This document shows positions 1 through 64,000 of a stretch of DNA of 64,000 nucleotides, one piece after another (within the stretch, counting starts at the first letter, position 1; each line of letters opens with the position of its first letter). Both the position numbers and the translations under genes were made by a program. Source of the stretch: Selaginella moellendorffii (Eukaryota > Plantae > Lycopodiophyta). The notes below the pieces were generated by a model. The model was not told the origin of the DNA. It did not search any database and was given only the letters and a program-made list of their open reading frames with translations. The stretch is from assembly GCF_000143415.4 (NCBI RefSeq), contig NW_003314309.1:427459-491458 (forward strand), written 5' to 3'.

Positions 1-510
1 ATAATGAAAGGAATTTAGTATTGTCAGTTCCCTTTACTAGTCTCCACCCAAGCTAATTGAGAAGCTCGTCAACACATATGCACTTAGATTGGATGGCACT
101 AAGGAAATCTTAAGTTGTTATTTAATCAAATATATTTGACATGATGAAGAGAAACTTATATTGTTGTTTTGCATTTGCTAGTATTGAGAAACTTTTATAA
201 TATTAAACTTGGTCCCTTAATATTCACTAAATGATAGTTTACTATATCTAAGACACCCTTAATATCATGCTTGATGCATTAGTCCCTTTTCAATCCTATT
301 AGTTATTTATAAAAAGTGTCTAGATCTACCAATTAAATATTTTTACAGAATGTAGAGAATATTTTGAATATAATGGTCTTATTCTCATGTCTAGATTCGC
401 AATTTAACATCATTTATATATAGTAAATTTTTTAGATTGTCCTAGAAACTAACTCCAAGACAAGGGTGAAATCCCAAAACATGCTTTAATGTAGGTTTGG
501 GGGGGGGGTG

Positions 511-1205
511 TATTTGGCTCTATTTTGCATGTTAGTCTTGGTATTAAGATGCTAAAAGCTCTAAGATTATTCTAATATTCTTATTCTTTCCTTCTTTGGG
601 TATATGCTCAAACTTGCTCCATGCTTTTGTTCCTTTATTCCTTAGCTATATGCTTTAAGGCCCTGAAACTTAGGTTTTACTCTATGGTTATCTTATAGTA
701 ATTATTATAGGGTATAGGGTGAAAAGCATGTGTGCTATATTTAATATTAAAGAATTAGTCTTAGCAAGTACTATCCAATAAGATTAACCAATTAATCTTA
801 TTGCATATATAGAGATGAAAATGAAAATCCAAATGAATATATATTTGGCTCTGTTTTGTATGTGGCATTAAGATGCTGAAAGCTCTAGAATTATTCTAAT
901 ATTACTTTATGCTCTTGTTTTTTCACTCCTTGACTTTATGATCAAAAATTGCTCTATGCTTTTGTTCTTTTGTTTTTTAGCTATATGCTTAGGAGTTTGA
1001 ATCTGTCTCTTTGTTTAATGCCTAAGGCTCTAAAACTTAGGTTCCACTCTATAGTTATCCTATAGTAAATTACTATAGGTATAATGTGAAAACCATGTAC
1101 ACTATATTTAATATCAAAGAATTAGTCTTAGCGAGTATTATCTAATGAGATTAGCCAACTAATCTCATTGCATATGCAGAGATGAAAATAAAGATCCAAG
1201 TGGAT
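511..1205. repeat. Degenerate ~330-360 bp tandem duplication in AT-rich TE-remnant DNA
   Basis: The block TATTTGGCTC...AAGATGCT(A/G)AAAGCTCTA...AAACTTAGGTT...GAATTAGTCTTAGC...GAGATGAAAAT occurs at ~511-840 and again at ~842-1205 with scattered substitutions and indels. Confidence 0.75.
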
Positions 1206-3037
1206 ACATGTTTAATTGTTATGGCTTTATATTGGGTATAGATGTTGGCATATACCATTTTGTACCATATTATATGATTTTATGTTTAAGCTCATAGGAT
1301 GGATTTGAGATGTACCATTTGCACAAGTTTATATTTGGGCTCATAAATAAGGCATATTAGCAACTTAAAGTTACACTTTGAGTTAGTAAGATTAATGTTA
1401 ATATTGTCCCAAAGACTAATTCTTGAGATTGGGGTGAAAACCCAAAGCGTGCTTTCATATAAAAAGGAAAGGGGGTGATATGGCTCCTTACCAGGTGGGA
1501 TATTTATATTCTCATGTTAAATTACTAATATACCGAAAAAGCACTAGATTCTGTTTGATTGTTTAAACTCTATCCCTTTGTTCAGTGACCCAAGGTCCTA
1601 AAACTTAAATTCCACTTCAATGGTAAATCACTATAAAGTATAGGGTGAAATTATAAATTATAATTTTCAGTAATTACCCTCTTTAAGCATTACATTCTAG
1701 CACATAGGAGCATCTTAGATGTAGTTTCTTGCTTGCTAGAGTCTAGTGTATCCCACTAATGACCAATTGTATTAGCTCATTATCACCTTGTTTTCACGGA
1801 GTTCTTAGCTTTAGATTCCAGCTTCCATGTAAGGAATATTCAAGTCCCTAGAATATTCTTTCATCTTGCTAGTATTTTGCATTTAAGTTTGGAATTATGA
1901 GTGTATGAGTATGTGCGGGGGAGTGGAACTACAGTTGAGGCTGAAAGCCTCAATAAAAGCAATGAGTGGTGAGCTATGAAAAAAATAAAGGAATTTCAAA
2001 ATGTAAACTTTAGATAAAGCCATTTAGGATCTTCACAAAACCTTTTATTGCTCGTAGATATAAGTTCAGAAAACATATCTAAAATAGCTTAATAACAAAC
2101 TGGGCAATCTATTACTCCTGATCACAAAAAAATTCATGTTTCCAAGAGGAGGTGATTACTGATGCAATCAAACACCTACTGATAACTTTAGTCTTACGAC
2201 ATAGCCTTCCTTGCAAATATACTCTATCTAAACTTTAATAATGTTGCACATATATAAAGTTTCCAAAACAAAGGACAATCGAATCAATTAATTCTATGGT
2301 GATTTGATACTTCTAGAAGACTATCAAACTTCAAGGTGGAATAAGTCACTAACACAAACTCCATCAACCAGCTTGCTTCAGTACAGTGGCATCCCAGGTC
2401 CTCCAGGACTCCTTGGAGGCCTCCTGAACTTGCTCCAGCAAACATGAACCAACACCTTTCCAAGTGTAGATAGCAGTCATATTCAGGTCGTCAAGAGGAT
2501 AGGTGCCCATCCATGGGGGCAACAATGGCTTTGGCCTGCTCACCAAGCCCCATGTCATGCTCACCATTTCATGAACGGTGAACATGGGAGTCTGATGGAT
2601 CCCGCCAAAGAGAGAGCTAACCAGCAAGGAGGCAGCTAGACAATTGGCCAGAATTTGGAAGCTCTCATTGGTGAGCACAGAAAAAGCTTGTCAATGGTGT
2701 GCATACAAAAGTCCTTGACAAAGATCAACCTAACAAGCTACAAGGCAAGCTAACATAAGCTAGGTGGAAGCTTGCAGAGATGTTTAATTTTGTGGATTAA
2801 GAAAAAGTAAAGGCTTTGCAATAAGGTAATGAAGAAGATGAACTCACCATTTGCAAATGGTCATCAGTCTGGGTAGTACTACATTTTAGTTTTGAGTGCA
2901 ACTTCTGCTTTACATTGACAATCCCCGAGTGAATTTTTACTAGCAGCCACGCATCAGCTCTTGCACATACTACTACTAGACTAAGGCAGGTCTTAGTCTA
3001 ATCAGAATATTATCCTGATTGTTGTAAAAACTAACAC

Positions 3038-3646
3038 CTACGCTTTTGTCATTGTTTGAATGATTGCCTTTAACACTTGTATCTCGGAATCCTTCCTGGT
3101 AAGATCTTCCTCTTTCTTCCTGAACTCCTCCAAATGCAGCTTGAAAACCTCTACAAACAACCCAAGCCTGTTGTTGCAAACCAAAAAACCAAAGATAACA
3201 TACTTGTTGTGTTCTCAAGCTCTTGCAGCACCTCCTGACAGTGAGCCTCAGCCGCTCGCTGCAGAGACTCGGCACGCTTCTTCTCTACCCGAGCCTGGCG
3301 CGCAGCAGCAATGGCAGAATCCAGCTCCTTCTCCAGCGCACGGATTCTCCTCTCCTGGGCCTATAGATGGGAAGGACAGACAAAACAAATCTCTACAAGA
3401 GAACTTCCTTCCTCGCGAGAATTACGATCGTACCACGGCATTGCGGGATTGACGAGCATTCGAGGCGGCATGCCCGAAAGCCTCCTCGTCCATGTACACG
3501 GCCTTGTGCAGCAGCAATCCCGAGAGCGATTCCACAACGCCGCCAATCTGCGAGACATTGCTCAGCGCCGCGGACCATCGATCCGACCCCGCCACCGCCG
3601 CTGGCTCCACATTGTGAGCTCCTCCAATTGAGCCCTCCAGAGACAT
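3038..3646 (-). CDS. Conserved land-plant coiled-coil protein of unknown function (~160 aa, 3 exons)
   Basis: Manual splice: exons 3646-3434, 3360-3204, 3150-3038 with GT-AG introns of 73 and 53 nt. Product MSLEGSIGG...DRWSAALSNVSQIGGVVESLSGLLLHKAVYMDEEAF...AQERRIRALEKELDSAIAAARQARVEKKRAE...ELENTTKVFKLHLEEFRKKEEDLTRKDSEIQVLKAIIQTMTKA*. It resembles, from memory, a conserved plant coiled-coil family (DRWSAA...KAVYVDEE...ELENTTKVF). Only exon 1 appears in the ORF track. Confidence 0.85.
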
Positions 3647-3710
3647 TACTACAAACCCTAAATCCAAATGCCACGATGGCTTATCCACGTCATGACACGA
3701 GGAACCACGT

Positions 3711-4976
3711 CTACGCCCAAAGAGCCAGAGATGACATTGCTAGCGCTCCTGTGAACAAAGCCAAGTAGGACATGAGCTGCAAGCGGCGGTCACACCTCAT
3801 CCTCTTGCTAATGAAATCGGCTGCTATCAAATCTACGAGCGACATGTACACGAGAATACCCGCCGAGACCGAGTTAAAGAAGCCTTCCATGATGAGAGCC
3901 TTGGGACTGTTGGCCTTGTAAATCTCCGATATCCCCATGCCCATTCCAATGCCGAGCGGGGTCGTGACCGAGAAGAAGAACGCCATGCAAGAGCTCGACC
4001 ACGACTTGAAACCGGCCTGCCAACCAAAATACAAAAGCTCACTTACGAGAAAGATTGATCTCACACTCACCTGAGAAATGCAGCCACCGAGAGCAAAGCC
4101 TTCGAAGAACTGGTGGAATGAGAGAGCCGCGAGCAGCGGTCTGATTGTGCACGGACTCTGCGAAACTCCGAGAGATAACCCGATGATGACAGAGTGCGTA
4201 ACGATCCCAAGCTCCAAAACCTTGCGAACAAAGTCACAATGTCACAGAGTCACGAAAAAAGAGAAACTTAAAACGGTGAGTACCTGCGAGATCACAACAT
4301 GCCTAATAGTCGTGTGTTCGTCTTCGGGAGTTCCGTGAGCGTGGCCGACATGGCCGTGAGAGTGAGCGTGAGTCGAGTCCATGCACGAGTGGTGTCCCTC
4401 CGGATGGCTGTGCCTGTGAGACGAGGCGTGAGCTCTCATACCAACAATGTGCATCTGGTTCGCTCGTTCACTGCTTCCACTGGCACCTCCATTCACTCCT
4501 CCGTGTTCCGGATCGCTGGAAGCAGCTGCGTAGATCGAGTCGTGCTCGCTGCCTATCGCCTCCGAGATTGCCTGCTTCTTACTGGCGTGCTTCTTCTCAA
4601 AGTACTCGGTCCCCGCAAAATCTACCACCAAAGTTCCCAGAGCTGCTATCATCGCAATGAAGCCCGCAAACGGGAACTTCCTCCACGGAACCTCCGCGAG
4701 ACACTGGTTTGTCAGCGCCTCCATTGCGTCGGGTAGTATGTGAACAAAACCGGTTGCCAGGATCACCCCTGCCGCCAGGGCCTTTGCGAGGAAAAAGACG
4801 TTCCCGTCTGGTCTTATCACCTTGAGCCGTCGACCAACGAGAGGCAACGCAACGCCAAAAGCTCCGGCCACTAGAATCGCCACCATCGCCGCGGCCTTGA
4901 GCTTCAGCGCCTCGGGCTTGTTCCGGCAGTCGAACTCGGTATCTGGGACGCAGCTCGCGTCGCCAACAGCCGCCAT
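3711..4976 (-). CDS. ZIP-family zinc/iron transporter, ZIP4/IRT3-like (3 coding exons seen; a short upstream exon is possible)
   Basis: Exons 4976-4284, 4220-4071, 4016-3711. Motifs [21 protein letters not shown], a His-rich loop ([10 protein letters not shown]...[13 protein letters not shown]), [29 protein letters not shown] and a C-terminal LALWA. A splice-acceptor-like TTTTCTCCAG precedes the ATG (4991-5000). Confidence 0.95.
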
Positions 4977-5581
4977 AGAAAAAAGTCCCCCTGGAGAAAA
5001 CAAATGAAGTTCTTCAAACGAAGAGGCCAATAGGTAAAATGAGAAACGATGAGTTTAAGTACCAAGAGAAAATCCGTCAAGCACGCATTCTTTGTCAATC
5101 TTCCAGGAGAGGACCAGTTTTCCACTGGAGACGATCGAGCGAACCTAAAATCACCGATCAGCCAGGCAACACAGAGAGAAAATCTACAAAATCACTCAGA
5201 TTTGGGGATGAAAGCCTCCTCTCGGTTGATCAATACCTGTCCAGAGCCGCGATCCGATTGTCAGCCATTCTAAGCTGTCCATCTTGCAAGAAAGAAGAGC
5301 TGAGGATCGATTCACGGGATAGACGCCCGCCCTAGGCTCAAATCATCGATTCAACAGGAGCATGGTGAGATTTCGAAAAGACTAACCGGAGCGCTCCTCG
5401 AGAAAGCTCGAATTTCTCTTCGACGTGACGCCTTTAGCTAGATAGGTCAATGCGGCACGATAGAATATTCCCTCCTTCCCGTTTACACCAAAATCGTGAC
5501 TGAATATGTCTGACGGATATTCTGTCACCTCGTCATTTTAGGGTTTATCGTTTATCGCGAGTGGAGCATCGGCCAGAAAAT
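4977..5581. promoter_or_regulatory. Bidirectional promoter region (ZIP / AAA-ATPase) with a telo-box and two P1BS-consensus sites
   Basis: Head-to-head start codons ~600 bp apart. TAGGGTTT at ~5539-5546. GNATATNC matches at 5463-5470 (GAATATTC) and 5515-5522 (GGATATTC). Confidence 0.5.
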
Positions 5582-8500
5582 ATGGAGGATCGCGATGGCG
5601 ATCCGGTCCGGGAAGATCCAGCAGCAGCAGAGACATCGCCAGCAATGGATAATGGAGATCCAGCAGCGGGATTGGAAGGAAGAGGTAACGCAATCGCTTC
5701 CAAGAGCACAGAGGAAGCGACGAGCTCGCTCCAGGCGAGCGATTCCTCGGCCAGGGCATTTGGATTCACCAGGATCGAGGAGCCGCTTGCTGTGGAAGGA
5801 AGAAGGTGCGAGCTGTGCGGTCGGGGTAGTGAGCCGATCGAAGAGCTTAATACCACGGCGATAGTCGCCGGTGGAGATAGCACTGTGGGAAGAGGTGGAT
5901 TAGGACGATTGTTGGGGCCTATCTGTGACAAGATGGGCGTTGCCGCGGTGTGGATTCATCAGGAATGCGCAGTGTGGAGTCCCGAGGTGAGCATACATAG
6001 TACTTTTTCTCAAAGAAATTTTTTTTCTCTTGTTCATAGGTCTATTTCCTTGGTGTTGGATGCTTGAAAAACGTAAAAGCTGCTCTTCGACGAGGAAGAT
6101 TTCTGAAATGCAGTCGCTGCAAGCAGCCTGGTGCTACGATCGGTTGTCGAGTTGCTCGCTGCCCTCGGACATATCATCTGGTAAGAACTTCTAGTATTTT
6201 GCGGCGATCATTCATCGTTCCTCTCTCAGCCTTGCGCTCGACAATCTGGCTGCAGCTTCAACCACAAGCGCTACCTCATGTCCTGCGCCGAACACGTGAA
6301 GCTGTTTCTTCTGCAAGACAAAAAGAGACTGCGGGAGTGCATGATCGACGACCAGCTTTCCAGAAAAAGCTTCAAAGAGACCAAAGTTGCGGAGAATGCC
6401 GAGGACGATGAGTTTCTGAAGCGTGAGAAGAAGAGACTGCATCGCGATCTTGCTCGGCTAGCTCCGGTAGTGCTCGGGGGTGATAGTTCAACGGCACAGG
6501 GTGATGCGTTTAGATACGAAGGCTGGGAATCTATCGGTGGTCTCCGGAACGTAGTGCAGTGCTTGAAGGAGATGGTAACGCTGCCGTTGCTTTACCCGGA
6601 CATCTTCCACAAAGTTGGGATAGTGCCACCTCGTGGGGTGCTTCTGCATGGTTACCCTGGTACAGGCAAGACACTTGTTGTGCGAGCTCTTCTAGGCGCT
6701 TGTGCTCGCGGCCAGCAGAAGATATCGTACTTTTCTCGGAAGGGAGCAGACTGCTTGGGAAAATACGTTGGCGACTCCGAGCGGCAGCTTCGCTTACTGT
6801 TTCAGCTAGCGGAGCAGTCTCAGCCTTCCATCATCTTCTTCGACGAGATCGATGGACTTGCTCCGAAGCGAACGAGAAACCAGGATCAAACGCACAGCTC
6901 AGTTGTTTCCACGCTACTCGCCTTGATGGATGGTCTCAGCCCGAGGGGCTCGGTGGTGGTCATAGGGGCTACTAATCGTCCAGACTCCCTTGATCCAGCA
7001 CTGAGGCGAGCTGGACGTTTCGACCGTGAGATATTTTTTCCTCTGCCTTCGGTTGCGGATAGAGAAGCCATTTTGAGAGTCCATACGAAGACATGGAAGC
7101 ACGGGCCTTCCCGTGAGGTGCTGTCACTAATGGCGAGATCCACAGTCGGGTTTGCTGGAGCGGACTTGCAAGCCTTGTGCGCGCAGGCTGCTATGGTTGC
7201 ACTGAAGAGAACAGTCTGCCTTCAGGATCTTCTCAGCGTTCCGTCAAGAGAATCGACTGAACTTTCGGATTTGCATATTCAAGCGGAGGATTGGTTCGCT
7301 GCACTAGCTCAGGCTGGACCCCCATGCTCTCGAAGATTGCTCGGAAGTGCCTTGAGCGAGATACAAATCTCGCCACTGCCGCGGTATTTAGTTCCGGTCC
7401 TGCTAAGACCCGTTCTACGCGTCCTATCCCATCTCGAGTCCGACGGCAGGTTCTCGCTTCCTTTCCAGTTGCGAAAGCCGCTTGCTTTCGTCAAGGAAAA
7501 GAAGCTGGTTGATACTGCAACCTCGTGGTCGCCAGCGATATTGAAAGAGGTGGAGATAGCTTGTAAGGGAGCTGGGATAGTTGCTGGTGACGACTTTGAG
7601 GATGTGGATGGGAATATTGCCGTCGAAACGATATTGATGAAAAAGTTGGGGAACGCCTGGAAGACGGACAGCTTGCGGATACTACTAACGGGCACTCCAG
7701 GAGATGGGAAGAGTTTGGTGGCAGCATCGATTCTACACGTCTTTCAGTCTTGCATGCAGGTTTTTCTACTGAGCTTGCAAACTATGATCCAAGCAGGGTC
7801 AGGAGAAGTGTCGGAGGGGCTTATTCAGATTCTAAGTAAGTTTTTTTCTGGCATCATTATAACTGGACTTCACTTTATATTTTCAGGCGAGGCAAGAGCT
7901 GTTCCATCCGTCGTGTTTATGCCGAGAGTGGAGTCGTGGGCTTTGGAACAAGAGTGGGAAATTGGAAATGAAGAAGAAAAGTCTCTTGTTTCGTCTAGAG
8001 CGTGGGGAACCTTCTTGCAGCAAACTCGGTCATTACCTTCAGATCGTCCTGTATTCTTTTTGGTAAGCCGCTCTGTGCTCGCTCTTGTGCTCATTGCAAT
8101 GTCTGTTAATGCAGGCGACCTGTGACGACCAACAACTTACGTCTGACGTTTTGAGTTTCTTCTCTGCTCCGACCTCGAGCTCAATGTCTACGCTAACACA
8201 CCGTGCATGCGTCGAAGTTCAAGTGCCTACGGAGAGCGAAATCATGGAGGTTTTGGACCGTGCAGCGGATTCTCTCGCCCTTGATCTCTCAACAGCGACA
8301 AAGCAAACGTCTGTGACTGAAATAGAAACTGTAGATCCTCCAGAGACAACAAAAGAAGCGAGCATTGCTGCGAGCCAAAGCGGTCCTATTGCACCCCCTC
8401 CGGAACCAGCGAAACAACGGTGTCCAACTCTTGACGCGGTTCGTCTCTGTGGTCACCAGCTTTTAAACTCTCCGCACTTCATGGCTATTCGACAAGCAAC

Positions 8501-9339
8501 TCTGAGACTAAACGCCGGTCCGAGCCTATATCTCGAGAATCCTTACAGTGGACTCTGGGTGATGAAAACTGTCGAGAACGAAGAGGCAACACGAGGTGAT
8601 ACAGAAGAAGTGGCTCACGCTATTATCAACACCGACGAGAAAGTGGACGAAAAAGTGGACAACAGCAGTAATGCCAACGAAAACGCACTGGAATCGGCTC
8701 GTAGACGCGCCCTTGAACCAGACACAGAAGAGAATGGTCCAGACGACGCGAGCAGGACAGTACGAGGCCTCGATGCTGTGGCACTCAAGGCATGCAAAGG
8801 CTTTTACACAAGCGGTCTAGACATGAACTTGGAGCTCAAGTGTGTGATGGAGCTCCTCCGTGAGAAGCTGAACAGGAAATCGAGTAGACGGAGCCAGTGG
8901 TTTCGTTATCAGCTTTTGGCTCAGGCCGGTGCTCTTCAAGATCTTATGGAGTGCTGGGTTCATGAGTTGAGACGGTATGCTCGTTTCTTTCGTTTTTTGG
9001 CTACTCACAGCTACTTTGTGTTGTAGGCTGGAAAGTCGTGACAGGAAGCCCAGATTGACGCAAGCTTCATCCGATGGTACTGTTCAAGAAGGCCAGGAAA
9101 GCTCTGCAGATAGAAAGCTAGGTAGCTCAAGCAAGAGTGTGGCAAACCGGCGGAAAATGGGCAATTTGTCGCACCAGTCGCTTGAAAGCCTGAAAGCCAC
9201 AGCCACGAAGCTTTTTGTCGATGTCTGGGATAAACAGGGGCGCAGTTTAATGGTGGATAAAGTCCATGACCTTGTCAGCGAAACGTCGGCCATGATATGT
9301 GGTGAGCTTAGGAAAATGACTGATGTATTTCTTCCATAA
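5582..9339 (+). CDS. Extended-PHD + AAA+ ATPase (ATAD2/Yta7-related; similar to Arabidopsis BRP1/At3g15120 type), 6 exons
   Basis: Exons 5582-5986, 6040-6180, 6230-7835, 7887-8062, 8115-8974, 9027-9339, all frame-consistent with ~50 nt GT-AG introns. ePHD: CELC...WIHQECAVWSPEVY...CSRC...GATIGC...CPRTYHLPCA...CAEH. AAA: GYPGTGKT, KGADCLGKYVG, IIFFDEIDG, GATNRPD...RRAGRFDRE. Degenerate second Walker A: GTPGDGKS. Confidence 0.93.
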
Positions 9340-9539
9340 GAAGCAAATGCTTATAACAAACTATAAACTCAGTTTTGCCTGCAAACCAAAGACAAAGTGT
9401 TAAGCATTTTTTTAATGCGAATTTGTGATTGACAATTGGAAGGAAAAAGTTTATAGTGTCTGGCTACAAAGGCAATCTCAACTCCTAGACAATCCAAATA
9501 AAGAATGATAATTGTCTCTCTTTATTTTGAGAGGTATCA

Positions 9540-10319
9540 ATAAAATACAATGATATAAAATTTTAAAAGTTTAAATTTAAATCTTTAAAAGTTGCGAAAT
9601 ATTAATGTAGTGGGATTTTGATAGCTATCACATTAATTTCAATTTAGACTACTCATTCCTATATATAAATTAAGATTTTTAGGCTAATTTTATATATATA
9701 TATATATATATCTTCCATTTCCATATTCCATACACTTACATTAGTAGAAATGGGAGGTAATTTTGATTGTCTTGAGGAGTATTTGGATTTATGCTTTTGA
9801 TTTAGATCTAGCTTTTATATTGTTTAAATATCTTTTTTTATATAGCTTATTAATCTATTCTCTTTTGTTTTTCTTGTTTTCATTTATCTTCATGGCAAAA
9901 TAGTAACCTCTTCCTTTTTGACTTTGGAGCAATAGTTGGTGTAATTGTTTGAGTTATGTGGTTGCAATTGAATAATCAAATTCAGCAAATAGAGCATTCA
10001 TGATATATGGTATAGTGCCTCCTCCTTTTATTGCTAATGGTTGGAGTTCTTTCATAGGAATCTTGGGGATCATATATACAATTGATTTATTCACTTTATG
10101 GTAATTGTTACCTATCATTCTTATGATGACATTTAGCATTTGTGTGTATTTCCTATATGTCTTAAAGAGATAGCTTTGCAATGGTACAATGGTTTGAAGG
10201 TAGCCACTCGTGTGAATTAGAGCATTTTCCTAGATGTCTATAAGTGCACATTTGGACATGCTAATGATTGTGAGAATGCCTTTTAATAATTGTATTGTTT
10301 TCATTAAAGGTTATATGAG
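9540..10319 (+). mobile_element. Old, AT-decayed 5' fragment (LTR, leader, gag start) of Gypsy family A
   Basis: GTAGTGGGATTTTG...CTATATATAA...TTCCATACACTTACA aligns with the LTR at 19514-19688. The following sequence aligns with the A leader and gag (CATGGCA...GGAATCTTGGGGAT...TGGTACAATGGTTTGA) with pervasive C>T and G>A changes. Confidence 0.8.
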
Positions 10320-11007
10320 TGTCGCAAATGTGACTTCGGGTATCAAAAGATATTTGTCGGCCAGTCTTTACGGGCACTCTTTCCTTACTGTTATGACGGC
10401 AAGAGGTCAGTACTGCTAGTTCCCTTCAATAGCCCCTCTTGTTCAAGTGTTAATTTACTGGGTTTAACATCTGTACTTAGCCAAATGGACATAAGGTAGG
10501 AACTCTTATGTGTTTCTAACTGAGCATTCTCGGCCTGGCTCTTAATTCTCTTTTGCTCTGTCTTGCACTAGCTTGGCAAGAACCCTCACATATTGAGACT
10601 AATCTCTTATTATCGTTGGATGATAGCTTACCGTGTTTGCCAAACACCCTCGCTATCACACCCTTTGTGTTGGTCTCATTTCGGTCTCAAATGCTATTTA
10701 TGGAAAGTGTCTGGATTAGCTCATTTGGCATATCTATGGAATGCAGAGATCGGCCTGAACACAATGGTGTTTATTCCATGTCTAAATTCGCAATCTAAAG
10801 ACATTCTATATTTAGTAAGTTTCAAGCTTGTCCCAAAAACTAACTCCTGGTACTAAAGGAGGCTTGAAAGCCCAAAACATGTGTTCCTCAAGGGAAGGGG
10901 GGGGGGGATATAAAGGGTTCCAAATGTATAATAGGAATAATGGTTAGAATGCATGTTTGACCACCTGAGACATTAGTTTGGCTCCCACTGGGCTGTATAG
11001 TTGCTCC
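10320..11007 (+). mobile_element. 3'-truncated solo LTR of chromovirus family B
   Basis: Starts TGTCGCAAATGTGACTTCGGGTATC like the LTR at 24665. Colinear with it up to CTGGGCTGT..GCTCC, where similarity stops. Confidence 0.88.
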
Positions 11008-11008
11008 A

Positions 11009-11235
11009 TTTTTTTCCATACAGTTTGTGGCAAGCCACGCCCCCAAGCCTCACCTCCTATCTCAATACCATCAACAAAAGATGCCAGCTTGTTTGAGATC
11101 ACTTTGGAATGCATTTCAAACAAAGCTCAACCATACTATTATTATGTTCTCCTCTGGCGCCCATAGGATTTGAACCCACGAGCTCGAGGAGAAGAGCCTA
11201 CATTCAAAAGCTTTAACCATTGTTTGTTATATCCA
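11009..11235 (-). mobile_element. Putative tRNA-Lys-derived SINE or processed tRNA pseudogene
   Basis: Minus strand reads AATGGTTAAAG (A-box-like)...TAGGCTCTTCTCCTCGAGCTCGTGGGTTCAAATCCTATGGGCGCCA, with B box GGTTCAAATCC at 11166-11176 and CCA at 11155-11157. It resembles the 3' half of plant tRNA-Lys(CUU). A ~140 nt unrelated body and an A7 tract (T7 at 11009-11015) follow. Confidence 0.5.
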
Positions 11236-11374
11236 CATGATCACTTTCATGATCCCTCTGTTCTAGCTATTTGAACAGTCGAAACGTGGAAATTGGAATC
11301 TCTCCGGCCGGAGGAGTCATTTAAAAGGTTTACTGTTTGAGACTTGGCCGCGCCCAGCTCTCGCAAAGGTAAAT

Positions 11375-12559
11375 ATGTGCTCACTGCTTCCTCTCTGCTG
11401 CTCTAGAACAGAGTCCCCGGAGGCCGCCAGCGAACACGATGGTCACAACGAAGCTCTCATTGTTGGAGTGACCGGCATAGTTGGCAATAGCCTGGTCGAA
11501 GCTTTGCAGCGTCCCGACGCACCCGGAGCCCCCTGGAGAATCCGCGGCATCGCTCGCAGGCCCAGGCCCCGCTGGTTCGAGCACCCGGACGTCGACTATA
11601 TCCAGTGTAACCTGCTGAATCTGTCCGAAGTCACACCCAAGCTCTCCAGCCTCGACGGAGTGACTCATGTATTCTGGGTTGCCTGGGAAAAGAAGAGCAC
11701 CGAGGAGGAGAACTGCGAGGCCAATGGTTTCATGCTGCGATCTGTCCTCCAAACGCTGCTACCAGTTGCCAAGAGACTCAAGCACGTCTGCCTCCAAACC
11801 GGTGTCAAGCACTACCTGGGACCGTATTTTCACTTTGGCACCATCAAGCACTATCGGCCTCCATTCTGCGAGGACCTGCCCCGAGTCCCCGGCCTTCCAA
11901 ACTTCTACTACACTCTGGAGGATATCTTGTTCGAGGCATGCTCGCCGTCGTCGGGCATAACGTGGTCCGTCCACCGGCCTAACATAATCTTCGGCTTTGC
12001 TCCTCGGAACCACGCCAACGTTCTTGGCAGCTTGGCCATATATGCTGCTATCTGCAAACACCAGAAGCTCAGCTTTAATTTTCCAGGAAACCGGCAGTCG
12101 TGGGAGACGCTTACGAACGTTTCGGATGCCGACCTTGTTGCGGAGCAGGAGCTGTGGGCTGCAACGAATCCAAGCGCCAAGAATGAAGCGTTCAACGTTG
12201 CCGACGGAGACTGCACGAGCTGGGAGAGGCTCTGGGCTGTCATGGCTCGGGAGTTCAAGCTTGAGTGTCCGGCGTACGATGGAAAGCCGGTCAGTCTCGA
12301 ACAGCTTCTGAAGAATAAGAAAAACGTGTGGGAGCAGATCGTTGTCGAGAACGGCCTTCTCGAGACGGCAGTACAGGACGAGACGTGGTGGGCTGTCGAT
12401 TTGTGCCTCAACTTCCCGTTCCAGGTAGTCAGCTGCATGAACAAGAGCAAAGAACACGGCTTCCTCAGTTACAGGAACAGTGAAAAGTCCGTAATCTACT
12501 GGATACGAAAGATGAAAGAGAAGAATATCTTACCAGACGACAAATTTTGGACCAGCTGA
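11375..12559 (+). CDS. VEP1: Progesterone 5-beta-reductase / iridoid synthase-like SDR (PRISE, VEP1 family), single exon
   Basis: Family motifs ALIVGVTGIVG, GIARRP, VTHVFWV, LQTGVKHY (catalytic Lys), NFYYTLED (catalytic Tyr), WSVHRP, NEAFN, MNKSKEHGF. Intact 394-aa ORF. Confidence 0.95.
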   Translation: MCSLLPLCCSRTESPEAASEHDGHNEALIVGVTGIVGNSLVEALQRPDAPGAPWRIRGIARRPRPRWFEHPDVDYIQCNLLNLSEVTPKLSSLDGVTHVFWVAWEKKSTEEENCEANGFMLRSVLQTLLPVAKRLKHVCLQTGVKHYLGPYFHFGTIKHYRPPFCEDLPRVPGLPNFYYTLEDILFEACSPSSGITWSVHRPNIIFGFAPRNHANVLGSLAIYAAICKHQKLSFNFPGNRQSWETLTNVSDADLVAEQELWAATNPSAKNEAFNVADGDCTSWERLWAVMAREFKLECPAYDGKPVSLEQLLKNKKNVWEQIVVENGLLETAVQDETWWAVDLCLNFPFQVVSCMNKSKEHGFLSYRNSEKSVIYWIRKMKEKNILPDDKFWTS

Positions 12560-12724
12560 GTCGTTGCTCGTGCGGTCCGAATGCTCTGGCCCATCTAATA
12601 AGAATTACGTGCTTCCCTTCTCCACCCTTTCAAACTTTAAGAGAACAAAAAATCCGAAGAATCCAGCTGTCCTTCGCTATCTAACTTTCCAAATCCTGCT
12701 TATCTTACACCTGTAAGTGACGTA

Positions 12725-15340
12725 TCAGGACGGTCTGTCTAGAAAGACCGACTCCACCGATCGAAGCCCCTGATAACTGGCGTCAAACACGAGCTCCCCA
12801 GTTCCCACAGGCTTGGTCTGCTTCTTGAACTTGAGAAAAGCCAACGTGCTCGGATCGGTATCGATGGACTCCTCCACCCGCTTCTTATCCTTGAAATCGT
12901 CGTGCTTGTCCAGGTACCCACGCTGCATTTGCTTCCGGATAACAGCAGGCTTCCCAGCTTGAACAGCACTAGAAGGTAAATCCCGGTTGGAAATTGTCCC
13001 GTTAATGTTTGGCGCCAACGCCAAAGGCGCCTCTGGTCTCTCATTTAAATCTATCCTCTCCGAAAACTTCTTCCTCGATTCGTTTAAACTCTGCACGAAA
13101 CGGTGCTGTAAATCAACACAAAAGTACATAGTAGAAAACGCTTACTTGTTTCTGCAAAGCTTTTCTCCTTTCTTTCGCTCTGTAAACAGCATTCTTGATC
13201 CCGTCCTTGTCCATCCAGCCTTCAGGCCATAGATCAGCCAGCTGGAAAAAAATAAAAATAAAAAAAATTCAAGAATATAGTAGGGTGGAGAAATTTGGAC
13301 ACAACAAACCTCCATATAGAGCTTGCGACTTTGAGTACCTCTATTTTCATCAGTTCCCTGCAGAGGAATAACACTTAACACCTTCAAACGTTGCAATAGC
13401 AAGTAAACCTCAAGGTACTGATCATAGAGTTCGCAGATCCGGTCTTCTGTAGCTTGGTCCCATTTGTAGTTCTTTTCACCAACTCCTTGAACGTCGTTGG
13501 AGAATCCTTCTTCAGCCTGACGGTTTTCCAACAATTAATGAACCCATTTAACATTATTATACCTTTGCCTGTATCGATTGTACCCTTGAGCGAACAATTT
13601 CTGTCAAGTCACGCTTCATATGCGACAAACGATGTTCCTTTTCGTGCTTAGCGACTAAGCCCATTTCGACCATCTCCTTCAAATTTCTCTACAGATGTAA
13701 AGAAGAAAAACATCATTCTAGTAAACAACAGGGTGGAGAAAAGTACCTTAAGTGTCTTCAACTGCATCAGATGACCAAGTATGCTCATCAAACGATCGAT
13801 AAGCTCGTCAGGAACTTTTCCTTGCCTCGCCTACAAAAGCACAACGGGACTCAGAATCGGTTCGTAAATATCTTTACTGCATACCGCAAGTCTAGCAACT
13901 TTCGCTATTTTGGCCTTTATTTCCCTTGGCAAACGCCTTACTTTTCCGGTGGCATTTGGCTCTAGAACATCTGGAATCGGACGCACTAGTACAAAGAGCC
14001 ACATTAGAAATCATCACAAAATATATAACTTCCTTACGCTGAGCAACTCCAGCTTTTAGATCTTGAATGGCCCTTTCCAAAAGTGACACTTTCGCTGTCG
14101 AGCGTTTTTGGGGATCAACGCTCGAGTTTCCTAACGTTGAATTCTGCTAAACAAAAGTTAGAACAGCCACTTAGATCTTTCAGACTTACCGCTGACGAAG
14201 AAACTTTGCAGGCATCTGCACCCGAATATGCCTTCACAAACTTTGGCCGGCTCGGACTTCCAACAGCGCTCTTCTTTAGAGCTACCTCATTTCTCTCGTT
14301 TTCCTTGGTGCGGGAGCTGTTCTTCGTCAACCCTTTCAACGACACATTTTTTGATATGTAATTGGCTTCCCTGCAACTACTCCCGTCCCTTGAGAAAAAC
14401 TTGTTGTAGTCGAAGGAAAAAGCATCATTTCCAGCTGCCTGTCGAACCTGCGTTTCCGACTGCTTGTTTACTAGACATTCCCCGATTCCATCCGAAGAAG
14501 GCCTGTCAACGCTTTCTTGCTCTACCCTTCCAACAGCTTTTGATTTCTTTGAAGAATCCTGAGCATGCATTTCAGATCCACTGGTTTTCACCTCCTTGCG
14601 TTTCCTCTTCTTTGGAACAGGTAAACAAGGCGGATTGGGTTCTCTGCAATAACGATGATAAAACTTCAAACGAAAACGCTATGAATCGAATTCAGGTCTT
14701 ACATATTTTCTAGCTTCCCTTTGTTGATAAAGAACCCGCTGTGCTTCGTTTTAGCATAGTCCACAGAGAAGTACTCGTCCTGCATGTTGAGATAAGAACA
14801 TAGAAATCTTTCGAGCAGCAAGTAGTCGTACCAGCTCCTTGTCATCTATGAATGAATCGTCTGTATTATACTGATCATCATCCGGGACGTTGTCAAGGTG
14901 ATTGTCGACAATTTCATCGTCACTTTCTTGTCCTTGTCCCTGTCAAGAGCAAGCTTTTAAGAGATCAAGCTACCAGATAGAAGAATCTATAACCTGATAA
15001 AGGCGTTCTATCTTCTCAATGACGTTACTAAAACGATTTGGACCTCCTCGTGGCTCTTTGCATAGCAGCACCGTCTGATCATCACAGGAGCAGAGAGCTT
15101 CTTTATGGAAGGGAAAGAAAGAAAAAAAATCTCGCTTACCTCTGGTGCCAAGCGAGCTTCCAATGCTGGATTAGCACCGGGAGGAGCCTCAGCGGCAGGA
15201 GGGGGTGGAGCACTCTTGAGGAGCTTCTTCCACGACACCACATTCGAGGTAAGCTCCACATGAAACCTCTGCCTCCCGGATTCCGTCCCGGCAAAGGGCG
15301 ACGCCTGGAAAGCAGTCACGAATCCAGAGCCCTCGGGCAT
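12725..15340 (-). CDS. UBN: Ubinuclein (HPC2/UBN subunit of the HIRA H3.3 chaperone complex), multi-exon
   Basis: RQRFHVEL..VVSWKKLL, PGANPALEARLAP, NRFSNVIEKIERLY, the HPC2/HRD motif DDQYNTDDSFIDD, and UBN-middle motifs YKWDQATEDRICELYD and LWPEGWMDK.GIKNAVYRAKERRK, separated by short GT-AG introns. The last-exon boundary is less certain. Confidence 0.9.
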
Positions 15341-15887
15341 TTTCGATAGGGAAGCGAGAGATCAAAACGCCAGATTCTAGCCCGGCATTCCACTCCTGCT
15401 CTTCACCGATCCCTAAAATCTCTTGAGACCTTGCGACAAAAACCTGGATTATGCCGGTTAGCGGTGCCAGATCTTCCGCGAGCTAGGGTTCCTGAGATGG
15501 CGCACCTGAATTTCACCGAAGAAATGCCACTGGCAGCGCCTACTCAACCGCGCGAGACCAGGAATCAAACACGCGCCTCCATCCGGGAGAGCGCGACGAA
15601 CAAACGTTACCTAATATGTAGCGTCCCACCTCTCTCTCCAGGCATACTTATAAAACCTTCAAAGACCAAGCACTCTCGAGAGCAGCCTGTTTAGGAATCG
15701 AGCTCTGGACCGTTTTGTGGAACGAATCCAGGCCGTTGATGTCTCTCCATCCAGGCCGTCCGTCTACTCTTCTTCTTTGGCGCCCAATGGGCTAGGGTTT
15801 AAGGCGCGACGACGCGAGAAGAGGTAAGGAAATGCGCAAGATTTTTATTGATGAACACCTTGCCGATTCCTTGCAGCGGTCCTCGCC
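15341..15887. promoter_or_regulatory. Bidirectional promoter (UBN / TOP6B) with telo-boxes and site-II-like motifs
   Basis: Divergent ATGs at 15340 and 15888. CTAGGGTT at ~15483 and ~15792. GCCCAATGGGC at ~15782-15792. Confidence 0.5.
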
Positions 15888-18790
15888 ATGGATTCTAAGA
15901 AGGTTAAGGCGACGAAGACGCAGGATCCCGCTCTAAAGCAAAGTCTGTGAGATCCTTCGCTCTTGGGGATGAATGCTGATGGATTTTGACTGCGTTTTTG
16001 TAGAGTCGCCAGCGGAATTTTTCTCCGAGAACAAGAACATCGCGGGTTTTGATAATGTATGTAGACTTTGATTTCTATTTGTTTTTTGATCCAAGTTCTG
16101 CAGCCTGGGAAAAGCTTGTACACGACAGTGCGTGAACTGGTCGAGAATGCTCTAGATTCGGCCGAATCCATTGCGGAGCTTCCAACGATCGAGGTCACAA
16201 TGTGAGTTCTTCCTTTTCTTTCTCTTTATTTTCTCTCTTCTGGTCTCAAATTTTCCAGTGAAGAGATAAGCAAGTCCAAGTTTAACGCTATGATTGGACT
16301 GGTCGACCATGAGCGAGTCGATGCGGAGCTTTATGATGACTACGAAAACGAGAAAGCCCGCGAGGTATATTTCTGCCAAGAAGGTCATTTTAAACTCGCT
16401 TTCATCCTGTAAACTTTCAGAAAAGATTGGCTAAAGAAGCTCGTGAGCAAGAACGCCAAGCGAAGGCCATTGCAGCTGGTAAAAAAGTCACTGTTCCTAA
16501 GGCTGGGAAAGGCCGTGGAGATACAGTTTTTTACAAAGTTTCTTGCAAGGTGAGGTTTTTCGTTTTCTGGAATTCTCACGATGATTGGAGTACCCACTCG
16601 CTTTCAGGACAACGGCAAGGGAATGCCACACGATGACATACCAAACATGCTTGGTCGAGGTATTATTCTGTATATTGGAAGTCATTTTGATGGTTTGTTT
16701 CTCAGTGCTATCTGGCACAAAATACGGGCTCAAACAAACTCGGGGCAAATTTGGACTCGGAGCAAAAATGGTATCCGCAACATCTTTTGTTAAACGATGT
16801 AACCGAGAAGTCTCATGCAGGCACTGATATGGTCGAAAATGAGTACTGGCCTGCCCATCGAGATTTCGAGTGCTATGAAGGGGCAGAAATTCATTTCCTT
16901 TTGTCGTTTAGACATTGACATCCACAAGTAAGATGCTGGAGTTTAAAGAACGTTTAACGAGTTTTCTTTCCTTTGTGCAGGAACATTCCTAATGTTCATG
17001 TACTTGAAAAGAAGCCCAATACTACTGGCTGGCACGGGGCCGAAATTCATGTAACCATTGAAGGGAATTGGACGACTTATCGGGTGAGTTTCTTTTCTTC
17101 TCTTTTCTTTTTTTTTTGTTTTTCTGATGTGCATTTGCAGTCCAAAGTTATAAGCTACATGCGGCAAATGGCTGTCATCACACCGTATGCACAGTTCCTA
17201 TTTCGCTACAGAGCAGGGACTCCAGAGTATGTGTATTCTCGTTGTCCTAGTGCCTTGCTGATCGGTGGATACTCAGAAAGAATGTAAGCGTACAGTTTGT
17301 GAGGAGGACCGATGTTATGCCTCCTGCACCTCCAGAGACCAAGTATCATCCATCTGCTGTGGATTTACTCTTGATCAAGCGACTTATTGCCGAAAAGTCG
17401 AAGCAAACGTTGATCCAGTATTTGCAGCAGGACTTTGTTTCAATCAACAAGTCTTATGCGGAACGTCTCATCGGTAAGCCTAATGCAACTGTTTCAGATC
17501 CTGACCTCTGGTTTTCCAGGTGAAATGGGCCCTGATTTCACTCCAAAAATGCTGGTAAAAGATCTTACCGACCAGCAGCTCGTTCGTATACATCAACTCT
17601 TTAGACAAGCTAAGTTCGACGATCCCGACGGTGATGTGAGTAAAACTTTTCTCTGTCATATAGCTAACCGTGCATCTGTTTAGTGCTTAAGTCCCGCCGG
17701 AGAATACAACCTGCGCCTTGGAATTACAAAAGAGTTGCACCCAGACATGGTCGCCACTTGCCAAGGGAAGTAAGTTAATTTCCTACCTGACTAGAACAGC
17801 GAAATGAGCTTTGGCTTTGACAGTGTTCAGGTCTTTGAAGGACATCCATTCATTGTTGAGGCAGCAGTGAGCTTAGGAGGGAAAAGCGTAAAGCCAGTAA
17901 GTCCGCTGGTAATCTTTGTCTGGGCCTCACGTATCTAAATGAACAGGGCTTGAATATTTTCCGCTTTGCAAACCGAATCCCTCTTCTCTTTGAACAAGGT
18001 GGCGATGTAATTACTAGAACAGCAACGAAACGAATCAGGTTAGCATTTTTCTTTTCCATGATTTATAATCCCGTTCATTGTTTTGCAGCTGGAGCGCATA
18101 CAAGATCAGCCACCTACAGGACAAGGTTGGAGTTTTTGTCAGCATTGTTAGCACAAAGATACCTTTCAAAGGAACTGGTAAAGAGTACATTGGAGATGAT
18201 ATTACTGAAATAGCATCCGGAGTCAAGGTTGATCTGTTACTACGTTCGGCTGTGCTCTGACTCGGCTCTTCATTTCAGTCTGCTATACAACAGTGCTGCA
18301 TACAGTTGAAAGCAAAGCTCGTCCGTCAGAAAGCTGCTCGAGATAAACTTGAACGGAAGAAAAACCTTTCCAGGTATTACAAAGTTTCAATCTGCTTGGC
18401 TATTGAAAGAAAACTTGTAGGTACATCCCTGACGTCTCAAGAGCAATTTACGGGGTTCTCGCAAGCATTGCAAATGAACGGGAAGCGAAGAGGCAAAAAT
18501 ATGAACCTGATAGTCGGGAGATTTTGCATAAAGTCGCGGATAAAGAAGTTACCGAGGTAACTTTGTCACGAAAGCTTACGCAGTATGTTGATCAGGTAAG
18601 TATAGGATTTTCTTTCTTTTCCGCTATTTTCATTATTTTACAGGTGGATGCCGAGTTGGCTCTTGATTATGCTACTCAAAGTGGACTTGTCAAGGCACGA
18701 GAGCCCATTTCCTTGGCAGGAGTAGACTGGAATCAAGCAAATTATCTCGAGCTTCACAGCCCAGTATGCGTCATGAAGTTGCTCTCCTGA
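15888..18790 (+). CDS. TOP6B: DNA topoisomerase VI subunit B (~19 exons)
   Basis: Spliced product: MDSKK...QKSPAEFFSENKNIAGFDNPGKSLYTTVRELVENALDSAE (GHKL N-box), DNGKGM, LSGTKYGLKQTRGKFGLGAKMALIWSKMSTG, YMRQMAVITPYA, FRFANRIPLLFEQG, STKIPFKGTGKEYIGDD, ending CVMKLLS* at 18790. Confidence 0.97.
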
Positions 18791-19513
18791 CCATACATGG
18801 TGAGTTGTACTCCGAGCTCTTCCGATGGCATTATTTCATCAAGAGGTATGCATGTCTTGTCTCATGTTTGAGAAATTTTGCAACTTTGACTAATGATCCG
18901 GACAAAGATATTGGTGCTTGGTACTAAACTTGTTGATCTTAGTCATTGCAAGTGATCCGTCTCAAAAATTATAAAATTAAAACAAAAACATTTTAAAAAA
19001 AATCAAAAAGTGTTTCTTTTTGCTACGACATTTCATGCCTTCATGTTACTATATATTCAGCTATAAGCTAAGGAACAAAAGTATCTAAATTGGGGGCTTA
19101 GTTTGGTCACTACACACTGTTTTTAAATCTTGTTTATTCTCAACTCTAATATTATTGCAAGATCCTAGAAAATGACAAGATCCCCTAAATTAAAGCTCAT
19201 GGTTCTTTGAAGGGTCATGTATTCATTGAAGGCTTTTAAGTGATTTACCTTTCAAAATTTCAGAGTCTGCAGTTACACATGGCTTCATTTTTAATGCTAA
19301 TATTATAACATTTTTTAGAAAAATCCTTGCACTTTTTAGCCTGATTACAGACATTATTACAAAACAAAGATAATTCTTTGCATACCAGTGGCGACAGAAA
19401 CATAATATTCAAACCTTAATCAACCATATAGTTGAAGTTGTGGTTAAATAGCTTAGTTAATATAACATTAATAAAAATTAAGTAACATTATTCTAAATTT
19501 TTTTATTAAATGT

Positions 19514-22500
19514 TGTGAGGGCCAAGTGTATGGTTACAATGCCGTATACTAATATTAGCGTAGTGGGATTTTGGTAGCCATCGGATTGGTTTCAATCTGG
19601 ACCACTCACTCCTGTATATAAGCTAGGGTTTTTGGGCTAATTAATATGCACATTTCTATATTCCCTTTCTATATTCCAAGCACTCACATTGGTGGAGGTA
19701 AGGGGCACCTTTGATTGTCCCTGAGGAGTGCTTAGATTTGGGATTTTGGTTTAGATCTAACTTTTGCATCATCTAGATCTAGCTTTTTCCATTTCCTTTT
19801 TTTTGTTCTTTCTTTTCAAGGTTTTGGTTTAGATCTAGCTTTTTGCATTGTCTAGATCTACCATTTCCTTTTAGCTTTTTGTCATTTCTCTTCTTTTGCT
19901 CTTTCTTTTTCATTCATCTTCATGGCAGATCAGCAATCTCCTCCTTTGACTTTAGAACAACAGTTGGTACAATTGCTGATGCTATGCGCTTGCAATTGAA
20001 CAATCAAACTCAGTTGATGGCGGTGTTCATGGCACGTGGTACAACTCCTGCTCTTGGTGCCAATCCTCACGTTCGGCCGGAGTTCTTTCGCGGGAATCTT
20101 GGGGATGATGTGTACCATTAGTTTGATCACTTCACGGTGATTGCCACATATCATTCTTGGGATGATGCTCGACGATTGCGTGAGTTTCCCATGTGTCTCC
20201 AAGGGACGGCGTTGCAGTGGTACAATGGTTTGAGCGCAGCCACTCGTGAGGATTGGAGTGTTCTCCCAGACGTCTTCAAACGCGCCTTCGGACATGCCAA
20301 TGATTGTGATGATGCCTTCTAACAATTGCATCGTCTTCGCCAAGGGCCGTCTGAGTCGGTGATGCAATTTGGCGTTCGTTTCCAAAGTCTTTTGCTTCGT
20401 GCGGAGCCAAATATGTCGGAGCGGATCAAGCTAGGAATGTTGTGGCCAGCACTTCGTCAAAATCTTGTCGGACTTATGCATGCACTTGCTCCTGCCACGA
20501 CGATGCTCTTCACTTGGCACAACGTTATGAGATGTCGCCTCTTCCACTTCTCGCTGCACGTCCTTCCGCTCCACTTCCTATGGGTGATGGTCCTGTTCCA
20601 ATGGAGGTTGATGCTGCTGTTGCTCGAGTCCAAGGACAAGCGCGAGGACGTGGTCATGGCCGTGATGTTCACTGCTGGGCGTGTGATGAAGTTGGTCATA
20701 CTTATCGGTGTTGCCGTCGTTTTCCGGATTGGCAACCTTCATTTCCTAGGTGGAGACTTTGGCGTCAACAACGTCCCATGGGTGCTGCTGCAATGGAAGG
20801 TCTGGACACCGAGATGCATCCGGGAAATGAGGAGTCGCACGAGTAACGGAGGGACCTTGCGCGAATAAATCAGTGACCCCTCCATCTTTCTTTTGGGAGT
20901 ATCATCAAGGGGTTCACTCGGCACCAGTTCATCTAGTGTTTACTTTCCAAACTCGTTTTTATAACAAAAGGTCTCCTATTATTCTCTCTGTGTTGGTTGA
21001 TACAGGTTCAAGTTTATCTTCTATTGCTCAACCTGTTGCCACACGTTGTCGTCTACACTTGTGTCGTGCGGCGGAACCAGTTTTCATTCTTTATGGCAAC
21101 GGCCGTACACATGCATGTGCACGGGATGAGGTGGACCTGGTTGTGTGTGTGGGCAATCTCGAGCTTGAGTTGCAGTCGTTACGGGTGGTGCTGAGTCAAG
21201 CTTTTGACCTCATTCTTGGTATGGATTGGTTGCAACGCAATCATGCCAAGTGTGACTTTGAGGCTTCTCCCCCTTGTTTCATACTTCCTTATATTTCATC
21301 CATTCCTCTCACTTCCATACCTCTTCGTCCCTCTATTTCTACCTTTGCTTCCATTACTTTTATTCCCCCACTCTTTCCTTCTGTGTTTCCATCTTGTTCT
21401 GCTTTTCCCTTTTCCGATCCCTCCGACGATCTTTGTGTTGCAGCAGTTGACCGGCTCATGAAAGAGTATTCTAATCTCTTTGAATTTGACCTATCGTCTG
21501 GAGCCAAGATTGCCACACGTCATCCGATTCCAACCGGGGATGCTCGTCCAATCAAGGTTCCTATTCGTCGTCGGTCACCTAAGGAGATCAAGATTTTACG
21601 AGTAAATGTCAAGGAAATGCTAGAGAAGGGTGTTATTCGGAAGTCGCGGAGTCCTTGGGCATGTGAACCTCATCTTGTGATGAAGCCTGATGGGAGTATT
21701 CGTTTCTGCATCGACTATCGTCCGTTAAACGAAGTGACGATCCCAGATATGTATCCTCTTCCTCACATGGCTGATCTTTTGGATCGTCTGGGGCAAAGTC
21801 GTTGGTTCACCAAGCTAGATCTTGCTTCTGGGTATTGGCAAGTACCGATGGCCGAAGAAGATATTCCTAAGACTGCTTTTCGTACACCATTTGGTTTGTA
21901 CGAGTTCTTGGTGATGCCGTTTGGTTTGAACAATGCTCCAGCAACTTTCCAGCGGATGATGGATGAGGTTTTTTGCAATATGCCGGAGGTGACTGCTAAC
22001 TTCATTGATGATGTCTTGATCCACTCGGAGGGGACGTGGGAGGAGCACGTTCGTGATGTTTATAAAGTGTTGGATCAGCTACGCGACGTTGGTTTGAAGC
22101 TGAAGCGGTCAAAGTGCGTGTTTGGGTCCAAGGACACAACTTATCTTGGGTGCCTGTATTTCTCATGAGGGTTTGCAAGTTGATCCTGACAAACTTGTGG
22201 CTGTTCTAAAGTTCCTTACCCCAAAGTGTGTGAATGATGTGCAACATTTTTTGGGTAAGGTGCAGTATCTCGGTTGTTTTGTGGATCATCTTTCCGATCG
22301 CACTACACTATTGCGAGCGTTGCTGAAGTCATCAACGTCATCTTTCATCTGGTCTCCGGATTGTGAGTGGGTGTTCGTGGATCTCAAAGAGCTATTGACG
22401 ACTCCCCCAGTTTTGGCATATCCTGACTATACTCGACCTTTTATTTTGCGCGTGGATGCTTCTGACATTGGTCTTGGAGGTGTGTTAATGCAAGAGAGCT

Positions 22501-24500
22501 CGAGTGTGCCTGGTCAATGCCATCCCATTGCATACATAAGCCGTACATTACAACCAGTGGAGATGAACTACTCCACGACGGAGAAGGAGTGTTTAGCAGC
22601 AGTCTGGGGTTTCGAGAAACTTCATGCATATTTACATGGTTCTCGGACGTTACTTGAAGGTGACCATGCTGCTGTTACTTCATTATTGAAGCGGAAGAAC
22701 CTGGTTGGTCGTACGGCTCGATGGGCTTTAAAGCTTCAAATATATGATTTCGATGTTGTTCATTGCCCAGGGAGTTCTATGGCTGATGCTGATGCCCTTT
22801 CTCGAGCTCCTCTTCCTTCTCCACTCACTTCTCATGTTTCTGACGAACCTGTTGTTCCAGCATCTGTGGATTTTCTAGATGAGGATTCTGTGCCGTCAGT
22901 GGTTGCTATCCTTGACGTTCAGTATCCACAGGGCGCAGAACAAGATCTACCTTCTCTTGATGAGGTTCGCAAGGCTCAAAAGATTGAGTCGTGGATTCGA
23001 AGGCTTCGAGATGGGTTTGAGAATCCTGCATCACTTGTTGATGACTTGCCTTTCCGGCATTTACATTCTCAATATCGCCTTGAAGATGGCCTTCTTTATT
23101 TTGTGGGGACGAATCCTGATGATCATTTACGGCTGGTGGTGCCTTCGGTGTTTATTCTGCGGTTTCTCCATGCCTACCATGATTCTCCTGTTCTAGGTGG
23201 GCATATAGGACACCGTCGTGTCACTGAGAAGCTGCGCAGGTCTTTCTATTGGCCGGAGATGCAACGTGATATTATCCGGTATGTGCGTAGCTGCGTTTGG
23301 TGTCAAGCTCGTAATACCCCCCCTCATGCGTCAATTGCGGTTTCCCGTCCGTTTGAGTTAGTGGCGTTTGATCTTATGGGACCTTTTCCACGGTCGACTG
23401 CTGGCAATGAGTATGTTATTATTGCTTCTGACTACTTGACTCGTTGGGTGGAAGTTGGTGCTCTTGCTAGCGCCTCTGCAACTGCTGTTGGATACTTCCT
23501 CCTCAATCGAGTGGTGTTCCAGCATTCTTGTCTAGAGTGGATTCTTTTGGATAATGGTCCCGCATTTATGGCTGAGGTATTTCATGTTTTGACGTCTCGA
23601 TTGGGGATATGCCACACTTTCACGAGTGCTTATCATCCACAATCAGACGGTCTGGTGGAACGGCTTGTTCGGACATTCAAAGGGATGATTATGAAGTATG
23701 TGAACTTTCAGCATTCGGATTGGGATGGTTATTTGCCATCTCTTCGGTATGCATATGTCACAGGGGTGCAAAGTTCTGTTGGTGCTTCACCATATAAACT
23801 CTTATATGGTCATGATCCAATATTACCAATGGAGTTGGGTTTACTTTCGCGATTGCCACGAGCTGCCGATGCTAGGTCATGGGATCAATATTTAACGAGC
23901 ATTCTTCCACTTGTCCAAGCAGAGTCTGCCAAACACTTAGGCCGCGTACAAGTAGGACAACAACGGCACTACAACTCTCATCATCGTCCACCTGCGGAGT
24001 ACAAAGTGGATGATTTGGTGTTAGTCCGTTTTCCTCATCTTACGGTACGTGGTTTATCTAAGGGACTTCTTGCGCAGTGGAAAGGACCGTATCGGGTGTT
24101 GCGGCAAGTTGGACCACAAGTTTATGAGGTTCAGCATGACGTTCAGCAGGCCGATCCTCCAAAGATTGTGCATGTGCAGCGGCTAAAACGCTTCGTACAA
24201 AGGGATCAGGAGGAGTTAATACCACCCATAAATCCACCGATGCCTCCTCCTGATATTCCTCCAGATCCCGGCCCATCTACAAGAGAACCCTGATGGTGTT
24301 CCATTATTCCGAGAGGAGGGGATGATATGAGGGCCAAGTGTACAGCTATGTAGCCGTATACTAATATTAGCGTAGTGGGATTTTGGTAGCTGTCGGATTG
24401 GTTTCAATCTAGACCACTCGCTCTTGTATATAAGCTAGGGTTTTTGGGCTAATTGATATGCACATTTCTGTATTCCCTTTCCATATTCCAAGCACTCACA
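19514..24500 (+). mobile_element. Full-length Ty3/Gypsy non-chromovirus, family A copy 1 (Selgy-like by inference), ~5.0 kb
   Basis: 175-bp LTRs at 19514-19688 and 24326-24500 (TGTGAG...CTCACA; the 3' LTR starts TATGAG). 4-bp TSD ATGT. PBS TGGTGGAGG (tRNA-Ala-like). PPT GAGAGGAGGGGA. Gag with CCHC knuckle; PR (VDTGSS), RT (FIDD), RH, IN (HHCC, DDE, GPY); no chromodomain. Confidence 0.95.
19922..24293 (+). pseudogene. gag (19922-20846) and pol (-1 frame, to 24293) of family A copy 1, with stops and frameshifts
   Basis: ORF fragments 20137, 20442, 20873 and 22122. Premature stops in gag and a frameshift near 22150. Confidence 0.9.
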
Positions 24501-27500
24501 ATGTGAATATATATATATATCTTATTGTTGGTTTGATGCCAATCGCTCCACATTATCTAGAAGGGAAAGCATAATTAGAGTATTTAGATTAAATTTTACT
24601 AATGTTATATGTCCAGCTTTCAAAGTCTTTGGCACATGCACAAGAGTATTAAAGGCATTCTTATTGTCGCGAATGTGACTTCGGGTATCGAAAAATATTT
24701 GTCGACTAGTCCTTACGGACATTTTTTCCTTACTGCCGTGACGGCAGGAGATCGGTACAGTTGGATCCCTTTAGTAGCCCCTTTTGTGCTAGTGGAGTTA
24801 ACTGGGCATTTTGAGTGTACTTAAACCGAACGAGCATAAGGACAAAATTCTTATGTGCTATTAGCTAAGCATACTTAGCCCGGTAAGGAGTTCTTGTCTC
24901 GTTTTGTCTTGCACTTGCTAGTGACAAGAACCCTCGCGTATTGAGACTAGTCCCTCAATATCGCTGGATGATAGCTTACCGTGTCTGCCAAACACCCTCG
25001 CTATCACGCCCTTTGTGTTGGTCTCATTTCGGTCCCAAATGCTATTTATGGAATGTGTCTAGATTAGCTCATTTGGCATATCTATGGAATGTAGAGATTA
25101 GCCTGAACACAATGGTGTTCGTCCCATGTCCAAATTCGTAATCTAGTGCCATTCCATATTTAGTAAGTTTCGAGCTTGTCCCAGAGACTAACTCCGGATA
25201 CTAAGGGAGGCTTGGGGTGAAAGCCCAAAGCGTGTGTTCCTCAAGGGGGGGGGGGGGGGGCTATAGGGGGTTCCAAATTGTATAGTAGGGATAGTGGTTG
25301 GAATGCATGTCCGACCATCTAAGACATTAGTTTGGCTCCCACTGGGCTGTGTCGCTCCTTGTTCTGCGTTCGGCTTGGGTCTAAGCCCAAGCTCCACACT
25401 GCTCTAGTTGGTGGAGTACCCTCCTCCTTGCGTTAGGCCACCGGTATGCCAAAATTGTGCCAAACTTCGTCTGACACCATTTTGCGTGCAGGTGTTGGAT
25501 ACGGGGAGCTGGTGCTCGTAGGATTGTACCGAACCCTCATTTCGTAGCACAATAGGCTTGGAGTTTGGCTCCAAATTCAGGTGCTCCACATTTAGTATTA
25601 GAGGAATTGTCTCAGCAATTCCTATCCAAATTTTGTCGGATTTTCTAACTCAAGTTGCATACGTAGAGACTTTTCTAGTAGATCCGAAGCAACCTGTGTA
25701 GGATTAGTTAGATAGCACCATTCGGTAAGAATGTTGTATGCATGTTCAATTACTGATAGAGGCATGCATGCAGTTAGTAGGATGGTGAAGAGGAACTGTG
25801 CTGATGATGCTGAAACCTCTAGACGGGCGAATCGAGAAGAGGAAACTCCTGCTAGAGATGCTGCAGAAGAGGCTGAGGCTGAGTCAGAAGAGGAAGAGCC
25901 AGATGCTGCAGCGCTGCAGCGTACGGCTCAGGAAGTCGAGATTGAGAATTTGCGAAAGGAGATTCGCAAATTGAAGAAGGAGAACAAGAAGAGGAAGAAA
26001 GAAGTTGAGGCAGCTAAACCAGTTAAGCCTAAACAACCGAACTCCTCCTCAAGTTTTGAGGACGATGAAGTTCTGCAACTGGTTGCACGAGTTCCAAAGT
26101 TCAAGCCCTCGAAACCACCCAACTTCAGAGGCATGCGGGACTATCAGGTTTTGGAAGACTGGGTTTACAATATGGAAAACTATTTCATAGCGGCAGACGT
26201 AGATGATTGTACGAAAGTTGCGTGCGCGCAATCCTTTCTCACCGATTATGCCAAAACTTGGTGGCGCCAAGTGTGTGCTGAAAAAGGGCAAACTAGAAGT
26301 TGGACCAAGATGCGGTCTCGTATCCGTAAGAAATACTTGCTAGATGATCTTTGTCTGAGACTTCGCGCGGAGCTACGGCGGTTAAAGCAGCGAGGGGATC
26401 TCATGCATTACGTTAATGCATTTGCTCAAAAGCGCATTATGATTGTAAATATGAGTGACGAAGATGCTTGAAGTTATTTCCTGGAAGGTTTAAGTTCACT
26501 TTCTCGCAATAAGATTTTGAAGTTTAAGCCGAAGACGTATTTGGAGTGTAAGGAGGCAGTGCAGCAAGCTGCCTTTAGTCACTCGCTCATGGAAAAATAT
26601 CAGCAGTCGTATGCTGGTAACTCAGATAAGAATAAGAATTCTGGGAACAAACAAGGTGATCGGAAATAGAGGGTGGAAGGCAAGTTCCACTCTGGAGGCT
26701 CACAAGCAACGGTTAACAAAGATGGTGGTGGTTGGAGACCACTAGCAGCTTCTTCTGGTCCTAGGCCCTCTGTTCCTCCTCCTGGTGGGTATAAGCAGCA
26801 GCAACTTGCAAAACTTGCTCCTAGCGGAACAGGTAGTGTGGGTCATTGTTTCCATTGTGGAGAGTCAGGACATAGGTCCTCGGAATGTCCCAACAAGCAT
26901 AAGACAAGGTCTTGGGTTAATGTCATCAGGGAAGACGGTGGTGGTGAAGTTGAAGGGGTCAATGCAAACTATGAGGAAGAAGAGGTGAGTAACTTTCGTT
27001 GCTTTCCTCAAGCTTTTCTTGCAGTCAATGCAAACACTGATCCGTTGATGTATTTGGTAGGCTTTGTCCGTGGACACCGAATCCGAGTGATGATTGACAC
27101 GGGAGCTACGCACAGCATGATATCCAAAGACTTTGTTAAGTTTTTAAGATTGAATGTTGAGCAAATGTCGCCTATGCACTTCCGGTTTGCGGAAGGTGGG
27201 CAAGTAGCTAGAAAATTTGTGAGTGATGTTCCAATAAAGATATCCAAGTGGAAAGAAAGAGTGGACTTGCTAATGTTGAAGATACCAGATTTTCAGATGG
27301 TGTTTGGTATGGACTTCTTCAACAAATATATAAAAGGGATTTATGGTGCTGGACAAAGTCGTATTACGTTGAAGTTCGAAAGACATCCTAATGTGTCCTT
27401 CTAGTTGCAAAAGCGTTCCTCAAAGGATTGGGATGCAAAGTTCCTGACTGCGAGGGCCGCTCAAAAAGCAGCTAAGGGGGGATGTCAGCCCTTCTGGAAG

Positions 27501-29213
27501 CTGAGAGTGTTGGTGACTCAATTCGAATTGGTGATGGGGTTGATCCTGTACCACAGAAGATATTGGAGTTGTTGGTGCGGAATCAGGATATCTTCCCAAA
27601 GGATTTGCCACTAGGGCTACCTCCTAGCCGTGAGGTTGATCATCGGATTGAGGTTATTCCAGGTTCTAAACCACCTACAAAAGCTCCATATCGGTTGAAC
27701 ATCAAGGAGATGGCTGAACTCAAAAAGCAACTCACGGAGCTTCTTGACAAAGGTTATATCCGACCAAGCAAGTCACCTTATGGAGCGCCGGTCCTTTTTG
27801 TTATGAAAAAGGATGGAACTATGAGGATGTGTATTGACTATCGGGCACTCAACAAGATCACGGTTAATAACAGTTATCCTTTGCCTCGCATTGATGACTT
27901 GTTTGACCAACTCTTAAAGGCTAAGTATTTTACGCGACTTGATTTGCGGTCCAGGTATCATTAGATACAAGTAGCAGATCAGGATGTGGAGAAGACAGCC
28001 TTTAAGACTCGGTACAGATCTTATGAGTTCCTTGTCATGCCATTCGGGTTATGCAATGCTCCAGCAACGTTCAGCATATGATGGATAGAATATTCGGAGG
28101 TTATTTGGACGCATTTGTTGTCCTTTATATCGACGATGTTCTAGTCTTCAGTGAAACGTTGGAGGATCATTTGAAACACTTGGAGCTGGTGTTTCAGAAG
28201 TTGCGCGAACACAAGCTGTATGCTAAGGAAAGTAAATGCGCTTTTGGTCAATTGCGCGTAAACTTTCTCGGACATATAGTTGGTGGTGGCATGATTAAGG
28301 TCGATCCAAAGAAGGTGGAAGCGGTGAAGTCCTGGGAAGTCCCGACCACTGTATCAGATGTTCGATCCTTTCTCGGTTTGGCAGGATACTATCGCAAGTT
28401 TGTCCACAATTTTCCAAGAATTGCTCTTTCGTTGACTGAGTTGACGAAGAGTAGTATTCCGTTTCATTGGACACCAGCTTGCCAGCGTGCTTTTGTACGA
28501 TTGAAGGAGATCTTGATTACGGTTCCTGTTCTTAGGATTCTAGATCTTGATAAACCCTTCGAAGTGCATTGTGATGCGTCTGGCTATGCTATTGGTGCCG
28601 TGTTGCAGCAAAATTGTGACAAAGCGGTCGGTGTTACGCTAAGGCGATATGGTTGTCCCGTTGCGTTCTATTCCAAGAAATTGAATGAAACCCAACGAAG
28701 ATGGCTAACGCATGAGAAAGAGATGTTAGCTATAGTGTCAGCCCTGGAACACTGGAAACACTACTTGGGTGGACACACCAAGGTTTATATAGATAGTAAC
28801 ACACTAAGCTACTTTGCTACGCAGCCTAAGATTACGCCAAAGCAGGCTCGTTGGCAAGAGAAGCTTGCTAGATATGATATTGAAATCATATATAAACTTG
28901 GTAAAGATAATATTGTTTCGGATGCGTTGAATCGTTAGGCTCAATTCCGGGAAATATCGGCAATCAGTTCGGACTGGTTAATGTGAGACACAAAATCCCT
29001 AGGCCCCAAAGTGGAGCCGGAAAGGGTGCCACGTGGTAGTGGCTGAAGCGAGAGCCAAACGAGCGTAACACGTTTGGACCAAAAGCTCCGACTGGAAAAG
29101 TCAAGAGCGGGAGTGGAACTCCCAACGAAGTGCTCGAGGAATGAGCACGAAGCGAGCAAAAAGCGAGGCTCCAAAAAGGGACCCAAAAGGACCAACACAT
29201 GACACGTGGAAGT

Positions 29214-29965
29214 GTCCAAGATGGACTCGAGCTGGAGTCCAAAGTGGAGTCCGAGATGGACTCGAGTTGGAGTCCGAGATGGACCCGAGTTGGAGTCCGA
29301 AGTGGAGTCCGAGATGGACCCGAGATGGAGTCCGAGATGGAGTCCGAGGTGGACCCGAGATGGACCCGAAATGGAGTCCAAGATGGAGTCCGAGATGGAG
29401 TCCGAGGTGGACCCGAGATGGACCCGAAATGGAGTCCGAGATGGAGTCCGAGATGGACCCGAGATGGACCCGAAATGGAGTCCGAGATGGAGTCCGAGAC
29501 GGACCCGAGATGGAGTCCGAGATGGACCCGAAATGGAGTCCGAGATGGACCCGAGATGGAGTCCGAGATGGACCCGAGATGGAGTCCGAGATGGACCCAA
29601 GATGGAGTCCGAGATGGAGTCCGAGATGGACCCGAGATGGAGTCCGAGATGGACCCGAGATGGAGTCCGAGATGGACCAAGACGGAGTCCGAGATGGACC
29701 CGAGATGGAGTCCGAGATGGACTCGAGATGGAGTCCGAGATGGACCGAGACGGAGTCCGAGATGGAGTCCGAGAAGGACCCAAGATGGAGTCCGAGGTCG
29801 AGACCGAGACCGGGACCGAGACCGAGACCGAGACCGAGACCGGGACCGAGACCGAGACAAGGGCCAAGGCCGAGACCGAGCCCGAGTCCAAGTCCGAGTC
29901 CGAGTCCGAGTTCGAGTCCGAGTCCGAGTCCGAGTCCGAGTCCGAGTCTGAGTTCGAGTCTGAGA
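29214..29965 (+). repeat. Hexamer-based tandem array inside the 5' LTR of C
   Basis: Mixed GAGATG/GAGTCC/GACCC 11-12-mer units, then (GAGACC)n, then (GAGTCC)n. Confidence 0.95.
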
Positions 29966-32900
29966 GGGTGAAAGCCCAAAGCGTTCGTCTCCCAGACCCT
30001 GGGGGGTTTGGTGAGCTCCAAAAGTATAGTAGGGGGAGGACTACAGTGGAGCCAGTTTGGCCAGGAAAGGCCAGTTTGGCCCAGGAAGGCCGGACTTAGT
30101 GTTGGGTGATGAGCTGCCCACTGGGAAGTCCAAGACTAGAGTGAACACAGACCGACAAGCGGGGTAGCTTGGTGAAGTGTTCAAGAGCCGGCTCTAGTTC
30201 CCCCGGGAGATCGACTGGCCGATGCTCCCAGTCCAAGTGTGGGTGGCACTACCTACTTGGATACCTGGTGTGGCTCAACGGAACCCGCTCTAAGCCCATG
30301 GCTAGAGCACCCAAGGGCAGAAGGCGAGGAGAGTACCTAGGTGGCTCACGTAAGGCCACGGTGTTCCGAAATGTTGTCCCAAAGGCCTAGACTGTGGAAA
30401 GGAAGAGGAGCAGTCCTCTGGGGTAGTGACCAAGGACACAGTCGTGTGGTGAGGAAGTCCCAGAGGACCGTGGGACTTAGTGGTCGGGCCTGTGGGTCTC
30501 GATCCAGTGGCAGTGTTGGCAAACACGGCCAGGGGCAGGAAGGGACTTAGTGGGGACTGACAGAGGGATATTGGGGAAGGCTATTCCCCTTGTCGGTGGG
30601 CATCCTAAGGATGCTAAGGAGTGGATCTGAGATGACCACTCACGGATGGTTTGCCTAGTCTTGGAGAGCCAAGACGGTGATGCAAGTGGTATTGGACTAC
30701 CAGTGTGGCAAAGGTGATTGGGCATGGCCTTAGCGTAACGGGCTACTATGTCAGTGGTACCTTTGAGTGTCGGTCATGGGATCGGACACGTGGAGCACTT
30801 GGACCAAGTGCAAATGTTGAGTGGCATGGATGCCATTCTCGGGGCTAGCAAGCCCCAAGTCTTGAGTTGAACTTATGGAGGTTGTGAATGAGACTCCTCC
30901 AAGTGGTCGGAGGTGTGGTTAAGTGACTAAAGTAAAATGGAAAATTTAGTCGCTTACAATTTGGTATCAGAGCTGTTCCTTAGTCCGACTTTTATTGGTG
31001 CTCAAGTATATCACCACTGGTGTTGGCAACGGAAGGTCCGAGAAGTGGGCCTATCCTTGAGGAGTAGCAGGTCGGGAAGACATGGCTCTCCATTACAGTT
31101 CATGTGTGAACTTGTAGATAAGGTGGTGGATAGAAAAGGGGCCAATAATGGAACGACTTTGGGATCTTGGGAACAATGCAAGGTTTTCCTCATTGAGTTG
31201 AGGAGGTGATCCAGATGAGCGTTTGACTCAGCAAACGGGCTAATGTAGTTGGGGTAAACAACTATAGTTGGGATCACGGGGAAGATAGAGACTCCAAAAA
31301 CAATAAAGGAGTCACAAGTTTATCCTCACATAGTTGAGGCTGGTGCTCATGAAGGTGAGACCGGAGTGGATGACCGTGAGAGGTCAAGTATGGATGAGGA
31401 CACGAGTCCTCGAAATGGTAGCTGGGGCTACCTCTAATAAATGCTGGAACAACCCAAGGAGTTGGGAGTGTATTAAGTGGATGAGTTGGTATTCTCATCA
31501 CATGGACAAGTAGTCCTAAGGGGCAAAGGTTGCCCCCAGAGAACAAAATCAAGTGTCAGAGTAACACTTGTGAAAATAGTCCTTTTGAGTAGGATAGGAA
31601 TGCAAGAAGTGTATTCCAGTGAGATAGTGCCTCACAAGTAGGACCTTATGGGTCTGTGGATTAACCAAGTCCAAAACTGCTTGATGACTCAAGTAGAGTC
31701 AAGGGATGGTCCTAAAAAGGACTGATGGAAGCATTTGGACTAAGGTGTGTTGTACCCCACAAAAGATGGGGGGGGATCATAGGATCCAAGGATGAGAACA
31801 GAGGGTATCTCATCGATGGCAAAATGTGCCATGCTAAAGTCGTGGGAAAGGTGTTCCCAAAAAGAAAACACCTTTGACACAAAGTTGTGTGTGACCTCTA
31901 TGATGCAGTGCTAACAGATGGTTGGCATGAGAAAGAGTGGTATTGGTCTTGGCAAAGACTTAGACACAAAGAAGAAGTGTCATAGAGGTAGGCTCGTGAA
32001 GCCGATGGTGTGGAGACACCAAATGTGCCAAAGTGTGATACCTTGAGGCTATGTTGGTGGGTTCATGAGAACCCCTTGCCAAAGGAATCCCAATAGAAAT
32101 GGGAATGGCATAGCCTAAGCTGCAGAGCATGCAGTTGGAGTGTGGTGACCCAGATAATGATGGAGGTGTGGAAGCACCAGCAATGAGTTGTAGGACTTGA
32201 CAACTACGAGGCAACTAAGCAAAAGGTGCAAAATAATTGGTTAAACGGGTAGAAGGTAGCTACCCAAACCTTCTTAATGGCATAAGGAAGTTGGATATAC
32301 CCTTACGGGGGATAAGTTGCTTATGTTGTGATATAGTAAGTCAATGTCATAAAAGGAAATACTTATTGTCAAGGAAGCCGTCATTGGGACACCCGAACAC
32401 TCCAGAACACCAGGAGGTGGTGTTTGATGTCGCGAGGGCAGTAGATAAGGCCCAAGGGACTAAGTCCCTAGCGAATGATGGATAGTAGGTGCTATCCAAA
32501 TATCCAAGGTGGCAGAGACAGGAAAAGACTGTCTACTCGAATTGGACAAAGCCAAAAATGGAATTTTGGCAAGGTTAGCAATGGGCATGCAAAGGCCCGT
32601 AAGCAACAACGTAATCCCGGTGTGTGGGATTATAGGGTGAGCATACCTGGATTGAGGAACCACTCCCTAGGCTATTGGGTATGTTCATCCCTAAGAATAC
32701 TTGCTAAGGCATGATAGAAAGTGCAAAGCTATCCTCCTAGTCTGGAGGAGAATGACCGAAGGAAAGGTGTGAAGCCAAAAGCAAGAAGTAAGGGGATAGA
32801 ACCGAACTATAGGAATCGAAGGGCAAAACCAAGGTTGGTTATGCCAGCTGGGAGTGGAGAATCAAGTGGGGGCTCGAGGGTGTTGCCACTAGCAACCGTG

Positions 32901-35303
32901 ATGCCATGGAGAGTCTAAAATATGGAATTGTCCATGTTAGACTATATGGTAATTGGAAAGCTTGCAAAAAGGGAGGCCTTAGCAAGCTAAGGGACAGAGT
33001 GCCTTCAAGGTTCCCAAAGAGGATTCTAGGTAGCTTAGTACCTAGAAAGGCCAAGCGTAAATGGTTCAAGGAACGCGCGAAATCAGAGTGGCGCAGCAGA
33101 AGCGTGGTCTTGAAGCTTGCCATGAAGCAAGGCTATTAAGGTTAGGGAAGTAGTTCCCAAGTGTTCAAAGAGAAGGCTTTGAATGAAAGTCGATGATCAA
33201 GGGCTTTCACGCTTGTGCAAGAACCATGTTACAGTGGTCGAAGGATTTGCCAAAGCGAGATTGGCAAGTTAGGGGAACAAATACCCTAGTTGAAGGTGAT
33301 AACTTCAAAAAGGGTGGGCCATGGGGCCAAGCATGGAGGAGTCCATGCATGATCACAGGCCTGTCAAGTGAGAGGACTTGGCAGTGGGGAAGAACTAGGT
33401 TCCTAAGTTGTGATTTATAGTGTGCTTTGAGTATAAGTTGGTGCACCGGCATGGGGAGTCACGCCAGGCATCCTGGGTGATGCCGTTCGTAGATGCATAT
33501 ACGGAGGTTGGGTTCGAGTCCCGACCCTCTAGTGCTTGGGTTCGAGTCCCAAATCACTAGGGCGTGGTGATGGTTTGGAATATGAGGACACTCATATTTC
33601 GGTGGTCATGGACTCTCAGTGGGGAGACTGGTTTGGGCACACCGCCAAGCGAGGGATGCCTCGGAGTCGTGATGCACGGTTAGATTGCTTAGTGTGAAAG
33701 CTCGGCATATCTAACTTGAACGCTTTGGTGCAAGTGGCACCAAGGACGTGGTGAGTGAGATGGGGACACCTAATCTCAGTTGCTATGGACCCTTGGCCGG
33801 AAGGGCTGGCTTGGGCGCACCGCCAAGTGTGGGGGATGCCTCTGGGGTCGTAGTTAACAAGTTAAAGGTCTGGAAGACCTAGTACCTATTGGCAAACCTG
33901 TTAAGGTGCCGAGGTGAGATCACTAGGTGATCTTGTGGCTAAATAAGGACAAGGTCCTTGTTTGGGTTAAGGAATAAGGTTTTTAGTTCAAAGTGTTGAT
34001 TTGAACTATTGATGATGGTGTGGCTTGGTCAAGGTGACCAAGTGGGAAAAGCACCTTAGGGAAATGAGCTATGTCATTGCGATGGCATAGTGTGTCCAAG
34101 GAAAGTAGTCCCTAAAGAGACCCATGAGAGGGTCACAAAGTTGGGCCGAGGATAGAGCCCACAGCAGAAGATGCTAAAAGAGACTTACTAGGGGTGAACA
34201 CCCTAGTCTTGGCAAAGTAGAGCCTTTGCTATGGAATCAAAAGCACACCTCAAGGAGGGAGGTAGAGATTCGATGTTGCTTGGTGCAACAATCAATGGAT
34301 AGGAGCAAAAGATGAGTGGCCAAGATAGGGCCGTGGAATTCCTTAGAAGGAATCCAAGTGACAAAGTTAGGCGAGGAACACTAATGTGTTGGACGCTAAC
34401 AAATTGCGGGAAAGGAAGTGTGTTTCCAAGGATGGATTCCGAATTGCTCCGATTTGGCGAAAGTGGAAGCTCCAAGGGAGGGAGCGGTAAGGTAGCCAAA
34501 TGATAGGGCGATGGACAACCCTAGCACAAAGTGTGATATATGGAACTTAGTGCCCAAGGTGGCACGAAATAGAAGAGAGGATGATGGTGCCCTCAAGTAA
34601 TGAACTTCCTAGGATAGGGAAGTGGAGTTGCACAATCTGTGCAATGCAAGGTGTTGGAGACACTTAGGAAATTGACTTCCAAAAGTCAAAAGAGTAAAAG
34701 TTCCAAGGTGCAAACATTCAATAGATGGAAATTGAGACTACTCGAGAAGGAGTAGTGGGATTGACTTAGAGAAGGGTCTCTAAGAGGTTTAGCGAGAACT
34801 AAACCAATAAAAGGAGAGAACCACTACATGTGGTCCAATCAGTCTCTAAGTTGGAGAGACTACCCTCCTTAGAGGATAGGCAAGGCATGGTGAGCCTTTG
34901 GTGTCAAACCATTGAGGCATATGCAAAAGGCATGGTGAGCCTTCAATGTCAAACCATTGACAAATATTGGCTAGGTGCCAAGGATGGAAATAGTAACACA
35001 TGCGAGTGTTACTTTACAAAATGGTTTACCGTTCGATGAGGACATCGAACTTCGTCTATGGGTGGTAGAGTTGTGAGACACAAAATCCCTAGGCCCCAAA
35101 GTGGAGCCGGAAAGGGTGCCACGTGGTAGTGGCTGAAGCGAGAGCCAAACGAGCGTAACACGTTTGGACCAAAAGCTCCGACTGGAAAAGTCAAGAGTGG
35201 GAGTGGAACTCCCAACGAAGTGCTCGAGGAACGAGCACGAAGCAAGCAAAAAGCGAGGCTCCAAAAAGGGACCCAAAAGGACCAACACATGACACGTGGA
35301 AGT

Positions 35304-35812
35304 GTCCGAGATGGACTCGAGTTGGAGTCCGAAGTGGAGTCTGAGATGGACTCGAGTTGGAGTCCGAAGTGGAGTCCGAGATGGACCCGAGTTGGAGTCT
35401 GAAGTGGAGTTCGAGATGGACCCGAGATGGAGTTCGAGATGGAGTCCAAGGTGGACCCGAGATGGACCCGAAATGGAGTCTGAGATGGAGTCCGAGACGG
35501 ACCCGAGATGGAGTCTGAGATGGACCCGAAATGGAGTCCGAGATGGACCCGAGATGGAGTCCGAGATGGACCCGAGATGGAGTCCAAGATGGAGTCCGAG
35601 ATGGAGTCCGAGATGGAGTCCAAGATGGACCCGAGATGGAGTCCGAGATGGACCCGAGATGGAGTCCGAGATGGACCGAGACGGAGTCTGAGATGGACTC
35701 GAGATGGAGTCTGAGATGGACTCGAGATGGAGTCCGAGATGGACCGAGACGGAGTCCGAGATGGAGTCCGAGAAGGACCCAAGATGGAGTCCGAGGTCGA
35801 GACCAAGACCGG

Positions 35813-35865
<53 letters not shown>

Positions 35866-35970
35866 GGACCGAGACCGAGACAAGGGCCAAGGCCGAGACC
35901 AAGCCCGAGTCCGAGTCCGAGTCCGAGTCCGAGTCCCAGTCCCAGTCCCAGTCCGAGTTCGAGTTTGAGA
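35304..35970 (+). repeat. Hexamer-based tandem array inside the 3' LTR of C
   Basis: Same unit structure as 29214-29965 but shorter. Confidence 0.95.
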
Positions 35971-38256
35971 GGGTGAAAGCCCAAAGCGTTCGTCTCCCAA
36001 ACCCTGGGGGGTTTGGTGAGCTCCAAAAGTATAGTAGGGGGAGGACTGTAGTGGAGCCAGTTTGGCCAGGAAAGGCCAGTTTGGCCCAGGAAGGCCGGAC
36101 CCAGTGTTGGGTGATGAGCTGCCCACTGGGAAGTCCAAGACTAGAGTGAACACAGACCGACAAGCGGGGTAGCTTGGTGAAGTGTTCAAGAGCCGGCTCT
36201 AGTTCCCCCGGGAGATCGACTCCAAGTGTGTTTGGCACTACCTACTTGGATACCTGGTGTGGCTCAACGGAACCCGCTCTAAGCCCATGGCTAGAGCACC
36301 CAAGGGCAGAAGGCGAGGAGAGTACCCAGGTGGCTCGCGTAAGGCCACGGTGTTCCGAAATGTTGTCCCAAAGGCCTAGACTGTGGAAAGGAAGAGGAGC
36401 AGTCCTCTGGGGTAGTGACCAAGGACACAGTCGTGTGGTGAGGAAGTCCCAGAGGACCGTGGGACTTAGTGGTCGGGCCTGTGGGTCTCGATCCAGTGGC
36501 AGTGTTGGCAAACACGGCCAGGGGCAGGAAGGGACTTAGTGGGGACTGACAGAGGGATATTGGGGAAGGCTATTCCCCTTGTCGGTGGGCATCCTAAGGA
36601 TGCTAAGGAGTGGATCTGAGATGACCACTCACGGATGGTTTGCCTAGTCTTGGAGAGCCAAGACGGTGATGCAAGTGGTATTGGACTACCAGTGTGGCAA
36701 AGGTGATTGGGCATGGCCTTAGCGTAACGGGCTGCTATGTCGATGGTACCTTTGAGTGTCGGTCATGGGATCGGACACGTGGAGCACTTGGACCAAGTGC
36801 AAATGTTGAGTGGCATGGATGCCATTCTTGGGGCTAGCAAGCCCCAAGTCTTGAGTTGGACTTATGGAGGTTGTGAATGAGACTCCTCCAAATGGTCGGA
36901 GGTGTGGTTAAGTGACTAAAGTAAAATGGAAAATTTAGTCGCTTACAGTTAAAAGATGTTTGGGCTTCATATGGAAGTGATCCATTGGCGAAGGCAATCT
37001 TATGCTGTGTAGGGTTGTTGAAGCAGAGCCCTGGTAGCGACGCAGCAAAAGTTGCTAGTCGCACTAATGTGAAGCTTCACTTCTCAGTTCGGGATGGGCT
37101 TATATTCTATAAGCAAGAAAGATTGTATCTTCCCTCTAAGGATCTTCAGCAATTATTTTTGCGAGAACATCATGATGTTCCGGCAGCGGGACATGGTGGG
37201 AAGCAAAAGACTCTAGCTTCATTGAAAAAGGGATTTTTTTGGTCTGGTATGGAAGGTGATGTAGCGGATTATGTCTGTTCCTGCCCTATATGCCAGCAAT
37301 GTAAGTGCAGAACTGAGAAGCAAGCTGGAAAGTTGCAGTGCATTCCAGCACCGGCATGGCCATTTCAAAGTGTGACACTTGATTTCATCACTTGCTTGCC
37401 GAAGTTTAAGGGTTATAATACTTTGATGGTGGTTGTTGATCGGTTGTTGAAGATTGCACACTTCATTCCAACTGTGGGAACAGTGAATGTGAAACAAGTA
37501 GCAAAGCTCTTTTTGCATGAAGTAGTGCGAGTTCGTGGTCTTCCTGAAGAGATGATCTTGGATAGAGATTTGGGGTTTATGGGGAAGTTTTGGGGCACAC
37601 TATTCCAGCTGTTCGGTACCAAGTTGAAGTTTAGTATGGCTTATCATCCTCAGACTGATGGGCAGACCGAACGCGTGAATACTCAAGTTGAGGATTATCT
37701 GCGGTACTATGTTGCGGCGGACCAACGCGACTAGGTTGAGCATTTGGATACAGCAGAAATATGTTATAACAACACATTTCACAGCGCTATAGGCTGTTCT
37801 CTATGGGAGCTGCTGCAAGGGAGTGCTCGTGGGGTTCCTCAACAAATTGTTGTACCGAAACCAATGTCCGAAGTGTTAGTCCCAGCCGTTGAAACTTATG
37901 CAGAGCAGCTACGCCAAGGTTGGTCTAGAGCTACTAAGGCGATGGGCAAAGCTCAGGATAGGTATTGACGTGATAAGGATCAGCATCATCGGGATGTATC
38001 CTATCAAGTGGGAGATCAGGTGTGGCTATCTTCCCGGAACTTGAACATTAAGGGATCTTTGTCTCGGAAGTTATTACCGAGATATGTTGGACTTTATCGG
38101 GTGTTGAAACACATTGGTGATGTATCCTATCGATTGGATCTTCCTGCGGAGATATCCCATGTTCATAATGTATTTCATGCCAATCTTTGGGCTCCTTACA
38201 CTATCGATGTTGCGCAATGAGGGAAGATTCGTCCGCCACCAGATGTTGTGGACGGT

Positions 38257-38436
38257 GAACCAGAATATGAAGTTGAAGCTATCTTGGATGCTCAGTCTCG
38301 AAGACAGGCTCGTATGAAGGAATATCTAGTTAAGTGGAAAGGTTACCCGACTTGTGAATCAACTTAGGAACCTCTTAGTAATCTTACATATGCTCGTGAG
38401 CTTGTCACGGAGTATGAGAATAGTAATAGAGACTAG
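38257..38436 (+). pseudogene. Integrase-terminal group I chromodomain of element B
   Basis: Manual translation: EPEYEVEAILDAQSRRQARMKEYLVKWKGYPTCEST*EPLSNLTYARELVTEYE (TGG>TAG at the conserved Trp). Confidence 0.9.
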
Positions 38437-41400
38437 TTTTTGTAAAAACCTTGTAATAAATCTTGCAAATCAATAAAGTAATATATTTCTATCAATCAAC
38501 GTGTCGTTTCTCTTATTCGTTCGTACTTGGGTCAGTTTTGGTAGGCTGACTTCGGCACTTCGGTGCATGGGTCCAATCCATAACCATGGGGATAACTATT
38601 ATAGACTGATCACAAGTCCCTGCCTCTCTCTCGATGACTCACTTTTGAAAAGGGGCGTGGTCGTGTAAACAACTTAATCTGCCAGTTTATAATAGTTGCC
38701 TAAATCTTCCCGACGGGGTTGATTTCTTGCTCAGGGGCAGTTGGGCCTCTGGCCTTCTCCCTATGTCCCTGCGGGCAGGGATGTATCATTCCTTTGTAAG
38801 CTGAGTGGTACTCGGAGCAGCAAGGGTGGCCAACTCCGTTAGTCATTTCCTTGTCGGCGACGGCCGAAGGGTGTCTGAGTCTTAACGTCTTTGGACGTAG
38901 AAGAGAGGTCGTTCTATAACTCATTTAAGTCGGTGTGTTTCCCACATAGTGTGCTTTCCATTAACTTTCAAAGTTGTTTCCTTGACGGTTTGCTAGATTT
39001 GGGTATGCATCGACGATGACGTCGATCTTCCCCAAGGGGGGGGAGAGTGTTGCAAATGTGACTTCGGGTATCGAAAGATACTTGTCGACCAGTCCTTACG
39101 GACACTCTTTCCTTACTGCCATGACAGCAGGAGATCGGTACAGTTAGATCCCTTTAGTAGCCTCTTTTGTGCTAGTGGAGTTAACTGGGCATTTCGAGTG
39201 TACTTAGACCGGACGAGCATAAGGATGGAATTCCTACGTGCTATTAGTTAAGCATACTTAGCCCGGTAAGGAGTTCCCGTCTCGTTTTGTCTTGCACTTG
39301 CTAGTGACAAGAACCCTCGCATATTGAGACTAGTCCCTCAATATTGCTGAATGATAGCTTACCGTGTCTACCAAACACCCTCGCTATCATGCCCTTTGTG
39401 TTGGTCTCATTTCGGTCCCAAATGCTATTTATGGAATGTGTCTAGATTAGCTCATTTGGCATATCTATGGAATGTAGAGATCAGCCTGAACACAATAGTG
39501 TTCGTCCCGTGTCCAAATTCGCAATCTAGTGCCATTCCATATTTAATAAGTTTCGAGTTTGTCCCAGAGACTAACTCCGGATACTAAGGGAGGCTTGGGG
39601 TGAAAGCCCAAAGCGTGTGTTCCTCAAGAGGGGGGGCTATGGGGGGTTCCAAATGTATAGTAGGGATAGTGGTTGGAATGCATGTCTGACCACTTGAGAC
39701 ATTAGTTTGGCTTTTGCTGGGTTGTGTCACTCCTTGTTCTGCGTCCGACTTGGGTCTAAGCCCAAGCTCCACGCTGCTCTAGTCGATGGAGTACCCTCCT
39801 CCTCGCATTAGGCCACCGGTATGCCAAAATTGTGCTAGACTCTGTCTAACACCATTTTGCATGCAGGTGCTAGATACGGGGAGCTGGTGCTCTTAGGATT
39901 GTACCGGACCCTCATTTTGTAGCGTAACGGGCTTGGAGTTCAGCTCCAAATTCAGGTGTGCTACACTTATGGCTTATTACTACACATTAGACCAAAAAGA
40001 AGAGGATGCCTCAGTTGTAAATATCCAATTAGGCATCATATGTAATGAAAAGGTGTGCCTATACTCCTCAAGTTGTAACAATACACATGCCATATATCTA
40101 AAAAACTTTTGATCTTCAAACACCACACAAAGACATTTATGAATCTTGTATAACTCAAGCAAACACACCATTCAATAACTAAAGGATATTGTAAAGCCAA
40201 AGTCCACTAAAACTAGGATATTGATGTTATTAACCAATCTTAGAAAATAAACATAAATCTCTCAATCTTCCAATATAACATACGCATAGAGAAAGGCAGC
40301 AGGGCCAGAAGTACATGAGGGTTTGTGCATTGAGGCAGAAGGGCTTGTGTATTTTTTACAAAGCATTAGTTTGAGGAAATGAATATTATTTGGCATTTTT
40401 ATGATGATTGACAATTCATGACACTATACCCCTAATCTTAACAATCAAAATATGATTGGCAGCACCTCCAAGCACTATTACACCTGCCATAATCACTATC
40501 AGGCCTCTATACATGATCATGCTAGCCATGATCATTATTGCACCTCCATGCATAATTATGTATGCCATGGCATGCTAACTGCTCCTCTTCAACCTATTGC
40601 ACCACAATTCACAAGACAATCAAAAATTTCTATGGAGACAAAATATTATTCACCATAAAATAACCCAAGGTCATTTTGGATTATTAAGAACCTATATTTA
40701 TATGAATTTGACAGATTATGCTGACTTGCTGTCTATATCTATGGTATATTCTTTTATTTAGTTGCCTCAATATGGGCTGGTTGTCACCTCTCTTGTCATA
40801 AAGTTACTATAAGTGAGGTATGAAAAATCAATTAAGAATCAATGAGTAGAAGTAGTTACTTGTAAGGAAACTTTCCAAGCTCGTAGTGCTAGGGGCTGTC
40901 GACACTAGAATTTCCTCCTTGGGCTTAAGATCTAGCTTAGAGTCTTACTGAAGAGCATATAAGTTTATTTAAATTATTAAAGCTAATATTTCTAATAAAT
41001 ACTTCCTCTCTAGATTTTTGTAAAGTACTATCAAATTAATCTCATCTCAATCTTAATGATTACATTAGCTAATTTAAAAGGCATTTAACTAAAGCATTTA
41101 AGAGTTGTTATTAGGTATTCTTCATTTTCTTATTTACAAATTACTCATCTTAAAAAAGTATTCCTAACTCTCTATATTTGGATATCTAAAAGCATCCAAA
41201 ATTATTTTGCATATGCAAACTGAGGTTAAGTTTAGTAAGTTGGATGGGTATATTCTAATTCTTTCATTTAATTTTAATGCCCATTGAAAGCTCAAGCTAT
41301 TTCTTCTCACACAATCATGTCTTGATAATTTATATTGCATTCACAAGATTTACATACCCTCTCTTTTGTGAATTTATATAATTCTTTTCTTTGTTACCCT

Positions 41401-41487
41401 CCTTTCTTTTAATTATTAGTTGTTCACATTACTTTCTTTCATGAAAATTCACATTGATTATTCTAGCAATTTCTTTCTTTTAGTGTT

Positions 41488-44400
41488 TGTTATTAGAAAT
41501 TTTGAGGCTTAATGTGCTTGGCTACTTGTGTCTGTAGGGAGTGGAATTAAACCTTACATTCAGTTTAACCTAGGGAGGGGGATTGAGAAAGATTTTGAGA
41601 ATTCGTGAATGGATGACTAACACTTTGTTGCTCATGTAATGAGTACTTGAGTATAATAGGTGTGAACCCTAGAAAGGGAATTTAATAGAGGCCAACACAA
41701 AGGTGGTCAAATAAATAAGGTAAATTAACAAATTGGAAAAAGAAAATTTATGGTTTACAATTTGGTATTTAAGTTTTTTTCTTAGTTTTAGTAAAGTATA
41801 GAAGCGAATTGTTGAGAAATAGCTAAGTTAAGTGTAAGCGAATCAAGATAGAGACAAAACCTCCTTCGGAGATGGAACCTTTGGTCAAACAAGAAGTTGT
41901 GGATGAGAAATCCTTGCACAGTGAAGAAACTTCCAAATAAGAGTCTAGTGGCAAGGTTCAGTCATTCAAAGCTCAATTGGACATTCTAGAAGGACAAGTG
42001 GCAAAGACCAATACCTTGCTAGAGACCCTCATATGTAACCTAAAGTGTGACAAAAAGTGGAAGAAAAGTAAAAGATTATAGATGCTAACAATGTAGAAGG
42101 CGTGGACTTTATGGCGGGGACTGAAGTAGAAGTAGATAAAGTCAAACAAACTGAAATAGAGTCATTCCCCCAAAGAGTTCCTAAGTATAAACTAAAGCAT
42201 TGACAAATCTTCAAGGGAGTAAATAACTATAAAGTGGTGGAAGATTGGTTTTATGATATGAAAGATTACTTTCAAGCATTACAATTACTAAGCTTTAAAA
42301 AGGTTTTATGTGTACAGTTATACTTAGTAGATAATGCTTGGTAGAGAATGACAGAGGTCAACAAAGGATTGATGGCCACTTGGGAAGTGATGAAGGCGAG
42401 GATTTATGCAACATATGTTCCCCCAAATATTACTCTACATCTAAGGGATGAGTTGAGTAAGTTGAAGTAGACAAAAACCATTCAAGAGTGTGTGAATGCA
42501 TTTTGGCCAAGTAAATCCTTGTCACAGATATGGGTGATATAGATGTGTTTCATGCCTTCATGTTAGGCTTGCAGACCTGGGCTTGGGGCAAGGTGATGCA
42601 CTAAAATCTGACCAATATAAGGAAGCATTGGATACAATGATCAAGGTGTATATTAATGATAACTTATGGGTTTGGGTCCACATTTAGCAAGGGAGTTAAA
42701 CTAAGAGGGACATATAGAAAAGGAAAATTTAGAAAGAGTTTCTCTAAGAATGAATCCTCAGGGTTTTCGAAAGACTTTGAATCTTGCTTGTTGAAGTACC
42801 TTATTAGTGCTTTGGCTATCTTGAACAAACTCTATAGTCCTTGGTTCTCCCAACTATTGCACTGTTAGTTAGGTTTGCTAAACTATGTTTGTAACTACAA
42901 AATTATTTGAAGCACCCGTGTCAATAAGGATCTTGACAAAGCTACTTTTGAGTTTCCCTTGGAGGGCTAATAAATATCATGAATGACTTTCTACCAAAGT
43001 TGTTCGTGTAATGAGTAACTTTGAGTTAGGAACTGGATCATATACCTTAATTTGGAAGTCACCCAATTTAATGACTCTATTGACTAGCTTTCTTCGGGTA
43101 GGGACATTTTTTCGAAAAGTGTTCCACTTCACCGCAATTATAGCATGTATTGTTCCCCATACTACTACTAAACTTGGTTTTCTTATCAGTGGGTTTGTCC
43201 CTTTTCATTTGACTCCCTCACATACTTACCCTTTAGCTACCAGATTTGGATATAAAAAGTGGACATAGATTTCACTTTTTTGGACATAGTAGGATTTGAT
43301 GTGATCTTTGGGATGGATGGGTTCAATTGGTTATGGTAGCCTTGCATAGATAAGATAGAAACTTAGTGGTATTGGCAAATGCTTGAGGAGAATAATTTAG
43401 AGTGAAAGCTTAAAATCTAAAGGTAGAGCAATGTAAAGCTAAAGACTCATGTTTGAACCTCATGTCCATAAGAGGATAACTCACTAAAACAACATTTTTA
43501 TGCTTACTTTTAATGGGGAGTAATAAAGAGACAAGAATAAATGAAATGTTTTTAGTGATTTAATAGGTGTTAGACCAATTCGAGATACCACGCTAGAGGA
43601 ATTACCAATAGGGTTGCCTCCTACTTTGTTGATAGAACATAAAATTAAGTTGGTCGAGGGTGTTAAGGCAATGATTTATCCCCTCTATCAGTTGAATAAA
43701 AAGGAACTCTATGAGCTCAAATACCAATATGAGGAGGTAGTTGATAAAGGATAATATGTTAGGTTGAGAAGTTGTTATATAGGGCATCAGTGTTATTTGT
43801 GATAGAAAAAATGTGCATATTTAGACTACCATTTGCTCAACAAGTATATGAAGAAGAACAAATACCCTTTATCAAGGATTGTGAACTTGTTCAATAGGTT
43901 GGGAAAGGTAAAATATTTCTCAAGAATTGATCTAAAGTTAGGATACTACTAAATCAAGGTAGTAGAAGATGTTGAGAAGACAACTTATTAGACAAGGTAT
44001 GGGAGCTTTGAGTTCCTAGTGATGCTTTTTGGGTTGTGCAATATACTAGCAATGTTCTCAATGTTAATGAACCACATCTTTGTACCCTATCTAGATTACT
44101 TCATGGTCATCTACATTGACAATATCCTAATCTATAATAAAATGTTAGAGGAGCATATCAAACACTTGACAAATGTGTTTAAAAAACTAAAGGAACACAA
44201 GTTATATGCTAAAAAGAGAAAATGTAACTTTGCTTAATAAGAGGCAAAGTTTATTGAGCATGTAGTGGGCAAGGGCAGGCTCAAAATGAACCCTAAGAAA
44301 GTCTAAGTGATCCAAGAATGGGAATAACTATCCAATGTACATAAATTAAGGGTGTTCTTGGGGCTTATCAAAAGTTTATAAAAAAAACCCTACTTTTAAC
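41488..44400 (+). mobile_element. Degenerate Gypsy family D copy 1 (LTR 3' part, gag, RT), 3'-truncated, with an internal inversion
   Basis: LTR end ...GGTTTACA at 41759 then TTTGGTATT (PBS relic). Gag relic at ~41870-42760. RT relic with YIDNILIY...KLYAK at 44019-44237. Confidence 0.8.
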
Positions 44401-44409
44401 AAATTAAAT

Positions 44410-47400
44410 TGGAAAAGGGAACATATTCATTGCGTTCCACATCTCTTCCATATGCGGTTTGCCTCTTTAATAACCTGTACCTCTTGGTTCCTTAGCAATA
44501 CTTTTTATACTAGACCATCGTCCTCATACATCATCTGTATATTGTCCCAAAAGGTGGTTGTCACGCTGGATATTACCGACTTGAAGCTTCTTTTTTGACT
44601 TAGAGCATTTGTCATGATATTGCTCTTCCTAGGATATAGAATCTCACAATCAAACTCAGTCAAAGCATTGGCCACCGACCTTGTTTTCCTTATAGGTTAG
44701 GTTGTGATAAAAAGTGTTTTGTTGCTATATTATCTGTGTATAACTTGAAGTGTCTTCTAAGGTAGTGTTGCCACTCTTTGAGCGCTTTGACTACCGCAAA
44801 CAATTCCTTTTTGTGGGTAGGCCATTTTTGCTAAGCTCTGTTCAACTTCTTCAAGAAGAATGCCACTAGGTGGTTGTCTTACTTCAAAACTATGGCCAAT
44901 GCAAAGTTTGAAGTATCCATTTTTACCTCAAAGTCTTTACCAAAGTCAAGTAATATTAATATAGGAGTCTTCCTTAATTTCTTTTTGAGGTGGACAAATG
45001 CCATTTTGTATTCCTTTTTTCATACCATTTTCTTTTTTCTTGTTTCGTTTGTTAAAAGTAGGGCTACTCTCAAATAATGTTTGATAAACTTTTAATAGTA
45101 ATTGCATAGCCCCAAAAATGCCTTTAACTCGTGTACATTTAATAGTCATTCCCATTTCGGGATTGCTTGAACCTTTTTAAGGTCCACCTTGAGCCCATCC
45201 TTGCCCATCACATGCTGGAGAAATTTTACCTTTTATTGAGCAAAGTCACATTTGCTCTCTTTAGCATATAACTTGTGTTCCCTTAGTTTCTCAAACACCT
45301 TCACCAAGTGTTCAGCATGCTCCTTTAGCATCTTGTTATAGATTAGGATGTCGTCAATATAAACAACTATAAAGTGATCTAGATAGGGTACAAAAATGTG
45401 GTTTATTAGTGCCGAAAACATTGCTAGCGCATTGCACAACCCAAAGGCCATAACTAGAAACTCAAAGCTTCTCTACCTTGTTCCACAAGTTATCCTCTTG
45501 ACATTTTCTTTTGCCACCCTAATCTAGTAGTATTTTGAACTTAGGTCAATCCTCGAGAAGTATTTTGCATTTCCTAAATTATCGAACAAGTTTTCAATCC
45601 TTGGTAAATGGTATGTGTTTTTCTTTGTATACTTATTAAGAAACCAGTAGTATATACATATATGCATAGAGCCATCTTTCTTTTTCACAAATAACACTGG
45701 TGCCCTATATGGCAACTTGCTTAACCTAATATACCCTTTATCCATTAATTTCTCAAATTGGCGTTTGAGCTCCTTAAGTTCCTTTTTGTTCAATTAATAA
45801 GGGGGATGAACCACCACCTTAGCACCCTCGACCAGCTTAATCTTATATTTTATTAGTCATGCGGGGGGTAACCCTGCTGGTAACTCCTCCCGCATGGTAT
45901 CTCAAAATTGGTTTAACACCTATTAAATCACCAAAGGTACTTCCTTTGTTCCCATTTTTTTGTTACTCCCTACTGAAAGTAAACATAAAAATGCTGCCTT
46001 GGTTCCTTTAGTGAGTTGTCCTTTTGTAGACACTAGGTTTAAGTAGGAGTCTTTGGCTTTACATTACCTTACCTTTAGATCCTAGACCTCCACCCTAGAT
46101 CATTCTCATTAGGCATTCATTTAGATCCTAGGCTTTCACCCTAAATCATTTTCCTTAGGCATGCACCAATACCACCAGGTTCCTACCTTATCTGTGTAAG
46201 GTTACCACAAACCTATTAAACTCATTGATCTTAAAAATTATGTTAAATCTTATTATGTCCAAAACGGTGAAATCTATGTCCACTTTCTATGTATGTACTT
46301 TGACTCTTGCTTGTTGAAGTACTTCATTGGTGCTTTGGCTACCTTGAACAAATTCTTGAGTCCTTAATTCTCCCAGCCGCTGCACCATTAGTCAAGTTTA
46401 TTGAACTACGTTTGTAGCTATAAAATTATCTAAAGCACCCATGTCAATAAGGATCTTAACAAAGCTACATTTGAATTTCCCTCAGAAGGTTAGTAGATTT
46501 TATGAATGACTTGTAAGTGACTACTTTTTCCATTCTACTTTAGTCACTTAATCAAACCCTTGACCATTTAGAAGAATCTCACTCACAACCTTCATAAGTC
46601 CTATTTAGGACTTGGGGACATGCTAGCCCTATGAATAGCATCTATGCCACTTAGCCTTTGCACTTGGTCTTAGTGCTCTATATGTCTGATCTCATAACCG
46701 ACACCCAAATGTGTCATCGCCATATCAGCCCATTAGGCTAAAGCCATGCCCATTCATCTTTACCACATTAGTAATCTAAGACCACCTGCATCATAGTCCC
46801 ATCTCTCAAAGACTAGGTTATTTGTCCATGAGTGGTCATCCTTTGACCACACATTAGCACCCTTAGGATGCTCGAAGTCATAGAGAACACCCTTCCCCAA
46901 TATCCATTCTTCCGTTCCCACCAAATCCCTCTTTATCCATAGTTATGCTCACCAACATTACCACTGAGTCAAGGCCCAAAGGCCCGGCCACTAAGTCCCA
47001 TTGACCTCTGGAACTTCCTCACTATGTGACTGTATCCTTGGTCACTACACCAGAGGATTACTCCTCTTCCTTTCCATAATCTAGGACTTTGGGACGATAT
47101 TTCAAGACATCGTGGCCATACATGAGCCTCATGGGTACTCTCCCCATCTTCCACCCTTAGGTGCCCTAGCAATGTGGCTAGAGCAAGGTTCTGATGAGCC
47201 ATGCTAAGTATCCAAGTAGGTAATGCCACCCATACTTGGATTAGGAGTATTGACCATTCGATCTCTCAGGGGAGCTAGAGCCGGCTCTTGAACACTTCAC
47301 TAAGTTACCCTACTTGTTTATCTATATTCACTTTAGCCTTAGATTCCTCAATGGTTATATCATCACCTAACACGTGGGTATAACTTTTTTTGGTCACATT

Positions 47401-49830
47401 AACCTTTCCTGGCTAAATTGGCTCCATTGGAGTCCTCTTCCTACTATACTTTTGGAGCTCACCAAACCCCAAGGTTTCTAGAGACAATTGCTTTGGGTTT
47501 TCACCCTCGGACTTGGACTTGGATTTGGACTCAGACTTAGACTCAAACTCGGTCTTGGACTCGGTCTCGGTCTTGGTCTCAGTGTTAGTGTCAGTCTCAG
47601 TCTCGATCTCGATCTCAACCTTGGACTGCATCTTGAATCCATTTCGGACTCAACCTCAGACTCCATCTCAGGTTCATCTTGGACTCCATCTTAGACTCCA
47701 TCTCGGGTCCATCTCAGGTCCATCTTGGATCCATATCGGACTCCATCTTGAGTCCATATTGGGTCCATCTCAGTTCCATATCAGACTCCATCTTGGACTC
47801 CATTTCAGGTCTATATCAGACTCCATCTCAGACTCCATCTCGTGTCCATATTGGGTCCATCTTAGGTCTATATCAGACTCTATCTTGAACTTCTTCTTGG
47901 ACTCCATCTCAAACTCCTTTTTAGACTCCTTTTTGGACTCATTCCTGACACTTCTATGTGTCACAACACTTGCCATATGTCAATCCTTCTTGTATCCCTT
48001 TTTAAAGGATCATTCACCGATTATTTCGTGCTCATCCCTTGAGCACTTTATTCGGAGTTCCACTCCCATTCTCGACTTTCCAAGTTAGAGCCTTTGATCC
48101 AAACATGTTATGCTTGTTGGACTTCCACTTTAATAAAATGTGTATGTATATTCCCCAATATCCCATAGGGACTAATACAAAAACTGGGCGTGCTGCCCGA
48201 AACTCACGCTACCTAATGGAAAGCTCCCTTACCAAAATGACACTAAACCTGAAGTAGAAGCAGATGCAGCCGCCTCTGTCATATCGCATCCAGATCCATG
48301 TCCCCTCTTCGTGCTCATTGCAAAATTGACTCTAGGGGCGCCATCTCCATCAAACCTCTTTGCAGTTGCCTTCATTGAAACATGGCAACCATGCTTTCTA
48401 CCATTCCTCTAGCCTCTCTAGCTTCCCTCTGTCTTGGAGGATAGCATTCCCAAGTGGCCACCGGTTCTTTGTTGGACTCTGTTGTTCTCCACCAAGACCT
48501 AGCATTATCTGCCAAGTATGGTTTTGCACATGGGACATTCTCCAAACTTGGTAACCACAACACTCAGAAGTAATCCTCCATATCGTAAAACCAATTTTCC
48601 ACCACTTTATAGTCGTTCACTCCCTTGAAGACCAGTGGGGGCTTTGATTTGTATTTGGGAACTACCTAAAGGACTGATTCCACTTTGGTTTGTTCGACCT
48701 TGTTTGGTTCTGCCTTAGTCCCCACCAAAGGGTCCATGCCTTCTGCGCTACCAGCCTTTGCAATCTTTTTCTTTTTCTTCCACTTTTTGTCATGCTTTAG
48801 CTTGCGTATGAGGGTCTCTAGCAGGGCATTGGTTTGTGCCAGTTTTCCTTCTAGAATATCCAATTGAGCCTTGGACAACTAAACCTTTCCACTGGACTCC
48901 TATTTGGAAGATTCCTCACCGGAGTCCTCCTCATGTAAGGATTCCTCATCCATAGCTTTTTGTTTGACTAGAGGCTTTAGCTTTGGAGGAGGTTCCATCT
49001 CTGCCTTGGTTCTCTTATGCTTTGCCTTATCCATCTCCTAGCAATTTGCCTCTATCCTTCACTATAACTAAGGAAAAAATTCCGATACCAAATTGTAAGC
49101 CACAAATTTTTCCTTTCTAATTTGCTAACTTACCTTATTTATTTGACCACCACAGCCTTAGCTTTAGTTAAGTTCCCTCACCAAGGTTCCTACTATTATA
49201 CTAGCTTCTACTTGGTCCTACTTGGTCTTAGCAACTCATTGCACGAACATTGGAGTGTTAACCATCCATTCACGGATTCCCAAATGCTCTCCCAACCCCT
49301 CTCCCTGGGTTAGACTAAACTTAAGGTTTAGCTACACCCACCGCATGCACAAGCAGCCAAGCACACCAAGCCTCCAGATTTCTAACATCCCTTGGTATAA
49401 CAAGACTTCATCATGGGACCCTCTAAATCCTAAGCCTTAGGTGTAACACTTGTTTCGGGACACTAGGGGGAAAACATTGTGGCTTAACGGCTTAGTATGG
49501 ATACCCCTACTCCCCCACTTCCATCCCAAAGGGAAGGCCCAAGCCTCTAGAAAGGGCGAGGACCAATGAGCCACAAGGTACTCAAGTGGGGCAACACTCC
49601 ACATGAGCTAGGAGCACTGTAGTTAGTTTCCCTTCCGAGAGTGCAAGTTGCTCTTGAGCACTTCCTTGGGTGGCACCTCTGGCACCACCTGAGTCCATAC
49701 TCACTCCCACCCAAGGCCGCTAAGCCCCAGTCTTAATCTCAAATCAATTTGGAAGCACCACTAGAGAGTTCCTTCAAGACTAATTCTTAGACCTCACTAT
49801 CCCTATTATACTTTTGGAACCCCCTGCACC
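44410..49830 (-). mobile_element. Degenerate Gypsy family D copy 2 (LTR, PBS, gag, PR, RT, RH), interrupted by a C LTR
   Basis: LTR end at 49094 with PBS TGGTATCGGA on the minus strand. Gag relic ORF 48666-48878. RT relics 45524-45793 and 45233-45451 (YIDDILIY). RH relic at ~44600-44950. Confidence 0.82.
46512..48130 (-). mobile_element. Old, 5'-truncated LTR of family C including a decayed hexamer array
   Basis: Reverse complement of the C LTR from its CTTACA end (46512) through the array (~47505-47945). Confidence 0.85.
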
Positions 49831-49849
49831 CCTTAGGCCTTATTTAATG

Positions 49850-52160
49850 CCCTTATGATACCAAACACTACTTGGTGTTTTAGAGTGTTTAGGTGTCTCA
49901 ATGATAGCTTTCTTTAACAATGAGCACTTCCCTTTTTAACATTGACTTACTATATCTCAACATAAGCAAGTTATCCCCCCCAAGAGGTACATTTAACCTT
50001 CTTATCCTAATAAGAAGTTTTGGGAAGTTAATTTTTGCCAATTCAATCAATTATATTGCACCTTTTGCTTAGTTGTCTCATAGTTGTCAAGTCCTACAAC
50101 TCATTGCTGATGGTTCCACACCTCCATCATTATTTGGGTCACCACACTTTAATTATATGCCTTCCAGCTTAGGATATATCATTCCCATTTCCATTAGAAT
50201 TTCTTTGGCAAAAGGTTCTCATGAACCTACCAACTTGACCTCAATACATCACACTTTGGCATATTTGGTGTCTCCACACCAACAGCTCTACGAGTTTACC
50301 CTTATGATACTTCCCACTTGTGTCTAAATCTTTGACAAGATAATAGTAGTTGTTTCTTATACTAACTATCAATTAACACGTAAACACAGTATTCACACAC
50401 AACTCTTCACCAAAGTTGCTTACTTTTGTGAACACCTTTCCACAACTTTAGTATGACATATTTTGCCATCAATGAGATACCCACTATTTTTATATTTGGA
50501 TCTCATGATCCCTATAACCTTTCATAATATACAACCCACCTTAGTCTAAAACCTTTCACCAATATTTTAGGAACATCCCTTGACTCTACTAAATCATCCA
50601 ACTTTTAGACTTTGTTAATCTGACAATCCATAAGGTCTTAGCCTTATGGCTACTTTTGAGGTGCTAGCTAGTTAGAATACAACTACTTGTATTCATGTCC
50701 TACTCACAAGGACCATCTTTGTAAATATTACTCTAACACTTTATTATTCTTTATTCCTTGTGGGTTACTTTTGCCCCTCAGGACTATCCGTCCAAATAAT
50801 GAGAATACTGCCTCATCTTCTAAGTACACTCTCAACTCTTTAGGTTGTTTCAACAATTATTAAAGGTAGTCCTGCCTACCATTCAAGGATTTGTGTCCTT
50901 ATCTGTATTTGACTTCCCACAATTATTAATTTTAGTTTTAAATTTATGAGCACTAGCTTCAACTATATGAGGATAATCTTGTGACTCCTTTATTGTTTTA
51001 GAGTCTCTATCTTTCCCGTAATACCAACTATAGTTATTTACCACAACCATATTAGCCAGTTTGCTAAGTCAAATGCTCATTTGGATTACATCCTCAACTC
51101 TCTAAGGAAAACCTTATACTGTTCCCAAGATCCCAAAGTCGTTCCGTTATTAGCCCCTTTCTATCTACTATATTGCCAACATGTTCATATATAAACTAAA
51201 GTGGAGACTCATGCTTTCTCGACATGCTACTCCTCAAGGATGGGCCCACTCCTGAGGCCTTCTAATGCCAATACAAGTGGTGATATACTTAACCACTAAT
51301 AAAATCGAATTAAAGAACAACTCCAACACTAAATTGTAAGTGACTAATTTTTCCATTCTACTTTAGTCACTTAACCACACCCTTGACTATTTGGAAGAGT
51401 CTCACTCACAACTTCCATAAGTCCATTCAAGATTTGGGGACATGTTAGCCCCATGAATAACATCTATGCCACTTATCCTTTACACTTAGTCCCAGTGCTT
51501 CATATGTTCGATCCCATGACTGACATTCAAAGGTGCCACTAATATATCAACCTGTTACACTAAGGCCATGCCCATTCACCCTTGCCATATTAATAGTCTA
51601 AAACCATCTGCATTACAATCTTGTTTCTCAAAGATTGGGCCATCTGTCCATGAGTGGTCATCCCTTGACCACATATTAACACCCTTAGGGTGCCCGAAGA
51701 CATAGAAAACACCTTTTCCCAATGTCCATTCTTTTATTCCCACCAAGTCCCTCTCCATCCACATCCGTACTTGCCAACACCACCACTAGGTTAAAGCCTA
51801 AAGGCCCAACCATTAAGTCCCACTGACCTTTGAGACTTCCTTATCATGTGATTGTATCTTTGGTCACTACATCAAAGGACTACTCCACTTGCTTTCTATA
51901 GTCTGGGACTTTGGGACAATATTTTCAAAATATTGTAGCTCTATGCGAGCTTCATAGGTACTCTCCCCACCTTCCACCCTTAGGTGTCCTAGCCATGTGG
52001 CTAGAGCAAGGTTCCAATAAGCCATGCTAGGTATCTAAGTAAGTAGTGCCACCTACAGTTGAATTGGGACTATCAACCATTTGATCTTTTAAGGGAGCTA
52101 GAGCCAGCTTTTGAACACTTCACCAATCTACCCCGTTTGTCTATCTGTATTCACTTTAGC
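49850..52160 (-). mobile_element. Family C fragment (3' half of LTR plus ~1.5 kb of interior)
   Basis: Reverse complement of ~30130-32420. LTR end at 51335. The spurious ORF at 50073 mirrors the one at 31960. Confidence 0.85.
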
Positions 52161-52164
52161 CTTC

Positions 52165-52548
52165 TCAGGTCTAACTCTGTTGGCTAGCTTGGGGGAATCG
52201 CACCACATGTTGATTGACATCTAGCAGGTTTAGTTTGTTCTGGCTGGGTTTGACCTGAAGGGGTATGGTGTTAAGAGAGTGAGGCTCTCAGGAGAGTTTT
52301 GGCTCTTAGCTTCCGTTCACGAGGGCGTGAACTTGCATGGAAGTATGGTGGATTGTAAGCAACCAAAGGGAACGACTCAAAAAATAATCCATAAGGATTC
52401 AAATATAAAGGGAAAAAGCCTATGAATAAAAGTGCACCCCTTTTTTTAATCGGTTAAAGGTCTTAGGATAGTTGGGGTTAAGTGTCCTTGGGTTTGAGTA
52501 GTACTAGGTTGGATGACTTCCCAAGAAGTCTAAATTCAAGAACTTACA
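52165..52548 (+). mobile_element. Partial Cassandra-like TRIM (internal region plus one 195-bp LTR with a 5S rRNA segment)
   Basis: LTR at 52354-52548 (TGTAAG...CTTACA) after PPT GGAAGTATGGTGGA. It contains GTTAAGTGTCCTTGGGTTTGAGTAGTACTAGGTTGGATGACTTCCCAAGAAGTC (52477-52530). Confidence 0.82.
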
Positions 52549-52609
52549 ATTAGTCTATGGAAATTGTCTTTTTAAAATATTCAATAGGACAATAAAACCT
52601 TCCCATCGG

Positions 52610-54490
52610 ACTTATGTTTGGAAGTTTCCTTATTGAAGTCCTTCTCATATAAGTATTCCTCATCCATAACTTTTTGTTTGACTGGAGGCTCCAACTTCAA
52701 CTTCAGAGGGGGTTCCATCTCCACCTTGATTCTCTTACACCCTGCTTTATTCATCTCCTAGCAATTCGTCTCTATCCTTCACTAAAACTAAAGGAAAGGT
52801 TTTAGTACCAAATTGTAACCTATAAATTTTTCCTTTCCAATTTGCCAGCTTATCTCATCTATCTGACCACTACTACCTTGGCTTTAATTAAGTTCCCTTG
52901 CTAAGGTTTTTGCCTATTGTACTAGCTCCTACTTGGTTTTAGTTACTCACTGCATAAGTAATAGAGTGTTAACCATCCATCCACAAATTCCTAAATTCTC
53001 TTTTAATCCCCTCCCTAAGTTAGATTAAACTTAAGGTTTGGTTATATTTCCTATAGTGTTAACCATCCATCCACAAATTCCCAAATTCTGTTTTAATCCC
53101 CCTCCCTAGGTTAGATTAAACTTAAGGTTTGGTTACACTCCCTATAAGCACAAACACCTAAGCATATCAAGCCTCCAAGTTTTAACATCCCGTGGTACAA
53201 CAAGACTTGAACATGGGACCCTCTAACTCCCAAGCCTTGGGTGCATCTCTTACTTCAAGACCCCAGGGGGAAACATTGTGGCCTAACGGTTTGGTATAAA
53301 TACCCCTACTCCCTATAAACTCCTGAGTTTGGACTTCCCAGAAGGTCACCCAACTCAGTATTATTCAAACCTAAGGATGTTTAACCCCAAATATCTTAAG
53401 ACCCTTAACCGATTGGAAAAGAGGGTGCACTCTTGTTAATGGGCCCCTTCCCTCTATATATGAACCTTTATGGATCATCTCTCGAGTCATTCCCTTTGGT
53501 TGCTTACAATTCACCATGCTTCCTTGCAAGTTCACGCCTTCATGAACAAAAACTGAAAGCCACAACTCTCCCGAGAGCCTCACTCTTTTGACACCTTACC
53601 CCTTAGGTCAAGCCGAAGTTAGAGCAAACTGGACTTGCCAAATGTCAATCAATATATGGTGTGATTCCCCCAAACCAACTAACAAAGTCATACTCGAGAC
53701 CCCTTTGATACCAAATGTAAGCTTATGAGTTTAGACTTCCCAAAAAGTCACCCAACCCAGTCTTATTCAAACCCAAGGACGCTTAACCCTAAATATCCCA
53801 AGACTCTTAACCGATTGGAAAAAAGGGTGCACCCTTGTTTATAGGCCCTTTCCCTTTATATTTGAACCCCTATGGATTGTCTCTCAAATTGTTCCTTTTA
53901 GTTGCTTACACTCTTTCACTTCCATCCTGAAGGGAAGGCTCAAGCCCTTAGGAAGGAGTAACAACTAATGAGCCACATAGTACTTAAGTGAAGCACTAAT
54001 CCACATGAGTCAAGAGCACCATAATCAATTTCCCTTCCGAGAGTGGAAGCTACTCTTGCTCTTGAGCACTTCCTTGGGTGGCCTCTTTGGCACCACCTAA
54101 TTCCATGCTCACTCCCACCCACCCCTAAACCTTAGTCCCCTAGTCCTAACTTCAAGTTAGTTCACTAGAGAGTTTCTTTAAGACTTCAAGTCGGTCCACT
54201 AGAGAGTTTCTTCAAGACTGGTTTCTAAACCTCACTATCCTTACTGTACTTGTGGAGCCCCTTACAGCCCCTCCCCCCCCCCGGGAGACGATTGGGATTT
54301 CATCCCATGACTTAATCTCGAACCCAATCTCAGATCTCAAACTCGGTTTCGAACTTGGTCTTGGACTCAGTCTCAAACTTAATCTCAGAGTTGGTCTTGG
54401 ACTCAATCTCAGACTCAATCTCGGACTCGGTCTCGAACTAAGTCTCGGAGTAAATCTTGGACTTGATCTTGCACTCGGTCTCATCTGATG
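52610..54490 (-). mobile_element. Family D long LTR plus gag start (copy 3), hosting the TRIM; includes a ~70-bp tandem duplication and a hexamer array
   Basis: LTR end at 52814 with a PBS relic. Colinear with 49094-49830. Duplicated AGTGTTAACCATCCATCC...TTTGGTTA at ~52965-53135. GAGACC/GAGTCC-like array at ~54310-54485. Confidence 0.75.
53314..53910 (-). mobile_element. Complete Cassandra-like TRIM (597 bp) with 5S rRNA-derived sequence in both LTRs
   Basis: 195-bp LTRs at 53314-53508 and 53716-53910. PBS TGGTATCA (53706-53713, minus). PPT GGAAGCATGGTGAA. Decayed TSD CTCCC/CTCTT, with an empty-site homologue at ~49505-49530. 5S-like blocks at 53331-53385 and 53733-53787. Confidence 0.88.
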
Positions 54491-54696
54491 AACTCTTTAT
54501 CATTCCGGTTGTGGTTTCATGGATCCTTTAGCCTTCAACACCTTGGGGAGTTAGTTCCTTATAGTAGGTCAAATTAAGAGCTAGTATAATAAGTGTGAAC
54601 TTTGGCAAAAGAACTTAATTGAGGCCAAGGCAAAGATGGTCAGAAAGATGAGGTAAATTGATAAATTGGAAGAAGAAAATTTATGGTTTATAACAA

Positions 54697-57600
54697 AGTG
54701 AATGACTTAATATTAGTTTATTTTCCCAATCTTATGGTACATGGTTTGTTTAAAAAACTCTTTGCTCAATGAAAAAGACCATATCAGGTGTTACAACAAG
54801 TTGAGCCACAAGTTTATGAAGTTTAACATAACATTTAATAGGCCAGTCCTCCAAAAATTGTTGTGCAATGACTGAAGCACTTCATACAAAGAGATAAAAA
54901 ATAATTGGCACCACTTATAGATCCACTAGTGCCTCCTTATTCCTCTAAATTTTGACCTATCAACTAAAGAACACTAATTGCCTTCCATCCTTATGAGAGG
55001 AGGAAATGATTTAATGTTCAATTGTATTACAATGTTATATATTAATAATAGTGTGAGGGCCAAGTGTACGCCTATGTAGCCGTATACTAATATTAGCGTA
55101 GTGGGATTTTGGTAGCTGTCGGATTGGTTTCAATCCCGACCACTCACTCCTGTATATAAGCTAGGGTTTTTGGGCTAATTAATATGCACATTTTCTTGTA
55201 TTCTCTTTCCATATTCCAAGCACTCACATTGGTGGAGATGAGGGGCACCTTTGATTGTCCCTGAGGAGTGCTTATATTTGGGATTTTGGTTTAGATTTAG
55301 CTTTTGCATCGTCTAGATCTAGCTTTTTCCATTTCCTTTCTTTTTCTTCCCTTTCAGGATTTTGGTTTAGATCTAGCTTTTTGCATTGTCTAGATCTCCC
55401 ATTTCCTTCTCGTTTTTTGTCGTTTCTTTTCTTTTGCTCTTTCTTCGTCCATCTTCATGGCAGATCAGCAATCTCCTCCTTTGACTCTAGAGCAGCAGTT
55501 GGTCCAATTGCTTGATGCTATGCACTTGCAATTGAACAACCAAACTCAATTGATGGTGGCATTCACGGCACGTGGTCCAACTCCTCCTGCTCTTGGTGCC
55601 AATCCTCGCGTTCAGCTGGAGTTCTTTCGTGGGAATCTTGGGGATGATGTGTACCATTGGTTTGATCACTTCACGGTGATTGCCACATATCATTCTTGGG
55701 ATGATGCTTGACGTTTGCGTGAGTTTCCCACGTGTCTCCAAGGGATGAGTGGTACAATGGATTGAGTGCGGCCACTCGTGGGGATTGGAGTCTTCTTCCG
55801 GACGTCTTCAAATGCGCCTTCGGACATGCCGACGATTGTGACGATGCCTTTCAACAATTGCATCGTCTTCGCCAAGGGCCATCTGAGTCAGTGATGCAAT
55901 TTAGCATTCGTTTTCAAAGTCTTTTGCTTCATGCGGAGCCCAATATGTCAGAGCGGATCAAGCTAGGAATGTTGTGGCCAGCACTTCGTCAAAATCTTGT
56001 CGGCCTTGTGCATGCACTTGCTCCTGCTACCCTTGACGATGCTCTTCCCTTGGCACAACGTTATGAAACATCGCCTCTTCCACTTCTCGCTGCACGTCCT
56101 TCTGCTCCACTTCCTATGAGTGATGGTCCTGTTCCAATGGAGGTTGATGTTGCTGCTACTCGAGTCCAAGGACAAGGGCGAGGACGTGGTCGTGGCCGTG
56201 ATGTTCGTTGCTGGGCGTGTGATGAAGTTGGTCATACTTATCGGCGTTGTCGGCGCTTTCCGGATTGGCGACCTCCATTTCCTAGGTGGAGACCTTGGCC
56301 TCAACAACATCCTGTTGGTGTTGCTACGGTGGAAGGTTTGGACACCGAGGTGCATCTGGGAAATGAGGAGTCGCGCGAGTAATGGAGGGACCTTGCGCAA
56401 ATAAGTTAGTGACCCCTCCATCTTTCTTTCGAGAGTATCATCAAGGGTTCACTCGACACCATTTCATCCAGTGTTTACTTTCCAAGCTCGTTTTTATAAC
56501 AAGAGGTCTCCTATTATTCTCTCCGTGTTGGTTGATACAGGTTCGAGTTTATCTTCTATTGCTCGACCTGTTGCCACACGTTGTCGTTTACACTTGCGTC
56601 GTGTGGTGGATCCAGTTTTCATTCTTTATGGCAACGGCCATACACATGCATGTGCACGCGATGAGGCAAACCTGGTTGTGCGTGTGGGCGATTTTGAGCT
56701 TGAATTGCAATCGTTGCGGGTGGTGCCGAGTCAAGCTTTTGACCTCATTCTTGGTATGGATTGGTTGCAGCACAATCATGCCAAGTGTGACTTTGAAGCT
56801 TCTCCCCCTTGTCTCATACTTCCTTATGTTTCATCTATTCCTCTCACTTCCGTACCTCTTCGTCCCTCTACTTCTACCTCTGCTTCCATTACTTTTGTTC
56901 CCCCACTATTTCCTCCTATGTTTCCATCTTGTTCTGCTCTTCCCTTTTCCGATCCCTCCGATGATCTTTGTGTTGCAGCTGTTGATCGGCTCATGAAGGA
57001 GTATTCTAATCTCTTTGATTTTGACCTATCGTCTGGGGCCAAGATTGCCACACGTCATCCGATTCCAACCGGGGATGCTCGTCCAATCAAGGTTCCTGTT
57101 CATCGTCGGTCACCCAAGGAGATCAAGATTTTACGTGCAAACGTCAAGGAGATGTTGGAGAAGGGTGTTATTCGGAAGTCGCGGAGTCCTTGGGCATGTG
57201 AACCTCATCTTGTGACGAAGCCTGATGGGAGTATTTGTTTCTGCATCGACTATCGTCCGTTAAATGAAGTGACGATCCCAGATGTGTACCCTCTTCCTCA
57301 CACTACTGATCTCTTGGATCGTCTAGGGCGAAGTTGTTGGTTCACCAAGCTAGATCTTGCTTCTGGGTACTGGCAAGTACCGATGGCCACAGAAGATATT
57401 CCTAAGACTACTTTTCGTACACCGTTTGGTTTGTACGAGTTCTTGGTGATGCTATTTGGCTTGAACAACGCTCCAGCAACTTTCCAGCGGATGATGGACG
57501 AGGTTCTTTGTGATATGCCAGAGGTGACTGCCAACTTCATTGATGATGTCTTGATTCACTCGGAGGGGACGTGAGAGGAGCACGTTCGTGATGTTTGTAA

Positions 57601-60186
57601 AGTGTTGGATCGGCTATGCAACGTTGGTTTAAAGCTGAAGCGGTCGAAGTGCATATTCGGGTGCAAGGATACAACTTATCTTGGGTACCGTATTTCTTGT
57701 GAGGGTTTGCAAGTTGATCCTGACAAACTTGTGGCTATTCTAAAGTTCCCTACTCCGAAATGTGTGAATGATGTGCAGCGCTTCTTGGGCAAGGTGCAAT
57801 ATCTCGGTCGTTTTTTGGATCATCTTTCTGATCACACTGCACCATTGCGAGCGTTGTTGAAGTCATCAATATCATCTTTCATCTGGTCTCTGGATTGTGA
57901 GCGGGCGTTCGTGGATCTCAAAGAGCTATTGACGACTCCTTTGGTTTTGGCATATCCTGACTACACTCGACCTTTTATTTTGCGCGTGGATGCTTCTCAC
58001 ATTGGTCTTGGAGGTGTGTTGATGCAAGAGAGCTCGAGTGTGCCTGGTCAGCGCCATCCTATTGCGTATATAAGCCGTACATTACAACTAGCGGAGATGA
58101 ACTACTCCACGACGGAGAAGGAGTGTTTAGCAACAGTTTGGGGTTTCGAGAAACTTCATGCATATCTACATGGTTCTCGGACGTTACTTGAAGGTGACCA
58201 TGCTGCTGTTACTTCATTATTGAAGCGGAAGAACCTAGTTGGTCGTACTGCTCGGTGGGTTTTGAAGCTTCAGATATATGATTTTGATGTTGTTCATCGC
58301 CCAGGGAGTTCTATGGCTGATGCTAATGCCCTTTCTCGAGCTCCTCTTCCTTCTTCATTCACTTCTCATGTTTCTGACGAGCTTATTGTTCCAGCATCTG
58401 TGGATTTTCTAGACGAAGATTCTGTGCTGTCGGCGGTTGCTGTCCTTGACGTTCAGTGTCCACAAGGCGCAGAGCAGGATTTACCTTCTCTTGATGATGT
58501 TCGCGAGGCTTAAAAGATTGAGCCGTGGATTCAAAGGCTTCGAGATGGGTTTGAGAATCCTACATCACTTGCTGATGACTTGCCTTTCCGGCATTTACAT
58601 TCTCAATATCGCCTTGAAGATGGCTTTCTTTATTTTGTGGCGACGTATCCTGAGGATCATTTACAGCTGGTGGTGCCTTCTATCTTTATTCCGCGGTTTC
58701 TCCATGCCTACCATGATTCTCCTGTTCTAGGTGGGCATATGGGACACCGTCATGTAACCAAGAAGCTGCGCAGATCTTTTTACTGGCTGGAGATGCGACG
58801 TGATGTTATCCGGTATATGCGTAGCTGCGTTTGGTGCCAAGCTCATAATACTCCCCCTCGTGCTGCAGAAGGACGGTAGGAGTCAATTGCGGTTTCCCGT
58901 CCGTTTGAGTTGGTGGCGTTTGATCTTATGGGACCTTTTCCACGGTCAACTGCTGGCAATGAGTATGTTATTATTGCTTCTGACTACTTGACTCGTTGGG
59001 TGGAAGTTAGTGCTCTTGCTAGCGCCTCTGCAACTTCTGTTGAATACTTCCTCCTCAATCGAGTGGTGTTCCAGCATTCTTGTCAAGAGCGGATTCTTTC
59101 AGATAATGGTCCCGCATTTATGGCTGAGGTATTTCATGTTTTGACGTCTCGGTTGGGGATACGCCACACTTTCACGAGTGCTTATCATCCACAATCAGAC
59201 GGTCTGGTGAAACGGCTCGTTTGAACATTCAAAGGGATGATTGCGAAGTATGTGAACTTTCAGCATTCGGATTGGGATGGTTATTTGCCATCTCTTCGGT
59301 ATGCATATGTCACAGGGGTGCAAAGTTCTGTTGGTGCTTCACCATATAAACTCTTATATGGTCATGATCCAATATTACCAATGGAGTTGGGTTTACTTTC
59401 GCGATTGCCACGAGCTGCCGATGCTAGGTCATGGGATCAGTATTTAACGAGCATTCTTCCACTTGTCCAAGCAGAGTCTGCCAAACACTTAGGCCGCGTA
59501 CAAGTAGGACAACAACGGTGCTACAACTCTCATCATCGTCCACCTGCGGAGTACAAAGTGGATGATTTGGTATTAGTCCGTTTTCCTCATCTTACGGTAC
59601 GTGGTTTATCTAAGGGACTTTTTGCGCAGTGGAAAGGACCGTATCGGGTGTTGCGGCAAGTTGGACCATAAGTTTATGAGGTTTAGCATGACGTTCAGCA
59701 GGCTGATCCTCCAAAGATTGTGCATGTGCAGCGGCTAAAACGCTTCGTACAAAGGGATCAGGAGGAGTTAATACCACCCACAAATCCACCGATGCCTCCT
59801 CTTGATATTCCTCCAGATCCCAGCCCATCTACAAAAGAACCCTGATGGTGTTCCATTATTCCGAGAGGAGGGGATGATATGAGGGCCAAGTGTACGGCTA
59901 TGTAGCCGTATACTAATATTAGCGTAGTGGGATTTTGGTAGCTGTCGGATTGATTTCAATCTAGACCACTTGCTCTTGTATATAAGCTAGGGTTTTTGGG
60001 CTAATTGATATGCACATTTTCTGTATTCTCTTTCCATATTCCAAGCACTCACAATAGTATTGTAGGATTTTAATAATTATAAGATGTATTTCAATTCAAA
60101 CCATTCGCTTCTATATATAAGCTAAGGTTTTGGGGCTAATTGAACATGCATATTTTTTATTTCATTTCTATATTCCATGCACTCAT
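54697..60186 (+). mobile_element. Old 3' remnant of family A (integrase tail plus 3' LTR), split by insertion of copy 2
   Basis: 54697-55010 aligns with the integrase C-terminus and PPT (GAGAGGAGGAAATGA). Its decayed LTR is at ~55010-55051 and resumes at 60058-60186 (TATATATAAGCTAAGGTTTTGGGGCTAATT...CCATGCACTCA). Confidence 0.8.
55052..60053 (+). mobile_element. Full-length Ty3/Gypsy non-chromovirus, family A copy 2
   Basis: LTRs at 55052-55228 and 59878-60053. 4-bp TSD ATAG. PBS TGGTGGAGATGAGGGG (complementary to a tRNA-Ala 3' end). Gag at 55457-56382; pol to 59845 with multiple stops. Confidence 0.95.
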
Positions 60187-60468
60187 GACAGTAATTAAAT
60201 TAATTTTATTTTTTTAATTATTTACAAATTATAATAGAATATATATCTTAGAATATATTTTAAAAAGCAAAAATTACAACTATATGGATAGATACAATCT
60301 AAGTTATTCAGTTTATTATTCATCAAAATATTTTTTAATATTTAGTTTGGAACTATATAGATAAATAAATTAAATTAAATTAAATTTCTTATTTAAAAGA
60401 AATTTAAGAAAATTTAATTATATATTTTATTATATACTATTTTTTATTTTTACATATTATATTAATTC

Positions 60469-61252
60469 ATGTCTAATAAACTTTTCTTACTTATGTTTTT
60501 CTTTATAATTTTCTTAACAAATTATATTGTGAATGGATTTCCAAGAGTATTGATATCTATTACAAGCTACATGGGGGAAGATATTCATTTAATTTGTAAA
60601 TCAAGAAATGATATAATCTATGATGGAATTTTTACTGATGGATATAATTTTCAAAAATATATTTTTCCAACTCCTACAACAGAGTATTGGTGTGATGGAC
60701 AATGGGATAGAAGATTAATACGTTTTCAAGTTTTTAAATTTAATTTATTAAGTTTGAAAGATCAAAAGTGGTACATATTTCATGATGGTGCATATAATTT
60801 TGAGATAGATGATTACTCAGCTAATTGGGCTGGTGCTAATCCTCCTCGTATATGTGGCAGGTATTTTAATTTAAATTTTGTATCTTGTTTTTAATTATAA
60901 TTTTTTTATGTTGTATAGTTTCCATCTTTCATGTACTTCCATTTCTATTGTATCGAGCTTCTTTTTGCAGGCATCATGTACAAATGAAAATAATAGAATT
61001 ATTACTTCTAGACTTAATCTTAATTTTTATATTGGGCAATTTAATGGGCATTTAAAGAAAGGCATTAATGGACTTGTGAGCTGTTATGAAGCTACGATTG
61101 GTATATCTCAATTAGGTGTTATTATCCAAGCTCATTGTATTACTGGAGGAGGATTTACAAATTACCGCTATTCAATTTTTTACGTAGAGAATTATATTGA
61201 AAATAAGAATTACATTGGTGTACATAATATTGCTTTGAGTATCATATTATAA
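60469..61252 (+). CDS. Secreted S-protein-homologue (SPH / self-incompatibility S1-like) + cyanovirin-N (CVNH) fusion protein, 2 exons, 241 aa
   Basis: Exon 1 (60469-60860): signal peptide and SPH motifs IHLICKSRND, TTEYWCDGQW, FQVF, WYIFHDGAY. A 58-nt phase-2 GT-AG intron spans 60861-60918. Exon 2 (60919-61252) reads (CG)SFHLSCTSISIVSSFFLQASCTNENNRIITSRLNLNFYIGQFNGHL...SCYEATI...IIQAHC...YIENKN, i.e. two CVNH-type repeats. Confidence 0.75.
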
Positions 61253-62164
61253 ATATATATTGAATTTTATTTTAATCATGTACATATAAAAATAATTTTT
61301 TTCCAGTAGTATATTAGTTTGAATAATAAATCATGTTTACATTAAATAATAATTAACTTATGAGTATATTTGTAGTAAGTACATTAATAATAATAATATA
61401 GCATAGAAACCTTTCAATCAACTGGATTAAGTCTAGTCAACCCAATCTTATGTATAAGCATGCTTAAGACTGGTGGCATATACTGAAAATGATATTTATT
61501 ATGTAAAATATCTTATTTAATATATTCTAGATTCTTTTTACTTAATAAATTATAAGAACATTAAATGATAGTTTTGTAACTTCATAGTGAACCTCATTTC
61601 TCTCTCTCCTCACACTAAGAGGACCACTATAGCTTTGCTCACCATGATAGGCTATTTATTGGGCCTTTTGATGATCAGGTATTGCTATTCACCTATTTTG
61701 CTTAAATAGATAGCCAATTGTAACCCTTGGTTTTAATAGAGATATCTCTACCTAGAATTGATTGAAGGCCACAGTTATATGGAACACTGGTTTTTATACC
61801 TATACAATGTTAATGTGTGTCTCACTTATGGAGGAGCATGTGAATCTTGTTAGATTCATAGTTGGGAGGTAGATCTCATATTTCACAGCATTTACTGTTC
61901 TGTTCATTTTGATAGCAATTTGATAGCCTAGGGTATCCACCCTGTAGTTGTCAAGGAGAACTTTGGTATTTGCCTCTAGATCTAGACTAAAGGTGAGTTG
62001 TCCAACTCTTAATTGTTGGAGGATATGATCCTTATATGACATGAGGCATACCATATAGGTCCCATATCACCCTAGAGCCATGTTTGCTCAAGCATGATAT
62101 GTATCATTCTTCATTCACATATAATGCAATCACAAATTATATTATGGTATTAGAGATGTTGAAG

Positions 62165-62480
62165 GACATAGAAAGTCACCATAGTCATGTTGTATGGTGT
62201 GGAGATGTAGAGACCTAAACTTAGCACAAAAGAATGGCAAAAGCTTGAAGGGCTGAAACAAAAGTTCATCCTAATAGAATTTGGGGTCTCCTTCAAGACA
62301 ACATATGCAATCATGGTCATGGAGTCCAGTTTGTTACCATTAAAGATGCATCATATATGTTCAAAAAAGCAAATTCTCCTATCTAAGTAAGTTGGTAGAT
62401 GGCAATCCATGATTCAAAAGCTCTTTGATCAAGAAACTCATAAAGGATGGTGGCATGATATGAGGAAGTGGATAAAAAGA
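62165..62480 (+). mobile_element. Degenerate non-LTR retrotransposon (LINE) RT C-terminal fragment
   Basis: Manual translation VMLYGVEM*RPKLSTKEWQKLEGLKQKFILIEFGVSFKTTYAIMVMESSLLPL resembles the LYG.E.W...LG...T......E.G..P region downstream of LINE RT. Confidence 0.5.
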
Positions 62481-62499
62481 TTCAACTTCGACCTAAAGA

Positions 62500-63160
62500 T
62501 GCAAGGGGTTCCAAAAGTATAGTACAGAGAGTGTGGGGGTTGGACTCTAGTGGAGCTAGTTTGGTCAGGAAAGGCTAGTGTGACTCAGGAAAGTTATGCA
62601 CACATGTTGGGTGATGATATATCCATTGAGGAGTCCAAGGCTAGAGTGAATACGGACTGATAAATGGGGTAGCTTGGTCAACTGTTCAAGAGCTGGCTCT
62701 AATTCCCCCAAGAGATCAAATGGTCGATGCTCTTAATCCAAGCATGGGTGGCACTACCTACTTGGATACTTAGTGTGGCTCAACATAACCTTGCTTTAAC
62801 CCCATGGTTAGAGCACCCAAAGGCGGAAGGTGAGGAGAATACCTATGAAGCTTACATAGGGCCACATTGTTCCAAAATGTTGTCCCAAAGTCTCAGACCA
62901 TGGAAAGAAAGAAGAGCAATCATTTGGTGTAGTGACCAAGGATACGGTCACATGGTGAGGAAGTCCTAAAGGACAATGGGACTTAGTGGTCAGGCCTATA
63001 GGCCTTAACCAAGTGGAAGTGTTGGTGAACATGGCTATAGATAGAAAAGGATTTGGTGGGGACTGAAAAAGGGATATTGGGGAAGGCTATTCCTCATATT
63101 TGTGGGCATTCTAAGGATGTTAAGGAGTGCATTTGGGATGATCACTCATAAAGGGTATAA
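62500..63160 (+). mobile_element. Family C LTR fragment
   Basis: Colinear with ~30015-30645 (CCAAAAGTATAGTA...GAGCACCCAA...TGACCAAGGA). Confidence 0.85.
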
Positions 63161-63164
63161 CACA

Positions 63165-64000
63165 CCTCAGTCCAAATGCTTCTACCAATCCTTTAGGACC
63201 ATTCTTTGACTCCACTCAAGTCATCCAGCTTTTTGGACTTTCTTAATTTAACAACTCATAATGTTTTAACCTCTTGGCTATTTTTGAGGTATCAGTTCAC
63301 TACAATACATCTTTTTGTATTCATGTCCTATTCATAAAGACCATTTTTACAAGTGTTACTTCGATATTTGATTATTTTCCGTTCTTTGTGGGTTACCTTT
63401 GCCCCTTAGAACTATCCATCCATATGATAAGAATATTAACTCATCTTTTAAATACACTCCAAATTCCTTAGGTTTGTTCCATCATGTATAAAAGGTAGCC
63501 CTGACTACCATTTCAAGGACTTGTGTCCTTATCCGTATTTGACCTCCCATGGTCATTAATTCTGGTCTCAAATTTATGAGCCCTAGCCTCAACTATATGA
63601 AAATAATCTTGTGACTCCTTTATTATTTTGGAGTCTTTATATTTTTCATGATCCAACCTAGAGTTGTTTACCATCGCTACATTAGTTAGTTTACTAAGTC
63701 AAACGCTCATTTGGATCACATCTTCAACTCTCTAAGGAAAATTTTATACTGTTCTCAAGATCCCAAAGTCATTACCAAATTAGCCCCTTTCTATCTACCA
63801 TATTGCCAATATGTTCACTTATAAACTAAGGTGGAGAGTCATGCCCCTTCAACATGCTACTCCTCGAGGATAGGCCATTCCTGAGACTTTCCAATGCCAA
63901 AACAAGTGGTGATATACTTGACCACCAATAAGAGTTAGACTAAGGAAAAACTCTAATACCAAATTATAAGGGACTAAATTTTCCATTTTACTTTAGTCAC
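63165..64000 (-). mobile_element. Family C interior 5' segment and LTR end, running off the window
   Basis: Reverse complement of ~30925-31750. PBS relic at ~63950-63962 and LTR end at ~63965. Confidence 0.85.

Follow-up and report, generated by a model that had tools for sequence, protein, structure and literature searches.

The SPH family has members in mosses and tracheophytes (PMC10619864); poppy PrsS is the only SPH protein for which a function has been identified (bioRxiv 10.64898/2026.02.10.705222). A domain similar to PF05938 is also borne by hevein-GH18(-LysM) proteins of nematodes, of which 16 sequences are described (PMC5297725). The CVNH family is expanded to 27 genes in Selaginella moellendorffii (PMC6362431), and the plant lectin survey that includes Selaginella reports cyanovirin as single or double domains only (PMC6362431 Table S3). 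The key side chains of cyanovirin-N (CV-N) for sugar binding are N42 and T57 in site B, where E41 is a probable further contact, and the corresponding N93 and T7 in site A; the N42A substitution abolishes binding, and the contacts to the sugar are mostly made by the backbone (PMC8091458). The antiviral activity of CV-N requires two sites (PMC4926178).

The S. moellendorffii locus described here combines an SPH-like and a CVNH coding segment. It occupies positions 487,927-488,710 of scaffold GL377613.1 (GCA_000143415.2), whose coordinates are those of the window, the 64-kb stretch of DNA analysed, plus 427,458 (100% match); window coordinates are used below. The earlier note had proposed that two open frames, ORF1 (60469-60894, 141 aa) and ORF2 (60878-61252), join in frame through a 58-nt GT-AG intron, and at the level of sequence this proposal holds. 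Computed joining of the exons by excision of 60861-60918 leaves a frame of 241 codons devoid of internal stops (Table 1). The borders of the predicted intron read CAG/GTATTT...TTGTATAG/TTTC. Seven in-frame GT/GC-AG pairs are less than 150 nt apart, and by inspection the donor and acceptor of this one stand in the most favourable context, the other six having a weaker context or cutting a domain. The alternative acceptors at 60957 and 60996 were rejected for their weak context and the resulting interruption of the CVNH domain. An intron of 63 nt in the ZIP gene of the same window is of comparable size class, in keeping with the claim that neighbouring genes have introns of this length. None of 2000 dinucleotide shuffles of 60200-61450 produced two runs of 124 or more codons without a stop. 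The open frame is AT-rich, as had been stated, with a GC content of 28-29% in the exons versus 7-18% in the upstream flank; GC1 and GC2 of the exons are about 0.33 and GC3 is only about 0.2. A contig from a public run corresponds to 60801-60992 with neither differences nor gap and retains the intron; the public runs, all of low coverage, look genomic and repeat-dominated, and none is registered as RNA. We consider it somewhat probable, jointly with the reading of the product as a secreted protein that recognizes a target, that the locus is one spliced gene with a predicted product of 241 amino acids.

Table 1. Features of the SPH-CVNH locus (window coordinates).
Feature	Position	Strand	Content or basis
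Exon 1	60469..60860	+	392 nt = 130 codons + 2 nt: signal peptide, SPH-like domain, linker, initial CVNH residues
Probable signal peptide, residues 1-23	60469..60537	+	Hydropathy; cleavage site judged by eye
SPH-like (Self-incomp_S1) stretch, residues 37-114, with Cys43 and Cys75	60577..60810	+	PF05938, ESM Atlas
Ala/Gly/Pro linker, residues 115-128, holding the SPH/CVNH seam	60811..60852	+	Gap between Pfam match end and inferred CVNH start
Initial CVNH residues C129, G130 and two bases of S131	60853..60860	+	Equal CV-N residues 1-3, by structural alignment
Predicted intron	60861..60918	+	58 nt, GT-AG, phase 2, 12% GC, T-rich acceptor tract
Exon 2	60919..61252	+	334 nt including stop: two-repeat CVNH domain, short C-terminal tail

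The stop codon of ORF1 (60892-60894) falls within the predicted intron, which also contains an ATG (60908-60910) in frame with ORF2. The locus could thus be read as encoding not one protein but a stand-alone secreted SPH, translated from the 141-aa ORF1 of an unspliced transcript, the CVNH frame being separate or a remnant. ORF1 indeed supplies a complete signal peptide and SPH segment of the usual SPH size, closed at 60894, the ATG at 60908 precedes exon 2 in frame, and the genomic-looking public runs yielded no spliced read. However, the intron splits the N-terminal motif of the CVNH domain exactly, the excised 58 nt combine their low GC with well-formed splice sites, the sequence leaves no space for a promoter, and retention of both disulfide pairs is not expected of a CVNH that stays in the cytosol. 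We hold this two-product arrangement to be improbable. Four cysteines stand at the CVNH disulfide positions in exon 2 although it lacks a signal peptide, which we count in favour of the fusion. The ATG at 60908-60910 could start a CVNH polypeptide lacking a signal sequence if the transcript is left unspliced.

The amino terminus encoded by exon 1 has a hydrophobic core at residues 5-15 (Kyte-Doolittle 3.3). The segment that follows matches PF05938 with an E-value of 2-4e-4 and 21.3-22.2 bits, under the gathering cutoff of 24; residues 37-114 align to profile positions 12-94 of 104, which is 80% of the profile, and PF05938 is the sole family among 24,736 Pfam models to match exon 1. ESM Atlas concurs: SPH clusters come top at 0.93/0.91 with 207 shared features, and SPH is the assignment of 10/10 best matches that have a family, with a recognition value for exon 1 of 2239, slightly under the guide value of 2300. 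The positions of Cys43 and Cys75 are those that we take to be expected for the first SPH disulfide, and the order of motifs in exon 1, Cys-x-Ser, T-x-Y-W-Cys and W-x-I-x-x-D-G-x-Y, presumably fits SPH. No pairwise sequence match to the solved SPH structures was obtained from exon 1. Its single-sequence model is all-beta but of poor confidence (pLDDT 38.7), and the fold search with this poor model returned only generic beta-sandwiches, with Z up to 6.5, and did not recover SPH15. A Pfam match to XFP (E 0.03) was dismissed as noise, and matches of exon 1 to nanobody and amidase entries of the PDB (E 0.5 or worse) were rejected. Exon 1 might then encode a different small secreted beta-sandwich rather than an SPH domain, a reading to which the sub-cutoff bit score, the Atlas value below its guide and the failure to recover SPH15 by either sequence or fold would all lend themselves. 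It is very improbable in view of an E-value of 2e-4 over the whole Pfam collection with such profile coverage and no competing family, and of a motif order in agreement with SPH. From its sequence exon 1 is very probably an SPH domain, and the SPH-like half announced previously can be retained as probable.

Exon 2 gives a firmer assignment. Its PF08881 match reaches 36.6 bits (E 8e-9), above the cutoff of 24.5, and its top PDB sequence match is the fern lectin CrCVNH (2jzj, E 1.4e-7), with identities to solved CVNHs of 20-28%. The AlphaFold model of exon 2, built on a 13-row CVNH alignment that biases the fold toward CVNH, has a pLDDT of 80.8 that falls to 58-70 in the C-terminal 20 residues. 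With this CVNH-alignment-based model, 23/23 Foldseek matches with E of at most 0.001 belong to the CVNH family (best E 1e-6), and superposition on 5k79 gives a Z of 15.8 and an rmsd of 1.5 over 101 residues. Cys136/151 and Cys186/204 occupy the positions of the C8-C22 and C58-C73 pairs. Profile match, best PDB hit and model thus agree that exon 2 is a CVNH domain, as the earlier note had recognized. Its two repeats are unequally preserved: repeat 1 is well conserved (38 bits), whereas repeat 2 is divergent (14 bits) and yields no Pfam match on its own. The joined protein has seven cysteines, and C129 at the start of the CVNH domain has no evident partner. This odd cysteine (60853-60855), with no partner toward the C-terminus, could form an inter-chain disulfide.

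The place of the intron bears on how the two halves came together. By structural alignment, residue 1 of exon 2 corresponds to residue 4 of CV-N; the intron splits codon 3 of the CVNH domain, some three codons from its start, and residue 114 is the last one covered by the SPH match. Since exon 2 starts at CV-N residue 4, the two domains meet within exon 1 and the intron cuts into the lectin. Exon shuffling had been invoked on the premise that the intron marks the domain boundary; with the seam 5' of the intron, fusion by intron recombination is unsupported and we abandon that part of the proposal. A better fit would be an ancestral two-exon gene for a secreted CVNH whose first exon acquired SPH coding sequence after the signal peptide and ahead of the lectin. 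The intron would then be inherited from the ancestral CVNH gene rather than represent the fusion point.

The residues that contact the sugar in CV-N are conserved to different extents in the two sites. At site A, T7 is replaced by a serine (S135) and N93 is kept as N226, a residue invariant in the 13-row CVNH alignment; next to the site A contacts, D95 is replaced by N228 and G96, in the hairpin, by Y229. At site B, N42 is replaced by Q171, E41 by G170 and T57 by S185, and the alignments show that the aromatic residues W49 and F54 are not retained. CVNHs with a single binding site exist, so the changes at site B do not exclude the domain from the family. Judged by these substitutions, the CVNH half is a degenerate lectin in which at most one sugar site is probably functional, with monovalent binding at best. 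Because the antiviral activity of CV-N needs two sites, cyanovirin-like potency is not to be assumed here. The designation of the protein as glycan-targeted was overstated: site B has lost N42, which is essential in CV-N.

These changes could be taken further, to a fusion that is expressed but whose CVNH domain no longer binds mannose and serves as a stable scaffold, as a protein-binding domain or as a binder of another glycan. In favour of such a loss are the weak score of repeat 2 and its lack of a Pfam match alone, the change of N42 to Q at a position where alanine abolishes CV-N binding, the tyrosine at the site A hairpin and the less confident C-terminal 20 residues of the model. Site A nevertheless keeps N93 and has only the T7 to S exchange, and the contacts of CV-N are mainly of the backbone and hence tolerant of substitution. 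We judge complete loss of mannose binding unlikely.

The gene is housed in an AT-rich island (about 60190-61600) between LTR elements. A gypsy element with LTRs of about 175 nt that are 95% alike extends over 55054-60053, so that its 3' LTR ends 415 bp upstream of the gene; a degenerate LTR fragment (60062-60185, 80%) ends 284 bp before the start codon, and LTR-like repeat sequence restarts near 62510. The description of the gene as lying inside a TE block is correct in that LTR elements flank it, but it sits between elements and is the cargo of none. Capture inside an LTR element was rejected for the same reason, the 3' LTR ending at 60053. The degenerate LTR fragment or the gypsy element could affect the promoter of the gene; a possible disturbance of the promoter by the element ending 415 bp upstream is counted against the explanation that we prefer. 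A sister copy of the gypsy element, 92% identical, is present at 19.5-24.5 kb.

Scaffold GL377578.1, compared to about 42.4 kb of the window, is apparently the other haplotype and is 97.5% identical over 10995-19421. Window positions 19504-40029 face only positions 18012-18359 of the compared piece of GL377578.1, an apparent haplotype without the LTR elements at about 19.5-24.5 and 24.7-40 kb. From these alignments the TE block looks hemizygous for the most part, and both haplotypes seem to be present in the assembly. Short tandem repeats at 28941-30099 and 34971-36238, in a second retroelement family, give rise to long repetitive ORFs on both strands. The gene block at 3711-19421 comprises a ZIP transporter and an AAA-ATPase gene (by ORF sequence), a PRISE reductase, a HUN-domain gene and a topoisomerase VIB-like gene. 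The PRISE gene (11375-12559) is a single exon and corresponds to an annotated S. moellendorffii protein; it is duplicated, with part of its neighbourhood, on GL377573.1.

Homologues were searched for separately with each exon or ORF. The word-index search with exon 1, ORF1 and exon 2, in which ORF1 reached candidates of 246 aa, gave no close relative. The full HMMER search with exon 2 found no close relative either, only distant multi-repeat CVNHs and an Ig-repeat protein that was set aside as spurious. No close relative of either exon was found in metagenome and viral contigs. The protein searches turned up neither a protein that contains one of the exons nor, among 1.8 billion representatives, a relative of about 50% identity or more. 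Exact look-ups of ORF1, ORF2 and the variant starting at ATG 60908 found no match in protein collections, and the 64-kb window has no second copy of the gene. The gene seems to be missing from public annotation, and by sequence it seems distant from the annotated CVNHs of S. moellendorffii; the prediction that annotation would easily miss it agrees with the absence of both ORFs from public protein sets.

This isolation, with no relative at 50% identity or above among the 1.8 billion representatives, could also mark a recent chimera that is not under selection and has simply not yet acquired a stop codon. The low GC3, the degenerate lectin and the TE-rich, partly hemizygous region would suit such an origin. 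Against it, the frames, the cysteines and the motif residues are kept despite divergence from all known members, a retention that selection predicts and drift in DNA of 72% AT does not. We regard an unselected chimera as quite improbable.

We favour, with modest confidence, a hypothesis in which the gene encodes a secreted protein of two domains. Its lectin, weak and confined to one site, would anchor an SPH ligand on surfaces that carry mannose, with defence as the probable function. The product would enter the secretory pathway and form the disulfides C43-C75 in the SPH domain and C136-C151 and C186-C204 in the CVNH domain, leaving C129 free and possibly dimerising. The CVNH domain would bind alpha-1,2-mannose termini weakly, probably through site A only, site B being likely dead or changed. 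The lectin may thereby tether the SPH beta-sandwich to microbial walls or to mannosylated glycoproteins of the plant itself, where the SPH domain would act as a ligand, as PrsS does, or as a surface-binding module. On this analysis the role is most likely defence or microbe recognition. A more speculative extension, which we consider rather unlikely, is that the gene represents a hidden, fast-evolving spikemoss family of secreted SPH-CVNH chimeras in which a PrsS-type ligand is directed by the mannose-binding lectin to the surfaces of microbes or gametes. If true, it would open a first route to the function of SPH proteins beyond self-incompatibility in poppy and suggest CVNH as a recurrent targeting module in lycophyte immunity.

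The searchable literature on both families, InterPro architectures and the key SPH15 and CVNH structure papers aside, contains no description of an SPH-CVNH pairing, in agreement with the statement of the earlier note that the architecture is undescribed. The combination thus appears to be undescribed, both families and their modular use being already known. Should the lectin half prove to bind a glycan that can be defined, the protein would show where an SPH domain is sent in a seedless plant that has no pistil. The locus also suggests that S. moellendorffii annotation misses AT-rich genes for secreted proteins, and that counts of lectins and SPHs are therefore low. The impact is limited by the fact that this is one combination in one genome, with a nematode precedent for SPH in lectin-domain proteins.

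With the CVNH lectins (CrCVNH/CtCVNH, cyanovirin-N and the 27 CVNHs of S. moellendorffii) the product shares the two-repeat fold, the four cysteines, secretion, which is predicted here, and the site A contacts. It differs from plant CVNHs by its N-terminal SPH-like domain and by the degeneracy of repeat 2 and site B. With the SPH family (PrsS, Arabidopsis SPH15 and moss SPHs) it has in common a signal peptide, again predicted, a domain of about 90 residues that is modelled as all-beta, and the first cysteine pair. Unlike that family, its score is below the cutoff and its domain has two cysteines versus four in PrsS, the second pair being absent; unlike the small single-domain SPHs, it would reach 241 amino acids with a C-terminal CVNH if spliced as predicted. 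The nematode hevein-GH18(-LysM) proteins also have an SPH-like module in a lectin-domain protein, but their lectin is a chitin-binding hevein or LysM, they carry a chitinase-family domain and they belong to an animal lineage, so that the SPH-lectin associations of nematodes and spikemoss presumably arose independently. The fungal CVNH-LysM protein MoCVNH (2l9y) likewise uses CVNH as a module beside a second binding domain; its LysM is lodged between the CVNH repeats, whereas the spikemoss CVNH has its partner, an SPH-like domain, on the N-terminal side.
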